In this document: positions 1-64,000 of the stretch, in pieces | Layout of the letters: each line of letters begins with the position of its first letter | Position numbering within the stretch: the first letter of the stretch is position 1 | Assembly (NCBI GenBank): GCA_045863395.1 | Contig: BTVJ01000030.1 | Coordinates: 24,225-88,224, forward strand | Source of the DNA: Myxococcales bacterium | Lineage (GTDB): Bacteria; Myxococcota_A; UBA9042; JABWCM01; BTVJ01 | DNA: 64,000 nt | Reading direction: 5' to 3' | Notes under the pieces: model-generated | Database searches by the model: none | The model's input: the letters and a program-made list of their open reading frames with translations, nothing else | What the model was told of the DNA's origin: nothing | Program-made: the position numbers and the translations under genes

Positions 1-60
1 ACCTAGCAGAGTGGCCCGGCGCCTTGCAATCGGGCGCCCGGCGTGCCAGCCTCTGGACCC

Positions 61-810
61 ATGCGCGCCCTGCTCCTCGCCCTGACCACGCTGACCGTCC
101 TGGCTCCCCTCGCCGCAGCCGACGAGCCCCCCCGCATCGCCGAGCCTGGCGACATCCCCGCGGCGCCGCCGGACGTGGAGGAGTCGCACGTGCGCATGAA
201 GCGCACGGGCGGGCTGTCCCCCTTCGAGCAGGTCGAGGACACGGTGGTCCTGCGGGGCGCGACGCCGACGGCGATCCACTCGAAGGACGTGGTCAACCAG
301 AGCGAGCACCAGAACCGCATGGCGCTGCTGACCCTCGACGAGTACCGGGCGCTGCTCGACGCCTTGGAGGCGCTGGACATCCTGATTCTGCGAGACTTCG
401 CGCTGAGCCCGCGGCGCGACGACGTGCCGACGTACACGGTCGAGTACCAGCGCAACGGGCGCAGGAACTCTGTCCGCATCCACGGCCTCGCCTGGTCGCC
501 GGACCCGCGTCACCGCGCGGTGGTGGAGCTGATCCGGCGCACCGTGCGGGAGAAGGCCGGGGACATCCCGTTCCGCAACGTGTTCTTCGACGCCGGGGAG
601 GTCGGTTGGCTCAACCTGGAGACCCGGCCGGCGGCACAGGTGGAGTTCGACGGAGTGGACACCCGCGAGAGGACCCCCCTCTACGCCTGGGAGCTGCCGC
701 GGGGGAACCACACGGTGCGCCTCGTGGACGAGGAGCGCGGCATCGACCGGAGCTTCGACTTCGTCATCGAGGCGGGGATGACCACCATCCTCAACGTGGA
801 TCTCTGGTAG
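61..810 (+). CDS. Secreted protein with C-terminal PEGA-like domain
   Basis: Signal peptide MRALLLALTTLTVLAPLAAA from ATG 61; C-terminal GWLNLETRPAAQVEFDG...TPL...LPRGNHTVRL is PEGA-like. Confidence 0.7.
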   Translation: MRALLLALTTLTVLAPLAAADEPPRIAEPGDIPAAPPDVEESHVRMKRTGGLSPFEQVEDTVVLRGATPTAIHSKDVVNQSEHQNRMALLTLDEYRALLDALEALDILILRDFALSPRRDDVPTYTVEYQRNGRRNSVRIHGLAWSPDPRHRAVVELIRRTVREKAGDIPFRNVFFDAGEVGWLNLETRPAAQVEFDGVDTRERTPLYAWELPRGNHTVRLVDEERGIDRSFDFVIEAGMTTILNVDLW

Positions 811-1198
811 CGGCGGCACCCACCGGCGTCGTGGGCCCCTGAGCCTCCAGCACGTCGATCCATCGGAGCACCTCGTCCAGCGAGAAGGGCTTGGCCAGCA
901 CCCCGAGCGCCCCCGCCTGGCGCGCGCGCGCCTCGTAGGCGGGCCCCGACATGGACGTACACATGATGACCCGCGTCTCCGCCGCACCCTGCGAGCTCGT
1001 GATGGCCTCGGCGATGGAGAGGCCGTCCCCGCCGGGCATCTCGTGGTCCAGGAGGGCGAGATCGAAGGCACCCGTCAGCGCGAGGCGCCGGCCCTCGACC
1101 GCGTCGGAAGCCTCCGTGACGGTGTGTCCGCGTCCCTTGAGGAGGCGGTTCATCAGAGTGCGGATGAGGAGCTCGTCATCTACGATCAAGATGTTCAT
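791..1198 (-). CDS. Single-domain response regulator (CheY-like receiver)
   Basis: ILIVDD, LALLDHEMPGGDG (phospho-Asp), MCTS, LAKPF motifs. Confidence 0.9.
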   Translation of the reverse strand: MNILIVDDELLIRTLMNRLLKGRGHTVTEASDAVEGRRLALTGAFDLALLDHEMPGGDGLSIAEAITSSQGAAETRVIMCTSMSGPAYEARARQAGALGVLAKPFSLDEVLRWIDVLEAQGPTTPVGAAATRDPR

Positions 1199-1392
1199 CG
1201 TTCGACCCCTGTGTGTGGCATCGCCACCCCCGACCCTCTCTCTGTGTGACAGGGGCTCCCGAATTGATCACCAAATCGTCGGGGTCGCTGCGGCGGTGGC
1301 TCGGGAACCCTTGACCATGCTCACGGGGGCCTGATAGCCTCGGTTCCCCCGAAGCATGTGGCGTCCACTGCACCAACCAGGAGGCGAAGGGG

Positions 1393-1782
1393 ATGGCGAC
1401 GCGAGAGGACATCGAGAGCTACATCGTGCGGCTTGGCATGCCGTACGAGGAGGTCGACACGGGCCTCTGGATCATCCACGACGAGCACGACGGCATCGAC
1501 AACCTCGTCATCCACTTCGCGCCGCCTGTCGCGGTGTTCCGGGTCAAGCTCATGGACCTGGACGGTGACCACCCGGCGCTCTATCGCCGCCTGCTGGAGC
1601 TCAACGCCAGCGACATGGTCAGCGGGGCCTACGGCATCGAGAACAACAGCGTCGTGTGCGTCGAGTCGCTCCAGGTGGAGAACCTGGACTTCAACGAGTT
1701 CCAGGCGGCCGTCGACTCCCTGTCGCTGGCGATCACCGACCACTACGAGACCCTGCGCGCCGTCCTGGCCGGCGCTGCGTGA
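1393..1782 (+). CDS. YbjN/CesT-like chaperone-fold protein
   Basis: 129 aa, acidic; LYRRLLELNA...GAYGI...LQVENLDFNEF pattern; directly upstream of pspA. Confidence 0.7.
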   Translation: MATREDIESYIVRLGMPYEEVDTGLWIIHDEHDGIDNLVIHFAPPVAVFRVKLMDLDGDHPALYRRLLELNASDMVSGAYGIENNSVVCVESLQVENLDFNEFQAAVDSLSLAITDHYETLRAVLAGAA

Positions 1783-1795
1783 TGCGGAGGCACCC

Positions 1796-2626
1796 ATGAG
1801 CTTCTTCCAGCGTGTCAAGCTGATCCTGTCGTCCAACATCAACGCGATCATCTCGAAGGCGGAGGATCCGGAGAAGATCCTCGAGCAGCTCATCATCGAG
1901 ATGCGCGAGCAGTTCGCCGAGGCCAAGAAGCAGGTCGCGGCCACGATCGCCGACGAGAAGCGCCTCGAGCGGCAGTACACCGACGAGTCCGCCAAGGCCC
2001 AGGAGTGGGAGAAGAAGGCCATGCTCGCCGTTCGCGCGGGCAACGACGACCTGGCCCGCAAGGCGCTGCTCCGCAAGCAGGAGCACGACGGCATCGCGGC
2101 GGGCTTCAAGACCCAGTGGGACGCCCAGAAGGACGCCACCGAGAAGCTGAAGCAGGCGCTGCACCAGCTCAACGACAAGATCGAAGAGGCGCGGCGCAAG
2201 AAGGACCTGCTCATCGCCCGGTCGAAGCGCGCCGAGGCCCAGAAGAAGATCCACAACACCATGAGCGGGCTGACGGACAACGGCGCCTTCGACACCTTCG
2301 AGCGGATGGCCGCCAAGGTGGAGCAGAAGGAGGCCGAGGGGCTCGCCAGCGTCGAGCTGCTACACGAGCTGTCGGGCTCGGACCTGGACTCCCAGTTCAA
2401 GCAGCTCGAGGCGTCCAGCAAGGGCGACGACCTGCTGGCGGCGCTCAAGTCCAAGATGGGGACCTCACAGCCTGCCGCCCTCCCCGCTGCGGTGGCGCCG
2501 ATCGCTGCCGTGGAGGCGGACCCCCTGGACGCCGAGCTCGAGCGCCTCAAGGCGCTCACCGAGGGCCGCATGCCCGCGGGGCTCGAGGAGGTGTCCGAGA
2601 AGGACCCCGTGGTCGCGAGGCCCTGA
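1796..2626 (+). CDS. pspA: PspA/IM30 family protein
   Basis: MSFFQRVKLILSSNINAIISKAEDPEKILEQLIIEM, GNDDLARKAL, FERMAAKV; GGAGG RBS before ATG 1796. Confidence 0.93.
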   Translation: MSFFQRVKLILSSNINAIISKAEDPEKILEQLIIEMREQFAEAKKQVAATIADEKRLERQYTDESAKAQEWEKKAMLAVRAGNDDLARKALLRKQEHDGIAAGFKTQWDAQKDATEKLKQALHQLNDKIEEARRKKDLLIARSKRAEAQKKIHNTMSGLTDNGAFDTFERMAAKVEQKEAEGLASVELLHELSGSDLDSQFKQLEASSKGDDLLAALKSKMGTSQPAALPAAVAPIAAVEADPLDAELERLKALTEGRMPAGLEEVSEKDPVVARP

Positions 2627-2631
2627 CGCCC

Positions 2632-3951
2632 GTGCACCTGCGCCCCGTCCCCGTCGCCACCTCCCTTCCCAGCCTGTACCGACTCATCGAAGCCTCCGGG
2701 GACCACCCGTTCTGGCTGGACAGCGGGCCCGCGCCCGGTCCCCACGCGCGGTGGTGGGCCATGGGCGCAGGTCCCGCCGAGGTGGCGACAGCTCCGGTCG
2801 AGGGGGTCGGAGAGGTGATTCGCAGCCTGGTGGGGGAGGTGGTCCCCGCGGACCGGGTCGCCCCCCTGTGGGTGGGGATGTTGAGCTACGAGGCCGGGGC
2901 CTGGGCGGACCCGGCCATTGCTCGGGCGGGCGGGGACGACCCCACCGGGGTGCCTTGCGCGTGGTGGGGGCGCTACGGCGCGGTGGTGGTCGGGGCTGCC
3001 GGGGGGTGCTACGTGGTGGGGGATGATGCCACGGGTGTCGACCGCCTGGAGCTTCTGGTAGCCGGGGCGCAGCTCGCGCCGCCCGCGCCCGCGGAGCCTC
3101 CCGCGGGACCCTGGATCGACGCGCTCCGCCCCGCGCGCTCCGACGCGCAGCTCGCCGCGGCGATCCGTCGTGTGCTCGGGTGGATCGAGGCCGGCGACGT
3201 CTATCAGGCCAACGTCACGCGGCGATTCTCGGGGACGCTCGTGGCCGGCGTCACGCCAGCCGACCTCTTTGAGCGCCTCCGCTCACTTGGCCCCGTCCCC
3301 TACGCGGCTCTGCTGGACCTTGGCGCGCAGGCGGTGGTCAGCCTCTCCCCCGAGTGCTTCCTCGACGTCGACCTGGCGACGCGGCGGGTGGTGACGTGCC
3401 CCATCAAGGGGACCCGCCCGAGGGGTGCGACGGAGGCGGAGGACCGCGCGCTGGCGTCGGAGCTGCGCGCCGACCCGAAGGAGCTGGCCGAGCACGTGAT
3501 GATCGTCGACCTGGAGCGAAACGATCTGGGGCGCGTCTGCGAGGTCGGCAGCGTGGTGGTGGATGAGCGGTGGCCGGTGGTGTCCTTCCCCGGGGTCCAC
3601 CACCTGGTGTCCACGGTGAGCGGGCGCCTGCGGGCGGGAGTGGGCCTCGACTCCGTGCTGCGCGCCACATTCCCCTGCGGCTCCATCACCGGCGCCCCGA
3701 AGGTGCGGGCGTGCCAGGTCATCGCCGAGGTGGAGGGGGAGCCGCGCGGCGTCTACTGCGGCGCCATCGGGTGGGTCGATCCACGGGGGCGCGCCGGGTT
3801 CAGCGTGCCCATCCGCACCGGCGTCGTCCGGGGGAGGACGCTTCACGTCCACGCGGGGGGGGGCATCGTGGCGGACAGCGACCCGGAGCGGGAGGTGGCC
3901 GAGGGGCGGCTCAAGCTCGGGACGTGGATGCGGGCGTTGGGGCTTCAGTAG
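2632..3951 (+). CDS. pabB: Aminodeoxychorismate/anthranilate synthase component I (chorismate-binding)
   Basis: GDVYQAN, SPECFL, PIKGTRPRG, KELAEHVMIVDLERNDLGRV, FPCGSITGAPK, GGGIVADS; the PIKGT motif favours PabB; GTG start inferred. Confidence 0.82.
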   Translation: MHLRPVPVATSLPSLYRLIEASGDHPFWLDSGPAPGPHARWWAMGAGPAEVATAPVEGVGEVIRSLVGEVVPADRVAPLWVGMLSYEAGAWADPAIARAGGDDPTGVPCAWWGRYGAVVVGAAGGCYVVGDDATGVDRLELLVAGAQLAPPAPAEPPAGPWIDALRPARSDAQLAAAIRRVLGWIEAGDVYQANVTRRFSGTLVAGVTPADLFERLRSLGPVPYAALLDLGAQAVVSLSPECFLDVDLATRRVVTCPIKGTRPRGATEAEDRALASELRADPKELAEHVMIVDLERNDLGRVCEVGSVVVDERWPVVSFPGVHHLVSTVSGRLRAGVGLDSVLRATFPCGSITGAPKVRACQVIAEVEGEPRGVYCGAIGWVDPRGRAGFSVPIRTGVVRGRTLHVHAGGGIVADSDPEREVAEGRLKLGTWMRALGLQ

Positions 3952-4856
3952 GTGGGGGGCGCTGCGGTGAGGGCGTCGACCACGGCCGCGCGCATGACCT
4001 CGACGGGCGCGGCGCGGCCCGTCCAGCGCTCCAGGGCGATCGCCCCCTGGTGGACCAACATGCCGAGCCCCTCGTGGCCGCGCGCTCCCCGGCGCGCCCC
4101 TGCCGCCAGGAAGGCCGTCTCGCGAGGCGTGTAGACCAGGTCCGAGAACACGGTGTCTGGACACGGGCGTTGGGGCAGCAGCGCCTCCCACACCTCCTCG
4201 GCCAGCCGCCACGCCTCGGTCCCCGGGCTGGCGCCCATGCCCAAGGGAGTCGCCTGCACCACCAGCCCGGGGGCGTCCTCGTCCGGCGACCAGACGGGGC
4301 GCCCGAGCCCGCGGGTCTCGACGGTGGCGCCCGGAGACGTCTCGCACAGATCCCGCGCCAGGGCCTCTGCCCGCCCGGGGTCGCGCGCGGCGATGCGCAA
4401 CGTCGCTCCAGCCTCCACGGCGGCGAAGGCGACGGCGCGGGCCGCTCCCCCGGCCCCGATGAGGGTGACGCTGCCGGGGATCGGGCCGTGGTCTTGGATG
4501 AAGGACCGCGTCCACCCCGCGCCGTCCGTGTTGGTGCCGACGAGCCCCTGGGGGGTGACGAGCACGGTGTTGACGGCGCCGACGCGCGCCGCGGCAGGCT
4601 CCAAGGCGTCGAGCAGGGGGAGGGCCGCGACCTTGTGGGGGACCGTGAGGTTGAGCCCGGCGAGGCCCAGGCACCGCGCCCCGTCCAGCGCCGCGGCCAG
4701 GTCCCCGGGGGCGACGGGGAGCGCCACATACACCCAGTCCAAGCCGAGGGCTTGGAAGGCCGCGTTGTGCATGGCGGGCGAGCGGCTGTGGGTGACGGGC
4801 CAGCCGAGGACGGCTGCGACGCGCGTGGTACCGGAGACGCGAGGGGGGGCGGTCAC
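3945..4856 (-). CDS. aroE: Shikimate dehydrogenase
   Basis: HSRSPAMHN, NLTVPHK, GAVNT, NTDG, GAGGAARA, GLGMLVHQG. Confidence 0.95.
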   Translation of the reverse strand: MTAPPRVSGTTRVAAVLGWPVTHSRSPAMHNAAFQALGLDWVYVALPVAPGDLAAALDGARCLGLAGLNLTVPHKVAALPLLDALEPAAARVGAVNTVLVTPQGLVGTNTDGAGWTRSFIQDHGPIPGSVTLIGAGGAARAVAFAAVEAGATLRIAARDPGRAEALARDLCETSPGATVETRGLGRPVWSPDEDAPGLVVQATPLGMGASPGTEAWRLAEEVWEALLPQRPCPDTVFSDLVYTPRETAFLAAGARRGARGHEGLGMLVHQGAIALERWTGRAAPVEVMRAAVVDALTAAPPTY

Positions 4857-5794
4857 CGGGCGCGCTCCCGGACCGCCTCCACGTCACGCCGGATCTGGGC
4901 GACGAGGGCGTCCACCCCGTCGAAGCGCTGCTCGTCCCGCAGCCGCGACACGAACGACAGGGCGATGCGCCGGTCGTACAGGTCCAAGGTGGTGTCCAGG
5001 ACGTGGGCCTCGATGGCCAGCGCGCGGACGCCAAAGGTGGGACGGTGCCCCACGTTGACCACGGCGACGCGGGGGGGCTCCCCCGGGAGCGTATCGGAGG
5101 CCAGGACGGACAGCCGCGCCTCGTAGACCCCGGGCTTGGGGATCAGCGTCTCCGCGGGGCGCAGGTTGGCGGTCGGGAACCCGATGTGCCGGCCCCGCCC
5201 GTCGCCGCGGACGACGGGCCCGGTGAGGGTATGTGGGCGGCTCAGCATGGCGGCGGCCCGCTCCACCCGCCCCTCGAGAACCGCGTGGCGCACCGCCGAC
5301 GACGAGATGCGCTCGTCGTCCAGGAGCACGGCGGGCACCAGCTCCACCTCGAACCCCAGGGCGCGGCCCCGCGCGGAGAGCATGCCTACGTCCCCCCGCC
5401 GGCCGCGCCCGAACCGGGAGTCGCCGCCGAGGACCACGTGGCGCGCCCGCAGCAAGCGGCCTAGCACCCCGTCGATGAAGTCCTCGGCCTCCATGGACCA
5501 GAGCCGCTCGTCGAAGGGGATGACCAGCGCCGATTCGACTCCGTGGTCCGCCAGGAGACCGAGGCGGGTCTCGAGCGTCGTGATGCGGTGGAAGTCCTTG
5601 TCCGGGCGCAAGACCTGCACCGGGTGGGGGTCGAAGAGCGCGACGAGGGGCTGGGCGCCGTGGTGTCGCGCTGCCTCCACCAGCCGCGCGAGGATGGCCT
5701 GGTGTCCCCTGTGCACTCCGTCGTAGTTCCCGAAGGTGACCACGTTTGGCCCGAAGGGGCTCGGTTCATGGTCGATGCCGCGGACGACTCTCAT
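4853..5794 (-). CDS. ribF: Bifunctional riboflavin kinase/FAD synthetase
   Basis: GNYDGVHRGHQ, ISSSAVR, GRHIGFPTANL, HRPTF, IEAH. Confidence 0.96.
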   Translation of the reverse strand: MRVVRGIDHEPSPFGPNVVTFGNYDGVHRGHQAILARLVEAARHHGAQPLVALFDPHPVQVLRPDKDFHRITTLETRLGLLADHGVESALVIPFDERLWSMEAEDFIDGVLGRLLRARHVVLGGDSRFGRGRRGDVGMLSARGRALGFEVELVPAVLLDDERISSSAVRHAVLEGRVERAAAMLSRPHTLTGPVVRGDGRGRHIGFPTANLRPAETLIPKPGVYEARLSVLASDTLPGEPPRVAVVNVGHRPTFGVRALAIEAHVLDTTLDLYDRRIALSFVSRLRDEQRFDGVDALVAQIRRDVEAVRERAR

Positions 5795-5857
5795 CGTGCC
5801 TCGTGATCTGAAAGGGTCCCACAGGGGGGCTCCAAGGTCCCCGACTGGCGCGGACCT

Positions 5858-5885
5858 ATCTTAGCGCAACCTGGGACACCCTCAA
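5858..5885 (-). promoter_or_regulatory. Putative sigma70 promoter for ribF-aroE
   Basis: Minus strand TTGAGG-16 nt-TAAGAT in the ribF/rsmD divergent intergenic region. Confidence 0.35.
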
Positions 5886-5996
5886 GCTGGACTTGCGATC
5901 CCTGCCGGCTGTTGCCCTGGGGCCGGGCTTCACCTTGACCGCCCTCGGCGCCGCGTGCTATCGCTCCCCCAGCGCTCGCAGAGGGCTAGTGAAGAC

Positions 5997-6578
5997 GTGA
6001 GGATCATCGCCGGACAGCGGAAGGGGCTCACGCTTCGGGTCCCGCGAGGCACGAAGGTGCGCCCCACGCCCCAGCGGGTGCGGGAGTCGCTCTTCAGCGT
6101 GCTGGGCGACCGGGTCGAGGGCGCGCGCGTGCTCGACCTCTTCGCGGGCTCGGGGGCCCTCGGCCTGGAGTGCCTGTCCCGTGGGGCCGCCAGCGCAGTG
6201 TTCGTCGAGCGGGATCGTGCGGTCGCGGCGGTGCTACGGCAGAACGTCGAGTCCGCGGGCGCCGCGAGGTGCCAGGTGCTGGTGCGGGAGGCATCGTCGG
6301 CGGTGCGCGACCTGGGCCGCCAGGGCGCGCGCTTCGATCTGGTGTTCCTGGACCCCCCCTACGGGCGCGGCCTGGTGGAACCTACGGTCGAGGCGCTGGG
6401 GGCGGCAGGGCTGGTCGCCCCGGATGGCCTGGTGGTGGTGGACCACCCAGCCGGTGAGCCGCCCGGTCCACGGATTGGCTCGCTGGTCCTCGTTGACCGG
6501 CGGGTGTTCGGTGATACGGCCGTGGCGATGTTCGCCCCGGCGCAGGGGCCCGACGAAGCACCATCACAGGAGCACACC
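5997..6578 (+). CDS. rsmD: 16S rRNA m2G966 methyltransferase RsmD; no stop codon, continues in frame into coaD (fused ORF ends 7070)
   Basis: [46 protein letters not shown] at 5997. Confidence 0.92.
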
Positions 6579-7070
6579 ATGGCGCGCGTGGCGATCTACC
6601 CCGGGTCCTTCGACCCCGTCACCCACGGCCACCTCAACATCATCCACCGCGCGCTGCAGGTCTTCGACCGCCTGATCGTCGGCGTCCTCGACAACGCCTC
6701 CAAGTCGGCGCTGTTCACGGTCGCCGAGCGCATCGCGCAGATAGGCGGCGCCCTCGAACACGACCCCCGGGTGCAGGCGGTCCACTTCGGCGGCCTGCTC
6801 GTCGACTTCGCCCGCGCCCACGGCGCCACGGTGGTCGTGCGCGGCCTGCGGGCGGTCAGCGACTTCGACTACGAGTTCCAGATGGCGCACATGAACCGGC
6901 GCCTGGCCCCCGAGATCGAGACCATGTTCATGATGACGGGTGAGGAGTTCTTCTACGTGTCGTCGCGCCTGGTGAAGGAGGTCGCCTTCCTGGGCGGGGA
7001 CGTCACCGGGCTCGTGCCCGAGAACGTCGTCGCCGCCCTCGCTACCCGCTACCCGCAGAATCCCCGCTGA
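6579..7070 (+). CDS. coaD: Phosphopantetheine adenylyltransferase
   Basis: [40 protein letters not shown]; own AGGAG (6568-6572) 6 nt before ATG 6579. Confidence 0.96.
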
Positions 7071-7082
7071 CCTGGAGGCACC

Positions 7083-8276
7083 ATGAACCTGTCCAAGCGA
7101 GTCGCCACGGTCCAACCGTCCGCCACACTGGCCATCACCGCCCGCGCCAACGAGCTCAAGGCGCAGGGGGTGGACATCGTGTCCTTCGGCGCTGGCGAGC
7201 CAGACTTCGCGACCCCCAGCCACATCTGCGAGGCCGCCAAGCGCGCCATCGACGACGGCTTCACGCGCTACACCGCCGTCCCGGGGATGCCCCAGCTCCG
7301 AAGCGCCCTCTCCGAGTTCCTGCGGGAGCGGTACGCCCTCGACTACTCGCCGGCGGAGCTGGTCGTCACCCCGGGCGGCAAGTTCGGCCTGTACGCTCTC
7401 TTCCAGTGTCTGCTCGACCCCGGTGACGAGGTGATCATCCCGGCGCCCTACTGGGTGAGCTACCCCGAGCAGGTGGTCCTCTCCGAGGGGGTGCCCGTCA
7501 TCGTGCACGCGGGGGCCGACCAGGGCTTCCGAGTGACGCCCGAGCAGATCGACGCGGCCGTCACGCCCCGCACCAAGGTCCTGATCATCAACAGCCCGTC
7601 CAACCCGACGGGCGCGGCGTACACGCCGGACCAGCTCCGCGCCATCGGCCAGGTGGCCATCGAGCGGGACCTGTTCGTGATCTCCGACGAGATCTACTCG
7701 GAGCTCCTCTATGACGGCTTCCCCTTCGCGAGCTTCCCGACCCTCGATCCGCGGCTCCGGGAGCGCACGGCGGTCTCCAGCGGCTGGAGCAAGTCCTACT
7801 CGATGACCGGCTGGCGCATGGGCTGGGTGGCGGCGCCCAAGGCCCTGATCTCTGCCGTGTCCAACCTCCAGGGGCAGAGCACGTCCAACCCGGTGTCCTT
7901 CTGCCAGGTGGCGGCCATCGAGGCCGTCCGGGGCAGCCACGCGTACCTCGGTGAGTGGCTCGCGGCCTTCGACCGCCGCCGCCGGTATCTGGTCGACGCA
8001 CTCAACGCCATGGAGGGGGTGTCGTGCGTGCGGCCGGAGGGAGCCTTCTACGTGTTCCCCGACATGCGTGGCGTGCTGCACCGCGTGTGGAACGGGGCGC
8101 CGCTGGGCACGTGCATGCGCCTCGCCCAGTACCTGCTGGAAGAGGCACGGGTCGCCGTGGTGCCCGGCGAGCCCTTCGGGGCGCCGGGCTTCGTGCGGCT
8201 GAGCTACGCGACTGGCGACGAGGTCATCCGGGCCGGCGCCGAGCGCATCGCGGAGGCGCTCGGGCGCCTCGGCTAG
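7083..8276 (+). CDS. aspC: PLP-dependent class I aminotransferase (aspartate aminotransferase-like)
   Basis: GEPDF, INSPSNPTG, SDEIY, SKSYSMTGWRMG. Confidence 0.9.
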   Translation: MNLSKRVATVQPSATLAITARANELKAQGVDIVSFGAGEPDFATPSHICEAAKRAIDDGFTRYTAVPGMPQLRSALSEFLRERYALDYSPAELVVTPGGKFGLYALFQCLLDPGDEVIIPAPYWVSYPEQVVLSEGVPVIVHAGADQGFRVTPEQIDAAVTPRTKVLIINSPSNPTGAAYTPDQLRAIGQVAIERDLFVISDEIYSELLYDGFPFASFPTLDPRLRERTAVSSGWSKSYSMTGWRMGWVAAPKALISAVSNLQGQSTSNPVSFCQVAAIEAVRGSHAYLGEWLAAFDRRRRYLVDALNAMEGVSCVRPEGAFYVFPDMRGVLHRVWNGAPLGTCMRLAQYLLEEARVAVVPGEPFGAPGFVRLSYATGDEVIRAGAERIAEALGRLG

Positions 8277-8320
8277 TCGGTGGCGGGTCGCAGGGCCCGC
8301 CACCACGCAAGGGCGGAGCC

Positions 8321-11985
<3,665 letters not shown>

Positions 11986-11986
<1 letters not shown>

Positions 11987-13629
11987 TGCGACGAGGCGTG
12001 CAGGCGCGGGTCGGTGGCGTGGTGTTGGCCCTCTGCCTTGGAGGGTGTGGCGGGGACGGGTCGGTGGGGCGGGACGCCGGGGTGGCGGACGCGGGGGGGG
12101 GCGACGCGAAGGATACCGTCGCGAATACGGTGCTGGACGCGACGGTGCCCGGAGACGTCGGCGAACGCGCGGATGGCGCGGTTGCGGGGCCCGACGGAGG
12201 GGGGGGCGGGAGCGCGGACGTCGTGGCGGACACGGCCGATGTGCCGAGCCTCTCGGATGCGGCGGTGGTTGACGGGGGCGCAGCCGATGCCGGCGACGGC
12301 GCGGACCATGGAGACTCTGGAGATTCGGCCGACGGCGAGAACCCTGGCGACGGCGCGGACGCCGAGCCATGGGAGCCGGACCCCACCGCGGGCCACCTGG
12401 ACACGGGCCCCCTCGGCGAGGCGGTGTGCGTCTCGGTGACCGGGGGCAGCGGGGCGAAGCTGGCGACCGGCATCGCGCGTCTGAAAGAGGCGGGCGTGCG
12501 CACGGTGCGGTCCATCCTCACCTGGTCGAGCTTCGAGCCCTCGAAGGGGAGCTTCTCGCCGGCGGCGCTCGAGTCCCACGTCACGCCCTACACGGACGCG
12601 GGAATCGACGTCATCGGGGTCCTGGCCTTTGGGAACCCTTGGGCGTGCAGCGACCCGGCCGCGGACTCCTACTACCCGCCGGACGACCCGGCGGACTTCG
12701 CCAACTACGTGACCGCCGCCATCACGCACCTGGGCCCGCTGGTCACCCGCTACGAGGTCTGGAACGAGCAGAACGCCGGCTACCGCTTCTGGAAGCCGGC
12801 GACGAAGGGGGATCCCGCGGCCTACGGCACCCTGCTCAAGGCGGCCGTCGCGGCGGGCAGGGCCGCGTGCCCCACCTGCCAGTTCGCCTATGGCGGGCCG
12901 TTCTTCCACTCGATGATCATCGATGGCCACATCCCGTTCCTGCAGCAGACCTACGCCGCGCACCCGGACTTGTCGGCGCACTTCGACGCCATGGCCATGC
13001 ACCCGTACCCCTTCTACCCGCCGCAGGCCGCCCCGGAGGGCCCCCCCGAGCCCTTCGAGTGGCCGTTCTGGACCATGGTCGACGCCGTGCGCCAGGTCAT
13101 GGCGGACCACGACGCGGGCGACCGCCCCATCTGGGTCACCGAGGTGGGTTGGCCGGTGTTCTGGTCCGTCACGGAGGAGCTCCAGGCAGCCTACCTTGTG
13201 CGCGGCTTCCTGCACCTGGTCGCCCTCGATGCGGTCCCCGTGTGCTGGTACACCCTGTTCGACAAGGAGACGACCAGCGTCTTCCCCGCCGAGGACTTCT
13301 TCGGGCTCCTGACCTCGGGCGTGGAGACGGGCACCCCGGAGCCAAAGCCGGTGTTTCACGCGCTGGCGCAGTTGGGAGGGAGGTTTGGAGAGTATCGCCT
13401 GGTCCGCGACCTGCACGCCGCGAAGCTCGTGCCCCCCGGGGCGTGGGGGTTCGAGCTGTCGGGGCCAAACGGAGACCGGTGGTGGGCAGTCTGGGCGCAC
13501 CCGGGGACGGAGGTCGTCACGCTGCCGGGACCGCCGCTCCAGGTGCTGGACCAGCTTGGTGGGGAGCTCGCGATTGTGGGGGTGGAGCAGCCCGTGACGG
13601 CGCTGCCGGTGTTCGTGCAGGTGGAGTAA
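11986..13629 (+). CDS. Lipoprotein glycoside hydrolase, clan GH-A (GH5/GH39-like)
   Basis: Lipobox LGGC, acidic linker, YEVWNEQN (acid/base), AMHPY, PIWVTEVGW (nucleophile). Confidence 0.8.
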
Positions 13630-13646
13630 GGGCGCGTGCGGAAGTG

Positions 13647-13720
13647 ACCTGATCCACCGAGGGGGCCGATGCGCCCCGCTGGCGGTTCGGCGAAGCCGCC
13701 GGCAGGGTGGTGCCCTTCCA
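13647..13720 (+). repeat. Partial copy of the intergenic hairpin element at 56441-56602
   Basis: 62/74 nt identical, ungapped, to the reverse complement of 56511-56584 (hand alignment). Confidence 0.8.
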
Positions 13721-13736
13721 CTCGGGCGACACACGA

Positions 13737-15431
13737 TCAAAATCGGTAATAGTAACAGCGGTCATGACAGGCTCCATCCGCGCAAATCGAGGGCGGTACG
13801 CAGTCAGCGGATGACAGGCACGTCTCTCCCTCCTTGCTGAGGGCTCCACATCCAACCTCGCCTCTCCCGCAGAGTAGTGGTTCCGCGCAGTCGCCGTGCG
13901 ACGCGCAGCGTTCACCAGAAGAAGCGGGTGGGTGGCACAGAGGGGGTACGAAGCCCTCATTGCATCGCAGACCACTCTCGCAGTCGGTTGACTCGCCGCA
14001 GGGTTGCCCCGCTTGTCGCAGAGCCTGGCATGTGCTCCCCTCCGTCGAACTGCAAAACAGTCCGGACTCGCAGTGCGCCAAGGTCGAACACGAATCACCC
14101 AAAGAACCTTGAACCTGACATGATCCCGCACGGCACACGAACGAAGCCTCGCAGTCTTCATCTCGCCAGCAGGACATTCCGGGTTGGCGAGTACCTGCAT
14201 TCGGCAGGCATCGAGGGCGAATGCAGGGTACCGGCCGAGATACCGAAGTGTAATAACCGTCCCCTAACGGAACACACTCGTCGAAATACCTCCACTCACA
14301 GGAGTGCTCCCAGCAGCCCCCTTCGGTCCAGCCAATGAAGTTGCCGCAGGACGCCCCGGGGCCACACTGATAATCCGTGACGCATGCCTCGCCGAACGGG
14401 TTCTGGCACGTCCCCCCACTGCAGACTAGACTCTTCGGCATGCAGTCCTGATGCTCTGAGCATGGTGCGCCAAGGTCTCCACTGGATGGTGTGCAGAAAC
14501 CCGGGTATCCCGCGCAGACTGTCCCGCGTATGCATGCATCAGGGTGGAGGCATGACTCCTGGGCCAACCTGCCCGGCTGACAGATCCCCTTGAAGCACAC
14601 GTCATTCGGAAGGCACTCCTCGGTCGCAGCGCATGGACACGCGGTTGGAACGGGAGTTCCGCAGTAGCCCAATTCGCTCGGATGCGGCTCCTTGGAGAAT
14701 TGCACGATACAGACCAGGCCCGCTTCGCAGTCCGCCGAAGCCGCACAGCTCTCGTTCAGTCCTCTGGATCCCTCGACAGGGGCACATGCCTCCACGTATT
14801 TCAAGAAGTCAGGGAAGTGCGTCGTGCAGTGCAATGGCTTGACGTGGGGAGCGCACCACATGCAGGGTTCATTCTCGCAGCCCACGTCCCACTCCGTGTA
14901 CGAGTCGTAGCAGAGCCAATCGTCTACGGTGTTCCAGAACGTCATCCGTCGGGAAGGGCCACCAAGGAGCACCTGGCAGCGCCCGGCGCCGCAGTCGTCG
15001 TCCGACGAGCAAGATGCGTAGATCGGAATGTAGTTCTGCGCCAGGTCGGGCTCCCGGGGCCCAGGGCACAGCGTTGCGGTGATCACCACCTCGACGCCGC
15101 ACTCTGCTGTGCCAGGCCGAGCGTCACAATCTGGTGACGTGCACGCGGCCACGAAGTGAAGGGCAATCGATAGTGACGCCAGCGCGGCGAAGCCGTAGAA
15201 TCCTGCAGTCGAACCTCGCCAGGCGAACACAGGTCGACCTGGCCGTAGACAGTACCCGGCGACTTGCGCTCGTCTCCTTGGCGACACTGGCACGGATACC
15301 GCGAGAGCGGGGTCCAGCGGAAGGCGCCGCGTGGAGCCGTCCCTCGCGCCGGCAGTCTCAGGTCCGATCTCAGCGGCGGCCCCGGCCGTCAGTTCGATGC
15401 GCGTGGTGAACCCGTCGTTCATCGAGGCCAA
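13737..15431 (-). CDS. Cys-rich secreted/lipoprotein with GxxC-5x-C-GLxC (Dickkopf/EB-like) repeats; true start probably downstream of 15431
   Basis: Hydrophobic stretch ending VAAC; repeated GESCxxxxDCxxGLxC units; lower GC than neighbours. Confidence 0.65.
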   Translation of the reverse strand: MASMNDGFTTRIELTAGAAAEIGPETAGARDGSTRRLPLDPALAVSVPVSPRRRAQVAGYCLRPGRPVFAWRGSTAGFYGFAALASLSIALHFVAACTSPDCDARPGTAECGVEVVITATLCPGPREPDLAQNYIPIYASCSSDDDCGAGRCQVLLGGPSRRMTFWNTVDDWLCYDSYTEWDVGCENEPCMWCAPHVKPLHCTTHFPDFLKYVEACAPVEGSRGLNESCAASADCEAGLVCIVQFSKEPHPSELGYCGTPVPTACPCAATEECLPNDVCFKGICQPGRLAQESCLHPDACIRGTVCAGYPGFCTPSSGDLGAPCSEHQDCMPKSLVCSGGTCQNPFGEACVTDYQCGPGASCGNFIGWTEGGCWEHSCEWRYFDECVPLGDGYYTSVSRPVPCIRPRCLPNAGTRQPGMSCWRDEDCEASFVCRAGSCQVQGSLGDSCSTLAHCESGLFCSSTEGSTCQALRQAGQPCGESTDCESGLRCNEGFVPPLCHPPASSGERCASHGDCAEPLLCGRGEVGCGALSKEGETCLSSADCVPPSICADGACHDRCYYYRF

Positions 15432-15700
15432 TCTACCGCGCGTCGCACGCAGCGTACAGTTGAAACGACCGAACCGACGTGGCGGGCTTTGGGGGCGTCC
15501 AGCGAAGACGCCGCTTCCTCACCTCTCCGCGGGCGGTCCCGTGACCGGAACTGCATTGTGACGGGCCCGGGGGGGCCAGGGTGGAGCCCGGTAGGGAAGC
15601 GACCGTGGGGCCGGGTGGTTACCGACCGACCAGGCGTTGACCCCGGGCACGCTTCGGGCGTAGGTTGAGGTCAGGTCGAGCCTTCCCGAGGAGAGTTCAG

Positions 15701-16621
15701 ATGCAGCGAAGCACACCGCTCTGGCTCGGTGCCCTCTGCTCAGTCGGGGTACTCGCGATGCCGTCTGTCACGCGTGCGTCGTGCCAGGCACTGACTCCCG
15801 CGGAACCGCTGACCGTCATTCCCGCGGACGGGGAGACCGGAGTCCCCACGGACGCCCACCTCTGGGTGCTCGCCGGCTTCGGCGTCGACGCGGAGCTGAC
15901 GCTCGAGGGAGGTGTGACGGGGACGCTCGTCACGGGGGCAGGGCCCTGGAAGGAGTACGCGCTCGCCGGGGTGGGCCCCGGGGACACGGTGACGTGGCGG
16001 GTTGCCCTCGGGCAGTCGGGCGACCAGATGGCCACCTTCGGGCCATTCACCTTCCAGGTCGGCGAGGCGGCGGCGGCGGCCGTCGTGACGCCCGCGCTCG
16101 AGCATCTGGAGGTCGTGCCGGGCGCGTCGCTGACCGGTTCGTGTGAAGGGCTCCTCTCCCTCCAGGAGTGCTTCGATACGGGTCAGGACACCCTCGTGCG
16201 GGTGCACGTGGCGTCCCAGGCCGGGGCGGTGCTCTACCGGACCTGCCAGGAGTCGACGGGGAGCACCGGGGGCTGCGGGATCGCCTTTTCGGTTCCCGCC
16301 TCCTGTCCGCCCGCCGCCTACGTACACTCGATCACGGCGGCCGGGAGTCCGGCAGCTTGCTTCCGAGTCCAGGCGATCGGAGCCTCGGGGGCGGTCTCGG
16401 GCACGCTCGTCGCGTGTACGGACGGCACCGTCTCGACGCCCGGCGGGGATGGCGCCGGCGGAGGCGACGGGGGCGGCATGGGAGCGGACGCCGGAGCTGG
16501 GGCCGGAGGCTCCGGTGGCTGCGGCACGTCCTCGGGACGCCCTGAGACATCGGCGCTCGTCGCGCTCCTCCTGGTTGCCGCGGGGCTCGTGTGGTACCGA
16601 AAATGGGCAGGTTCGGTGTGA
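15701..16621 (+). CDS. Secreted protein with Ig-like region and MYXO-CTERM-like C-terminal anchor
   Basis: Signal peptide; PADGETGVPTD Ig-like start; tail GGSGGCG...LVALLLVAAGLVWYRK. Confidence 0.7.
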   Translation: MQRSTPLWLGALCSVGVLAMPSVTRASCQALTPAEPLTVIPADGETGVPTDAHLWVLAGFGVDAELTLEGGVTGTLVTGAGPWKEYALAGVGPGDTVTWRVALGQSGDQMATFGPFTFQVGEAAAAAVVTPALEHLEVVPGASLTGSCEGLLSLQECFDTGQDTLVRVHVASQAGAVLYRTCQESTGSTGGCGIAFSVPASCPPAAYVHSITAAGSPAACFRVQAIGASGAVSGTLVACTDGTVSTPGGDGAGGGDGGGMGADAGAGAGGSGGCGTSSGRPETSALVALLLVAAGLVWYRKWAGSV

Positions 16622-16652
16622 GTCGCCGCGATGGCGGAGGTCCCCAAGCGGG

Positions 16653-19600
16653 CTAGAGAGGGTCGTAGCACCCGATGCTGACAGTCGCCGACGGGGTCGC
16701 CCCGGGCGCCTCCGGCGTGTTCGCCTCCAGGACGATGCACCACTCTTGGTTGGGCCCGGTGGCGGTGAAGTGGAGTGGCTTGCCGGGCGTGGACTTGGTG
16801 GTGTGGGTGCAGTGGAAGGCGTTGCAGCTTCCGCCCACCTTGGCCCACGCGAAGAGGATCATGGCCTTCTCGGACGCCGTGTCTCCCAGCCACACCGAGT
16901 ACTTGCCCGCGGACGGTGCGAAGAAGGTGAAGCGGCGCTCGTTGCCCAGGGGCGCGTTGCCGCAGGTGTCGCCGTAGTTGCCGAGCTGGTCCGGCTGCCA
17001 CCCCGCGGAGCCGCAGGTGATGGCGGTGCTGCAGGTGAGGGTCTCGTTGGTCGAGCAGGTCTTCGACGTCGGACAGCGGGTGGAGTAATAGACCGTGCCG
17101 GCGGTTGCCACCGTGTCCAAGGTCACGAGCTGGTGAATCCACGGCTCGGATCCCGTCAGCTTGGACACCTTCTGACACGTGCCGCCGACGAGCGGCTTCA
17201 CGCATTGGGACGGCACCGCCCCGTCGCTGCCCATGTCTCCGACAACGAAGGCCGTGCCCGTCGCCCCAGCGGCATAGTCCACGCAGACCTCCTGATCCAA
17301 GGCTGGCAGACAGACCAGGGTCTCGCCGCCCGGGTAGGAGCCGCCGGTGCAGCCTCCGCCGTAGCTCAGGATCTTGCCGACCGTGTTGGGCGCGCCCGCA
17401 ACGCCAAACGGGCAGGGCTTGGCCGAGTGCGCCGGCTGGCAGCACCAGGACTGGGCGCCTGCGCACGTCCCTGCCTCAGTGCAGGAGTCGTCCACCGTGC
17501 AGGGATCGCCGTCGTCGCAGGAGCTCCCCGTTTTTGGGGTGTAGACGCAGCCGGAGGCCGGGACGCACGCATCCGACGTGCAGAGGTTGTTGTCGTTGCA
17601 CACTGGCGCGCCAGTCCCCACGCAGACCCCGTTGGAGCAGGAGTCCGACAGGGTGCAGGCGTTGCCGTCGTTGCAGGAGCCACTCACGTTTGCGTAGACG
17701 CAGCCCTGTCCCACCTTGCAGGAGTCCGAGGTGCAGACGTTGCCATCGTCGCAGTTCAAGCTCCCCGTCCCGATACACACACCCGATTGACACGTATCTG
17801 TTGGGGTGCACGGGTTTCCGTCCGTGCAGGGGCCTCCAGAGGCCGGGGCGTGGGCGCAGCCGCTCGCCGGGACGCAGGAGTCTGTCGTGCATGGGTCCCC
17901 GTCGTCGCAGTCGAGGGGCGTAGTCCCCACGCAGACTCCGCCGCTGCACGCATCCACGGTCGTACACTTGCTGCCGTCGTCGCAGCCCCCGGCCGCAGGC
18001 GCATTGACGCAGCCCGACGCAGGCGCGCACGAGTCTGCGGTGCACGGGTTTCCATCGTTGCAGTTGGGGGCGGCGCCCCCGACACACGCGCCCCCCTGGC
18101 ACTTGTCTCCCGTCGTGCAGGCGTCGTTGTCGTTGCACGCGAGGGTGTTGGGTGGGTAGACGCATCCCACGCCGGCCTGGCACCCGTCGTTCGTACAGGG
18201 GTTGCCGTCGACGCACGCCAGCACTCCCGTCCCCACGCAGGCCCCGCCGCTGCATGTGTCCGTGGGTGTGCATGGGTCTCCGTCGTCGCAGGCCCCGCCG
18301 GTCGCCGGCGAGAAGGTGCAGCCGAAGGGCTCGGCGCAGGAGTCTGTCGTGCAGGGGTCTCCGTCCACGCAGGTCTTGGGCGTGCCTCCGCAGATTCCGC
18401 CGCTGCACGTATCGCTCACGGTGCAGGTCTTGCCGTCGTCACAGCTCGCCGTGTTCGGTGTCGCCTTGCAGCCGACCCCGGCCTGGCACGAGTCGTCGGT
18501 GCACGGGTTGCCGTCGTTGCAGATGGTCGGCGCCGTCCCCGTGCAGACTCCTCCCGCACACTGCGACGCGCTGGTGCAGGGCTCCCCATCGTCGCAGGTC
18601 ACCGCGTTGAACGTCGTGAAGCACCCACTCGCAGCATTGCAGCCATCGTCGGTGCAGGGGTTGCCGTCGTTGCAGGCCAGCGCGCTGCCCTTGCAGGCCC
18701 CGCCCGCGCACGCATCTGCCACCGTACAGGCGTCCCCGTCGTTGCAGGGCGCCACGTTGGGCGTGAACACGCACGCGACGTCCGAGCTCGGGGCGTTCGG
18801 GTTGCACGAGTCGTCCGTGCAGCCGTTGGAGTCGTTGCAGACCTTGGCCGCCCCGGGAGTGCAGGCCCCCGACTTGCAGACGTCGCCCACCGTGCAGGCG
18901 CTGCCGTCGCTGCACGCCTGGCCGTTGGGCGTGAAGACGCAGCCCACCCCCGGCTTGCAGGAGTCGTCCGTGCACGGGTTGTTGTCGTTGCACACCAGGG
19001 CGGCGCCGGCGCAGTTTCCACCCGTACACGAGTCGGGGCCCGTGCAGGAGTCTCCGTCCGAGCAGTTGGCGCCGTCGGCCAGGGAGATTGGCGGGGTGCA
19101 GCCGCCACCCGGCTCGCAGAAGCTCTGCATGCACGGGTCCGCCTGGGTGCAGTCGACGCTGGTGCCACCCACGCACATCGTGCCGACGCACTGGTCGCCG
19201 AAGGTGCAGGCGTCCCCGTCCTCGCAGGGGCCCACCAGCGGCGTGTGGGCGCACCCGGTCAGCTTGTCGCAGGAGTCCACGGTGCAGGAGCTGCCGTCAT
19301 CGCAGAGGTCGGGGGCGCCCGAGCAGACTCCTGCCTTGCAGACGTCTCCGCTCGTGCAGGCGTCGCCGTCGCTGCATTGCAGGGTGTTGTTCTGGTAGAG
19401 ACACCCGGTGGCGGCCGCGCAGGAGTCCGTGGTGCAGGGGTTGCCGTCGTTGCACACCACGGGCGTGCCTGCGCACTGGCCCTGGACGTTGCACGCGTCC
19501 GTCGCGGTGCAGGCGTTGCCATCGTCGCAGGGGCCGCTCAGCACCGTGTGGGTGCAGCCGCTGGCGGGGTTGCAGCCGTCCTCCGTGCAGGGGCTCCCGT

Positions 19601-21230
19601 CATTGCATCCGGTCGGGGCCCCCTTGCACTCGCCGCCCGTGCAGATGTCGCCCGTGGTGCAGGCGTTGCCATCGTCGCAGGCGCCGGGCTTTGGCGTGTG
19701 CAGGCAGCCGAGCTCCGCCGTGCAGGAGTCCGTGGTACACGAGTTTCCGTCGTCGCAGGTCAGTACGAACGCGGGGACGCACTCCCCGCCCTGACAGGCA
19801 TCCCCGGACGAGCAGGCGTTGCCGTCGTCGCAGGGGCCTGGGACCGGGGTGTGGGTGCAGCCCGTCTTCACGTCGCAGCCGTCCGCCGTGCAGGGGTTGG
19901 CGTCGTCGCAGGAGAGCGTCGCCCCGGCCAGGCAGGTCCCGCCCGCGCACAGCCCGTCGCCCGTGCACGCGTCGCCGTCGTCGCAGATGGCCGCGTTGTT
20001 CACGAAGGTGCAGCCGCTCTTGGGGCTGCACCCGTCGTTGGTGCAGGGGTTGCCGTCGCTGCACGGGAGTGGCGGTCCCCCGGCGCACACTCCCCCGGCG
20101 CACGTGTCGTCCGTGGTGCAGAGGCTCCCATCGTCGCACGGTAGAGAGTTGTGGGCATGGGTGCATCCCGACGCCGGAGCGCAGCCATCGTCCGTGCACT
20201 CGTTGCCATCGTCGCAGCCCTTCGCGGCCCCACCGAGACACTCTCCGGCCGCGCACTGGTCGCCCGTCGTGCAGGCGTCGCCGTCGTCGCAGGGGCCGCT
20301 CCCCGGCTGGTGGGTGCACCCTGTGGCAGGGTCGCAGGCGCTCGTCGTGCAGGGGTTGCCGTCGTCGCAAGGTGCCGGCTCGGCCAGGCATCCGGTCACC
20401 GGGTCGCAGCCGTCGTCGGTGCACGCGTCTCCGTCGTCGCACGCCACCGCCGCGTGCGCGCACCCGCTGGTCGTGTCGCACGAGTCCACCGTGCAGGCGT
20501 CCCCGTCGTCGCAGGAGTCCGGCTCGTGGGTGCAGCCGGTCCCCGAGACGCAGACGTCGACCGTGCAGGCGTCCCCGTCGGGGCAGGGGAGGGGCCCGAA
20601 GACACAGCCACTGAGGGGATCACACGAGTCCACCGTGCATGGCTCGCCGTCGTGGCAGGTGGCGGGCGGGTGGACGCAGCCTGTACCCGGGGCGCACAGA
20701 TCCTCCGTGCAGGGGTCGTCGTCGTCGCACACGGCGGGGACGTGAGCGCACCCGCCCTGGTCACAGCCGTCGTCGGTGCAGGGGTCGCCGTCGTCGCAGT
20801 CCGCTGGGATGCAGGCCGTCACGTCCCCGTCGTCGTGCGTGTCCGTCGCGTCCCCGCTGTCCTCTGTACCCCCGGCGTCCCCGGCGTCCCCGGCGTCCCC
20901 GGCGTCCCCGGCGCCTCCGTCAACCGCGCCACCGTCCCCGCTTTCCGAATCTCCACTGTCTCCGCCGGCGTCCACCACGTCCGGTCCCCCGGCCACGTCG
21001 GGCGCCACGTCGGGCGCCGCCGGGCCCGAGGTGTCCCCAACCGAATCCGCCCCCGTGTCTGCCAAGGCACCCCCACTGACACACAGCCCGCGCTCCGCGC
21101 CCGCCGCGCGCTCACAGCGCCACCCCGCCCCGCACTCCTCGTCGGAGGCACAGGCGTACCTCTCGGCGTCCACGTCGAAGGCCGCGCACCCGCTCAGGAT
21201 CAGCGTGATCAGTAGAGAGGCTCGCCCCAC
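16653..21230 (-). CDS. Giant Cys-rich repeat lipoprotein (CDDGxPCTxDxC repeats)
   Basis: Lipobox LSGC; acidic linker; dozens of ~24-26 aa CDDGNPCTxD units; non-repetitive C-terminal ~250 aa. Confidence 0.85.
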   Translation of the reverse strand: MGRASLLITLILSGCAAFDVDAERYACASDEECGAGWRCERAAGAERGLCVSGGALADTGADSVGDTSGPAAPDVAPDVAGGPDVVDAGGDSGDSESGDGGAVDGGAGDAGDAGDAGDAGGTEDSGDATDTHDDGDVTACIPADCDDGDPCTDDGCDQGGCAHVPAVCDDDDPCTEDLCAPGTGCVHPPATCHDGEPCTVDSCDPLSGCVFGPLPCPDGDACTVDVCVSGTGCTHEPDSCDDGDACTVDSCDTTSGCAHAAVACDDGDACTDDGCDPVTGCLAEPAPCDDGNPCTTSACDPATGCTHQPGSGPCDDGDACTTGDQCAAGECLGGAAKGCDDGNECTDDGCAPASGCTHAHNSLPCDDGSLCTTDDTCAGGVCAGGPPLPCSDGNPCTNDGCSPKSGCTFVNNAAICDDGDACTGDGLCAGGTCLAGATLSCDDANPCTADGCDVKTGCTHTPVPGPCDDGNACSSGDACQGGECVPAFVLTCDDGNSCTTDSCTAELGCLHTPKPGACDDGNACTTGDICTGGECKGAPTGCNDGSPCTEDGCNPASGCTHTVLSGPCDDGNACTATDACNVQGQCAGTPVVCNDGNPCTTDSCAAATGCLYQNNTLQCSDGDACTSGDVCKAGVCSGAPDLCDDGSSCTVDSCDKLTGCAHTPLVGPCEDGDACTFGDQCVGTMCVGGTSVDCTQADPCMQSFCEPGGGCTPPISLADGANCSDGDSCTGPDSCTGGNCAGAALVCNDNNPCTDDSCKPGVGCVFTPNGQACSDGSACTVGDVCKSGACTPGAAKVCNDSNGCTDDSCNPNAPSSDVACVFTPNVAPCNDGDACTVADACAGGACKGSALACNDGNPCTDDGCNAASGCFTTFNAVTCDDGEPCTSASQCAGGVCTGTAPTICNDGNPCTDDSCQAGVGCKATPNTASCDDGKTCTVSDTCSGGICGGTPKTCVDGDPCTTDSCAEPFGCTFSPATGGACDDGDPCTPTDTCSGGACVGTGVLACVDGNPCTNDGCQAGVGCVYPPNTLACNDNDACTTGDKCQGGACVGGAAPNCNDGNPCTADSCAPASGCVNAPAAGGCDDGSKCTTVDACSGGVCVGTTPLDCDDGDPCTTDSCVPASGCAHAPASGGPCTDGNPCTPTDTCQSGVCIGTGSLNCDDGNVCTSDSCKVGQGCVYANVSGSCNDGNACTLSDSCSNGVCVGTGAPVCNDNNLCTSDACVPASGCVYTPKTGSSCDDGDPCTVDDSCTEAGTCAGAQSWCCQPAHSAKPCPFGVAGAPNTVGKILSYGGGCTGGSYPGGETLVCLPALDQEVCVDYAAGATGTAFVVGDMGSDGAVPSQCVKPLVGGTCQKVSKLTGSEPWIHQLVTLDTVATAGTVYYSTRCPTSKTCSTNETLTCSTAITCGSAGWQPDQLGNYGDTCGNAPLGNERRFTFFAPSAGKYSVWLGDTASEKAMILFAWAKVGGSCNAFHCTHTTKSTPGKPLHFTATGPNQEWCIVLEANTPEAPGATPSATVSIGCYDPL
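20870..20913. repeat. In-frame 9-bp tandem repeat (CCCCGGCGT, ~4.9 copies) encoding GDAGDAGDAG
   Basis: Read directly from sequence. Confidence 0.85.
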
Positions 21231-22175
21231 TCAGAACCTCCCCCCGATGACTGCGCCGGCGGCCCCGGGGGCCACCCACACGGACTGCGGCTCGTCCCCG
21301 ATGAGCAGCAGCACCACCCCCGTCGCCAGCGCCGCCCCTCCCCCCACCAGCAGGGCGATCCCCGCCGCGGACTTGGCCTCCGCGCTCTGCTCCAGCTCCA
21401 GCGCCTCTGCCCGGGACAGACCCACGATGGCCCCCGTCCCGTCTCGCTCGGCGTCGTCCACGGTGCCCTTGTCGGCGAAGCCCAGCGCCACCAGGGTCGC
21501 CCCGCCAGCGATCAGCGCGCCCCCGGCTCCAATCGTGGCCCACCCCCAGTCTCTCATGGGGGTCCCCACCTCCACCACCACCGGGTCGGTCACCACCGGC
21601 GTCTCCACCACCGGGACCTCCACCGGCAGCGCAGGCAGCTCCACCGCCAGCTCCACCACCTCGCCGGGCACCACCGTCACGACCGCCTTCACGTCCTTGC
21701 GCCCGTCCGCCCGAATCACGACCTCGTGCGTGCCGGTCGCCAGCAGCGCTCGCTTCAGCGGCGCCGCCGCGGCCTCCCCCCCGTCCACAGAGACCCGCGC
21801 GCCCTCCGCATCGGCGCTCACGCTGAGCCACCCCTTCCCGAACGCCACCTTGCACGACACGAGCCGCTCCATGGCGCTCTTGCGCTCCGAGTCGTCGGGT
21901 GCGCCCGCCAGGTAGCGCTCGTAGGCGTCGATGGCCCGCTCATACTCGCCGACCGCCTCCAGGCTGCGGCCGATGTTCCACATGAGCCGGGCGTCGGGGC
22001 GCAGCGAGTAGGCGCGCTCCAGCAGATCCGCGGCCTTCAGGAACTCCCCCGCCGCGAAGGCCTCCTTGGCGCGCGTGTAGACGGTCTCGAAGGACTCGGG
22101 CTGCGGCGCCTGAGCCGCGGCCGGCGTCGCTCCGAGGAGCGCCGCGAGCGCCCACGCGCGGTGCCTCCCTACCAC
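21231..22175 (-). CDS. TPR + PEGA domain protein with C-terminal membrane segments
   Basis: Signal peptide; AADLLERAY...LMWNIGRSLE TPR; PEGA GARVSVDG...GTHEVVIRADG; GTG overlaps the kinase stop. Confidence 0.82.
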   Translation of the reverse strand: MVGRHRAWALAALLGATPAAAQAPQPESFETVYTRAKEAFAAGEFLKAADLLERAYSLRPDARLMWNIGRSLEAVGEYERAIDAYERYLAGAPDDSERKSAMERLVSCKVAFGKGWLSVSADAEGARVSVDGGEAAAAPLKRALLATGTHEVVIRADGRKDVKAVVTVVPGEVVELAVELPALPVEVPVVETPVVTDPVVVEVGTPMRDWGWATIGAGGALIAGGATLVALGFADKGTVDDAERDGTGAIVGLSRAEALELEQSAEAKSAAGIALLVGGGAALATGVVLLLIGDEPQSVWVAPGAAGAVIGGRF

Positions 22176-23872
22176 TTCTCGACCTCCACGGGCCCCTTGG
22201 GGCCCTTGGGATCCTTGCCCTCCTTCGGGTCTCGGGGCTCCTTCGGCCCGCCCCCCGTTCGCACGCGGCGCAGGGTGGGGCGGACCTTCTCTCCGGCGGC
22301 GGCGACGAAGCGCTCCTCGTGGGGCTGGTAGCCGCGAAGCTCGAAGCGGACGCTCTCCTCGGCACCGGGCTCCGTCTGCACGTCCACGGGGGTGGTCCCG
22401 ACGTTCTGCCCATGGAAGATCACGCTGGCCCCGACCGGGTCGCTGTCGATGGTGACCGTGATCTGCGAAGGCGCGACATCCGCGGCCGCGCCCGAGGCGC
22501 TGCCCGCCGCGTCGTCCACCAGGGCGATCTCGTCCAGCTCCAGGGCCGGCTCGTCCGTGTCGACGGCCGCGGGCGCATCCGCTGCGGGTGAGCCAGCGTC
22601 GAGGTCCGCGGCTCCTGAGTCGCTCTGCGCTGCGGCGGCCCCCGCGTCGCTCGGTGCGCTGGCAACTCCCCCGCCGCCGGCGACCACGACGCTCCCCGCC
22701 TCCCCGGTCCCGACGCTCGCGGCGATGGCCCACGCCGCCACCCCCAGCACTGCCAGCGCCGCCAGCGCCACGGGCCACCGCGCGCGGCCCCTCGCCACTG
22801 GCACACGCTGGAAGGACCCCGTCTCCCCCGAGGTCACCACGACCTTGGGCATCGCGGGGATGGCGACGGTCGCCTGGTCGGGCGGGATGGGCGGCTTCTT
22901 CGGCACCAGCCGGGGGCGCGCGGTCTTGGCCTCGGCGTAGCAGGCCTCCAGGGCGTCGATGACGGCCTCGGCGGACTGGAACCGGTCCTCCGGGCTCTTG
23001 GCCAGGAGCTTCAGGATCACGGCCTCCAGCCCGGGCGGCACCTGGTAGGGCGCGAGATCCGACGGGGACGGCGGCGCCTGGTTGATGTGCTTGAACAGGA
23101 TCCCATAGGGGGTCGTGTCCGTGAACGGCGCCTGCCCCGCCACCATCCGAAACAGCACGCACCCGAGCGAGTACAGGTCCCCCCGCGCATCGAACTGCCC
23201 CTTGCCAGCCTGCTCGGGGGCCATGTAGGTGGGCGTCCCCAGGAGCTGCCCGGTCAGCGTCAGCTCTTCGCCGGCCGAGTCGTCCGTGAAGCGCGCGACC
23301 CCGAAGTCGAGCACCTTCACGTAGTCCTTCTCGCCGTAGAAGTCCGTCAGGAAGATGTTGGCCGGCTTCAGGTCGCGGTGCACGATGCCCGCGGCGTGGG
23401 AGGCCCCGAGCGCCTTGGCGATCTGGATGCCGATGCGCACGATGCGGCCGGGCGCGAACGCCCCCTCCAGGTCCAGGGCCCGCCCGAGCGTGCGCCCCGA
23501 CAGGAGCTCCATGGCCAGGTAGAAGTCCCCGGAGTCGGCGTGCCCGTAGTCGAAGACCCGCACGGTGTTCGGGTGGTCCACGCGCGACGACGCCTGCATC
23601 TCCCGATAGAAGCGCTGCGCCCCTCCGAGGTTGCTCTGGACGTGGCGCTTGAGGACCTTGAGGGCGACCAGCCGGTCCATGGAGACCTGGCGCGCCTTGA
23701 AGACGGTCCCCATGCCGCCGGCGCCGATGGGCTCCATGATCTCGTAGCGCCCCGCGAACAGCGTGCCGACCAGCGGGTCCGGGCCGTCGTCCGCCATGGT
23801 CGGCAGGTTGCACAGCGCGCACACCTGCGCCTCGGTCTGGCCATGGCACTTTGGACACACGCGCTGGGACAT
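22169..23872 (-). CDS. Membrane Ser/Thr kinase with N-terminal zinc ribbon and C-terminal PEGA domain
   Basis: CPKC...CALC; GAGGMG, HRDLKPAN, DFG, GTPTYMAPE; TM; IDSDPVGA...GTTP PEGA. Confidence 0.92.
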   Translation of the reverse strand: MSQRVCPKCHGQTEAQVCALCNLPTMADDGPDPLVGTLFAGRYEIMEPIGAGGMGTVFKARQVSMDRLVALKVLKRHVQSNLGGAQRFYREMQASSRVDHPNTVRVFDYGHADSGDFYLAMELLSGRTLGRALDLEGAFAPGRIVRIGIQIAKALGASHAAGIVHRDLKPANIFLTDFYGEKDYVKVLDFGVARFTDDSAGEELTLTGQLLGTPTYMAPEQAGKGQFDARGDLYSLGCVLFRMVAGQAPFTDTTPYGILFKHINQAPPSPSDLAPYQVPPGLEAVILKLLAKSPEDRFQSAEAVIDALEACYAEAKTARPRLVPKKPPIPPDQATVAIPAMPKVVVTSGETGSFQRVPVARGRARWPVALAALAVLGVAAWAIAASVGTGEAGSVVVAGGGGVASAPSDAGAAAAQSDSGAADLDAGSPAADAPAAVDTDEPALELDEIALVDDAAGSASGAAADVAPSQITVTIDSDPVGASVIFHGQNVGTTPVDVQTEPGAEESVRFELRGYQPHEERFVAAAGEKVRPTLRRVRTGGGPKEPRDPKEGKDPKGPKGPVEVEKW

Positions 23873-23988
23873 CGCACACGCTGGGCTCAGTCGCCCCGTC
23901 TGACCTTGTCGAATTCCCCGCCGAATGCTACCACCGCGTCTCCGCATGCGGCAACGCGCACGTCAGGCAACGATTACACCACGCACCC

Positions 23989-25131
23989 TCACGGAGTCGC
24001 GGCGCCCCACAGGCCATCGAAGTAGGTCGCCAGGGCTCCGACCGTCCCGGTGTCGCCCGTCAGGGCGCCGGTCTCGTGGTTGTCCTCGAAGCCGCTCCAC
24101 CCCCAGTTGTTGGTGCCGACCACCACCTGATCGTCGACCAGCAGCACCTTGGCGTGGGTGATGGTGTCGGCCGAGTCGAAGCGCGCCGCCACCCCTCGGG
24201 TCGTCAGCCAGGCCTTGGCCTCCGCGTTCACGCCGTTCAGGCCGTCGTCGAAGCTCGACCACTCCAGCAGCACCCGCACGTCCACGCCGCGCTTGGCCGC
24301 GTCCACCAGCAGGCCCATGGTGTCCGAGACGCTCCCCGTGTTCATGCCGTAGGTGATCACCCACACACGGGAGGTGGCCCCACCGATGAGCGGCGTCGCC
24401 ACCGCGCGATAGCCGCCGTCGCCATACGGCTTCACGACCTTGGAGGAAGACGCCGGGACCGCGGGCGCCTTGGAGTCATCGGCCCACAGCGCGTCCGCGT
24501 AGGCCTCCCACCACGCCCCGGCCGCAGCGTCCTCCACCAGCAGGTTGGTCTCGTTGTTGTTCTTCACGGACATCCAGCTCAGGTTGGAGGACCCCACCAG
24601 GGCGTGCGCGCCGTCCACCACCAGCAGCTTGGCGTGGGTGGTGTGCTTCTTCCCGTCCACGCGCGCCCGGCATCCGAGGGCTTCGAGCTGGGGAACCCGC
24701 CCCGGGTTGAAGTCCAGGTCCCCCTCGAGCAGCACCTGGACGTCCACACCCCGCTTGGCCGCCTTGCCTAGCGCCACCAGGACCTGATCGATCGTGCTGT
24801 CGTCGTGCATCTGGTAGTGGACGACGCGGATACGCTCCTCTGCCGCCCCGATGAGGCCCAGCGCGGTGATCAGGTAGTCCTGGTTTGTCACCGCCTGGAC
24901 GCGAGGGGTGCCGTCCCAGCGAACCGGCGGCACGTCCGGCACCGCGACGTCCACCGGGCCGCCGGCGTCCGGCGGGTGGCGCTCCCGGGGCTCGAAGGTG
25001 TCTCCGTCGCTCACGGCAACGCTGTCGGCGCCGGTGGAGCCCACATCCGGGTCGAGGACGTAGGGGGCCGTGTAGGACTCGCCGCCCGTCGAGGCGCAGG
25101 CGCAGAAGAGCAGGGTGAGGGCTACTCGCAT
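23989..25131 (-). CDS. Phospholipase D-like lipoprotein with two HKD motifs
   Basis: HAKLLVVD..GSSN and HAKVLLVD..GTNN; MRVALTLLFCAC lipoprotein-like signal. Confidence 0.88.
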   Translation of the reverse strand: MRVALTLLFCACASTGGESYTAPYVLDPDVGSTGADSVAVSDGDTFEPRERHPPDAGGPVDVAVPDVPPVRWDGTPRVQAVTNQDYLITALGLIGAAEERIRVVHYQMHDDSTIDQVLVALGKAAKRGVDVQVLLEGDLDFNPGRVPQLEALGCRARVDGKKHTTHAKLLVVDGAHALVGSSNLSWMSVKNNNETNLLVEDAAAGAWWEAYADALWADDSKAPAVPASSSKVVKPYGDGGYRAVATPLIGGATSRVWVITYGMNTGSVSDTMGLLVDAAKRGVDVRVLLEWSSFDDGLNGVNAEAKAWLTTRGVAARFDSADTITHAKVLLVDDQVVVGTNNWGWSGFEDNHETGALTGDTGTVGALATYFDGLWGAATP

Positions 25132-26306
25132 CAGCGTCCGGTCGTCACGTCCATGGCGCAGCGTGCGCCGATGTGGGCCCGGCGTGTCGCCGGGATGTGC
25201 GGGTCCCGGCGCGTCGTACGCAGGTCCGCGGGGTCGTCGGAGTAGTAGGAGCCGCCGCGGATGGTGCGCTTGCCCCCGTCGCAATCCGCCGTCCAGGGCG
25301 AGCCATCCGCCGGCGCGCCGTCGAGGGTCGGGTGCCAGCAGTCCTCCACCCACTCCCAGAGGTTCCCAGCCATGTCCAAGGCTCCGAACGGCGACGCGCC
25401 GGCGGCCTGGGTGCCGACCGGGGCCGTGCCTCCCCGGCGGCATCCCCACCCCGCCATTCCCTCCTCTTCGCCGTAGATGGCCGTGCCGTTGGCGCAGCCG
25501 GGCTTCGGGGCGTCGCCCCAGGGCCAGGCGCGGGGGGTCGCCCCGGCAGCCGCCGCCTCCCACTCCGCCTCGGACAGCAGGCGACCGCCGAGGAAGGCGC
25601 ACCCCTCTCGCGCCTGCGCCCATTGCAGCCCGTTCTGAGGGTGGGTGTCCTTGTCACTGCCGTTGACCCCTTGGCTCCCGTCCCAGTCCGCGGCGCTCGG
25701 CTCCGTACACCTGCCGGCGGCCATGCAGGCCCGCCAGGCGCCCACGGTCAGCTCGTGCTTCGCGACCAGCAGGCCCTTGAGGGCGACGCCCCGCGGCGTC
25801 TTCACGCCGCCGGCCAGGGTGTACCAGCCCCCGGGGATCCAGATCCAGGCGTCCAGGGCCTGCCATGGCTCGGTCTGGGGGGCGCGCTGGAGCTCGCAGG
25901 CGCCCGCCCCGTTGCACCGCGCCTCATAGCCGGTGACGACGGGGCAGGTCACGCCCCCGCAGGCGGGCAGCGGAGGCTTGCCCCGGGCGGTCAGCGCCTG
26001 GCGAACGCGGGTCACCACGAGCGTCCGCTCCTCGCCTCTGGGGTCGGAGATCAGGAACTCGGCGAAGGCCGCCAGCGCCTCCGAGGTCATGCCCGCCTCC
26101 TGGTAGGAGCGGCCCACGTTGTAGATGAGGACCGGCTCGGCGCGGAGCTCGTAGGCCTCACGGAGCAGCTCCGCCGAGCGCACGAACATTCGCTGGTCGA
26201 AGGCCGCGCGTGCCTCGTTGGCCAGGCGCTCCCAGGGGGCCGGCTCGTCGGCGGCGGCGGTGGCGCCCAGGAGCAGCGCGGCGATCAGGGCGAGGGCGCG
26301 CATCAC
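25131..26306 (-). CDS. TPR + formylglycine-generating enzyme (SUMF1)-like domain protein
   Basis: Signal peptide, LIYNVGRSY TPR; RLLSEAEWEAAA, PFGALDMAGNLWEW, RGGS, GARC. Confidence 0.88.
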   Translation of the reverse strand: MMRALALIAALLLGATAAADEPAPWERLANEARAAFDQRMFVRSAELLREAYELRAEPVLIYNVGRSYQEAGMTSEALAAFAEFLISDPRGEERTLVVTRVRQALTARGKPPLPACGGVTCPVVTGYEARCNGAGACELQRAPQTEPWQALDAWIWIPGGWYTLAGGVKTPRGVALKGLLVAKHELTVGAWRACMAAGRCTEPSAADWDGSQGVNGSDKDTHPQNGLQWAQAREGCAFLGGRLLSEAEWEAAAAGATPRAWPWGDAPKPGCANGTAIYGEEEGMAGWGCRRGGTAPVGTQAAGASPFGALDMAGNLWEWVEDCWHPTLDGAPADGSPWTADCDGGKRTIRGGSYYSDDPADLRTTRRDPHIPATRRAHIGARCAMDVTTGR

Positions 26307-27814
26307 CAGGGCTCCAGGGCTCGGGGGCGGTCCGGGAGAGGCGTGGGGCGCGGTCGTTTGGTGGTCACGCGAGGTGTGGGAACCGCGGGGCGCCCCGCGT
26401 CGCCGACGCTCGCAAGGGGCGGGGCCTCCGCCTCCACGCGCCGGCCCTGGGGGGCGGGAGTCTCCGCGTCCCTGCGCTCCAGGGGGCGGGCCAGGATCAC
26501 CGGCGGGGTCGCTGCGGGCGCGCTCGGTGGCTCGGCGGCCGGGCCCGCCGCTCCACCGGACGGTGTGGCGGAAGGTCCCGGCGCGACCGCGGGTCCGCTC
26601 ACCGTCCGTGGCGCCGAGTCCCCACCGGGCGCCATGCGTGCCTCGGCGGTCTCAGCGGGCGGCCTCGCGGCAGGCTCGTGCCGGTCGTCCCGCTGCGCCC
26701 CCGCGAAGATCCCGACGGCCAGCGCCGCGAGGGGCACGACGACGGCCGCCACCATCATCCCCACACGGCGCGGGCGGGCGGCGGCGTCGGTCTGCACGGG
26801 CTCCGGGGCAGCGGCCGCCCGACGCAGTGGCGTGGGCGTGGGGACCACCTCCGTGGGGCGGTCGTCGACCTCCGGGGCGGCCACCACGTGAGTGCCGGCG
26901 CGGGGGCGCTCGAAGGGCGTGGTGTCGGCGGGCGCCAGACCCATGGACCGCGCCACCTCGTCCAGCGCCACGATCACCGCGTTCGCCGACGGGTGCCGAT
27001 CAGCGGGCGACTTGGCCAGGAGGCGCAGGATCAGCGCATCGAGGGCCGCCGGGACCCGCGGCATGAGCGCCGAGGGCGGGCGCGGGGTCTCGTGCAGGTG
27101 CTTGTAGAGCAGGCTGAGCGGCGTGGTCGCAGAGAACGGCGGTGAGCCGGTGACCGCCTGGTACAGCACGCAGCCCAGCGCGTAGAGGTCGGTGCGCCCG
27201 TCGACCAGGCCGTCCTCCGCCTGCTCGGGGGCCATGTAGTCGGGGGTCCCGAGGAGCAGGCCCGTCGCGGTGAGCGCCCTTCTCTCCTCCGGCGCTCCTT
27301 CCGCAAAGCGCGCGAGCCCGAAGTCGAGGACCTTCACGTAGTCCTGCTCGCCGTAGGGGGACGTGAGCATCAGGTTGTCCGGCTTGATGTCCCGGTGGAC
27401 GATGCCCTTGTCGTGGGCGGCCCCGAGCGCCTTGGCCGCCTGCCGCGCGATGCGCACCGCCCGATCCGGCGCGAGGGCCCCCTCACGGGCGATGGCCTGC
27501 CGCAGCGTCTCGCCCTGCAACAGCTCCATGGCGTAGAACAGCTCCCCGTCCGTCGCCTGGCCGAAGTCGTAGACGCGCACGGTGTGGGGGTGCTCGATGA
27601 GGGCCGTGGCGCTCAGCTCGCGCCGGAACCGCTCCGCGGCGTTGGCCCCCGCCGCCAGGTCGCCGCGGACGACCTTGAGGGCGACGAGGCGGTCCGGGGA
27701 CTGCTGCCGCGCGCGGTAGACCTTGCCCATGCCGCCGGTGGCGATCAGGCTCTCGACGCGGTAGCGCCCTGCAAACAGGCGCCCGATCAGGGGATCTACG
27801 CGGGTGCTCGCCAT
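26303..27814 (-). CDS. Membrane Ser/Thr protein kinase
   Basis: [28 protein letters not shown] then Pro/Ala-rich tail. Confidence 0.93.
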
Positions 27815-27878
27815 CCGTCCTCGTGCTCGGAGCCGACAGGGTACGCAGGCTACCAGAACGTCCCGGGAACCACCACCA

Positions 27879-27908
27879 TTGCCGCCCCGCGCGCTGCTCT
27901 GGTATGCT
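27879..27908 (+). promoter_or_regulatory. Putative sigma70 promoter of the mutase gene
   Basis: TTGCCG-18 nt-TATGCT with extended -10 TG; the same TGGTATGCT occurs at 35949-35957 upstream of the DUF4157 gene. Confidence 0.4.
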
Positions 27909-27940
27909 GCGCGCCCACCTCGGGCCCCTGGGAGGCGCGC

Positions 27941-29593
<1,653 letters not shown>

Positions 29594-29602
29594 CGGCGGC
29601 CG

Positions 29603-29653
29603 GTCAGCGGTCGGCCGGGCTCCTCTTGGGGGGCGAGGACCGGGACCGCTGAC
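29603..29653. terminator. Hairpin between convergent mutase and reductase genes
   Basis: GTCAGCGGTC / GACCGCTGAC outer stem with inner TCCTC/GAGGA; no U-tract. Confidence 0.35.
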
Positions 29654-29661
29654 GGCCGGGC

Positions 29662-30408
29662 TCACATCACCAGGCCGCCGTCCACGTCCACGACGCGCCC
29701 GTTGAAGTAGTCGCACTCGATGATGAACCTCGCGGCGAGCCAGATGTCCTCGGGGAGGCCGATGCGCCCGACGGGGATGGCGGCGACCAGGGCGTCGCGG
29801 GCCTTCTGGTTCATGCCCTGGGTCATGGGGGTCTCCACCATGCCGGGGGCGATGGCGCCCACGCGGATGCGGAATGGAGCGAACTCCCGCGCCCACGTCA
29901 CGGTGTTGGCCGCGAGCGCCGCCTTGGCCGACACGTAGTTGGACTGGCCCCGGTTCCCGTGCCGCGCCACCGACGACATGTTGATGATGACGCCCGGGCC
30001 GGAGTCCGTCTCGGCGATCTTCGCGGCCACCTCGCGCACCATGAAGGTGGCGCCGCTCAGGTTCACGCCGATGACCGCTGCCCACGCCTCGTCGGAGAGC
30101 TTCCTCACCTCGCCCGTCGCGCGGTCCTTCTTGACGAGGAGGCCGTCGCGCAGGATGCCCGCGTTGTTGACCAGGCCGTTGAGGCCGCCCATGGCGTCAT
30201 GGGCCCAGGCGACGAAGGACTCGCAGTCGGCGGAGCTGGAGACGTCCAGCCGGCGCCGATGGATGCCCGCGGGGAGCTCCGCCATGACCGCCTCGTTCAT
30301 GTCGCCGACGGCCACCTGCGCCCCCGCCTCGTGGAGGCGGCGCGCCATGTGCGCCCCGATGCCCTGCGCTCCGCCGGTGACGATTATCTTCAGTTCATTC
30401 AGTTGCAT
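29662..30408 (-). CDS. fabG: SDR 3-oxoacyl-ACP/CoA reductase (FabG-like; probable PhaB role)
   Basis: TGGAQGIG, NNAGILRD, GQSNYVSAK (YxxxK); start overlaps phaC end. Confidence 0.85.
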   Translation of the reverse strand: MQLNELKIIVTGGAQGIGAHMARRLHEAGAQVAVGDMNEAVMAELPAGIHRRRLDVSSSADCESFVAWAHDAMGGLNGLVNNAGILRDGLLVKKDRATGEVRKLSDEAWAAVIGVNLSGATFMVREVAAKIAETDSGPGVIINMSSVARHGNRGQSNYVSAKAALAANTVTWAREFAPFRIRVGAIAPGMVETPMTQGMNQKARDALVAAIPVGRIGLPEDIWLAARFIIECDYFNGRVVDVDGGLVM

Positions 30409-31382
30409 AGCCTGCTCCTCAGCCACGAAGTGAGTTCGGGGTACAGCACGGTGGTCGCCTTGCTTCCGACGACGGCGCCCACGTGCCCGCCGGGAACCGT
30501 AAATACCCGCTTGTCGCTGGAACCGCAACGGTCATTGAGCGCGGTCGCGGCCGGTGGGGGGCAGATCGTGTCGCGGGATGTCACCACCGTCATGACGGGG
30601 CAGCGGATGGCCCCCAGATCCACGCGGCGCCCGGCGACCACGTGGGTCCCCGCCACGAGCTGGTTCTCTTGATAGAGGTCGTGGATGTAGCGCTGGTAGG
30701 CCGCCGCGGGGAACGGGATGTTGTCGCCCGCCCAGGCCTCGAGCGCCTCGAAGGCGAGCCGGTCCGCGGGGCTGTGCGCCCGGTCGAGGAAGCCGACCCA
30801 CTTGGCGAGCTGCGACGTGGGGCGCATGGCGACGAAGCCGCTCTGCATCTGCGCCGGTGAGAGGTTGCCCGCCGCCGTGAGGCCCGAGGGGTCGAACCAC
30901 CGGGGATCCACCATGTGGCGCAGCACCCCGCCCTCGGAGAAGTCGATGGGGCCCGCCAGGTTGACCAGCGCCGCCACCTGGTCCGGGTGGAGCGCGGTCC
31001 AGATGGCGGAGACCGTGCCGCCCATGCAGTAGCCGAGCACGCCCACCTTCGGGGCGCCGGTCTCCCGCTTGACGCGCCGCACCATGCGGCCGATGCGCGC
31101 GATGACGTCGTCCCACTCCAGGTAGCGGTCCTCGTCGTTGGGGATGCCCCAGTCGAGGCACCAGGTATCGAGGCCCGACTCCACGAGCGCCGACGCCAGG
31201 GACGCGCCTTCGCGCAGGTCCAGCACGTACCAGCGGTTGATCATGGACGGGATGAGGAGCAGGGGGAGGCCCGGGTCCGGCGCCCTCTGGCCGCGGAAGC
31301 GGGTGAGCTGCGCCGTCCCGTCCCGGAGCACGGTGTCCCTCGGGGTGGGCATCAGGGGTAGAGCGGGGCTCGCGAGGAGCAT
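30399..31382 (-). CDS. phaC: PHA synthase, class III-like PhaC subunit (copy 1)
   Basis: PSMINRWYVLDL, DWG, lipase box GYCMGG, Asp in RDTIC, GGHVG; GAGGAG RBS. Confidence 0.85.
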   Translation of the reverse strand: MLLASPALPLMPTPRDTVLRDGTAQLTRFRGQRAPDPGLPLLLIPSMINRWYVLDLREGASLASALVESGLDTWCLDWGIPNDEDRYLEWDDVIARIGRMVRRVKRETGAPKVGVLGYCMGGTVSAIWTALHPDQVAALVNLAGPIDFSEGGVLRHMVDPRWFDPSGLTAAGNLSPAQMQSGFVAMRPTSQLAKWVGFLDRAHSPADRLAFEALEAWAGDNIPFPAAAYQRYIHDLYQENQLVAGTHVVAGRRVDLGAIRCPVMTVVTSRDTICPPPAATALNDRCGSSDKRVFTVPGGHVGAVVGSKATTVLYPELTSWLRSRLCN

Positions 31383-31393
31383 GGGGACTCCTC

Positions 31394-31744
31394 TCAGGCG
31401 GCGAGCTTGGACTTCACGGCCTCGGCGGCCTGCCGCGTGGCGTCCATGGTGACCTTGCGCCACTCCGTGCCGAGCGTGTTGGCGTAGGTGACCGTCTCCT
31501 TCACCAGCTTCGCGGTCTCGTCGATGGCGGTCATGGTCTGCGCGAGCGCCTTCTCGTTGAGCTTGCCGACCTCCTCGAAGAGGGAGCCCATGCGCGCCAT
31601 CTGGTCGTCCATCAGCTTCTTCCAGGCGTTGAGCGCCTCGTGCGCCTGCTGGGCGCCGGTGAACGGGGGGAACGCCGTGAACGGGGGGACGCTCTGGTCG
31701 GCGGACTTTGCGCTGCTCTTGGTGCTCTCGCTGGTCGTGCTCAT
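31394..31744 (-). CDS. Phasin-like small helical protein
   Basis: 116 aa amphipathic helical, Ala/Lys/Thr-rich; first gene upstream of phaC; PhaR-type boxes in its promoter. Confidence 0.6.
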   Translation of the reverse strand: MSTTSESTKSSAKSADQSVPPFTAFPPFTGAQQAHEALNAWKKLMDDQMARMGSLFEEVGKLNEKALAQTMTAIDETAKLVKETVTYANTLGTEWRKVTMDATRQAAEAVKSKLAA

Positions 31745-31814
31745 GGTGGTCTCCTCTCGGGTCTTCGTGGGCGGCGTCAGTGCCACCAGACGAGAGCGAG
31801 GATAGGGCGCGTGT

Positions 31815-31850
31815 TGCAGTGCGTCAAGGTGTTATTTTGCAGTGCAGCAA
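31815..31850. promoter_or_regulatory. Putative PhaR operator (TGC-N3-GCA boxes)
   Basis: TGCAGTGCG at 31815 and TGCAGTGCA at 31838; 31834-31850 reverse complement matches 42626-42642 at 15/17. Confidence 0.65.
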
Positions 31851-31902
31851 ATTTTTCAATCATGGCAGGGCGCCCCCGGGAAGCAGTGGCGCTGCCTCGT
31901 CG

Positions 31903-32349
31903 CTACGGCCGCCGGCCAAGCCACGCCCGCCACGCCGCGGCGTCCGTGCCCAGGCGCTGCCCGGTGAGCACCTCCAGGGCCGCGGCGACCCGGCCGCGCT
32001 CCTCGTCACCCCACGCCGGGGTCCCGAGCGACGCCACCAGCAGCTCCAGGTGGCCGAGGGCCGGGGTACGGCGCATGATCTCCACCACTACGGAGCGCCG
32101 CGCCGGGTCCGACGACACCACGCCCTCGTGCAGCTCCGAGAGGCAGAGCCGGTCCATGGCCGCCGCGGCCGCCGCCACCTGGGGCTCGGCCGCTCCGTCG
32201 AGGCGCTGCGCCGTCGCCGCCGCATCGACCAGCGCCCGGCACCGCTCCACCACCGCGAGCTGTTCGCCCGGGCCCGGCTTCGCCCCGCAGGCCCCCGCCG
32301 CCGCCGCGATCACCGCCAGCGCCCGCGCGCCGACCCACATGCTGCTCAT
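31903..32349 (-). CDS. Small helical lipoprotein of unknown function
   Basis: Lipobox AGAC; GGAGG RBS; ATGA overlap with ATPase stop; C-terminal LEVLTGQRLGTDAAAWRAW. Confidence 0.65.
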   Translation of the reverse strand: MSSMWVGARALAVIAAAAGACGAKPGPGEQLAVVERCRALVDAAATAQRLDGAAEPQVAAAAAAMDRLCLSELHEGVVSSDPARRSVVVEIMRRTPALGHLELLVASLGTPAWGDEERGRVAAALEVLTGQRLGTDAAAWRAWLGRRP

Positions 32350-34535
32350 GGCTTCCTCCTTGGGACGATCTCCCGCACGACCTTGCCGAGGGACTGGTAC
32401 TCCTCGTTGGCGGCGCGCAGCAGGTGCGCCTGCGTGATGGGCTCCTCCGCCAGCGCCGCCAGGAAGGCCGCGCGGAGCACCGCGTTGGCGATGTGGCCGC
32501 CCGAGAGATCGAAGTCCTCGCCGAGCCCTGCGAAGTCGATGGGCGCCGCGCCGAGGGCCACCCGCGGCACCAGCAGCTCCCAGAGCCTGGCGCGCTCGAC
32601 GGGACCCGGCGCCGCGAAGTGGACCCGGTGGTTGATGCGCCGCACAAAGGCGGTGTCCATGCTCGCCTCCAGGTTCGTCGTCAGGATGGCGACCCCCTCG
32701 AAGCGCTCGATGCGCTGAAGGAGGTAGCTGGTCTCCTGGTTCGCGTACCGGTCGTGGGAGGAGCTGACGGACGTGCGCGTCGCGAACAGCGAGTCGGCCT
32801 CGTCGAACAGGAGCAGCGCCCGGCGCGACGCCAGCTCGTCGAAGAGCGCGCCCAGGTTCTTCTCCGTTTCGCCGATGAACTTGGACACCACCTGCGACAG
32901 GTCCACCCGCAGCAGCTCCAGGTCGAGCATGCGCGCCAGGATCCGCGCCGCGTGGGTCTTTCCCGTTCCGGGCGGCCCGTGGAACAGCGCCGTCAGGCCA
33001 CGGCGCGGGATGCGGCGCCCGAGGCCCCAGGTGCCGAACACGAGCTCCGCGTGCTGGTGCTGCGCGACGATCAGCTCGAGGCGCTCGCGCACCTCGGGCG
33101 ACACGACCAGCTCGTCGAGGGACCCGCCGGGGGTCATCCGCTCGACGAGGGGTCCGAGGCGCTCGCCGGTGTGCGCCTCCAGCGCGTCCTCGATGAGCCG
33201 CCCCACGTCGCCCCGGCCGCTCCCGGCGAGGCGCAGCGACTGCACGACCGAGCGGATCGTGCCGCCCGTCACGCGGTAGCGGGCCGCCAGCCATGCCGGG
33301 TCGAGCCCCTCGGCGCCCGGAAGGCGTCGCATGGCCTGCGTCCAGAGGGACGTGCGGGTCTCATGATCCGGGCGCGAGAGCTGCGCCGCCATGACGGCCC
33401 GCGGGCGCAGGTCCAGGGAGGGGCGCTGCTCCGTGTCGACGCACACGACGAGGGGAAGCGGGTCGCGCTCGGTCAGAGCGCGCAGGCGGTCCGCCGTCAC
33501 CGGGTCGAGGGCCTCGCTGAAGTGCAGGACCAGCAACGCGCGGAGGAGCCGGGCCTCCCGGGCGAGCTTCACGAGCGCCTCGTCACTGAGGCGCGCGCGC
33601 CGCGCGTCGGCAATCAGCGCCGCGCCGCCAAGGCGGGACGCCAGGGCAGACGCCACCGTCCGCTTGCCCGTGCCCTCGGGCCCATACAGCAGTAGCACGG
33701 GCGAACCCGCCGGCAGGGTGCCCTGCTCCGCCGCGGACACGAAGGTGTCGGCGGCGCCTTGGAGGCGTGCGCGGACCTCCTCGGAGAGGATCAGGCCGCG
33801 GGTGATCTCCGGGTGGCCGGTGGTCGGCGGTGACAAGGTCGCGAGCCCCTCCAGGGCGGGGTCGAGGCCCGTATCGTCCCGCAGGAACTCCACTACCCGG
33901 CGCGCCGGGACGAGCTCCATGCGCAGCACGCCGATGCGGTCCGGGTCGTCGACGAGCGGCGGGCAGAGCAGCCGGTGGCGAAGCAGCGGCGCGTCGATGC
34001 GCAGCGCGTCGCGCACGGCGTCTCGCTCGCCCTCGGTCGTGGCGAGCAGCGCGAGGGCCAGCGCGCCGTCGGGGGCCTGCCGCGTCACGTCGTCCTGGAG
34101 GAACGCCACGGTCCGGCGCACGGCCTCCGACAGCTCGGCGGCCGTCGCGAGCACCAGGAGCGCCGACGCCGTGGAGTCGAGCCCGAAGGCGTCGCGCACG
34201 CTGGCGAGCGGCAGAGGCACTCCGCAGGTGGCCGAGGCCCGCTCGCGGGCAGCGACGACCGCGTCCAAGTGCGCGACCGCCGCGCGGAGGCGCTCCACCT
34301 CCGCGCCCTGGGGCGCCTGGGCTGGGGGGCGGACGGCGGCTGGGGGGGCGAAGAAGCTCCCCGCCCACCGGTCGGGACGCTCCACGAGCAGCCCCGCCTC
34401 CTGGGCGGCGGCCACATGCAGCAGGAGGCGCAAGCGGACGCCCTCCACCAGGGCGCCGAGGTGCTCGCGGCCCGTGGTGAACAGCCCCGTCAGCGGCTCG
34501 CAGAGCCAGGCGTCGAGCTCCGCCTGCGGGATCAT
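32346..34535 (-). CDS. eCIS/Afp15-like (CDC48-type) double AAA+ ATPase
   Basis: Walker A1 GPEGTGKR (Walker B degenerate); Walker A2 GPPGTGKT, LLFDEADSLF, SKFIGETEKNL, DRYANQETSYLLQRIE. Confidence 0.88.
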   Translation of the reverse strand: MIPQAELDAWLCEPLTGLFTTGREHLGALVEGVRLRLLLHVAAAQEAGLLVERPDRWAGSFFAPPAAVRPPAQAPQGAEVERLRAAVAHLDAVVAARERASATCGVPLPLASVRDAFGLDSTASALLVLATAAELSEAVRRTVAFLQDDVTRQAPDGALALALLATTEGERDAVRDALRIDAPLLRHRLLCPPLVDDPDRIGVLRMELVPARRVVEFLRDDTGLDPALEGLATLSPPTTGHPEITRGLILSEEVRARLQGAADTFVSAAEQGTLPAGSPVLLLYGPEGTGKRTVASALASRLGGAALIADARRARLSDEALVKLAREARLLRALLVLHFSEALDPVTADRLRALTERDPLPLVVCVDTEQRPSLDLRPRAVMAAQLSRPDHETRTSLWTQAMRRLPGAEGLDPAWLAARYRVTGGTIRSVVQSLRLAGSGRGDVGRLIEDALEAHTGERLGPLVERMTPGGSLDELVVSPEVRERLELIVAQHQHAELVFGTWGLGRRIPRRGLTALFHGPPGTGKTHAARILARMLDLELLRVDLSQVVSKFIGETEKNLGALFDELASRRALLLFDEADSLFATRTSVSSSHDRYANQETSYLLQRIERFEGVAILTTNLEASMDTAFVRRINHRVHFAAPGPVERARLWELLVPRVALGAAPIDFAGLGEDFDLSGGHIANAVLRAAFLAALAEEPITQAHLLRAANEEYQSLGKVVREIVPRRKP

Positions 34536-34912
34536 GGGGTCTCCTCCCTGGGCGCAACGAACGCCAGCAAGACGGCGGGCCCACCCCCTGCGGCCTCCGC
34601 GTAGGCGCGCCCCAGCGCGGTGGCGTCTCCGTAGCCGTGGGAGTCCTCCGCACGAAAGAGCGACTCCCCGATGGCCCGAGCGAGCCACGTCCGCAGCGCC
34701 TGCCTCCCAGGCCACCCGCCAAACAGACGGGCGTCGAGCACCACCGTCCCCGTGGCCTCGTCGAAGAGCCCGAGCCGCTCACCCGGGAGGCGCGCCTTGA
34801 CGTAGGCAACGACCGCCGGGTTCCCGGTCACGTGGGCGTCGGGGAGGCGCTCCAGCTCGTCCCAGAGCCGCTCCAGATCGCTCGCCTCCCATGGCACGCG
34901 GGTCGCTCGCAC
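34532..34912 (-). CDS. Small protein resembling an inactive copy of the DUF4157 protein's C-terminal peptidase domain
   Basis: Fills the gap between CpXC and ATPase genes, ATGA overlap; DLERLWDELERLPDAHVTGN vs DLGRLWTILDRLPESQIEDN. Confidence 0.65.
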   Translation of the reverse strand: MRATRVPWEASDLERLWDELERLPDAHVTGNPAVVAYVKARLPGERLGLFDEATGTVVLDARLFGGWPGRQALRTWLARAIGESLFRAEDSHGYGDATALGRAYAEAAGGGPAVLLAFVAPREETP

Positions 34913-35749
34913 TCAGCTCTCCTCGTGGGTCGGCCGGCCCTGGGGGAGCGTCGAGTCCACGGGGGCCGGCGCCATCAGGACGGCCCCGGGGGAGCCGCCT
35001 GGTGGGGCGATTGTCTGCGTCGACGCCGCCAGCAGGTCGGACCAGCGCGCCGCGGCCTCGACCGCACGCGCGTCATGCAGGGGTGGGTAGAGCACGCGGT
35101 CCAGGTGCACGAAGGCCCCCTCGAACAGCTCGGGCGTCCGCTCCCGGTACTCGTCCAGGCGTGCGACGACCCGGTCGTAGAGCTGCCGGCCGCAGCCGAC
35201 CCGCTGGATGTCGCTCGTGCCCCTCACGCGCACCTCCAGCTCGAAGCGCTCTGCCCCTGGCAGGAGCCGCACCGCCATGCCGGGCCGCATGAGCCCTGGG
35301 TGGCGGGCGAGCACCCGCAGCTTCACGAGCTCGACGGCCCGGTCGTCGAGGCCGGCGTCCCAGGCGTGGAGCTTCTCCGCGAGCTGGTCGTAGCCGAACA
35401 CGAGGCGCACCACGAAGCGAGGAGCCAGGGCCTGGATCATGGGTGGGGCGGCGCGCACCACGACGCGCTCGAACTCGGCCAGCAGCTCGCGCTCCAGGAC
35501 GCTCCAGCTCGCGGTCCACTCCTGGGGGCAGACGCCGACCCAGTGGAAGCGGGCGAAGTCCGTATAGAGCAGCTTCTTCTCGATGGTGCGCAGCTCCCCG
35601 CACGCCGGGCAGGCGGCGCGGTGGAACGTGCCATCGAGGATCCGCGCGCGCACCTCCGGCAGGCGCGACACGTGGAGGCCGTCGGCGACCTGCGCGCTGA
35701 GCTCGTGCCCGCACGGGCATCTGACCATCCGGGTGGCCCAGGTCGACAT
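34913..35749 (-). CDS. CpXC domain (zinc ribbon) protein
   Basis: RCPCG...PEVRARILDGTFHRAACPACG...LLYTD; RLVFGYDQLAEK. Confidence 0.8.
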   Translation of the reverse strand: MSTWATRMVRCPCGHELSAQVADGLHVSRLPEVRARILDGTFHRAACPACGELRTIEKKLLYTDFARFHWVGVCPQEWTASWSVLERELLAEFERVVVRAAPPMIQALAPRFVVRLVFGYDQLAEKLHAWDAGLDDRAVELVKLRVLARHPGLMRPGMAVRLLPGAERFELEVRVRGTSDIQRVGCGRQLYDRVVARLDEYRERTPELFEGAFVHLDRVLYPPLHDARAVEAAARWSDLLAASTQTIAPPGGSPGAVLMAPAPVDSTLPQGRPTHEES

Positions 35750-35995
35750 GCGGCTCTGCTCCGTGGCCCTCGCCTGGAGTCCCGCCAACGCCGTGCGAAG
35801 CCGGAGACGTTTGAGAAGCTCGGCGCCAAGGGTAGCCCGGGCGCCGCGCGGGGTCCAGCCGTTGCGCCTCCCGAGGCGGGGCGCGGTCGAGTGATCTCGA
35901 GGTCTTGCGCGTGTCGTCCGCCCGCATGGCGCCAGGCATGCGTCGCTGTGGTATGCTCCCCATCCATCCGGGACATCGAGACGAGCGAGGGGCCC

Positions 35996-38900
35996 ATGCG
36001 GGACAGGCGTGAGCGCGGCGAGGAGGCAGAGAGGGCCGGGGGATCTGCCGGGGCTTTGGGTCCCGCGGAGACCAGGCCGAGGCGCGGCAACGCCGCCATG
36101 GCGCGGGCCGCGCTCGCCGAGCGGGGCGCTCCGAGGGCCGTCAGGCAGGTGCTCGAGGGCGGCGGGCGTCCGCTCCATGAGGGCGAGCTCGCACCCTTCG
36201 AGGGGGCCCTGGACGGCGACCTCTCCGGGGTGCGGATCCACGAAGGGGCCAACGCCGAGCGCGCCGCCGCGTCCGTCGGTGCCCGCGCCTTCACCGCCGG
36301 CCAGGACGTGGTCATGGGCAGCGGCGCCACGGCGGCGACGCTGGCCGAGGAGGTCGTCCACGCGCTGCAGCCGCAGGACCCGTCCCCGGCGGCGCTGGTC
36401 AGCGACCCGGGCGCCGCCGCGGAGCACGAGGCGCGGGGCGCCGTCGCCGCCCTCGCGCAGGGCCGCGCGGTCACCCCCTCCGAGACCCGCACCGCGGCCC
36501 TGGTCCGGGAGGCCTCGGGCGCGTCCCGAATCAGCGAGCTCCGCCAGCTCCTGGACGACGGCGACGAGGACGGCGCCATCAGCCTCATGGGCCGGCTCTC
36601 GGCGGCGGAGGTGGCCTCGGTCCTCGGCAACGCGAGCCTCAAGCAGCTCGCGGTCTCCTGCTTCGACGACGAGGAGATGTACCGCGGCGTCCGCGCCATG
36701 GGCGGCGACCTGTGGAAGTCGCTCGATTGGATGTTCGCGGAGGGCACGAGCCTCAGCTACGTGCTCGACGTCATCAACCGGTGCGCGAGCGATGCCCAGA
36801 AGGACGTGGTGCGCCGGAGCGGCACCATGCGCAGCCACTTCGTCGGGCTGTGCGATGATGGCGAGATGGTGCAGGTCACGAGTGCCCTCGGCGGGACGCT
36901 GGCGCAGAAGCTCGACTGGATGTTCGCCGAGGGCACGAGCTGGCAGGCGGCCCGCGCCCTGATCGTCGCCGCCCCGGAGGACCAGAAGGCCGCCGTGCGC
37001 ACCAGCGCCACCATGCGCGCGAGCTTCATCTCGCTGCTCGGCAACGACGAGATGCGCGACTGCGTGCAGGTGCTCGGCGGCCGCCTCATCGACCAGCTCA
37101 CGTGGATGTTCGCCGAGGGCACCGACTGGCCGTCCGTGCGGCAGATCATCGAGGCCCAGCCGGACCCGGCCCAACGGGCCGCCGTGCGTCAGAGCGCCGC
37201 CATGCGCGACGCCCTCGTGGGTGTCTGCGGCGACGACGAGATGGAGGACGCGGTGGTCCTCCTCGGTGGCGACCTCCGGTGGCGGCTCCAGTGGATGTTC
37301 GCGGAGGGCACGAGCTTCGAGGCGGTCAAGCGCCAGATCGGGCGCTGCCCCGAGTCGGAGCGCGCCGCCGTGACCACGGACACGGCGCTGCGAGACCACT
37401 TCGTGTCGCTGCTCGGTGACCAGGAGATGCAGGAGCTGGTGGGGATCCTGAGCGGCGACCTGCTGTTCAAGGTGGATTGGCTCATCGCCGAGGGCACGAG
37501 CTGGGACGCCATCAAGACCCACATCCAGGCGGCGCCGGAGTCACAGAAGGCGGCCGTGCGCGGCAGCGCCACGGCGCGGGCTCGCTTCTGCGACCTGCTC
37601 GGCAACGACCAGATGGCGGAGGCCGTCGACCTGCTCGGCGGGGACCTGCGGTTCAAGCTCGACTGGATGTTCGAGGAGGGCACCGACTGGGCTGCCGTCC
37701 GCGCGAAGATCACCGCCGCGGACGAGGCCGGGAAGGCCGCGGTGCGGGCGGACCCGACCATGCGCGGCCACTTCGTCTCGCTGCTCGGCAACGCGGAGAT
37801 GCAGGAGGCCGTGGGGCTGCTCGGGGGCGACCTGCGCTTCAAGCTCGACTGGATGATGGAGGAGGGCACGGACTGGGCGACCGTCCGCGCGATGATCGTC
37901 GCGGCGGACGAGCCGCAGCGGGCCGCGGTGCGTGGAGACTCCCGGATGCGGGGCCACTTCGTGTCGCTTCTCGGCAACGTAGAGATGGCCGACGCGGTGG
38001 TGGTGCTCGGAGGCGACCTGCGGTTCCAGCTCGACTGGATGTTCGCGGAGGGCACGGACTGGCCGACCGTCAAGGCGCGCATCCAGGCGGCGGACGAGGC
38101 CGGGCGGGCCGCCGTTCGTGGCGACCGGACCATGCGTGACCGCTTCGTGTCGCTGCTCGGCGACGACGAGATGCGCGAGGCGGTGGACCTGCTGGGCGGC
38201 GACCTGCGCTTCAAGCTCGAGTGGATGATGGAGGAGGGCACCGAGTGGTCCATCGTCCGGGCGATGATCGTCGCCGCGTCCGAGGCGGAGCGCGCGACCG
38301 TGCGCGGGGACCGGCGGATGCGGGAGCGCTTCGTGTCGCTGCTCGGCAACGACGAGATGGCCGACGCCGTGGTGGTGCTCGGGGGCGACCTGCGGTTCCA
38401 GCTCGACTGGATGTTCGCGGAGGGCACGGACTGGGCTACGGTCAGAGGGCGCATCCAGGCGGCGGACGATGCGGGGCGGGCGGCGGTGCGGCAGGACCCG
38501 GCCATGCGGGGCCACTTCGTGTCGCTGCTCGGCAACGACGAGATGGCGGAGGCCGTGGTGCTGCTCGGGGGGGACCTGCGGTTCCAGCTCGACTGGATGT
38601 TCGCGGAGGGCACGGACTGGCCGACCGTCCGCGGGCGCATCCAGGCGGCCGGCGAGGCGGAGCGTGCCGCCGTGCGTGCGGCGCCGGGGATGCGAGCGCT
38701 GTTCGTCTCGCTCTGCGGCGACGCGGAGATGGCCGAGGCGGTGGGGCTCCTCGGCGGGGACCTGAGGTTCAAGCTGGAGTGGACCCTGGAGGAGGGCACC
38801 ACCTGGGCGGCGGCGCGGGCCCTCATCGAGGCGGCCCCGGAGGCGGAGCGGGCGGTCGTGCGAGGGGACGCGGCCATGCGCGACCGCTTCGTGGGGCTGC

Positions 38901-41900
38901 TCGGCGACGACGAGATGGCCGAGGCGGTGGACGTGCTCGGGGGCGACCTGCGCTTCAAGCTCACCTGGATGTTCGCCGAGGGCACGGACTGGGCGGCCGT
39001 GCGGGCGAAGATCACGGCGGCGGACGAGGCGGGCAAGGCGGCAGTGCGGGGTGACGCGGCGATGCGCGGCCACTTCGTCTCATTGCTTGGCAACGCCGAG
39101 ATGGCGGAGGCGGTGGGGCTCCTCGGAGGGGACCTGCGCTTCAAGCTGGACTGGATGTTCGAGGAGGGAACCGACTGGGCGACGGTGCGCCCGCTGCTGG
39201 TCGCCGCGCCCGAGGCGGAGCGGGCGGCGGTGCGGACTGATCGGGCGATGCGGGGGCACTTCGTGTCCCTGCTCGGGGACGAGGAGATGAAGGACGCCGT
39301 GACCGTGCTCGGGGGCGACCTGCGATTCAAGCTCGAGTGGACCCTGGAGGAGGGCACGACGTGGGCCGAGGCCCGCGCCCTCATCGAGGCGGCGCCGGAG
39401 ACGGAGCGGGCGGCTGTGCGTGCGGACGCCGCCATGCGGGCGCGCTTCGTGTCGCTGCTCGGGGACGATGAGATGCGCGACGCAGTGGGGCTCCTCGGCG
39501 GGGACCTGCGCTTCAAGCTCGACTGGATGTTCGCGGAGGGCACGAGCTGGGAGTCGGTGCGCCCGCTCATCGAGGCGGCGCCGGAGACCGAGCGGGCGGC
39601 GGTGCGGACCGATCCGGCCATGCGCGCCCACTTCGTGTCGCTGCTCGGCAACGACGAGATGGCAGCCGCGGTGCAGCTCCTGGGCGGGGATCTGCTCTTC
39701 CAGCTCGACTGGATGTTCGCCGAGGGCACGGACTGGCCGACGGTGCGCGAGCGGATCCGCGCCGCCCCGGAGGCGCAGCGCGCGGCGGTGCGGGAGAGCG
39801 CCGCCATGAAGGGGCGCTTCATCGAGCTCCTGGGCAACGACGAGATGCGCGAGGCGGTGGGGCTCCTCGGGGGCGACGTCTTCTTCCACCTGACCTGGAT
39901 GCTGGCCGAGGGGACGAGCTGGGAGGCGGTCCGCGCGGAGCTGGAGGCGGCCGACGAGGCGGGGAAGGCGCGCATCCGCGGCGATCTCGGCATGCGCGGC
40001 TGGTTCGTCGACAACCTGAACGACGCGCAGATGGCCGACGCGGTGGGGCTCCTCGGGGGCGACCTGCGCTTCAAGCTCGGGTGGACCCTGGCGGAGGGGA
40101 CGACCTGGGCGGCCGTCCGGGCGCTGATCGAGGCCGCGCCGGCGCCGGAGCGCACGGCGGTCGCCAGCGACCACGAGCTGATGGCGAGCATCGCGGCGCT
40201 CTGCACCGCGCAGGAGCTGCGAGCGGCCCTCGACCTGCTCGGCGCGGACCTGGTGGTCCGGGTGGGCTTCCTGCTGGGCCAGGGCATCGACGACGCCGGG
40301 CTGCGGGCGACCATCGCGGCGGCGCCGCCCGAGCAGCAGATGGCGCTCATCGGGAGCACGCACCTCGCGGGCGTTCTGGCCACGCTGACGGGGAGCGCCA
40401 TCGACGCCTTCACCGCGCTGGCCGACCCGGGCCGCTTCGCTACCGCGATGGGCAACCCGACCATGGTCAGTGAGCTCCTGGAGCAGCCGGCAGACGGCGT
40501 GCTGACACGGCTGGCAGGGACCGAGGCGGCGGCCGCGGCGGCGCTGAACCACATGGACGACAGCCTGTCGTGGATGCGCCCGCTGCCGGTGCGGGGCGCG
40601 CTGTCGGAGCCGCAGCGGCAGGCGCTGCGTGTGCTGTTCAACCAGGCGCCGCGGGTGCCGCAGCGGTGGAGCCTCTTCGAGCGGCGCTTCGGCGCCGATC
40701 TCTCCGGGCGCTGGGGGAGCACGCTGGACCCGGGGGACCTCGGGCGGCTCTGGACGATCCTCGACCGGCTCCCGGAGTCGCAGATCGAGGACAACCGCTA
40801 CATCGACGACCTGGTGCGCCACTTCCGAGGCGGCGGGACCTACCAGGGCGGGACCATCAACATCGGCTCCATGCCGAACGACCACGACTTCTACGCCCCG
40901 GAGGGCTGGCGCACACGCTCGGAGATTGCGGGGATCCTGGGCATCTCGGAGGCCGACGTGGACGCGCAGGTCACGGCGGGCATGATCCGGAAGCAGACCA
41001 TCGGGGGCCAGGACCTCTACTCCCTGTTTCAGTCCTACACCAAGCCCCAGATGGCGGGCCTTCTGGGGATCACCGAGGCGGACGTGGACACCCTCGCGGC
41101 GTCGTCCGTCCTCGTGCGCAATGGGACTCTGTACCGCATCAACCACGCCCAGTGGCGGACGGCGGCAGAGATGGCGGCGTACCTGGGCATCCCGGAGGGG
41201 GACCTGGACGGCCGCGTCACCGCCGGGCAGCTCGTGCGGGCGACGGTGGGCGGGGCTGTGAAGTACGCGGTGCGGCTGGTGGTGCAGTCCTACTTCGACC
41301 ACACGGTGCTCCACGAGGTGGGCCATGCGGTGGACGACATGCTCGGCAACCACACGGACATCGTGTACGGGTGGGCCGGCTGGGAGAAGTACGGCGAGGG
41401 AGACGTACGCAGGTGGGCCGACCAGATGGGGGGCTGGGGGCCGGTGCAGGCCGGCGACACCCTGGAGGACATCAAGTCGGCGATCTGCTCCGCCATGGAC
41501 GACTACATGGACAAGTCGTCGGACATCCCGGCCCCGGGGGAGAACATCGGCGCGGACCTTCCGCCCACCCACGCCTGGCACCGGTATTCCAACTGGCCCA
41601 TCGTGCGCTGGGCCGGGACCAAGATGTTCCACTACACGACGCCCCACCCCCACGACGACGGGACCCACCTCTACACGGCCAACTTCTACTACCAGAAGTG
41701 GATGCGCGTGAAGAGCGCGGCGGTGCGGTCCATCCCGCGCGACTACACGCGGTTCGCGCCCGAGGAGTGGTTCGCCGACTCCTACGCCGAGTTCTACCGC
41801 CTCTACGACGGCACCCCTGCGACCGAGCACCTCAAGGGAGGCAACCTCCAGAGCGTCGTGAAGGAGTGGTTCAGACAGCACGTGGACCAGCGCGGTCGCA

Positions 41901-41968
41901 CGCCTCAGAACCAGACGGCGGGCGGAAGACCGTCGCCGACGTCTGGCGTCCACAGCGGGCGGAGGTAG
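35996..41968 (+). CDS. DUF4157 (eCIS core domain) protein with 19 helical repeats and C-terminal HEXXH metallopeptidase; putative toxin/effector
   Basis: GNAA, GGRPL, DLSGVRIHEG, ARAFTAGQDV, EHEA; HEVGH and PEEWFADSYA at C-terminus; 1990 aa from ATG 35996. Confidence 0.85.
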   Translation: MRDRRERGEEAERAGGSAGALGPAETRPRRGNAAMARAALAERGAPRAVRQVLEGGGRPLHEGELAPFEGALDGDLSGVRIHEGANAERAAASVGARAFTAGQDVVMGSGATAATLAEEVVHALQPQDPSPAALVSDPGAAAEHEARGAVAALAQGRAVTPSETRTAALVREASGASRISELRQLLDDGDEDGAISLMGRLSAAEVASVLGNASLKQLAVSCFDDEEMYRGVRAMGGDLWKSLDWMFAEGTSLSYVLDVINRCASDAQKDVVRRSGTMRSHFVGLCDDGEMVQVTSALGGTLAQKLDWMFAEGTSWQAARALIVAAPEDQKAAVRTSATMRASFISLLGNDEMRDCVQVLGGRLIDQLTWMFAEGTDWPSVRQIIEAQPDPAQRAAVRQSAAMRDALVGVCGDDEMEDAVVLLGGDLRWRLQWMFAEGTSFEAVKRQIGRCPESERAAVTTDTALRDHFVSLLGDQEMQELVGILSGDLLFKVDWLIAEGTSWDAIKTHIQAAPESQKAAVRGSATARARFCDLLGNDQMAEAVDLLGGDLRFKLDWMFEEGTDWAAVRAKITAADEAGKAAVRADPTMRGHFVSLLGNAEMQEAVGLLGGDLRFKLDWMMEEGTDWATVRAMIVAADEPQRAAVRGDSRMRGHFVSLLGNVEMADAVVVLGGDLRFQLDWMFAEGTDWPTVKARIQAADEAGRAAVRGDRTMRDRFVSLLGDDEMREAVDLLGGDLRFKLEWMMEEGTEWSIVRAMIVAASEAERATVRGDRRMRERFVSLLGNDEMADAVVVLGGDLRFQLDWMFAEGTDWATVRGRIQAADDAGRAAVRQDPAMRGHFVSLLGNDEMAEAVVLLGGDLRFQLDWMFAEGTDWPTVRGRIQAAGEAERAAVRAAPGMRALFVSLCGDAEMAEAVGLLGGDLRFKLEWTLEEGTTWAAARALIEAAPEAERAVVRGDAAMRDRFVGLLGDDEMAEAVDVLGGDLRFKLTWMFAEGTDWAAVRAKITAADEAGKAAVRGDAAMRGHFVSLLGNAEMAEAVGLLGGDLRFKLDWMFEEGTDWATVRPLLVAAPEAERAAVRTDRAMRGHFVSLLGDEEMKDAVTVLGGDLRFKLEWTLEEGTTWAEARALIEAAPETERAAVRADAAMRARFVSLLGDDEMRDAVGLLGGDLRFKLDWMFAEGTSWESVRPLIEAAPETERAAVRTDPAMRAHFVSLLGNDEMAAAVQLLGGDLLFQLDWMFAEGTDWPTVRERIRAAPEAQRAAVRESAAMKGRFIELLGNDEMREAVGLLGGDVFFHLTWMLAEGTSWEAVRAELEAADEAGKARIRGDLGMRGWFVDNLNDAQMADAVGLLGGDLRFKLGWTLAEGTTWAAVRALIEAAPAPERTAVASDHELMASIAALCTAQELRAALDLLGADLVVRVGFLLGQGIDDAGLRATIAAAPPEQQMALIGSTHLAGVLATLTGSAIDAFTALADPGRFATAMGNPTMVSELLEQPADGVLTRLAGTEAAAAAALNHMDDSLSWMRPLPVRGALSEPQRQALRVLFNQAPRVPQRWSLFERRFGADLSGRWGSTLDPGDLGRLWTILDRLPESQIEDNRYIDDLVRHFRGGGTYQGGTINIGSMPNDHDFYAPEGWRTRSEIAGILGISEADVDAQVTAGMIRKQTIGGQDLYSLFQSYTKPQMAGLLGITEADVDTLAASSVLVRNGTLYRINHAQWRTAAEMAAYLGIPEGDLDGRVTAGQLVRATVGGAVKYAVRLVVQSYFDHTVLHEVGHAVDDMLGNHTDIVYGWAGWEKYGEGDVRRWADQMGGWGPVQAGDTLEDIKSAICSAMDDYMDKSSDIPAPGENIGADLPPTHAWHRYSNWPIVRWAGTKMFHYTTPHPHDDGTHLYTANFYYQKWMRVKSAAVRSIPRDYTRFAPEEWFADSYAEFYRLYDGTPATEHLKGGNLQSVVKEWFRQHVDQRGRTPQNQTAGGRPSPTSGVHSGRR
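36701..40240 (+). repeat. Intragenic tandem array: 19 x ~186 bp (62 aa)
   Basis: Consensus GGDLRFKLDWMFAEGTDWAAVRALIxAAPEAERAAVRxDxAMRxHFVSLLGNDEMAEAVGLL; 3540 bp = 17 x 62 aa + 2 x 63 aa. Confidence 0.95.
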
Positions 41969-41978
41969 TGTCGGGCGC

Positions 41979-42512
41979 CTACTGGCGCCGCAGGAGGAGC
42001 TGCTTCAGCTCGTCGAGCTCCTTGCGCAGCGCGGCGACCTCGTCGCGGGAGGCTGTGCGGTCATCGCGGGCATCGGGGTCCGGGGGCGGCTCGTCGTCGG
42101 GGGGCTCGACGGGCGCGCTGGGCCGTGACCGGGGGGCGGGGCGCCCGAAGGGCATGGGGATGGGCTGCGACGCGAAGGGGTTGAGGTGGGTGAACAGGCC
42201 GATGCCCCGGCGGGCCTGCATGTAGACCTCGAAGGCCCAGCTCACCCAGCGGCCCATGAACTCGGCGAAGGGCAGGTCGCCCATGCGGATCATCTGGACC
42301 AGCAGCGGGGTCGGCAGCAGCTTCGCGGCGCCCCGGCTCTCGAACAGGATCTGCGTGAGGGTCACCTGGGTCAGGTCCTCACCGGTCTTCGCGTCCGTGA
42401 CGACCACATCCGCGCCCCGCTCGATCTTGACCGCCAGCTCCTCCAGCGTGACGTAGCGGCTCTCGTCCGTGTCGTAGAGCCGGCGGTTGCTGTACTTCTT
42501 GATGACGACCAT
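41979..42512 (-). CDS. phaR: PHA synthesis repressor PhaR
   Basis: IKKYSNRRLYDT, YVTLEEL, DAKTGEDLT..TLTQI. Confidence 0.92.
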   Translation of the reverse strand: MVVIKKYSNRRLYDTDESRYVTLEELAVKIERGADVVVTDAKTGEDLTQVTLTQILFESRGAAKLLPTPLLVQMIRMGDLPFAEFMGRWVSWAFEVYMQARRGIGLFTHLNPFASQPIPMPFGRPAPRSRPSAPVEPPDDEPPPDPDARDDRTASRDEVAALRKELDELKQLLLRRQ

Positions 42513-42615
42513 GGAGCCTCCGATGCTGCGGTGCGGTAGAGCCGGATCCTACCGTGGTCCCTGCTCTCCGTCCAGGCTTGTTTCACCAAGCTGTGGCGCC
42601 ATGGTCCCGGTTTTG

Positions 42616-42642
42616 TGCAGCGCGGTTGCTGCGATGCAAAAT
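42616..42642. promoter_or_regulatory. Putative PhaR operator in the phaR/lipoprotein divergent promoter
   Basis: TGCAGCGCG at 42616 and TGCGATGCA at 42630 within TTGCTGCGATGCAAAAT. Confidence 0.65.
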
Positions 42643-42720
42643 GGCCATTGACAGCCGGGCGCTGCGGGGGTAGTCATGGGCTCGCTGGCCTCACGAGTCG
42701 GGGCCACGAGGAGCGACCCG

Positions 42721-43749
42721 ATGCGCAGCCGAACCCTCATCGTGACCCTGGCGCTGGGCCTCGTGGCCTGCCCCGAGGACCCCAAGGAGTGCGCCACCGG
42801 TGCGGACTGCCCCTCTGGAGCGTGCACGGCGTCCGGCGTGTGCGTTGGGCTCGACGCGTCGGAGGGCCCGGACTGGGCCGGCGGGGAGCCCGATGACGGG
42901 GGAGGCGTGGACGCTACGGGGGGAGAGGACGTGGCCGTAGGGTCGGACGTCCCTGGCGCATTGGACAGTGGAGCGCTGCCTGGAACCGACGTGAGCATCG
43001 ACACCGCCGCGCCGAAGGACACGGGCCCGGCGCCGGACACGGGCGGAGGCGTCTGCCAGCCCAACGACGACGGCGTGGTCACCCGGGACGAGATGCCCAT
43101 CGCGGCGGGCCTCCACGCGAGCTACCGGGTGGCGACGGACGTGACCTGGAGCACGGCTGCCAAGGGCACGGCCGGCTCCCTGACGTGGGACCTCTCCGGA
43201 GGCTTCCCCGGGGACACCAACACGCTGGTGGAGGCCCGCTCCCTGGAGGGCACCTGGTTCGAGGGGGACTTCCCGGACGCCACCTACGCGGCGCGGCTGT
43301 CCGAGACCCAGAACCTGCTCGGCGTCTTCAAGGTGACGGACTCCGGGCTCTTCCTCGTCGGCGTCGTCAGCATCGAGGACGGGGTGACCGCCACCAAGGT
43401 CACGTATGATCCGCCCGCTCAGGTGCTCCAGTTCCCCATGAGCGAGGGGGATGTGTGGAAGACCAAGTCCACCGTCACGGGCACCACCCTCGGCGTCTGG
43501 TCCTTCTACACGGAAGACTACCGCTCGGAGGTGGACGCCCATGGGACGCTGAAGACCCCCTTCGGCGACTTCCCGGTGCTGCGGGTGAACGTGGAGCTGG
43601 TCCGCACGGTGGGGGTGCTCCCCACCACCACCCGCACCCACATGTTCGTCGCCGAGTGCTTCGGCACGGTGGGGACGGTGGTGTCGAAGCCCAACGAGCT
43701 GAAGGCGGAGTTCGAGGCGGTCAGCGAGCTGCGGAGGCTGGCCCCGTGA
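42721..43749 (+). CDS. Lipoprotein, beta-rich, paralog of 46229-47113
   Basis: Lipobox LVAC; acidic linker; CQPNDDGVVTRDE and ECFG...ELRRL motifs. Confidence 0.8.
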   Translation: MRSRTLIVTLALGLVACPEDPKECATGADCPSGACTASGVCVGLDASEGPDWAGGEPDDGGGVDATGGEDVAVGSDVPGALDSGALPGTDVSIDTAAPKDTGPAPDTGGGVCQPNDDGVVTRDEMPIAAGLHASYRVATDVTWSTAAKGTAGSLTWDLSGGFPGDTNTLVEARSLEGTWFEGDFPDATYAARLSETQNLLGVFKVTDSGLFLVGVVSIEDGVTATKVTYDPPAQVLQFPMSEGDVWKTKSTVTGTTLGVWSFYTEDYRSEVDAHGTLKTPFGDFPVLRVNVELVRTVGVLPTTTRTHMFVAECFGTVGTVVSKPNELKAEFEAVSELRRLAP

Positions 43750-44654
43750 CGCGCGGGTGGCTGCTTCGCGCCCCGTGGGTGGGGGCCCTCGCGGTGGTGG
43801 CGGGGTGCCTGTCCTTCCACGCGGGCCCCATGCCCGGAGAGCCGGTGGACGCCACCTTCATGGAGGTGGACGGCGTGCGTCTGCGCTACCTGGACGAGGG
43901 GCAGGGTGCGCCGGTGGTGCTGATCCACGGCTTCGCGTCGGCCATCGAGAACTGGGCGGCCGTGATCCCGAAGCTGCGGGAGCGCCATCGCGTCATCGCG
44001 CTGGATCTCAAAGGCTTCGGCTGGAGTGACCGCCCTGAAGGGGACTACTCCCCCGAGGCCGAGGCCCGGCTGGTGCTCGGGCTCATGGACCGCCTTCACG
44101 TGGATCGCGCCGCCGTCGTCGCCCACTCCTGGGGATCGTCCGTGGCGCTGGCCCTCGCGCTCCAGGCCCCCGAGCGGGTGTCGCGACTCGCGCTCTACGA
44201 CGCCTGGGTCTACGAGTCTCAGCAGCCGAGCTTCTTCCTCTGGTCCCGCGCCGCCGGCCTGGGGGAGTTCCTCGTGGGCGCGTACTACGACCAGCGGCCC
44301 GACGACCGCATGACGGCGGCCTTCTTCAACAAGGACGCGATCCCCGAGCGGCTCATCGAGGAGGTGGAGTCCGCCCTGGAGCGGCCCGGCACCAAGGCGG
44401 CGGCGCTGGCGGCCATCCGGGGGCAGCGGTTTGCCGAGCTGGAGGGGCGCTACGGCACCATCGAGGCTCCTGCGCTGCTGCTCTGGGGGCGGGAGGACGA
44501 GGTGACGCCGGTCAGCGTCGGCGAGCAGTTGGTGCGCCAGCTCCGGGACGCCCGGCTCATCGTCTACGAGCGCTGCGGCCACTTCCCCATGATCGAGGCG
44601 GAGGCCACGTCGACGCGGGACCTCATGGCCTTCCTCGCCGAGGGGGCGCTGTGA
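43746..44654 (+). CDS. Alpha/beta hydrolase, probable lipoprotein
   Basis: VAGC lipobox; IHGF, DLKGFG, AHSWG nucleophile, WGREDEV, CGHFP; GTGA overlap. Confidence 0.88.
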   Translation: MTRGWLLRAPWVGALAVVAGCLSFHAGPMPGEPVDATFMEVDGVRLRYLDEGQGAPVVLIHGFASAIENWAAVIPKLRERHRVIALDLKGFGWSDRPEGDYSPEAEARLVLGLMDRLHVDRAAVVAHSWGSSVALALALQAPERVSRLALYDAWVYESQQPSFFLWSRAAGLGEFLVGAYYDQRPDDRMTAAFFNKDAIPERLIEEVESALERPGTKAAALAAIRGQRFAELEGRYGTIEAPALLLWGREDEVTPVSVGEQLVRQLRDARLIVYERCGHFPMIEAEATSTRDLMAFLAEGAL

Positions 44655-46225
44655 GCCTCAAAGCGGCGAGCATGGCGGTCGTACTCGTCCTGGCCGCGTC
44701 CCCGGCCGGCGCCACGGGCTTCACTGACATCGGCCAGGACCTGGTCCCCGAGACGGAGACCTGGGTCCAGGTGCACGGGGCCCTGCGCGTGCGGGGCGAG
44801 CTGCTCTGGAACCTGGACCTGGACCGGGGCCTCACGCCGTCGGGGCGCGCGCTGTTCCCGGTCCCCCTGGAGGACACGACCCGCCAGGACGTCTGGAACG
44901 CGGACATGCGCGTGCGCACCGACCTGGCGTTCTACGCGCCGTTTGGGGCCATGGCGGTCAAGCTGCGCATCGACGCCTTCGACAACCTGGCGCTGGGCAG
45001 CACGCCGGATGGGATCCCGTCGGCGTCGTCGAGCCAGCGCCCGCCGGAGGACGTGCTCCGCATCAAGCGCGCCTATGGGGAGGTGCTGACGCCGTTCGGT
45101 CTCCTCGCAGCGGGCCGCATGGGCGCCCACTGGGGCCTGGGCATGTTGACCAACGGGGGAGACTGCGCCGACTGCGACAGCGGCGACGCGGCGGACCGCA
45201 TCGCCTTCATCACGCCGCTTCTGGGGCACATCTGGGCCGTCGCCTACGACTTCAGCTCCGTGGGACCAACCACGAAGCGGGTCGGCAGCTCCCGGGTCGT
45301 GGACTTCGAGCCGAGCGACAACGTGCACACCATCTCGTTCGCGTTCATGGCGTGGCGCAGCGACCTGGCGCGGGAGCGGCGGCGCAAGGCCGGCAAGACC
45401 ACCGTGGACTACGGGCTGCTCTTCTCACACCGCTGGCAGGAGAACGACATCCCGGCATCCTGGGTGTCCCTCGCCCAGCCCCTCACGCGGTACGACAGCT
45501 CCCAGGTCATGGCGCGGGGCTTCACGGCGACGGCCTTCGACGGCTGGGTGCGGGTCACCCACCCGGACCTCCGCATCGAGGCGGAGGCCGCGGTCCTCTT
45601 GGGGTCCGTGGAGCAGGCGTCGCTGATCCCCGGCGCCCTGCTGCGCGAGGGGGTGGAGTCCCTCCAGGTGGGGGTCGCCCTGGAGTCCGAGTTTGGCGCG
45701 TTGGAGGGACCCGTGAGCGGTGGCCTGGACGCGGGCTACGCCAGCGGCGACCCCGCGCCGGGCTTCGGAGCCGTCGCCGCTGGCAATGCGGCCTACGGTG
45801 CGCCGGGGGAGCTGGACGGCGCCCAGGCGCTCCCGCCCCACGACCTGCGCAACGACAACTTCCGCTTCCACCCGGACTACCGCGTCGACCGCATCCTGTT
45901 CCGCGAGATCATCGGGACCGTGTCCGACGCCGTGTACGTGCGCCCCCACGTGACGTGGCGGTTCCTGGACCTCGGGGCCGGTCGCTTCTCTGCGTCCCTG
46001 GCGGCCATCGCCTCCTTTGCGGTAGAGTCCGCGTCCGCGCCCGGCGGGGAGTCGCCGCTCGGCCTGGAGCTCGACCCGACGCTGGTCTACGAGAGCCGGG
46101 ACGGCTTCCTGCTGGCCCTGGACTACGCGGCCCTGTTCCCGTTTTCGGGGCTCGACAACCCGGCGGCCGGCCTGACGGCACGCCCCGCGCAGCTCGCGAG
46201 GCTGCGCGTGCACTTCGCGTTTTGA
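44651..46225 (+). CDS. Outer-membrane beta-barrel, TIGR04551-like
   Basis: Signal peptide; IKRAYGEV..PFG..AGRM..HWGLG, DCADCDSGD, FRFHPDYRVDRILFR; terminal Phe. Confidence 0.75.
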   Translation: MSLKAASMAVVLVLAASPAGATGFTDIGQDLVPETETWVQVHGALRVRGELLWNLDLDRGLTPSGRALFPVPLEDTTRQDVWNADMRVRTDLAFYAPFGAMAVKLRIDAFDNLALGSTPDGIPSASSSQRPPEDVLRIKRAYGEVLTPFGLLAAGRMGAHWGLGMLTNGGDCADCDSGDAADRIAFITPLLGHIWAVAYDFSSVGPTTKRVGSSRVVDFEPSDNVHTISFAFMAWRSDLARERRRKAGKTTVDYGLLFSHRWQENDIPASWVSLAQPLTRYDSSQVMARGFTATAFDGWVRVTHPDLRIEAEAAVLLGSVEQASLIPGALLREGVESLQVGVALESEFGALEGPVSGGLDAGYASGDPAPGFGAVAAGNAAYGAPGELDGAQALPPHDLRNDNFRFHPDYRVDRILFREIIGTVSDAVYVRPHVTWRFLDLGAGRFSASLAAIASFAVESASAPGGESPLGLELDPTLVYESRDGFLLALDYAALFPFSGLDNPAAGLTARPAQLARLRVHFAF

Positions 46226-46228
46226 GCC

Positions 46229-47113
46229 ATGAAGAGACTGCTGCCGTTGGTCCTGCTCCTCGCCTGCGACACGAACCAGACCCCCGTGCCCGGCAAGGGC
46301 CAGTACGTGACCCCCGAGCCGGACGTGCTGTCCGGCTACCCCACGACCCCGGACGGCGACCCCTACCAGCCGCCAGGGCCCGCGGCCATCGAGTGCATGC
46401 CGAACCTCGACGGCAAGATCAGCGCCGACGAGCTCAAGGCGGCCTTCGGGGTGCCCGTGTCCTACCTGGTCAATCCGGCGAACACCGAGCGGTCGGTCAA
46501 CGTGGTGGGCGTGAAGGGGGAGGGAGTGCACTATTGGGACTGGTCTGTGGACCGCGCCGACGACCAGGTGGCGACCTTCGTGGCGACGACGCTCGACGGC
46601 AAGTGGTACGCCGCGTCGTTTCCCAGTGGCGAGTTCGTCACTTCCCTGGACGCGGGCGGAACGGTGGACTCGGTGTATCGCCGCGATGACGAGGCCCTGT
46701 GGCTCCTCGGGGTCGCCTCGCGGGAGGAGAACCCCAAGGCGGGCCAGACGCTGCTCGTCTATGACAAGCCGATTCCCCTGTTCCGGTTCCCCATCGAGCC
46801 GGGGTCGAAGTGGGTCGCGAGCGCCAGCATCCAGGGCGGCAAGCTGTATGGGCTGCCCTACGCGGGCAAGGACATCTACGAGGTCAGCGTCGACGGCATC
46901 GGCGAGCTGGCCCTGCGGGACCTGACCTTCACCCAGGCGCTGCGCGTGCGCACGAAGACGACGGTGTCTCCGGCGGTGGGCAAGGCGGTCAGCAAGCGGC
47001 AGGTGTCCTTCCTCTTCGAGTGCTTCGGCGAGGTGGCGCGCGCGACCAGCCGCAACGACGAGCCCGCTGAAGACTTCACCACGGCGGTCGAGGTGCGCCG
47101 CCTGGGGCTCTGA
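46229..47113 (+). CDS. Lipoprotein, paralog of 42721-43749
   Basis: MKRLLPLVLLLAC; CMPNLDGKISADE; ECFG...EVRRL. Confidence 0.8.
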   Translation: MKRLLPLVLLLACDTNQTPVPGKGQYVTPEPDVLSGYPTTPDGDPYQPPGPAAIECMPNLDGKISADELKAAFGVPVSYLVNPANTERSVNVVGVKGEGVHYWDWSVDRADDQVATFVATTLDGKWYAASFPSGEFVTSLDAGGTVDSVYRRDDEALWLLGVASREENPKAGQTLLVYDKPIPLFRFPIEPGSKWVASASIQGGKLYGLPYAGKDIYEVSVDGIGELALRDLTFTQALRVRTKTTVSPAVGKAVSKRQVSFLFECFGEVARATSRNDEPAEDFTTAVEVRRLGL

Positions 47114-47152
47114 GCATTCAGTAACAATCGGCGCGAGATCAGGAGGACCCCC

Positions 47153-47431
47153 ATGCTCTGGGATCTGTGGAAGAAGGGCTTCAACGCCTGGGAGAACGCG
47201 ACGGCCCAGTATCTGGAGACCGTGCTGAAGAGCCCGCTGGTGCTCACTCCCTCGGGGGCGCTGCTCACGGCGGTCATGAAGGCGAAGGCCAGGCACGACG
47301 AGGCGCTCGCGAAGGTGTGGGGCGCGGCCGGGCTCTCCACGCGCCGCGACCAGGAGCGGACGCTCCATGCGCTCAACCAGATCCAGTCGCGCTTGATCGA
47401 CATCGAGGAGCGCCTGGCCGACCGCGGCTGA
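47153..47431 (+). CDS. Mini PhaE-like protein (C-terminal coiled-coil part only)
   Basis: 92 aa; GLSTRRDQERTLHALNQIQSRL resembles the PhaE LPTRxE/D coiled coil; AGGAGG RBS. Confidence 0.6.
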   Translation: MLWDLWKKGFNAWENATAQYLETVLKSPLVLTPSGALLTAVMKAKARHDEALAKVWGAAGLSTRRDQERTLHALNQIQSRLIDIEERLADRG

Positions 47432-47455
47432 CGCCTGTAACTTGGGAGACCCGCC

Positions 47456-49186
47456 ATGGACATCACGCCCTACACCGAGCCCAAGATCGCCCCGCGCGCC
47501 GTGTTCGACACCCTGTCCGAGAGATCATCTCGGCCCCGGTTCATGCTCCCGGCCGGCCAGGACTGGTCCGTAGTGACGTGGGGCCAGTTCGCGCGGCAGA
47601 TTCGTGACTGCGCGTCGTTCCTCGCCGGCGCCGGACTGCTGGCGCCAGGCGAGCGCGCCTGCGTCTACTCCGGCAACCGGGTGGAGTGGGTCTCGGCGGC
47701 GCTGGCCGTCCAGGCGGCCGGCGGCGTGATGGTGCCCATCTACGCCTCGAACACCGCGGAGCAGGCGGGCTACGTCATCGCCCACAGCGACGCGCGGGTG
47801 GTGTTCGTGGACGGCGCCGCGCTGCTCGGGCGCCTCTTCCAGACCTGGGAGTCTCTGGAGGGCGTGCGCCGTGTGGTGGTCCTCGACGACGCGCTGGATC
47901 CTTGGGCGGTGCTGGCGGGGCTGCGCTCCAAAGGGTTTGCCGTCCCGCCCGTCGCCGACGTGGAGCGCCGCCTGTGCGGCTGGAGCCACGCCCTGGCGGC
48001 CGGGAGCGCCAGGGACCAGGAGTCTCCGGGCGCCTTCGAGCGCGTCATGGACGCGGTGGAGCTGGACCAGGTCGGGCTGATGCTCTACACGAGCGGGACC
48101 TCGGGGAACCCCAAGGGCGTGCCGCTCACCCACAGAAACGTGGCGTCCAACGGCCTCGACTGGCTGGTCTGCAACGGCCCGCTCATCGACGAGTCCGCCG
48201 TGGACCTGCTCTGGCTGCCGATGAGCCACATCTTCGGCTTTGGCGAGGCCTGCCTCGGAAACACCCTCGGGTTCACGTCGTACCTGGTGGACCCACTGTC
48301 CGTGATGGGCCGGCTCCCCGAGGTGCGCCCCAGCGTCTTCATGAGCGTGCCCAGCGTGTGGGAGAAGCTCGCTACGACCGCCATGGCGGAGGCGACGTCA
48401 GACCGCCGCAGGGAGCGACTCGCCGAGGTGACGGGCGGGCGCCTGCGGTTCTGTCTGTCGGGTGGCGCGGGCCTCAAGCGAGAGGTCAAGGAGTTCCTGC
48501 ACGAGCACGGCCTCCTGATCATCGAGGGCTACGGCCTCACGGAGGCGTCTCCGACCCTGACCCTGAACCGTCCGGACGCCTTCCGCTTCGACACGGTGGG
48601 CAGGCCCCTGCCGTCGGTGGAGATCCGGCTGGCGGAGGACGGCGAGATCCTGGCGAAGGGCCCCAACGTCTTCGCCGGCTACCACAAGGACCCGGAGGCG
48701 ACCGCGGAGACCCTGACCGTAGACGGGTGGCTCAAGACGGGCGACATCGGGCGATTCACCGAGGACGGCTTCCTGCAGATCATCGACCGCAAGAAGGACA
48801 TCCTGGTGACCGCTGGCGGCAAGAACGTGGCGCCCGCGAACATCGAGGTGCGCTTCGCCGGAGACCCGCTCATCGCCCACGTGGTGGTGTTCGGGGACGG
48901 GCGGCGCTACCTGACCGCAGGTATCTGGGTGAATCGGGACGTTGCGGCCGCGGAGATGGCAGCGGCGGGGATTGAGACAGCGAACGGGGACTGGCTCCAG
49001 GCCCGTGTCCAGGCCCGGGTCGACGCGGTCAACGCCGAGCTGGCGAGCTACGAGACCATCAAGCGCTTCCGCATCATGGACGAGCCCCTCACGGTGGAGG
49101 GGGGCCTGCTGACGCCGACGCTCAAGGTGAAGCGCAAGCAGGTCGCCGCGCGCTTCGGATCGGCCCTGGAGGAGCTCTACGCATGA
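47456..49186 (+). CDS. fadD: Long-chain fatty acid-CoA ligase
   Basis: [53 protein letters not shown]. Confidence 0.9.
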
Positions 49187-50193
49187 GGGGCCTCGTCAAG
49201 CTGGCGAAGCGCCTGCGGCAGCGTCCTGTGGTGGGCGCGACCCCCGCCGACGTGATGCACCGCGAGAACAAGTGGCGGCTCCTCCGATACCGTCGCGAGG
49301 CGCCGCCGGCGTGGCGCACCCCGGTATTGCTCGTCCCGTCGCTGATCAACCGCCACTACGTGCTCGACCTGATGCCCGGCAAGAGCTTCGCCGAGTGGAT
49401 GGTCGCACGCGGCCACGACGTGTGGGTCATCGACTGGGGCACCCCGTCCGCAGAGGACCGCTACGTCACCTTCGACGACATCGTGGATGGCGCCCTCGGG
49501 CGTGCGCTGCGGGTCACGGCGAGTGAGAGCGGCAGCGGCAGGGTCCACGTCCTCGGCTACTGCATGGGCGGCACTCTGGCCGCCATCCACGCGGCGGTGC
49601 GCCCTGCTCGCGTCGCTACGCTGATGGCCCTGGCTGCTCCCGTGCGCTTCGACGACGACGGCCTGCTCTCGCGCTGGACCCGCACCTCCACCTTCGACAT
49701 CGACGCCCTGGTGGACGGCACCGGCAACGTCCCCTGGCAGCTCATGCAGTCGGCCTTCCACCTGCTGCGCCCCACCCTCAACCTGAGCAAGGCGGTCCAC
49801 CTGCTGGAGCAGGCGTGGAACGACCAGGACCTCGACGGCTTCTTCGCCCTGGAGACCTGGGGCAACGACAACGTCTCCCTCCCCGGGGAGCTCTATCGCC
49901 GCTACATCCGCGACTTGTATCAGGGCGACGCGCTACGCCACGGCCGCTTCTCCCTCTCCGGCCGCCCGGTGCGTCTGTCCGCGATCACCTGCCCGACCCT
50001 CGCCGTCACCTTCGAGCACGACAACATCGTGCCGTGGCAGAGCTGCGCCGAGCTCATCGACCAGGTGGGCGCCGAGGACAAGGAGCGCCTCCACCTCCCC
50101 GGCGGCCACGTGGGCGGCGTGGTCAGCAGCAAGGCGGCGACGCGCCTCTGGCCGAAGCTGTCGGGTTGGTGGGCGGCGCGCGACGCGGTATAG
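49183..50193 (+). CDS. phaC: PHA synthase, class III-like PhaC subunit (copy 2)
   Basis: [37 protein letters not shown] overlap with fadD. Confidence 0.87.
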
Positions 50194-50234
50194 GACTCAG
50201 AAGGGGGCTCCCGGGGGCCCCGCCAGCGGGGCGG

Positions 50235-50304
50235 GGGGGTCAAGTATACTCATATCTCATATACCGGCGCGCCGGTATATGAGATATGAGTATACTTGAC
50301 CCCC
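50235..50304. repeat. Perfect 70-bp palindrome between convergent genes
   Basis: GGGGGTCAAGTATACTCATATCTCATATACCGGCG|CGCCGGTATATGAGATATGAGTATACTTGACCCCC; 35/35 pairs. Confidence 0.97.
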
Positions 50305-50356
50305 TCGCTCGTGACCGCTGCCGCGAGCGCCTACGCTGTCCAGCCGTGCCGCAGCG

Positions 50357-52981
50357 TCACTTGCAGGCCGCCGTGCGGATGAACAGGCAGGCGCCGCTGG
50401 TCGGGTCGCAGAGGTCCAGGGTGCACGGCTCCCCGTCGTCGCAGGTCGTCGTGACGTGCGTGCAGCCGCCGGTCGTGCACCCATCCGCGGTGCAGGTGTC
50501 GCCGTCGGCGCAGTCCGCCGCGGTCGTGCAGCCTGCGCAGCCCAGGACCGGGACGTGGCCGCAGAGGCCCCCGAGGCCGCACGAGTCCTTCGTGCAGGGG
50601 TCGCCGTCTCCGCAAGGGGGCTCGCCCGCCACACACAGGCCCGTGGCCGGGTCACAGCCGGCTACGGTGCACGGGTCGCCATCCTCGCAGGACAGCAGCG
50701 GGTGCTCGCACTGGCCGGTCACCGCGTCGCATGCGTCCACGGTGCAGGGGTCGCCGTCGTCACAGTCCAGCGAGGCGTGGGTGCAGGAGCCGTCCGGCAG
50801 GCAGGTGTCCACGGTGCATGGATCGCCGTCCGTACAGCTCGGCCCGGACGTACAGCCCGTGCAACCCGGCTGCGGCAGGTGGTCGCAGGCGCCCCCGTCG
50901 CACACGTCGATGGTGCAGGGGTCGCCGTCGTGGCAGGACAAGGACGTCTGAGCGCAGGCGCCCCCGTCGCACACGTCGTCCGTACACGGGTCGCCGTCGT
51001 CGCAGTCGATGGGCGTCGTGGCGCAGGCGCCCCCGGAACACGCGTCGGTGGTGCAGGGGTCGCTGTCGTCGCAGAGCGGGACCGTGACGCAGCCGAGCCC
51101 AGGCACGCAGCCATCCTGGGTGCAGGGGTCGCCGTCACTGCACGTAGCCACCACGTGGCTGCACCCCGCGGCCGTGTCGCAGGAGTCCACCGTGCAGGCG
51201 TCACCGTCGTCGCAGGCCACCGGCGCGAAGGCGCAGCCGGTCCCCGGCGCGCAGGAGTCCGTCGTGCAGACGCTGCCGTCGTCGCACGCCTTGGGGGTCG
51301 TGGTGCAGCCGAACGCCGGGTCGCAGCCGTCCTGCGTGCAGGCGTCGCCGTCGTCGCAGGTCGAGCCGGTGTGGCTGCAACCGAGCAGCGGGTGGCAGGC
51401 GTCCTGCGTGCAGGCGTCGGCGTCGTCGCAAGGGTCCGCCACCGACGCGCACCCGAGGGTCGGGTCGCATGTGTCCAGGGTGCAGGGGTCGCCGTCGTTG
51501 CAGCTCACCGGCGCGTGGCTGCACCCCTTGACCGGGTCGCACCAGTCCTCGGTGCAGGCGGAGCCGTCGTCGCACGACAGGGGCGTGAAGGCGCACCCCG
51601 CCAGGGGATCGCAGGCGTCCTCGGTGCACGGGTTGAGGTCCGTGCATGGGGCCGGCGACGCGGCGCAGACGCCGTTGGAGCAGGCGGCGCTGGTACAGGC
51701 GTCGGTCGGGCAGTCGGCCGCCGTCGTGCAGCTCTGGCACGACGGGTCGGGCACCGCAGCGCACCCACCGGGGCCGCACGAGTCCACCGTGCAGGGGTCT
51801 CCGTCGTCGCAGGACACGCCCTTGTGCGTGCAGCCTCCTGCGCAGGCGTCCGCGGTGCATGGGTCGCCGTCGTCGCAGTCCGTCGGTGAGTAGGAGCAGG
51901 CGCCGCCGGAGCACGAGTCGTCAGTGCATGGGTTGAGGTCGTCGCAGGGCAAGGCCGTGACGACGCACCCGCCGCCGAAGAGGTCGCAGGAGTCGGTGGT
52001 GCAGGGGTCACCGTCATCGCAGAGGAGTGGCGCGTGCGCGCAGCTCCCCCCGGCGCAGGTGTCCGCGGTGCAGGGGTTGCCGTCGTCGCACGCCAGCGGT
52101 GCCGTCTCGCACTCTCCACCGAGACAGGCGTCCGTCGTGCATGGGTCGCCGTCGTCGCAGACCACGGGGGCGTTGACGCACCCCGCCGCGCCGCAGGAGT
52201 CGTCCGTGCAAGGGTCGCCGTCTTCGCAGCTCAGGGGCTCGTGGGCGCACGCTCCGCCTGCACAGGCATCGGCCGTACACGGGTCTCCGTCGTCGCAGGC
52301 GCTCAGGTGGATGCAGCCCCCCGGGCCGCAGGAGTCTACGGTGCACGCGCTGCCGTCGTCGCAGTCGCTGGGGGCCGCCCCGCAGCCGCTCGCCGGGTCG
52401 CAGGAGTCGTCGGTGCACGGGTCCCCGTCGTCGCACGCCGCCGGGGTGAAGGCGCAGGCCCCCGTCGCGGTACACGCGTCGCTCGTGCAGGCGTCGCCGT
52501 CGTCACACGGGGTGGGCGCGGAGACGCATGCGCCGGTCGCGTCGCAGGAGTCGTCCGTGCATGGGTCGCCGTCGTCGCACGGGATGGGCGCGGAGACGCA
52601 TGCGCCGGTCGCGTCGCAGGAGTCGTCCGTGCATGGGTCGCCGTCGTCGCAGCTCTTGCCCTGGCACGGTGGCTCGGCGCCGTCACCTGCGTCGGCCGCC
52701 TCACCCGCGTCACCCGCGTCTGCCCCACCGTCGGAGGCACCGCCCCCGGCGTCCTCGGCGGAGGCGTCCTCGGCGACGTCCAGGGGCGCCTCTCCGTCGG
52801 CTCCCGGTCCGCCCCCGGCGTCGCCGTCGGCCCCCAAGCCATCGCCCCCCACCACGTCCTGCGGGGTGCTCCCGTCCTCGCCCACGTCTGTGGACGGAGG
52901 CGGCGCCGGCCCATCGGACGCGCACCCGGCGAGGGCGAGCGCGCTGAGGAACAGTGCGGCGAACTTGATGCTGCGCTTCAT
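50357..52981 (-). CDS. Cys-rich repeat lipoprotein (CDDGDPCTxDxC), no recognisable catalytic domain
   Basis: Lipobox LAGC; acidic linker; ~24-aa repeats run to the stop. Confidence 0.85.
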   Translation of the reverse strand: MKRSIKFAALFLSALALAGCASDGPAPPPSTDVGEDGSTPQDVVGGDGLGADGDAGGGPGADGEAPLDVAEDASAEDAGGGASDGGADAGDAGEAADAGDGAEPPCQGKSCDDGDPCTDDSCDATGACVSAPIPCDDGDPCTDDSCDATGACVSAPTPCDDGDACTSDACTATGACAFTPAACDDGDPCTDDSCDPASGCGAAPSDCDDGSACTVDSCGPGGCIHLSACDDGDPCTADACAGGACAHEPLSCEDGDPCTDDSCGAAGCVNAPVVCDDGDPCTTDACLGGECETAPLACDDGNPCTADTCAGGSCAHAPLLCDDGDPCTTDSCDLFGGGCVVTALPCDDLNPCTDDSCSGGACSYSPTDCDDGDPCTADACAGGCTHKGVSCDDGDPCTVDSCGPGGCAAVPDPSCQSCTTAADCPTDACTSAACSNGVCAASPAPCTDLNPCTEDACDPLAGCAFTPLSCDDGSACTEDWCDPVKGCSHAPVSCNDGDPCTLDTCDPTLGCASVADPCDDADACTQDACHPLLGCSHTGSTCDDGDACTQDGCDPAFGCTTTPKACDDGSVCTTDSCAPGTGCAFAPVACDDGDACTVDSCDTAAGCSHVVATCSDGDPCTQDGCVPGLGCVTVPLCDDSDPCTTDACSGGACATTPIDCDDGDPCTDDVCDGGACAQTSLSCHDGDPCTIDVCDGGACDHLPQPGCTGCTSGPSCTDGDPCTVDTCLPDGSCTHASLDCDDGDPCTVDACDAVTGQCEHPLLSCEDGDPCTVAGCDPATGLCVAGEPPCGDGDPCTKDSCGLGGLCGHVPVLGCAGCTTAADCADGDTCTADGCTTGGCTHVTTTCDDGEPCTLDLCDPTSGACLFIRTAACK

Positions 52982-53079
52982 GCTCACACCCCTGGATTCC
53001 TGACGTCGTGCTACCATACCATCACCGTGCGCACGGTTCGACCCTCCGCACCACGACGTGCGGCCTCAGGAGGTGCCCC

Positions 53080-56000
53080 ATGGCAGCCAGGCTCCTTCCC
53101 GCCCTCATCCTGCTCTCCACATCCGCCGCCCTGGCGGCCATCCCCCAGACGCTGCGCGTCCAGGGGGCCCTGCTGACGCAGGCCGGCTCGCCGGTCGAGG
53201 GGACCCACGCGGTCACCCTGCGCCTCTTCGCGACGGAGACCGGGGGCACGGCACTGCACCAGCAGTCGTTCCCGTCCGTGGCGGTGGAGCGGGGGGTCTT
53301 CGACGTGGTCATGGGCCCGCTGCCGGCGGGCCTCCTGGAGTCGAACGACGTCCTCTGGCTGGAGTCCACGGTCGCCGGAGGGGCGGCGCTCCCCCGGTCG
53401 CAGGTGCTGGCCACCCCGTTCGCCCTCCGCGCCGCCCGCGCCGACGTGGCGGGTGATCTCCAGTGTACGGGGTGTGTCGGCCCCCTGGACGTCGCGCAAG
53501 GGACCATCGCGACGGGTCACCTCGCCGATGGAGCCGTCACCTCCGCCAAGACGGGCTTCAATTATGCCCTCTCGGACGCCAAGGGCGGGCCGGCCCTCGG
53601 ACTGTCCTGCGTTGGCTGCATCGATCCCGGAATGCTCTCCTTCGGCTACGCGGGCAGCGCCACCGCGGGCGGAGCGGCCACCGACCTCGCCTGCACCGGC
53701 TGCGTGGGCTCCGCCGACGTCGCCGATGGCTCCCTCACCGGCGCCGACATCGCAGACGGCTCCATCGGCAGCGCCGACGTGGGCTTCAACTACGCCCTCT
53801 CGGACTCCAAGGGCGGGGGCGCGCTGGCGCTGTCCTGCACGGGCTGCGTGGGCGCCTCCCACCTGGCCCCGAACAGCGTGACGAGCGCGACCATCGCCAA
53901 CGGCGCCGTCGCCCTCGTGGACCTCGCCTTCGACCCGGCGACCCAGGCGGAGCTGGACGCCCACGCGCAGAACGCCTCGGCGCACCACGCGCGCTACACG
54001 GACGCGGAGGCGGTGGCCGCCATCCAGGCTGCGACAGGGCTCACCCTGTCGGGCAACCTCAACCTGGGCGGCAACCACCTGACGGGCATGCGCTTCCAGC
54101 TCGCGGCCTCGCCCCCGGTCTCCTGCGGGCCCACCCTTGTCGGCTTCGCCTACTACGACATCGGGGAGAAGGTCCTGAAGATCTGCGACGGCGCGAGCTT
54201 CCAGGGGGCCAGCGGCAGCGGGGGCCACCCCCTCGGGTCGGCGCTCAACCCGGGGGCGAGCTGCAAGGCCATCAAGGCGGCCAACGGGTCCGCCGCGTCG
54301 GCCGTCTACTGGGTGACGCCCAACGGCGGGGCCGCCCAGCAGGTCTACTGCGACATGACGACCATGGGGGGCGGCTGGACGCTGCTCATGAAGGCGGCGG
54401 GCACCACCTTCGCCTGGGACAGCGCACACTGGACAACGGCGACCACCTACAACGACACCAGCCTCTCGCCGACCTTCGAGGCCGCCAAGCTCTCGACCTT
54501 CAACCAGATGCCGGTGCGGGAGCTGCTGATCGTCTCCCAGGCGGGTAACGCGACGCGCCTGGCCCTGCCGGAGCAGCAGACGGCGCTTGCGCTGTTCCAG
54601 GGCGGCACGACCGTGCTCACCCACGTGGAGGGCTCGGCCACGCCCGGCGAGCTGATCAACAACAAGGTCTGGAGCTACTGCGGCTCGCCGTGGCGCGTCA
54701 ACACCAAGGGCGCCTACGCGGCGTACATCCGCCTCGGCGGCTGGGCGAACTACGTCTGGGACTGCTCCTACGGCGCCGATGGGGCCGGGCAGCCCACGGG
54801 GGCTCACCTGTTGGGGCTGGGGCTCCTCGACAACCAGTGGTCGCCCTACACCTACAACAAGAAGAGCTTTGGCATCCGCGACGCCCACGACCAGAACAAC
54901 CTGAACCCAGGGCAGCTCACCTCCGGGGCGCTGGTGTACGGCCGCGAGGAGGGGACGGTGGGACCGGACACGGCGCTCGGCACCTTCGAGAAGCCCGGCG
55001 ATAGCTGCCGCCACATCCTGGCCGAGGGGGCCTCGGTGGGTGACGGAGTCTACTGGGTCAAGACGCAGGCGGGCGCTCCGTACAAGGCCTGGTGCGACAT
55101 GACGAACATGGGGGGCGGCTGGACGCTCCTCCTGTCCACCGGCGCCAACACGACCTTCGCCTTCGACAGCGCACTGTGGACCAACACGACGCTCCTGAAC
55201 GACACGACGCCGGTGGGCACCTACACGGACTCCAAGCTGGCGTCGTTCGGCGACTACCCGGTCACCGAGCTCCTGCTGAAGAGCGCGAACGGGGGCATGA
55301 CGCGCCTCGGGATGCCGACCCTCCAGACCGCGCGCGCACTCTTCAACGGGCCGACCAACACGCTGCCCCTGCTCGAGGGGGCCGCGACGCCCGGCCAGCT
55401 CATCAACGGCAAGACCTGGAGCTACTGCGGCTCTCCATGGCGCGTCAACTCGCAAGGCGCCTACGCCGCCTACATCCGCCTCGGCGGGTGGGCCAACTAC
55501 GTGTGGGACTGCTCCTATGGCAACGACGGGGCAGGGCAGCCCACCGGCGCGCACCTGCTCGGCTTCGGGCTCCTGGACAACCAGTGGTCGCCCTTCAGCT
55601 ACAACCGCAAGAGCTTCGGTGTGCGAGACGCCCACGACCAGAACTACCTGAATCCCGGGCAGCTCTCCGTTGGCGCGCGCATCTACGGGCGCGGGCCCCT
55701 CGCTCCGTCGTCCGGTGACAAGCTCGGGAGCGAGGCGAATCCGGCGCTGAGCTGCAAGGCGGTGCTCGACGCGGGAGATTCGGTGGGAGACGGCGCCTAT
55801 TGGCTCAAGACGCCCGACGGCGCCGTCACGTACCGGGCCTACTGCGACATGACGACGGCGGGCGGCGGCTGGACTCTGCTCCTCAAGGGCCACTCGACGA
55901 CCTTTGCCTGGGACTCGGCGCACTGGACGACGGCGACCACGGTCAACGCGGGCGACGTGAGCGCGTCGGTCGGGTCGGCCAAGTATGCGTCGTTCAATAC

Positions 56001-56442
56001 GATCCCCATCTCGAACCTGCTGCTGAAGAGCGAGCTCGGTGGGAGCACGGTCTTGTCGATGCCCACGCAGAAGACGATGCTCCAGGCCTTCCAGGGGAGC
56101 ACGACGGTCCTGACCCACGTGTCCGGCGCGGCGACCCCGACCCTCCTGGTCAACGGAAAGACCTTCACCCACTGCGGCGCCCCCTGGCGCATCAACAGCA
56201 AGGGCGCCTACGCGGCCTACGTCCGGCTCGGCGGGTGGGTCAACTCCACCTGGGACTGCTCCTACGGCGCCGACGGGGCGGGCCAGCCCACAGGGGCTCA
56301 CCTGGTCGGCTTCGGGCTCCTCGACAACCAGTGGTCGCCGTTCACTTACAACCGCAAGAGCTTCGGCATCCGGGACGCCCACGACCAGAACTACCTGAAC
56401 CCCGGGCAGCTCGCCATCGGCGGGTTCATCTTCGGGCGTTAG
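53080..56442 (+). CDS. Secreted fibre/adhesin-like protein with three fibrinogen-like YCDxxxxGGGW domains
   Basis: Signal peptide; LxCxGCV stalk repeats; three SC..I...GxYW...(Y/W)CDMTxxGGGWTLL domains. Confidence 0.85.
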   Translation: MAARLLPALILLSTSAALAAIPQTLRVQGALLTQAGSPVEGTHAVTLRLFATETGGTALHQQSFPSVAVERGVFDVVMGPLPAGLLESNDVLWLESTVAGGAALPRSQVLATPFALRAARADVAGDLQCTGCVGPLDVAQGTIATGHLADGAVTSAKTGFNYALSDAKGGPALGLSCVGCIDPGMLSFGYAGSATAGGAATDLACTGCVGSADVADGSLTGADIADGSIGSADVGFNYALSDSKGGGALALSCTGCVGASHLAPNSVTSATIANGAVALVDLAFDPATQAELDAHAQNASAHHARYTDAEAVAAIQAATGLTLSGNLNLGGNHLTGMRFQLAASPPVSCGPTLVGFAYYDIGEKVLKICDGASFQGASGSGGHPLGSALNPGASCKAIKAANGSAASAVYWVTPNGGAAQQVYCDMTTMGGGWTLLMKAAGTTFAWDSAHWTTATTYNDTSLSPTFEAAKLSTFNQMPVRELLIVSQAGNATRLALPEQQTALALFQGGTTVLTHVEGSATPGELINNKVWSYCGSPWRVNTKGAYAAYIRLGGWANYVWDCSYGADGAGQPTGAHLLGLGLLDNQWSPYTYNKKSFGIRDAHDQNNLNPGQLTSGALVYGREEGTVGPDTALGTFEKPGDSCRHILAEGASVGDGVYWVKTQAGAPYKAWCDMTNMGGGWTLLLSTGANTTFAFDSALWTNTTLLNDTTPVGTYTDSKLASFGDYPVTELLLKSANGGMTRLGMPTLQTARALFNGPTNTLPLLEGAATPGQLINGKTWSYCGSPWRVNSQGAYAAYIRLGGWANYVWDCSYGNDGAGQPTGAHLLGFGLLDNQWSPFSYNRKSFGVRDAHDQNYLNPGQLSVGARIYGRGPLAPSSGDKLGSEANPALSCKAVLDAGDSVGDGAYWLKTPDGAVTYRAYCDMTTAGGGWTLLLKGHSTTFAWDSAHWTTATTVNAGDVSASVGSAKYASFNTIPISNLLLKSELGGSTVLSMPTQKTMLQAFQGSTTVLTHVSGAATPTLLVNGKTFTHCGAPWRINSKGAYAAYVRLGGWVNSTWDCSYGADGAGQPTGAHLVGFGLLDNQWSPFTYNRKSFGIRDAHDQNYLNPGQLAIGGFIFGR

Positions 56443-56602
56443 GCGCCGGTGCACAACAACCTGTGCCATTCGGCCCCCGCTGCATCCCCGCTGGCAGCCT
56501 GGCGAGACCTTGGAAGGACAAGGCCCTGCCTGCGGCCTCGCCAGACTGCCAGCGGGGCGCATCGGGCCCCTCGATGGGTCAGGTTGTTATGCACCGGCGC
56601 CT
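56441..56602. repeat. 162-bp nested inverted repeat (MITE/REPIN-like)
   Basis: Outer arms 56441-56463/56580-56602 22/23 complementary; inner arms 56486-56506/56537-56557 20/21. Confidence 0.85.
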
Positions 56603-56610
56603 TGGGGCAG

Positions 56611-57849
56611 GTGGCCGTCAGGGACGGGAGGGAGTGGGCGGTCGCGCTGATTGCGGCGCTGTGCTGCCTGATCGGTGGGTGTGGCGAGTCTCCGCCAGGA
56701 GGTGAGTCGGACCACGACGTCGCCGCGGCGGACGACACGGAGTCTCCCGCGTCGCCCGGCGACACGGGCGACGACGGCGGAGCGGCGCGCGCGGACTCCG
56801 TCGCCCAGGCCGGTGGAGATGCAGACTCGGCGGCGTCCCAAGGTGGAGACTCCGGCGTCGGAGACTCCGTGGACGCTGGTGCCGCGGGGGGAGACTCCGT
56901 CACCGGAGACTCCGCCGCCGGAGACACAGGAATCGGCGACGCGGGCAGCGAGGCAGACGCCGATCAGGACGCCACTCCCGGCTGCGACCCGGAAGCCCCG
57001 CCGCCGCCATCCCCGACCGATCTCGCGGCGCTCGACCTCACCCCCAAGGGCATCGTTCGAGGCGTCTACTTCGCCCCCGCGGACCGCCCCCTCCCGCCGG
57101 GCCTGCACCAGCGCCTCGGCTCCTGGGTGCGCCTCGCCCAGAGCTTCTTCCGTGACGAGATGGCCAAGTGGGGCTACGTGGACCCGTCCGGCCAGGGCCT
57201 CACCTTCCGGTGGGAAGAAGGGCCCGATGGGAGCTGGGCCGTGGTCTATATGGTCGGGTGGCACGAGTCGGCCCACTACCACGCCCACCCGACGGCCCCC
57301 GACGCGCCGGGCGAGGCGTTTGCGGAGGTTCTCCAGCGTCTGCCGGCCGCATTCCACAACGACAACGTGACCGTCTACATCTACGACACGGCGGTCGTCG
57401 AGGGCGACACCCTGATCCACACGGGGCAGGGCGGCTCCCTCGCGCCCTGGGAGGGTCCCGGGGCCGGGTATGTGCTCCAGGGCGCCCACTTCCTCGGCGT
57501 GGGGTTCCAGACGGTCGCCATGGACCCGGCCGCGCAGGCGTGCCTCTTCGAGCAGCAGGCGCCGGCGGGCCTCTCCGAGTGGGACGAGGCGAGCGCCGTC
57601 TGGGGCCCCGTCAGCCGCGGAGTCTATGCCTCGGTCATGGTTGGCGCGAGCGTCCACGAGCTGGGCCACGCCCTCGGCCTCGACCACATCTTCACGGACA
57701 CGGACGGCGATGGCGTGGAGAACAACCTCATGGGCAACGGGTTTCGCCGGTTTCGAGGCCGCTTCACCCCGTTGGGCCTGACGCCCGCCACCATCCTCGC
57801 TCCCGAGTCTGCGGCCGCGTTGTCGCAGGCCCTCCCGTTTTCGCCCTGA
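56611..57849 (+). CDS. Metzincin-type zinc metalloprotease lipoprotein
   Basis: IGGC lipobox; acidic linker; HELGHALGLDH and NNLMG Met-turn; start approximate. Confidence 0.8.
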   Translation: MAVRDGREWAVALIAALCCLIGGCGESPPGGESDHDVAAADDTESPASPGDTGDDGGAARADSVAQAGGDADSAASQGGDSGVGDSVDAGAAGGDSVTGDSAAGDTGIGDAGSEADADQDATPGCDPEAPPPPSPTDLAALDLTPKGIVRGVYFAPADRPLPPGLHQRLGSWVRLAQSFFRDEMAKWGYVDPSGQGLTFRWEEGPDGSWAVVYMVGWHESAHYHAHPTAPDAPGEAFAEVLQRLPAAFHNDNVTVYIYDTAVVEGDTLIHTGQGGSLAPWEGPGAGYVLQGAHFLGVGFQTVAMDPAAQACLFEQQAPAGLSEWDEASAVWGPVSRGVYASVMVGASVHELGHALGLDHIFTDTDGDGVENNLMGNGFRRFRGRFTPLGLTPATILAPESAAALSQALPFSP

Positions 57850-57871
57850 TTCCACTGGCCGTGGAGGGACC

Positions 57872-58522
57872 ATGTTGCTCGCCTACAACCCCGCTCTGGT
57901 CGCTGCGCTGCGGACCCCCACGACGGAGGCACCGTGGCGGGTCCTCGCCAGCGGCTGCCTCGCGAGCTGGCCGTGCGGCGTCGACGGCCACGACTACGGG
58001 CTCGGCCGGGCGCTCGCCGATCTGTTCGCGCTGCCCACGCTTCGCATCTTCCCGTTCTGCCCCGAGCAACACGCGCTCGGCACGCCCCGCACGATGCCCG
58101 ACATCCATGGCGGCGACGGCTTCGACGTCCTCGCGGGGCGCGCCCGGGTCCTCGACCAGCAAGGCGCGGACCTCACCGCGGCGATGGTCGCAGGGGCCCA
58201 CGCGATGGTCGACTTCGCGCGCGCCCACGACGTCGAGCTCGCGATCCTCACCGACATGAGCGCCGCGTGTGGGAGCCAGGTCATCTCGGAGGGGTGCCGG
58301 CTGGTGGCCGAGCGTCGCTTTCAGAAGGGTGTCGGCGTCGCGACCGCGGCGCTCCTGTCCGCGGGCGTGTGCGTCGTGAGTCAGCGGGACTTCAAGACCC
58401 TCGCGGCCCTCCGCTCACGGCTCGACCCGACCTTCGTCGTAGCGCCAGAGGTGTACGACCACCACGAGCACCCCTGGACCCGCGAGCACCTGCCGGCGCC
58501 GCACCCGCGGAGCTCGGCATAG
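57872..58522 (+). CDS. DUF523 / 2-thiouracil desulfurase-family Fe-S protein
   Basis: SGCL...CGVDG, FCPE..LGTPR, SAACG, GVGVATAAL. Confidence 0.8.
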   Translation: MLLAYNPALVAALRTPTTEAPWRVLASGCLASWPCGVDGHDYGLGRALADLFALPTLRIFPFCPEQHALGTPRTMPDIHGGDGFDVLAGRARVLDQQGADLTAAMVAGAHAMVDFARAHDVELAILTDMSAACGSQVISEGCRLVAERRFQKGVGVATAALLSAGVCVVSQRDFKTLAALRSRLDPTFVVAPEVYDHHEHPWTREHLPAPHPRSSA

Positions 58523-58552
58523 CTGCGCCCCGCGCCGCCTCGCAGCAACGCG

Positions 58553-62920
<4,368 letters not shown>

Positions 62921-63352
62921 GGGGCGCACAATAGCGCATGTGGCTCCGGGAGCACACCTGCGGCTGCCGGACGCGGACGGAGCGCGACCGCAACGGGGTG
63001 CAGCCGGGGGCGTCGGGACTCCAAGCGCCCGGGCAGCGCCGCCGACTCCTCTGGGGGTCGAGCAGGTCCGGCTCGCCGCGACCTCGGTCTGCAGGATCTG
63101 CAGATGCCCTGCAGCTCCTGCAGCTCGCGAGGGTGGTGCAGGTGGCGAGCCTGGGCTGGAACGTGAGGGGAAGCTACGAAATCGCCCTGGGATGAGCGCA
63201 AACGAGCGCGTGCAATCCGAGGCGTCATGATGTAGGGTGTGCGGTCATCAAACAAGGCATGGGTTGTGCAGTGACCGACCCGAGATGTCACGGGAGCTTT
63301 GCCTTCACGCGCCTCCAGGAACAGGGCGTGGTTCTTTCACGGGAGAGTAGAG

Positions 63353-64000
63353 ATGAACGTCGAAAGTGCAGCGGGGAGACACATTGCGCGCGTCTGGCTG
63401 CTCGTCGCAGCGCTGGTGGGGGCGGGCTGCCCCTCGGGAGAGACAGTGGATCCGGCTTCGGACGTCGGCGATGCACAGGATGTCGGAGCCATCGGCGAGT
63501 CGGACGCAGGGGGGGACGCCGGGCCGGTCGGGACAGACTCCGTGGTGGGATCCGACTCTGGTGGCACGGACGCCGGTGGGGTTGATTCGGGCCACGACGG
63601 GGAGGGCGCTGACTCCAGTGACGTGCCGGAGCCCGTGGATGTAGCGGACGGTGGCGACGAAGACGCTGGTGAGGGAGACACCGGCGAAGAAGATGCCGGA
63701 GGCGGGACGGGGGACGTCGTCTCGCCGGACACCGATGTCCAGGAGTGTACGACCGCCGGCTGCGACGACGGGGACGCCTGCACGGACGACTCCTGCGATC
63801 CGTCAGGCGCCTGCGTGTACGTGCCCCGGAGCTGCGACGACGGGGACGCCTGCACGGCGGACTCGTGCGACGCGGCGACGGGCTGCACCAACGCCCCCGT
63901 TGCTTGCGACGACGGGGACGCCTGCACGGGGGACTCGTGCGACGTGGCGACGGGCTGCACCAACGCCCCCGTTGCCTGCGACGACGGGGACGCCTGCACG
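63353..64000 (+). CDS. Cys-rich repeat lipoprotein, truncated by window end (absent from ORF track)
   Basis: ATG 63353 MNVESAAGRHIARVWLLVAALVGAGC, acidic linker, CDDGDACTxDSC repeats; frame open to 64000. Confidence 0.8.
   Translation, partial: MNVESAAGRHIARVWLLVAALVGAGCPSGETVDPASDVGDAQDVGAIGESDAGGDAGPVGTDSVVGSDSGGTDAGGVDSGHDGEGADSSDVPEPVDVADGGDEDAGEGDTGEEDAGGGTGDVVSPDTDVQECTTAGCDDGDACTDDSCDPSGACVYVPRSCDDGDACTADSCDAATGCTNAPVACDDGDACTGDSCDVATGCTNAPVACDDGDACT

Follow-up and report, generated by a model that had tools for sequence, protein, structure and literature searches.

The five genes described here are best explained as a satellite cassette that supplies cargo to an eCIS, the structural genes of which are found on other contigs of this genome, a reading to which we give a probability of about 0.68. 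What looks new is the tie between the CpXC protein of the cassette and one specific protease cargo, and the CpXC protein is probably a safety catch or chaperone of the zincin metallopeptidase at the C-terminal end of that cargo.

Gene content of the cassette

The cassette lies in a 64 kb stretch of DNA (the window, meaning the whole stretch analyzed), and all five of its genes were judged to be real ORFs. Four are on the minus strand and form one coupled run, coding for a CpXC protein (278 aa, 34913..35749; profile match to PF14353), a protein of 126 aa (34532..34912), an Afp15/Pvc15-type AAA+ ATPase (729 aa, 32346..34535; assigned from Pfam domains, motifs and a tree) and a predicted lipoprotein (148 aa, lipobox Cys21, 31903..32349). 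The fifth gene, for the predicted eCIS cargo (1,990 aa, 35996..41968, plus strand), diverges from this run across an intergenic region of 246 bp (35750..35995), and its product combines a low-order N-terminus, a DUF4157 domain, a repeat array and the zincin. The CpXC stop codon is followed directly by the GTG start of the 126-aa ORF, the stop of which overlaps the ATPase gene by 4 bases, and there is another 4-base overlap between the ATPase and lipoprotein genes. The initial annotation had described a coupled four-gene operon divergent from a 1,990-aa DUF4157 gene, and its ORFs and their coupling are as claimed. NCBIfam provides no name for any protein of the module.

The 126-aa ORF is a shortened homologue of the N-terminal half of the zincin, without the zinc-binding motif, as judged by sequence comparison (32.6 bits, against 6.3 bits for the best of 1,000 shuffles). 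It is an orphan, retrieving only itself among 96 candidates of 69–221 aa. One homologue of the lipoprotein was found (L046:5120-5539, E = 2e-7), in the closest cassette, and a lipobox-like neighbor is present at 16 of 37 loci; the lipoprotein is a candidate envelope immunity protein.

Structural genes and putative loading ATPase

Measured against the core set of Geller 2021, the cassette does not qualify as an eCIS locus, as it lacks genes for a tube, sheath, baseplate, spike and cap. A family scan of 43 of the 246 window ORFs of at least 90 aa, picked as likely coding frames, gave no match to tube, sheath, baseplate or spike families, in agreement with the initial annotation. By the same core set, profile searches of the whole genome for Afp/PVC structural genes, a step proposed in that annotation, reveal a full eCIS split over three contigs, with sheath, tube, cap, hub, baseplate, spike and PAAR genes on C80 (Pvc16, two sheaths, two tubes, CIS_tube-LysM and GPD), C18 (gp25, Baseplate_J and Tail_P2_I) and C90 (Phage_base_V and PAAR), each locus being bounded by unrelated genes. 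Thirteen full-length Afp15-type ATPases are dispersed in the genome, none of them on these three contigs. Of the nine DUF4157 genes, five have such an ATPase at a distance of about 8 kb or less, and seven of the 13 ATPases have no recognized cargo alongside. Across 87 genomes of the class, all 16 that are CpXC-positive carry an eCIS tube gene (14 via PF19266, two via PF06841), but since tube genes occur in 70 of the 87, this presence discriminates little. One genome with four cassettes (G004, 93% complete) gave no sheath and no CIS_tube match.

The cassette ATPase contains a WHD domain (PF22977, E = 6e-25) and AAA modules (E = 2e-29). Two modules are present, as first annotated, but the first is degenerate: D1 reads GPEGTGKR with a degenerate Walker B lacking acidic residues, while D2 has intact Walker motifs (GPPGTGKT and LLFDEAD). 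Its sequence thus shows the Afp15/Pvc15 architecture of an N-domain, a degenerate D1 and an active-type D2 with a DEAD Walker B, and D2 is described as the active module in the loading ATPases of AlgoCIS and PVC (10.64898/2026.05.27.728243; PMC11495950). In a D2 tree of 41 rows, the window ATPase belongs to a clade of 26 that includes Afp15 (support 100/99), and 36 rows separate from five outgroups at 99/99, the outgroups being few and long-branched. BLASTP to Afp15 gave an E value of 5e-62, compared to 1e-10 or worse for the outgroups (FtsH/CDC48-like and other AAA+ proteins), so that membership of an Afp15-like clade, anticipated in the initial annotation, holds. The best NCBIfam row, IteA, scored 105.6 against a cut-off of 510, and a query with the ATPase linker returned no match. 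Of the two options that the annotation had offered, a satellite cassette for an eCIS encoded elsewhere is supported by the structural genes on C80, C18 and C90 and by the grouping of the ATPase with Afp15, and a stand-alone conflict or predation system is unneeded.

The predicted cargo protein

Near the N-terminus of the cargo is an eCIS_core domain (DUF4157, PF13699; residues 59–127, 36170..36376, plus strand), detected with an E value of 9e-13 (48.7 bits against a cut-off of 22). The domain named in the initial annotation is therefore present, but its zinc motif is degenerate, with EEVVHALQ in place of the HExxHxxQ signature, which lowers the case for an active processing peptidase and leaves the domain intact as a cargo marker. 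The middle of the protein (36701..40426, plus strand) is an array of 20 tandem repeats of 62–63 aa (consensus GGDLRFKLDWMFAEGTDW...; last copy degenerate), of which the 14 central copies are 57–84% identical in DNA. The 62-aa repeats appear helical and represent a family without a name. Their identity as annexins is not supported, as sequence profiles gave no match to the annexin family (PF00191) in Pfam at E values up to 5 or to annexin structures among PDB sequences at E values up to 10. The Clathrin_lg_ch and Nepo_coat_C rows that Pfam places on the cargo are repeat artefacts. There is a homologue (P0152), 61% identical, that has the same repeats. The initial annotation mentioned neither the array nor the C-terminal zincin.

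The zincin domain (40568..41908, plus strand) was recognized by its sequence motif and by the fold of a predicted model (pLDDT 83). Its HEVGH motif (residues 1773–1777, 41312-41326) and distal Glu1924 (41765-41767) make up an intact HExxH...E zinc site, in which H, E and H are conserved in 100%, and the Glu in 97%, of 60 homologue rows. By VIA-align, the modeled fold is nearest to the anthrax lethal factor catalytic domain and PPEP-2/3 (1yqy as top row, Z 10.9, rmsd 3.6, 168 aligned; 9g0j and 6fpc, each Z 8.9). The window zincin falls under the cut-off of the Pfam ATLF profile (E = 0.81, 9.8 bits), and 16 of 36 family members match it at E values up to 1 (best 0.002); these scores indicate that the zincin is a distant branch of the ATLF-like group. 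Ahead of the HExxH helix is an insert of three Xis/BldC-like winged-helix units (40898..41281, plus strand; 4j2n, Z 5.5 over model residues 111–164), and the zincins of L046 and P0152 have one copy each. Foldseek gave no match to the zincin model at E 0.001, its rows being mostly winged helices. Four proteins came up in a word-based search with the zincin profile, a metagenome scan with the zincin gave no match, and an Atlas search with a zincin homologue returned unnamed, Peptidase_Mx1, ATLF and M90 clusters. Xylose isomerase matches of the profile are taken as chance.

CpXC and its linkage to the zincin

The CpXC protein matches PF14353 with an E value of 1.6e-22 (80.2 bits against a cut-off of 25.4), and its conserved core spans residues 1–225. 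In an alignment of 149 rows, the two cysteine pairs (C11, C13, C47 and C50) are invariant and Ser2 is present in 146, compared to 12% of the proteins of the genome. This near-invariant serine suggests, at the level of sequence, that CpXC is an N-terminal inhibitor. A Foldseek search gave no match at E 0.001, which does not show a new fold (best VIA-align Z 4.4), and there was no match to PDB sequences under E 0.17 and none in a phage collection. One profile search put the family at 5,082 clusters (50% identity), and an Atlas search returned CpXC clusters alone. Prediction of a complex between the window zincin (60 rows) and CpXC (148 rows) scored 0.00 in two runs, control pairs not being folded, and speaks neither for nor against binding. 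No link of CpXC to eCIS was found in the literature searched.

Among 301 genomes of the phylum, CpXC lies within 6 kb of a zincin at 39 of 51 hits, an adjacency conserved as it is between toxins and their partners; 41 of 80 zincin matches have no CpXC nearby, 20 of these in one family. Against the satellite reading, the zincin-CpXC fusions seen at six betaproteobacterial loci have lost all four CpXC cysteines and show no evident secretion signal. The window genome has two intact CpXC genes, which lie next to its two zincin-bearing DUF4157 cargos; none is found beside the other seven DUF4157 genes. Of 29 zincin-CpXC loci, 18 have an ATPase (none shown in 11) and DUF4157 is detected in four (none in 25). 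In these sequence comparisons it is the protease, rather than the ATPase or DUF4157, with which CpXC travels, a pattern more in keeping with an inhibitor or domain-specific chaperone than with a general loading adaptor. A role as general eCIS adaptor was rejected, CpXC being missing beside seven of the nine DUF4157 genes and 11 of the 13 ATPases here. What is conserved is a zincin-CpXC core with optional ATPase and lipoprotein, and the co-occurrence of all five genes that the initial annotation envisaged does not extend to other loci, where the 126-aa ORF is absent and the ATPase and DUF4157 are optional. ATPase, CpXC and zincin distances correlate across 18 cassettes (rho 0.40–0.48), a congruence for which physical linkage alone suffices, and a genome-level Fisher test was set aside because kin are not independent.

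The same loci bear on an alternative in which zincin and CpXC would together make up a protease switch within the producer cell, one part being the protease and the other its sensor or inhibitor, with release through ATPase unfolding. Such a switch would serve conflict or regulation in that cell, and its eCIS markers would be inherited baggage. Consistent with this, zincin-CpXC fusions at six betaproteobacterial loci stand alone among metabolic genes; CpXC adjoins the zincin on all three alphaproteobacterial plasmids examined, with no ATPase nearby; DUF4157 goes undetected in most cargos; and the winged-helix inserts of the window zincin are of a DNA-binding type. We nevertheless consider it unlikely, as the two intact zincin cargos found here both carry DUF4157, which is reported to be dispensable for AlgoCIS loading (10.64898/2026.05.27.728243), an Afp15-clade ATPase accompanies most zincin-CpXC loci, and the varied lipoprotein-like neighbors fit export and immunity.

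Export route and integrity of the cassette

Export of the cargo by another route, either a T6SS or release by lysis, in which the ATPase would be a general-purpose unfoldase, appears more doubtful still. There is a T6SS-like locus on C11 of the same genome, VgrG2b is a DUF4157-annotated metallopeptidase that serves as a T6SS effector (PMC6899460), and the cargos encoded on plasmids carry another domain at their N-terminus; against this, a Pfam scan found no VgrG, PAAR or Rhs domain in the cargo, and the ATPase is of the Afp15 type, not ClpV.

The cassette sits between a phaR-type regulator (PF07879; 41979..42512, minus strand) and a phasin-like gene of the pha cluster (31394..31786, minus strand), which marks the insertion boundary outside the cassette. 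The insertion splits a pair that adjoin directly in the relative G001. Third-position GC of the cassette genes is 0.87–0.95, the 126-aa ORF having the lowest value. A recently inserted, decaying island, with a core that was once functional and a window copy that is not, would agree with this insertion, the truncated paralogue and its lower third-position GC, the degenerate DUF4157 motif and further broken copies on C6 and C129, but is very improbable given five open and coupled frames, intact zinc ligands and D2 Walker motifs, and the P0152 homologue with the same repeats.

Comparison with known systems

The cargo class was predicted in 2012, as PVC-SS toxins with Tox-ALF (Zhang et al. 2012, PMC3482391). 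Hoch_1736 of Haliangium, itself a prediction (PMC3482391; Kodavali et al. 2014, PMC3894181), resembles the window cargo in its DUF4157 N-terminus, helical middle, C-terminal lethal-factor-like peptidase and myxobacterial origin, but the window protein differs in its middle, a 20-copy repeat not recognized as annexin, and in its winged-helix inserts. The available text of these two accounts gives Imm-SuFu as the immunity protein and does not mention CpXC or a cassette-borne ATPase. A disordered N-terminus, an optional DUF4157 and an AAA+ loader are shared with AlgoCIS (Cgo1/Cgo2 with Alg15), PVC (with Pvc15) and Afp15 (10.64898/2026.05.27.728243; PMC11495950), but those systems are described with one ATPase within the structural cluster, whereas in the present genome no ATPase lies at the structural loci and some of the 13 dispersed ATPases stand beside their own cargo.

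The T6SS pair VgrG2b/PA0261 (Tpe-Tpi) likewise joins an injected HExxH protease to an adjacent, envelope-located immunity protein (PMC6899460). It differs in being a T6SS spike fusion with, as described, no CpXC-like cytoplasmic partner, and the structural match of the zincin model to VgrG2b (6h56) is weaker, at Z 4.4. The I38 serralysin inhibitors (Inh and APRin) are operon-linked and occlude the metalloprotease cleft with their first residues, including a conserved Ser (PMC9486555); they are periplasmic eight-stranded barrels that act on metzincins, and the likeness to CpXC is an analogy, homology not being claimed.

Proposed function and significance

In the satellite cassette that we favor, the ATPase would grip the disordered N-terminus or DUF4157 of the cargo and feed the unfolded chain into the tube, in the manner of Alg15 and Pvc15. 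Once injected into the target cell, most likely another bacterium, the lethal-factor-like zincin would cleave proteins there. CpXC would remain in the cytoplasm of the producer and bind the zincin; its most likely role is that of an inhibitor, plugging the cleft with its free N-terminus. Within the satellite reading, this inhibitor role leads the possibilities while falling somewhat short of even odds; a folding or loading chaperone is less likely, a co-delivered activator is unlikely and any other role the least likely. The lipoprotein may shield the envelope from incoming kin copies, and the 126-aa ORF may be a duplicated zincin fragment, either remnant or decoy.

A broader and more speculative proposal, to which we give a modest chance, is that many Myxococcota share one ATPase-less eCIS chassis served by plug-in cassettes that are mobile and bring along their own matched loaders of the Afp15 type. 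CpXC would then be a new class of cytoplasmic inhibitor, with an N-terminal serine that shuts lethal-factor-like proteases until the ATPase strips CpXC at loading, and the zinc-less 126-aa copy would be a decoy or assembly partner.

Two open issues in the field are how producers survive antibacterial eCIS cargo that seemingly lacks immunity genes (PMC8213781) and how specific the ATPases are for loading sequences (10.64898/2026.05.27.728243, in its available text), and the cassette bears on both. Locus-centered eCIS surveys overlook cargo cassettes that are distant from structural genes. The findings offer a testable function for CpXC, an unstudied family, and a genome that pairs 13 predicted loaders with a single chassis lends itself naturally to testing loading specificity.

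Cassette Anatomy and Insertion Site

The cassette is real: the five ORFs of the initial annotation were confirmed at their positions (window 31903..41968), as was their tight coupling, the stops and starts of the four minus-strand genes abutting or overlapping by 4 bases. Pfam assigned CpXC (PF14353), WHD+AAA in the ATPase (WHD being its N-domain) and eCIS_core (DUF4157, PF13699) in the cargo, and gave no family for the 126-aa and 148-aa ORFs. The window was said to hold no injection-particle gene, and a scan of 43 of its ORFs detected no family of that kind. The cassette interrupts a PHA-metabolism cluster (window 28001-31786 and 41979-50193) with genes for methylmalonyl-CoA mutase, phaB-, phaC- and phasin-like proteins, phaR, acyl-CoA ligase and a second PhaC-like protein; a phaR-type gene flanks it on one side and a phasin-like gene, then phaC- and phaB-like genes, on the other. 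The block was probably inserted here, since phaR, a phasin-like gene (weak match, E 1e-3) and phaC are consecutive in G001, which belongs to the same order. Elsewhere in the window, two large proteins contain 21 and 26 cysteine-rich Dicty_CTDC repeats (16653-21230 and 50357-53017), and there is a DUF7107 repeat protein (13737-15431).

The divergent 1,990-aa cargo begins with 58 residues in which order-promoting residues are scarce (10%), followed by a DUF4157 with a degenerate motif and 20 repeats of 62-63 aa each; HEVGH and a distal Glu lie within the C-terminal 450 residues, in the metallopeptidase (zincin) domain. The repeat profile matches 3 of 301 phylum genomes, and one of these frames also ends in a zincin. 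Across 60 homologues the zincin His-Glu-His is invariant and the distal Glu 97% conserved. The zincin model (pLDDT 83) aligns best to the catalytic domain of lethal factor (Z 10.9, rmsd 3.6, 168 residues), then to PPEP-3 and -2 (Z 8.9); an insert within it resembles the winged helices of Xis/BldC. In sequence the domain is only weakly similar to Pfam ATLF, and a shared fold does not identify the substrate. Zhang 2012 (PMC3482391) and Kodavali 2014 (PMC3894181) predicted this class of architecture for Haliangium, so this kind of cargo is already known as a prediction.

Residues 4-60 of the 126-aa ORF match the zincin family profile (E 7e-8 among 6,211 called proteins; 32.6 bits vs 6.3 for the best shuffle), and in pairwise alignment the helix at the HExxH position is without His or Glu and the distal half is absent. 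Its earlier label of pseudo-peptidase was right in kind. No homologue was found elsewhere, and a remnant seems at least as likely as a decoy.

Structural Genes and Dispersed ATPases

The genome search for structural eCIS genes proposed in the initial annotation found the set present (genome completeness 97%), split over three contigs. C80 carries the cap and hub genes, two sheath and two tube genes and CIS_tube-LysM; C18 carries gp25, baseplate J and Tail_P2_I; and C90 carries spike OB and PAAR. Unrelated genes border each group, which means that contig edges do not account for the split. The three structural loci (L004:6320-19139, L024:10868-16794 and L059:9195-12526) are without an ATPase. 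In them an unannotated ORF of 1,573 aa occupies the tape-measure position, Tail_P2_I carries a fused PASTA domain, and PAAR is followed by DUF2169. A T6SS-like locus (L027:3887-15001, C11) and a contractile-tail prophage-like region (L028, C60) were recognized from ORF content.

Thirteen full-length Afp15-type ATPases are present in the genome, none on C80, C18 or C90. Five of the nine eCIS_core genes each have such an ATPase within about 8 kb, a sixth cargo-linked ATPase adjoins a 2,101-aa ADP-ribosyltransferase protein, and seven are without recognised cargo. The window ATPase shares a 100/99 clade with Afp15, so the initial interpretation, which a position outside that clade would have refuted, stands on this point. 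The layout was compared in five other genomes. In the single-contig G068, all seven WHD matches are at least 0.9 Mb from the sheath pair; sheath-bearing contigs of G019 and G174 contain no WHD match, G285 has the canonical layout (a WHD match 3 kb from the sheath pair), and G004 gave no sheath match. Stand-alone WHD-only genes of 218-226 aa (L019, L020 and L021; C44 and C24), each adjoining a small ORF and an HTH gene in mobile-looking regions, appear to be the ATPase N-domain reused alone.

CpXC Accompanies the Zincin

In 87 class genomes a zincin lies within 5 kb of 22 of 26 full CpXC hits, and CpXC is present at 22 of 25 zincin loci (manual counts, with one 36-residue CpXC hit dropped and two split zincin hits merged). 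Of 11 CpXC hits outside the profile-building set, 8 show the link, and one of the misses is on a contig of just 2.2 kb. Within 6 kb in the 301 phylum genomes, zincins adjoin 39/51 CpXC hits and CpXC adjoins 39/80 zincins (outside the class, 27/36 and 27/65), with 7-9 candidates scored per genome and some profile rows possibly stemming from sampled genomes; one family accounts for 20 of the 41 lone zincins. In another set of 22 CpXC loci we annotated 17, the other five looking like duplicates: nine have a separate zincin-CpXC pair, six (titled Rubrivivax or Betaproteobacteria) encode a single protein with CpXC N-terminal to the zincin, one on a short contig has CpXC and ATPase only, and a distant Acidobacteriota CpXC has neither zincin nor ATPase. 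The fusions (L075-L080) are without cysteines, have a basic C-terminal tail and are inserted among unrelated metabolic genes. Three of six plasmid hits were examined, and in all three the zincin gene is directly upstream of CpXC, with no ATPase hit within 12 kb; the Roseobacter plasmid cargos (L142:6303-11987 and L143:6444-11978; about 1,850 aa) have in common an N-terminal domain that matches nothing in Pfam and is a candidate for a different kind of export signal.

The five genes do not recur as a set; the zincin-CpXC core does. The 126-aa ORF was found only here, and ATPase and DUF4157 are found at 18 and 4 of 29 zincin-CpXC loci, a count in which the nine-sequence profile may have overlooked some. 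Over 18 loci the distances of ATPase, CpXC and zincin correlate pairwise (Mantel rho 0.40-0.48, p 0.0005), and each of the four G004 cassettes is closest to cassettes of other genomes; linkage alone can explain both. A small neighbour (110-330 aa) is present at 37/37 loci. These neighbours fall into six or more unrelated sequence groups, and 16 of the 37 loci show a lipobox-like pattern, vs 10% of small proteins. This pattern would be expected of fast-turnover immunity genes and is not proof of them.

The CpXC core is modelled at pLDDT 96. Ser2 and a first Cys at position 11 each occur in 146/149 rows, a constancy somewhat favoured by selection of rows by profile score, and all six fusions begin MSLMH despite their lost cysteines. 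According to PMC9486555, I38 inhibitors occlude serralysins with a fixed, free N-terminus, and that of CpXC could occlude the zincin likewise. A structural role for Ser2 is just as possible, and CpXC may instead be a chaperone or activator. A role as a general adaptor is unlikely, because CpXC tracks the protease domain and not DUF4157 or the ATPase.

Other Cargo Loci and Interpretation

A second intact cassette of the genome, of a different subtype, is on C50 (L006:6695-13480; ATPase, DUF4157-zincin cargo of at least 1,098 aa, CpXC and a 193-aa exported-looking protein). A further satellite cassette on C46 (L017:6424-15925) has an Afp15-type ATPase, then the 2,101-aa protein, whose ADP-ribosyltransferase domain is C-terminal and which is without DUF4157, and after it a 293-aa ORF. 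DUF4157 cargos of 1,657 and 2,634 aa (L008:6608-15338 and L009:3659-13959) each come with an ATPase of their own and with partner genes that lack annotation; the larger cargo has a weak Tse3_N match. Broken pieces are a frameshifted zincin gene at the end of contig C6 (L093:9000-10186) and a 36-codon CpXC 5' remnant (C129:14123-14230). At L073:1550-7063, a zincin-CpXC cassette has a second DUF4157 cargo lying divergently beside it, one that contains true annexin and helix-hairpin-helix domains.

We consider the window's cassette to be an eCIS satellite cargo cassette, with a probability of roughly two in three. The literature covered, which excludes subscription journals and an additional file of PMC3482391 that may list such neighbourhoods, showed no link of CpXC to a protease or to an eCIS; the supplement of Geller 2021 (files 3 and 13-15 outside the search) has CpXC 0 times in eCIS loci out of 734, and that of Danov 2024 has it in one row, adjoining a Calothrix trypsin-nuclease. 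The cargo class, ATPase-dependent loading and envelope immunity are already known. Within the sources searched, the partnership of CpXC and zincin, with its natural fusion, is new, and so is the scattering of loaders, together with cargo, around a chassis that has no ATPase. Two DUF4157 cargos bear peptidoglycan-binding domains (L012:8209-9441 and L013:9098-10600), and one of the two has an M15 peptidase; this suggests that the eCIS targets bacteria.

Follow-up and report, generated by a model that had tools for sequence, protein, structure and literature searches.

The window, the whole 64,000-nucleotide stretch of Myxococcales bacterium DNA that was analysed, carries four coupled genes on the minus strand, in the order CpXC protein, 126-aa protein, WHD–AAA ATPase and 148-aa lipoprotein; the gene for a large predicted effector diverges from them (Table 1). 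The 126-aa gene has a ribosome site, GAGGAG, 6 nt upstream and overlaps the start of the ATPase gene by 4 nt. This overlap and the operon position agree with the co-transcription with the ATPase that an earlier reading, made from the sequence alone, had proposed. The codon GC of the 126-aa gene (0.78/0.56/0.87) is gene-like, and alternative frames across it were ruled out by the codon pattern and by homology. A scan for promoters and terminators found nothing within the module. Contigs from RNA libraries lie over the gene (X1, 34289–35803; X2, 34176–35781; X4, 34595–35798; X3, 34622–34852); they carry no information on strand or level and do not establish a single transcript. The intergenic region offers a weak hint: the RNA contigs of two studies stop at 35781–35803 and resume at 35980–35994, and one contig of a third study reaches 35909. 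At 31851–31909, a contig of run X3 has 663 other letters, and contigs of X1 and X2 extend past 31909 by about 490–640 letters; related strains may possess an extra gene after the lipoprotein.

Table 1. Genes and features of the locus (positions within the window).
Feature	Positions	Strand	Remarks
Predicted lipoprotein, 148 aa	31903..32349	-	lipobox-like AGAC, by eye
AAA+ ATPase, 729 aa, WHD and AAA domains	32346..34535	-	
Pseudo-zincin, 126 aa	34532..34912	-	predicted M34/ALF-like fold without HExxH; GTG start
RAIGE, pseudo-zincin residues 79–83, occupying the HExxH position	34664..34678	-	
Motif WxxxxLxRxWxxLxxLPxxHxxxN, pseudo-zincin residues 8–31	34820..34891	-	common to the active family (alignment column table)
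CpXC protein, 278 aa	34913..35749	-	PF14353, E 1.6e-22; stop abuts pseudo-zincin start
Intergenic region, CpXC operon versus effector gene, divergent	35750..35995	.	
Predicted effector, 1,990 aa	35996..41968	+	eCIS core (DUF4157), at least 18 repeats of 62 aa, C-terminal ALF-like zincin
eCIS core domain of effector	36170..36376	+	PF13699, E 8.9e-13
Active-type zincin domain of effector	40715..41900 (approximate ends)	+	HEVGH at 41312–41326, third-ligand Glu at 41765

The neighbouring genes combine a DUF4157 domain with an associated AAA+ ATPase, which are features of eCIS/PVC effector modules; the ATPase is presumably of the eCIS-associated (Afp15/Pvc15-like) type. The label 'toxin' for the effector is a prediction from its architecture. 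The DUF4157 motif of the effector is EEVVH, as against HExxH in the eight other copies of the genome, and represents a second degenerate zincin at the locus. The effector linker (about 36700–40200) is built of tandem helical repeats to which Pfam gives no credible name. Thirteen ATPase paralogues and nine eCIS core domains were counted in the genome, whose sheath and tube genes are found on contig C80, without linkage to the locus. A second module of the same genome (G000:C50, L001:5200–12480) comprises an ATPase, a DUF4157–zincin, a CpXC protein and a 193-aa gene; the dead zincin is absent from it. The whole module is situated within a polyhydroxyalkanoate cluster (29662–42512), with phaR (41979–42512) on one side and a phasin-like gene, phaC and a reductase gene on the other, the gene at 31394–31786 being taken here as the phasin; this placement suggests an insertion.

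The sequence-only reading had matched motifs of the 126-aa protein with motifs of the effector's zincin domain. The quoted toxin motifs were located at 40736, 41294 and 41765, and the first motif pair is identical at 10 of 20 positions by direct count. Pairwise likeness is thin, with a BLASTP E-value of 3e-4 across 28 residues and of 5.2 against the whole genome, so a family was collected for profile comparison. With the zincins of the window and of a related locus (L007) left out, an HMM built on 47 active zincin domains picks up the 126-aa protein with 31.1 bits (E 5.7e-7 in a search of 72,795 ORFs from the genome). Four zincin ORFs alone score higher in this search and the next unrelated ORF reaches 11.2 bits; the best score of the shuffled 126-aa sequence is 6.5 bits (2,000 shuffles, 1,519 scored). 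Profile–profile comparison with hhalign yields a probability of 92.5% (E 5e-7, residues 4–62), in agreement with homology, and short-loop active members align with residues 3–90 of the protein, with gaps nearly absent.

A zincin fold is also predicted by structural modelling. The AF2 model obtained from the four dead homologues alone (pLDDT 80.3, pTM 0.73) has the topology helix–helix, three strands, long helix, helix; single-sequence AlphaFold modelling of the 126-aa protein gives pLDDT 44. The top matches of the model are zincins, including lugdulysin (Z 8.2, rmsd 3.4, 111 aligned), the lethal factor catalytic domain (Z 7.5–7.7) and the lethal factor N-terminal binding domain (1j7n_A 46–258; Z 7.8, rmsd 3.6, 119 aligned). 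The lists of structural matches are filled by this one fold class, a Z of 7–8 being middling according to the tool's own note. An ESM Atlas model (pTM 0.78) matches ATLF, Peptidase_Mx1, M90 and SprT clusters at TM 0.54–0.72; the Atlas feature scores for ATLF clusters (0.88–0.89) serve as leads only. A Foldseek search gave no match at E 0.001, Pfam (E up to 1) and NCBIfam returned no family for the 126-aa protein, and no credible match to this protein or to CpXC came from sequence searches of the PDB. The Pfam ATLF model (PF07737) scores the neighbouring zincin at 9.7 bits against a cut-off of 27.4; a relative, P0007, carries PF07737. As judged from profiles and models, the 126-aa protein is a zincin homologue, M34/ATLF-like, with a predicted zincin fold.

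The loss of HExxH, which had been noticed from the letters, is confirmed by the family alignment. In MAFFT, R79-A80-I81-G82-E83 falls on the HExxH motif that is invariant in 40 of the 40 active rows, so that Arg stands at the first His, Ala at the catalytic Glu and Glu at the second His; the dead homologues follow the same pattern with GLIGE and RLVGE. The 126-aa protein is therefore predicted to be catalytically dead, as would be expected from established zincin chemistry. The accompanying claim that the third ligand is lost stands on weaker ground: Thr98 appears to take this position by alignment and the model has a helix at 97–109, but the segment is not significant for the 126-aa protein alone, since an equal or better score is reached by 291 of 500 shuffles and the second hhalign segment has p of about 0.04–0.05. 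For the homologue P0012 the segment is significant, with no such score in 500 shuffles, so the third-ligand helix is supported through P0012 and the model. As for the two insertions said to be absent, the second is indeed lost: the segment that leads from HExxH to the third ligand, with a median length of 154 aa across 79 active domains, is gone in the dead form. Many active relatives lack the first insertion as well, and what sets the dead form apart is therefore the loss of the second alone.

The lobe that separates HExxH from the third ligand shapes the substrate cleft of zincins. Its loss bears on the possibility that the dead zincin acts as a substrate shield, binding the target of the peptidase without cutting it and thereby protecting the producer. 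The model retains two elements of the zincin fold, its edge strand and its long active-site helix, and inactive peptidases are proposed as peptide binders in the accessible part of PMC3482391, but a lobe of about 150 aa that is present in all 79 measured active domains has disappeared, and a shielding role appears quite unlikely.

Three further proteins (P0008, P0011 and P0012) share about 40% identity and the same His-to-Glu motif change, which is taken as a sign of retention by selection; they bring the dead forms to four sequences among 1.84 billion representatives. Two other candidates, P0009 and P0010, were dropped as repeat-protein noise (the sequence of P0010 was inspected). The small gene had been described as a copy of the neighbouring toxin's peptidase domain, and this description is contradicted by the comparison: dead forms score 122–186 against the 126-aa protein and any active domain 103 at most, the neighbouring zincin ranks 25th of 58 by likeness, and the AU test rejects a clade of the 126-aa protein and its neighbour (p 0.00024). 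In a tree of 46 rows, the four dead forms make up one side of a branch with 99/95 support; two dead rows have long branches in this tree, resemblance to the query was the basis on which the homologues were found, and the loss of the motif in all of them can draw the rows together. The sequences can be read as the result of a single old loss of catalysis, probably maintained since. Word-index searches for further dead homologues recovered known members only, and a GTDB scan with the 126-aa protein found no dead homologue among 586 candidates. When 101 relatives and 401 genomes of the phylum were searched by profile, there were 15 non-self matches, including G371 (the zincin of L077), all of them active zincins or chance matches that we take to be Mur-ligase-like. 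The four-sequence dead-form profile also matches such Mur-ligase-like proteins at 19–26 bits, so only the active-side search is clean.

The dead gene might also be what is left of a toxin tip that was once duplicated, without any function, as its rarity and the broken zincin pieces at other loci (L042, L059, L068, L137) would suggest. However, deletion pattern and motif change are the same in all four members, which are divergent and yet form one clade, the reading frame is intact and has a ribosome site and coupling, and the models fold with confidence; a remnant is improbable.

The pairing of active zincins with CpXC was surveyed from both sides. The CpXC-first set contains 70 loci, two weak CpXC places (G405 and G235) being left out, and an active zincin accompanies CpXC in 57 of 69. 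The zincin-first set, taken from another GTDB scan, contains at least 47 loci; among the matches listed, CpXC is found in 43 of 47, and the remaining four end near the zincin or gave no match. After the removal of six duplicates, at least 94 loci have both genes. Among the 94 loci listed, the pair lies within 1.2 kb in 88, CpXC is downstream on the same strand in 75 and the two are fused in four. The fusions come from betaproteobacterial records (L113:4983-6950, L119:1406-3193, L124:2238-4082 and L129:9107-10831) and have CpXC first; this order, CpXC and then zincin, is that of CpXC and the pseudo-zincin in the window. The CxC/CxxC cysteines are lost from the CpXC part of all four, which may consequently work differently.

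Zincin and CpXC show co-divergence (rho 0.37, 0 of 2,000 permutations), although shared inheritance would give the same. The zincin's nearest relative is among CpXC's three nearest in 35 of 40 loci, and paralogous zincin–CpXC pairs within one genome track their own clades. The association of CpXC with ALF-like zincins occurs in records of Myxococcota, Pseudomonadota, Actinomycetota and Planctomycetota. Among the matches listed, the ATPase is present in 24 and DUF4157 in 12 of the 94 loci; the small share of zincins with DUF4157 indicates that the pair is wider than eCIS. A gene of 150–330 aa, often with a lipobox-like motif and belonging to one of several groups, adjoins the pair in many loci. 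CpXC is a candidate inhibitor or chaperone of the ALF-like zincin. The survey also revealed three tandem active zincin genes ahead of a single CpXC (L085:2797-7552), two divergent zincin–CpXC pairs lying back to back (L126) and zincin genes split by stops or frameshifts (L042, L059, L068 (the same as L128), L137 and L002).

The dead zincin was detected in two of the 94 non-redundant zincin–CpXC loci among the matches listed, the window and L007, the latter being fetched because of P0012 (L008 is a second assembly with an identical protein). The order in L007 is CpXC, ATPase, active zincin, dead zincin fused to a lipoprotein-domain copy, and lipoprotein, which makes up the same five-part module as in the window. 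The lipoprotein-type domain of the fusion is signal-less and resembles the lipoprotein of the next gene (E 1.6e-14). The lipoprotein-type domain of L007:10001-11700 matches unnamed Atlas clusters at 0.93–0.94. A clear relative of the window's 148-aa lipoprotein occurs among the survey genes only in L009, whose zincin is also the closest; this lipoprotein is an ordinary immunity candidate. With a probability of about 0.85, the 126-aa protein represents a conserved dead zincin belonging to the zincin–CpXC module. The dead zincin is an optional accessory, outside the system core.

Since the dead zincin was undetected in 92 of the 94 non-redundant loci among the matches listed, it cannot be the general immunity gene of the module. 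In an accessory form of the immunity idea, the dead zincin would bind the active zincin as a heterodimer, alone or with the lipoprotein-type domain, and block it in the producer cytoplasm. The dead gene of L007 directly follows the active zincin, where an immunity gene would usually lie, its fusion to a signal-less copy of the locus lipoprotein keeps the idea alive, and the window's dead gene belongs to the operon holding all non-toxin genes. Nevertheless, the failure to detect it in those 92 loci weighs against accessory immunity too, the sequence does not track that of the neighbour as would be expected of a cognate immunity protein, and the slot is already filled by CpXC and the lipoprotein; such a role is considered unlikely. 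Of the interpretation offered by the sequence-only reading, the zincin fold, the family homology, the loss of zinc-binding and catalytic residues and the operon are retained, the neighbour copy and the general immunity are not, and CpXC had been overlooked.

Another proposed role is that of an adaptor for the AAA ATPase, aiding the recognition or loading of the effector. Pvc15 loads and stabilises payloads according to the accessible part of PMC11495950, the ATPase is found at both mapped dead-zincin loci (against 24 of 94 loci among the matches listed) and the dead gene overlaps the ATPase start in the window. However, two of two would occur by chance with a probability of about 0.06 at 24/94, the dead zincin is not seen in 22 of the 24 ATPase loci among the matches listed, and recognition by Pvc15 reportedly depends on N-terminal signals, so an adaptor has a low probability.

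The preferred reading, held at somewhat less than even odds, is that the 126-aa protein is a non-catalytic mimic of the active zincin which binds the zincin's own partner, most likely CpXC. CpXC would bind the zincin as a cytoplasmic inhibitor or chaperone, and the binding surface would be the N-terminal helix–strand subdomain, which the dead form retains while dropping the lobe of about 150 aa after HExxH. The mimic would be produced in step with CpXC via translational coupling and could stabilise or titrate it, thereby tuning the holding of the effector versus its release to the ATPase. Retention of the N-terminal subdomain and helical core, along with loss of the catalytic residues and lower lobe, suits a binding mimic, and CpXC is suggested as its partner because it is the constant companion of the zincin, precedes it within four fusion genes and is linked to the dead gene here by translational coupling. 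On the other hand, the dead gene of L007 follows the active zincin and not CpXC, the context being known for two loci, and its fusion to the lipoprotein copy points toward the lipoprotein side. Furthermore, the retained residues are largely hydrophobic and possibly just the fold core, the CpXC role is itself inferred, co-inheritance alone yields co-divergence, and the four fusions are devoid of the CxC/CxxC cysteines. Complex prediction for CpXC (227 aa, 42 rows) and the small protein (119 aa, 44 rows) gave 0.00 in two runs, with a mark of 0.32 and without controls, and is neutral. The broader proposal, in which a widespread ALF-like protease toxin would have CpXC as its dedicated inhibitor and the 126-aa protein would be a toxin-shaped decoy that binds CpXC and regulates or soaks it up, is regarded as rather unlikely.

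Lethal-factor-type N-terminal binding domains are not known to carry HExxH and presumably arose by duplication. The PA-binding (N-terminal) domains of anthrax lethal factor, edema factor and Certhrax (M34) are likewise non-catalytic zincins beside an active one, and the binding domains of this group are among the structural matches (1j7n_A 46–258, Z 7.8; 1xfu_A, 7.1; 4gf1_B, 7.2). These PA-binding domains comprise about 210 aa, are part of a secreted toxin chain and bind the translocase, whereas the pseudo-zincin is the product of a free 126-aa gene and has 11–16% identity with them; it has no Pfam ATLF match, and no protective-antigen-like gene was seen at the locus. CDD places the non-catalytic binding domains in family M34 (accessible part of the supplement of PMC8213781), which provides a precedent for the binding-mimic reading.

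In the accessible part of Zhang et al. 2012 (PMC3482391), Tox-ALF-MPTase is named in PVC-type (eCIS) systems with Imm-SuFu as the listed immunity; the deltaproteobacterial proteins described there resemble the neighbour in their DUF4157 N-terminus, long linker, C-terminal ALF-like HExxH and adjacent CDC48-like ATPase. Neither the word 'CpXC' nor a dead standalone ALF-like gene appears in that accessible text, and 'CpXC' is also absent from the accessible text of PMC11297309. The eCIS toxins of Geller et al. 2021 (PMC8213781, accessible part) have a DUF4157 domain, a long linker and a toxin domain, like the neighbouring effector, and most of them are described as having no evident immunity genes. 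The enrichment table of this source gives 0/734 for CpXC and 0/625 for ATLF inside eCIS operons; unlike these operons, the window locus is a satellite, away from structural genes. In the literature searched, mostly outside subscription papers, no description was found of the zincin–CpXC gene pair, of a free, minimal dead M34-like zincin subfamily in a bacterial conflict module, or of a function or partner of CpXC (PF14353).

Dead M34 zincins are already known as binding domains inside anthrax-type toxins, and the rarity of the dead gene limits its reach. If the decoy reading is true, it would provide the first function for PF14353 and a third, mimic-based component in a toxin–immunity pair. 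The link between CpXC and the zincin probably outweighs the dead gene in importance. The gene upstream of the pseudo-zincin is a clear member of PF14353, here tied to an ALF-like zincin; through fusions and co-divergence, this uncharacterised Pfam family is now linked to one protease family over several phyla. CpXC offers a candidate, amenable to testing, for the immunity that DUF4157-type effectors seem to lack, a question named as open in the accessible part of PMC8213781.
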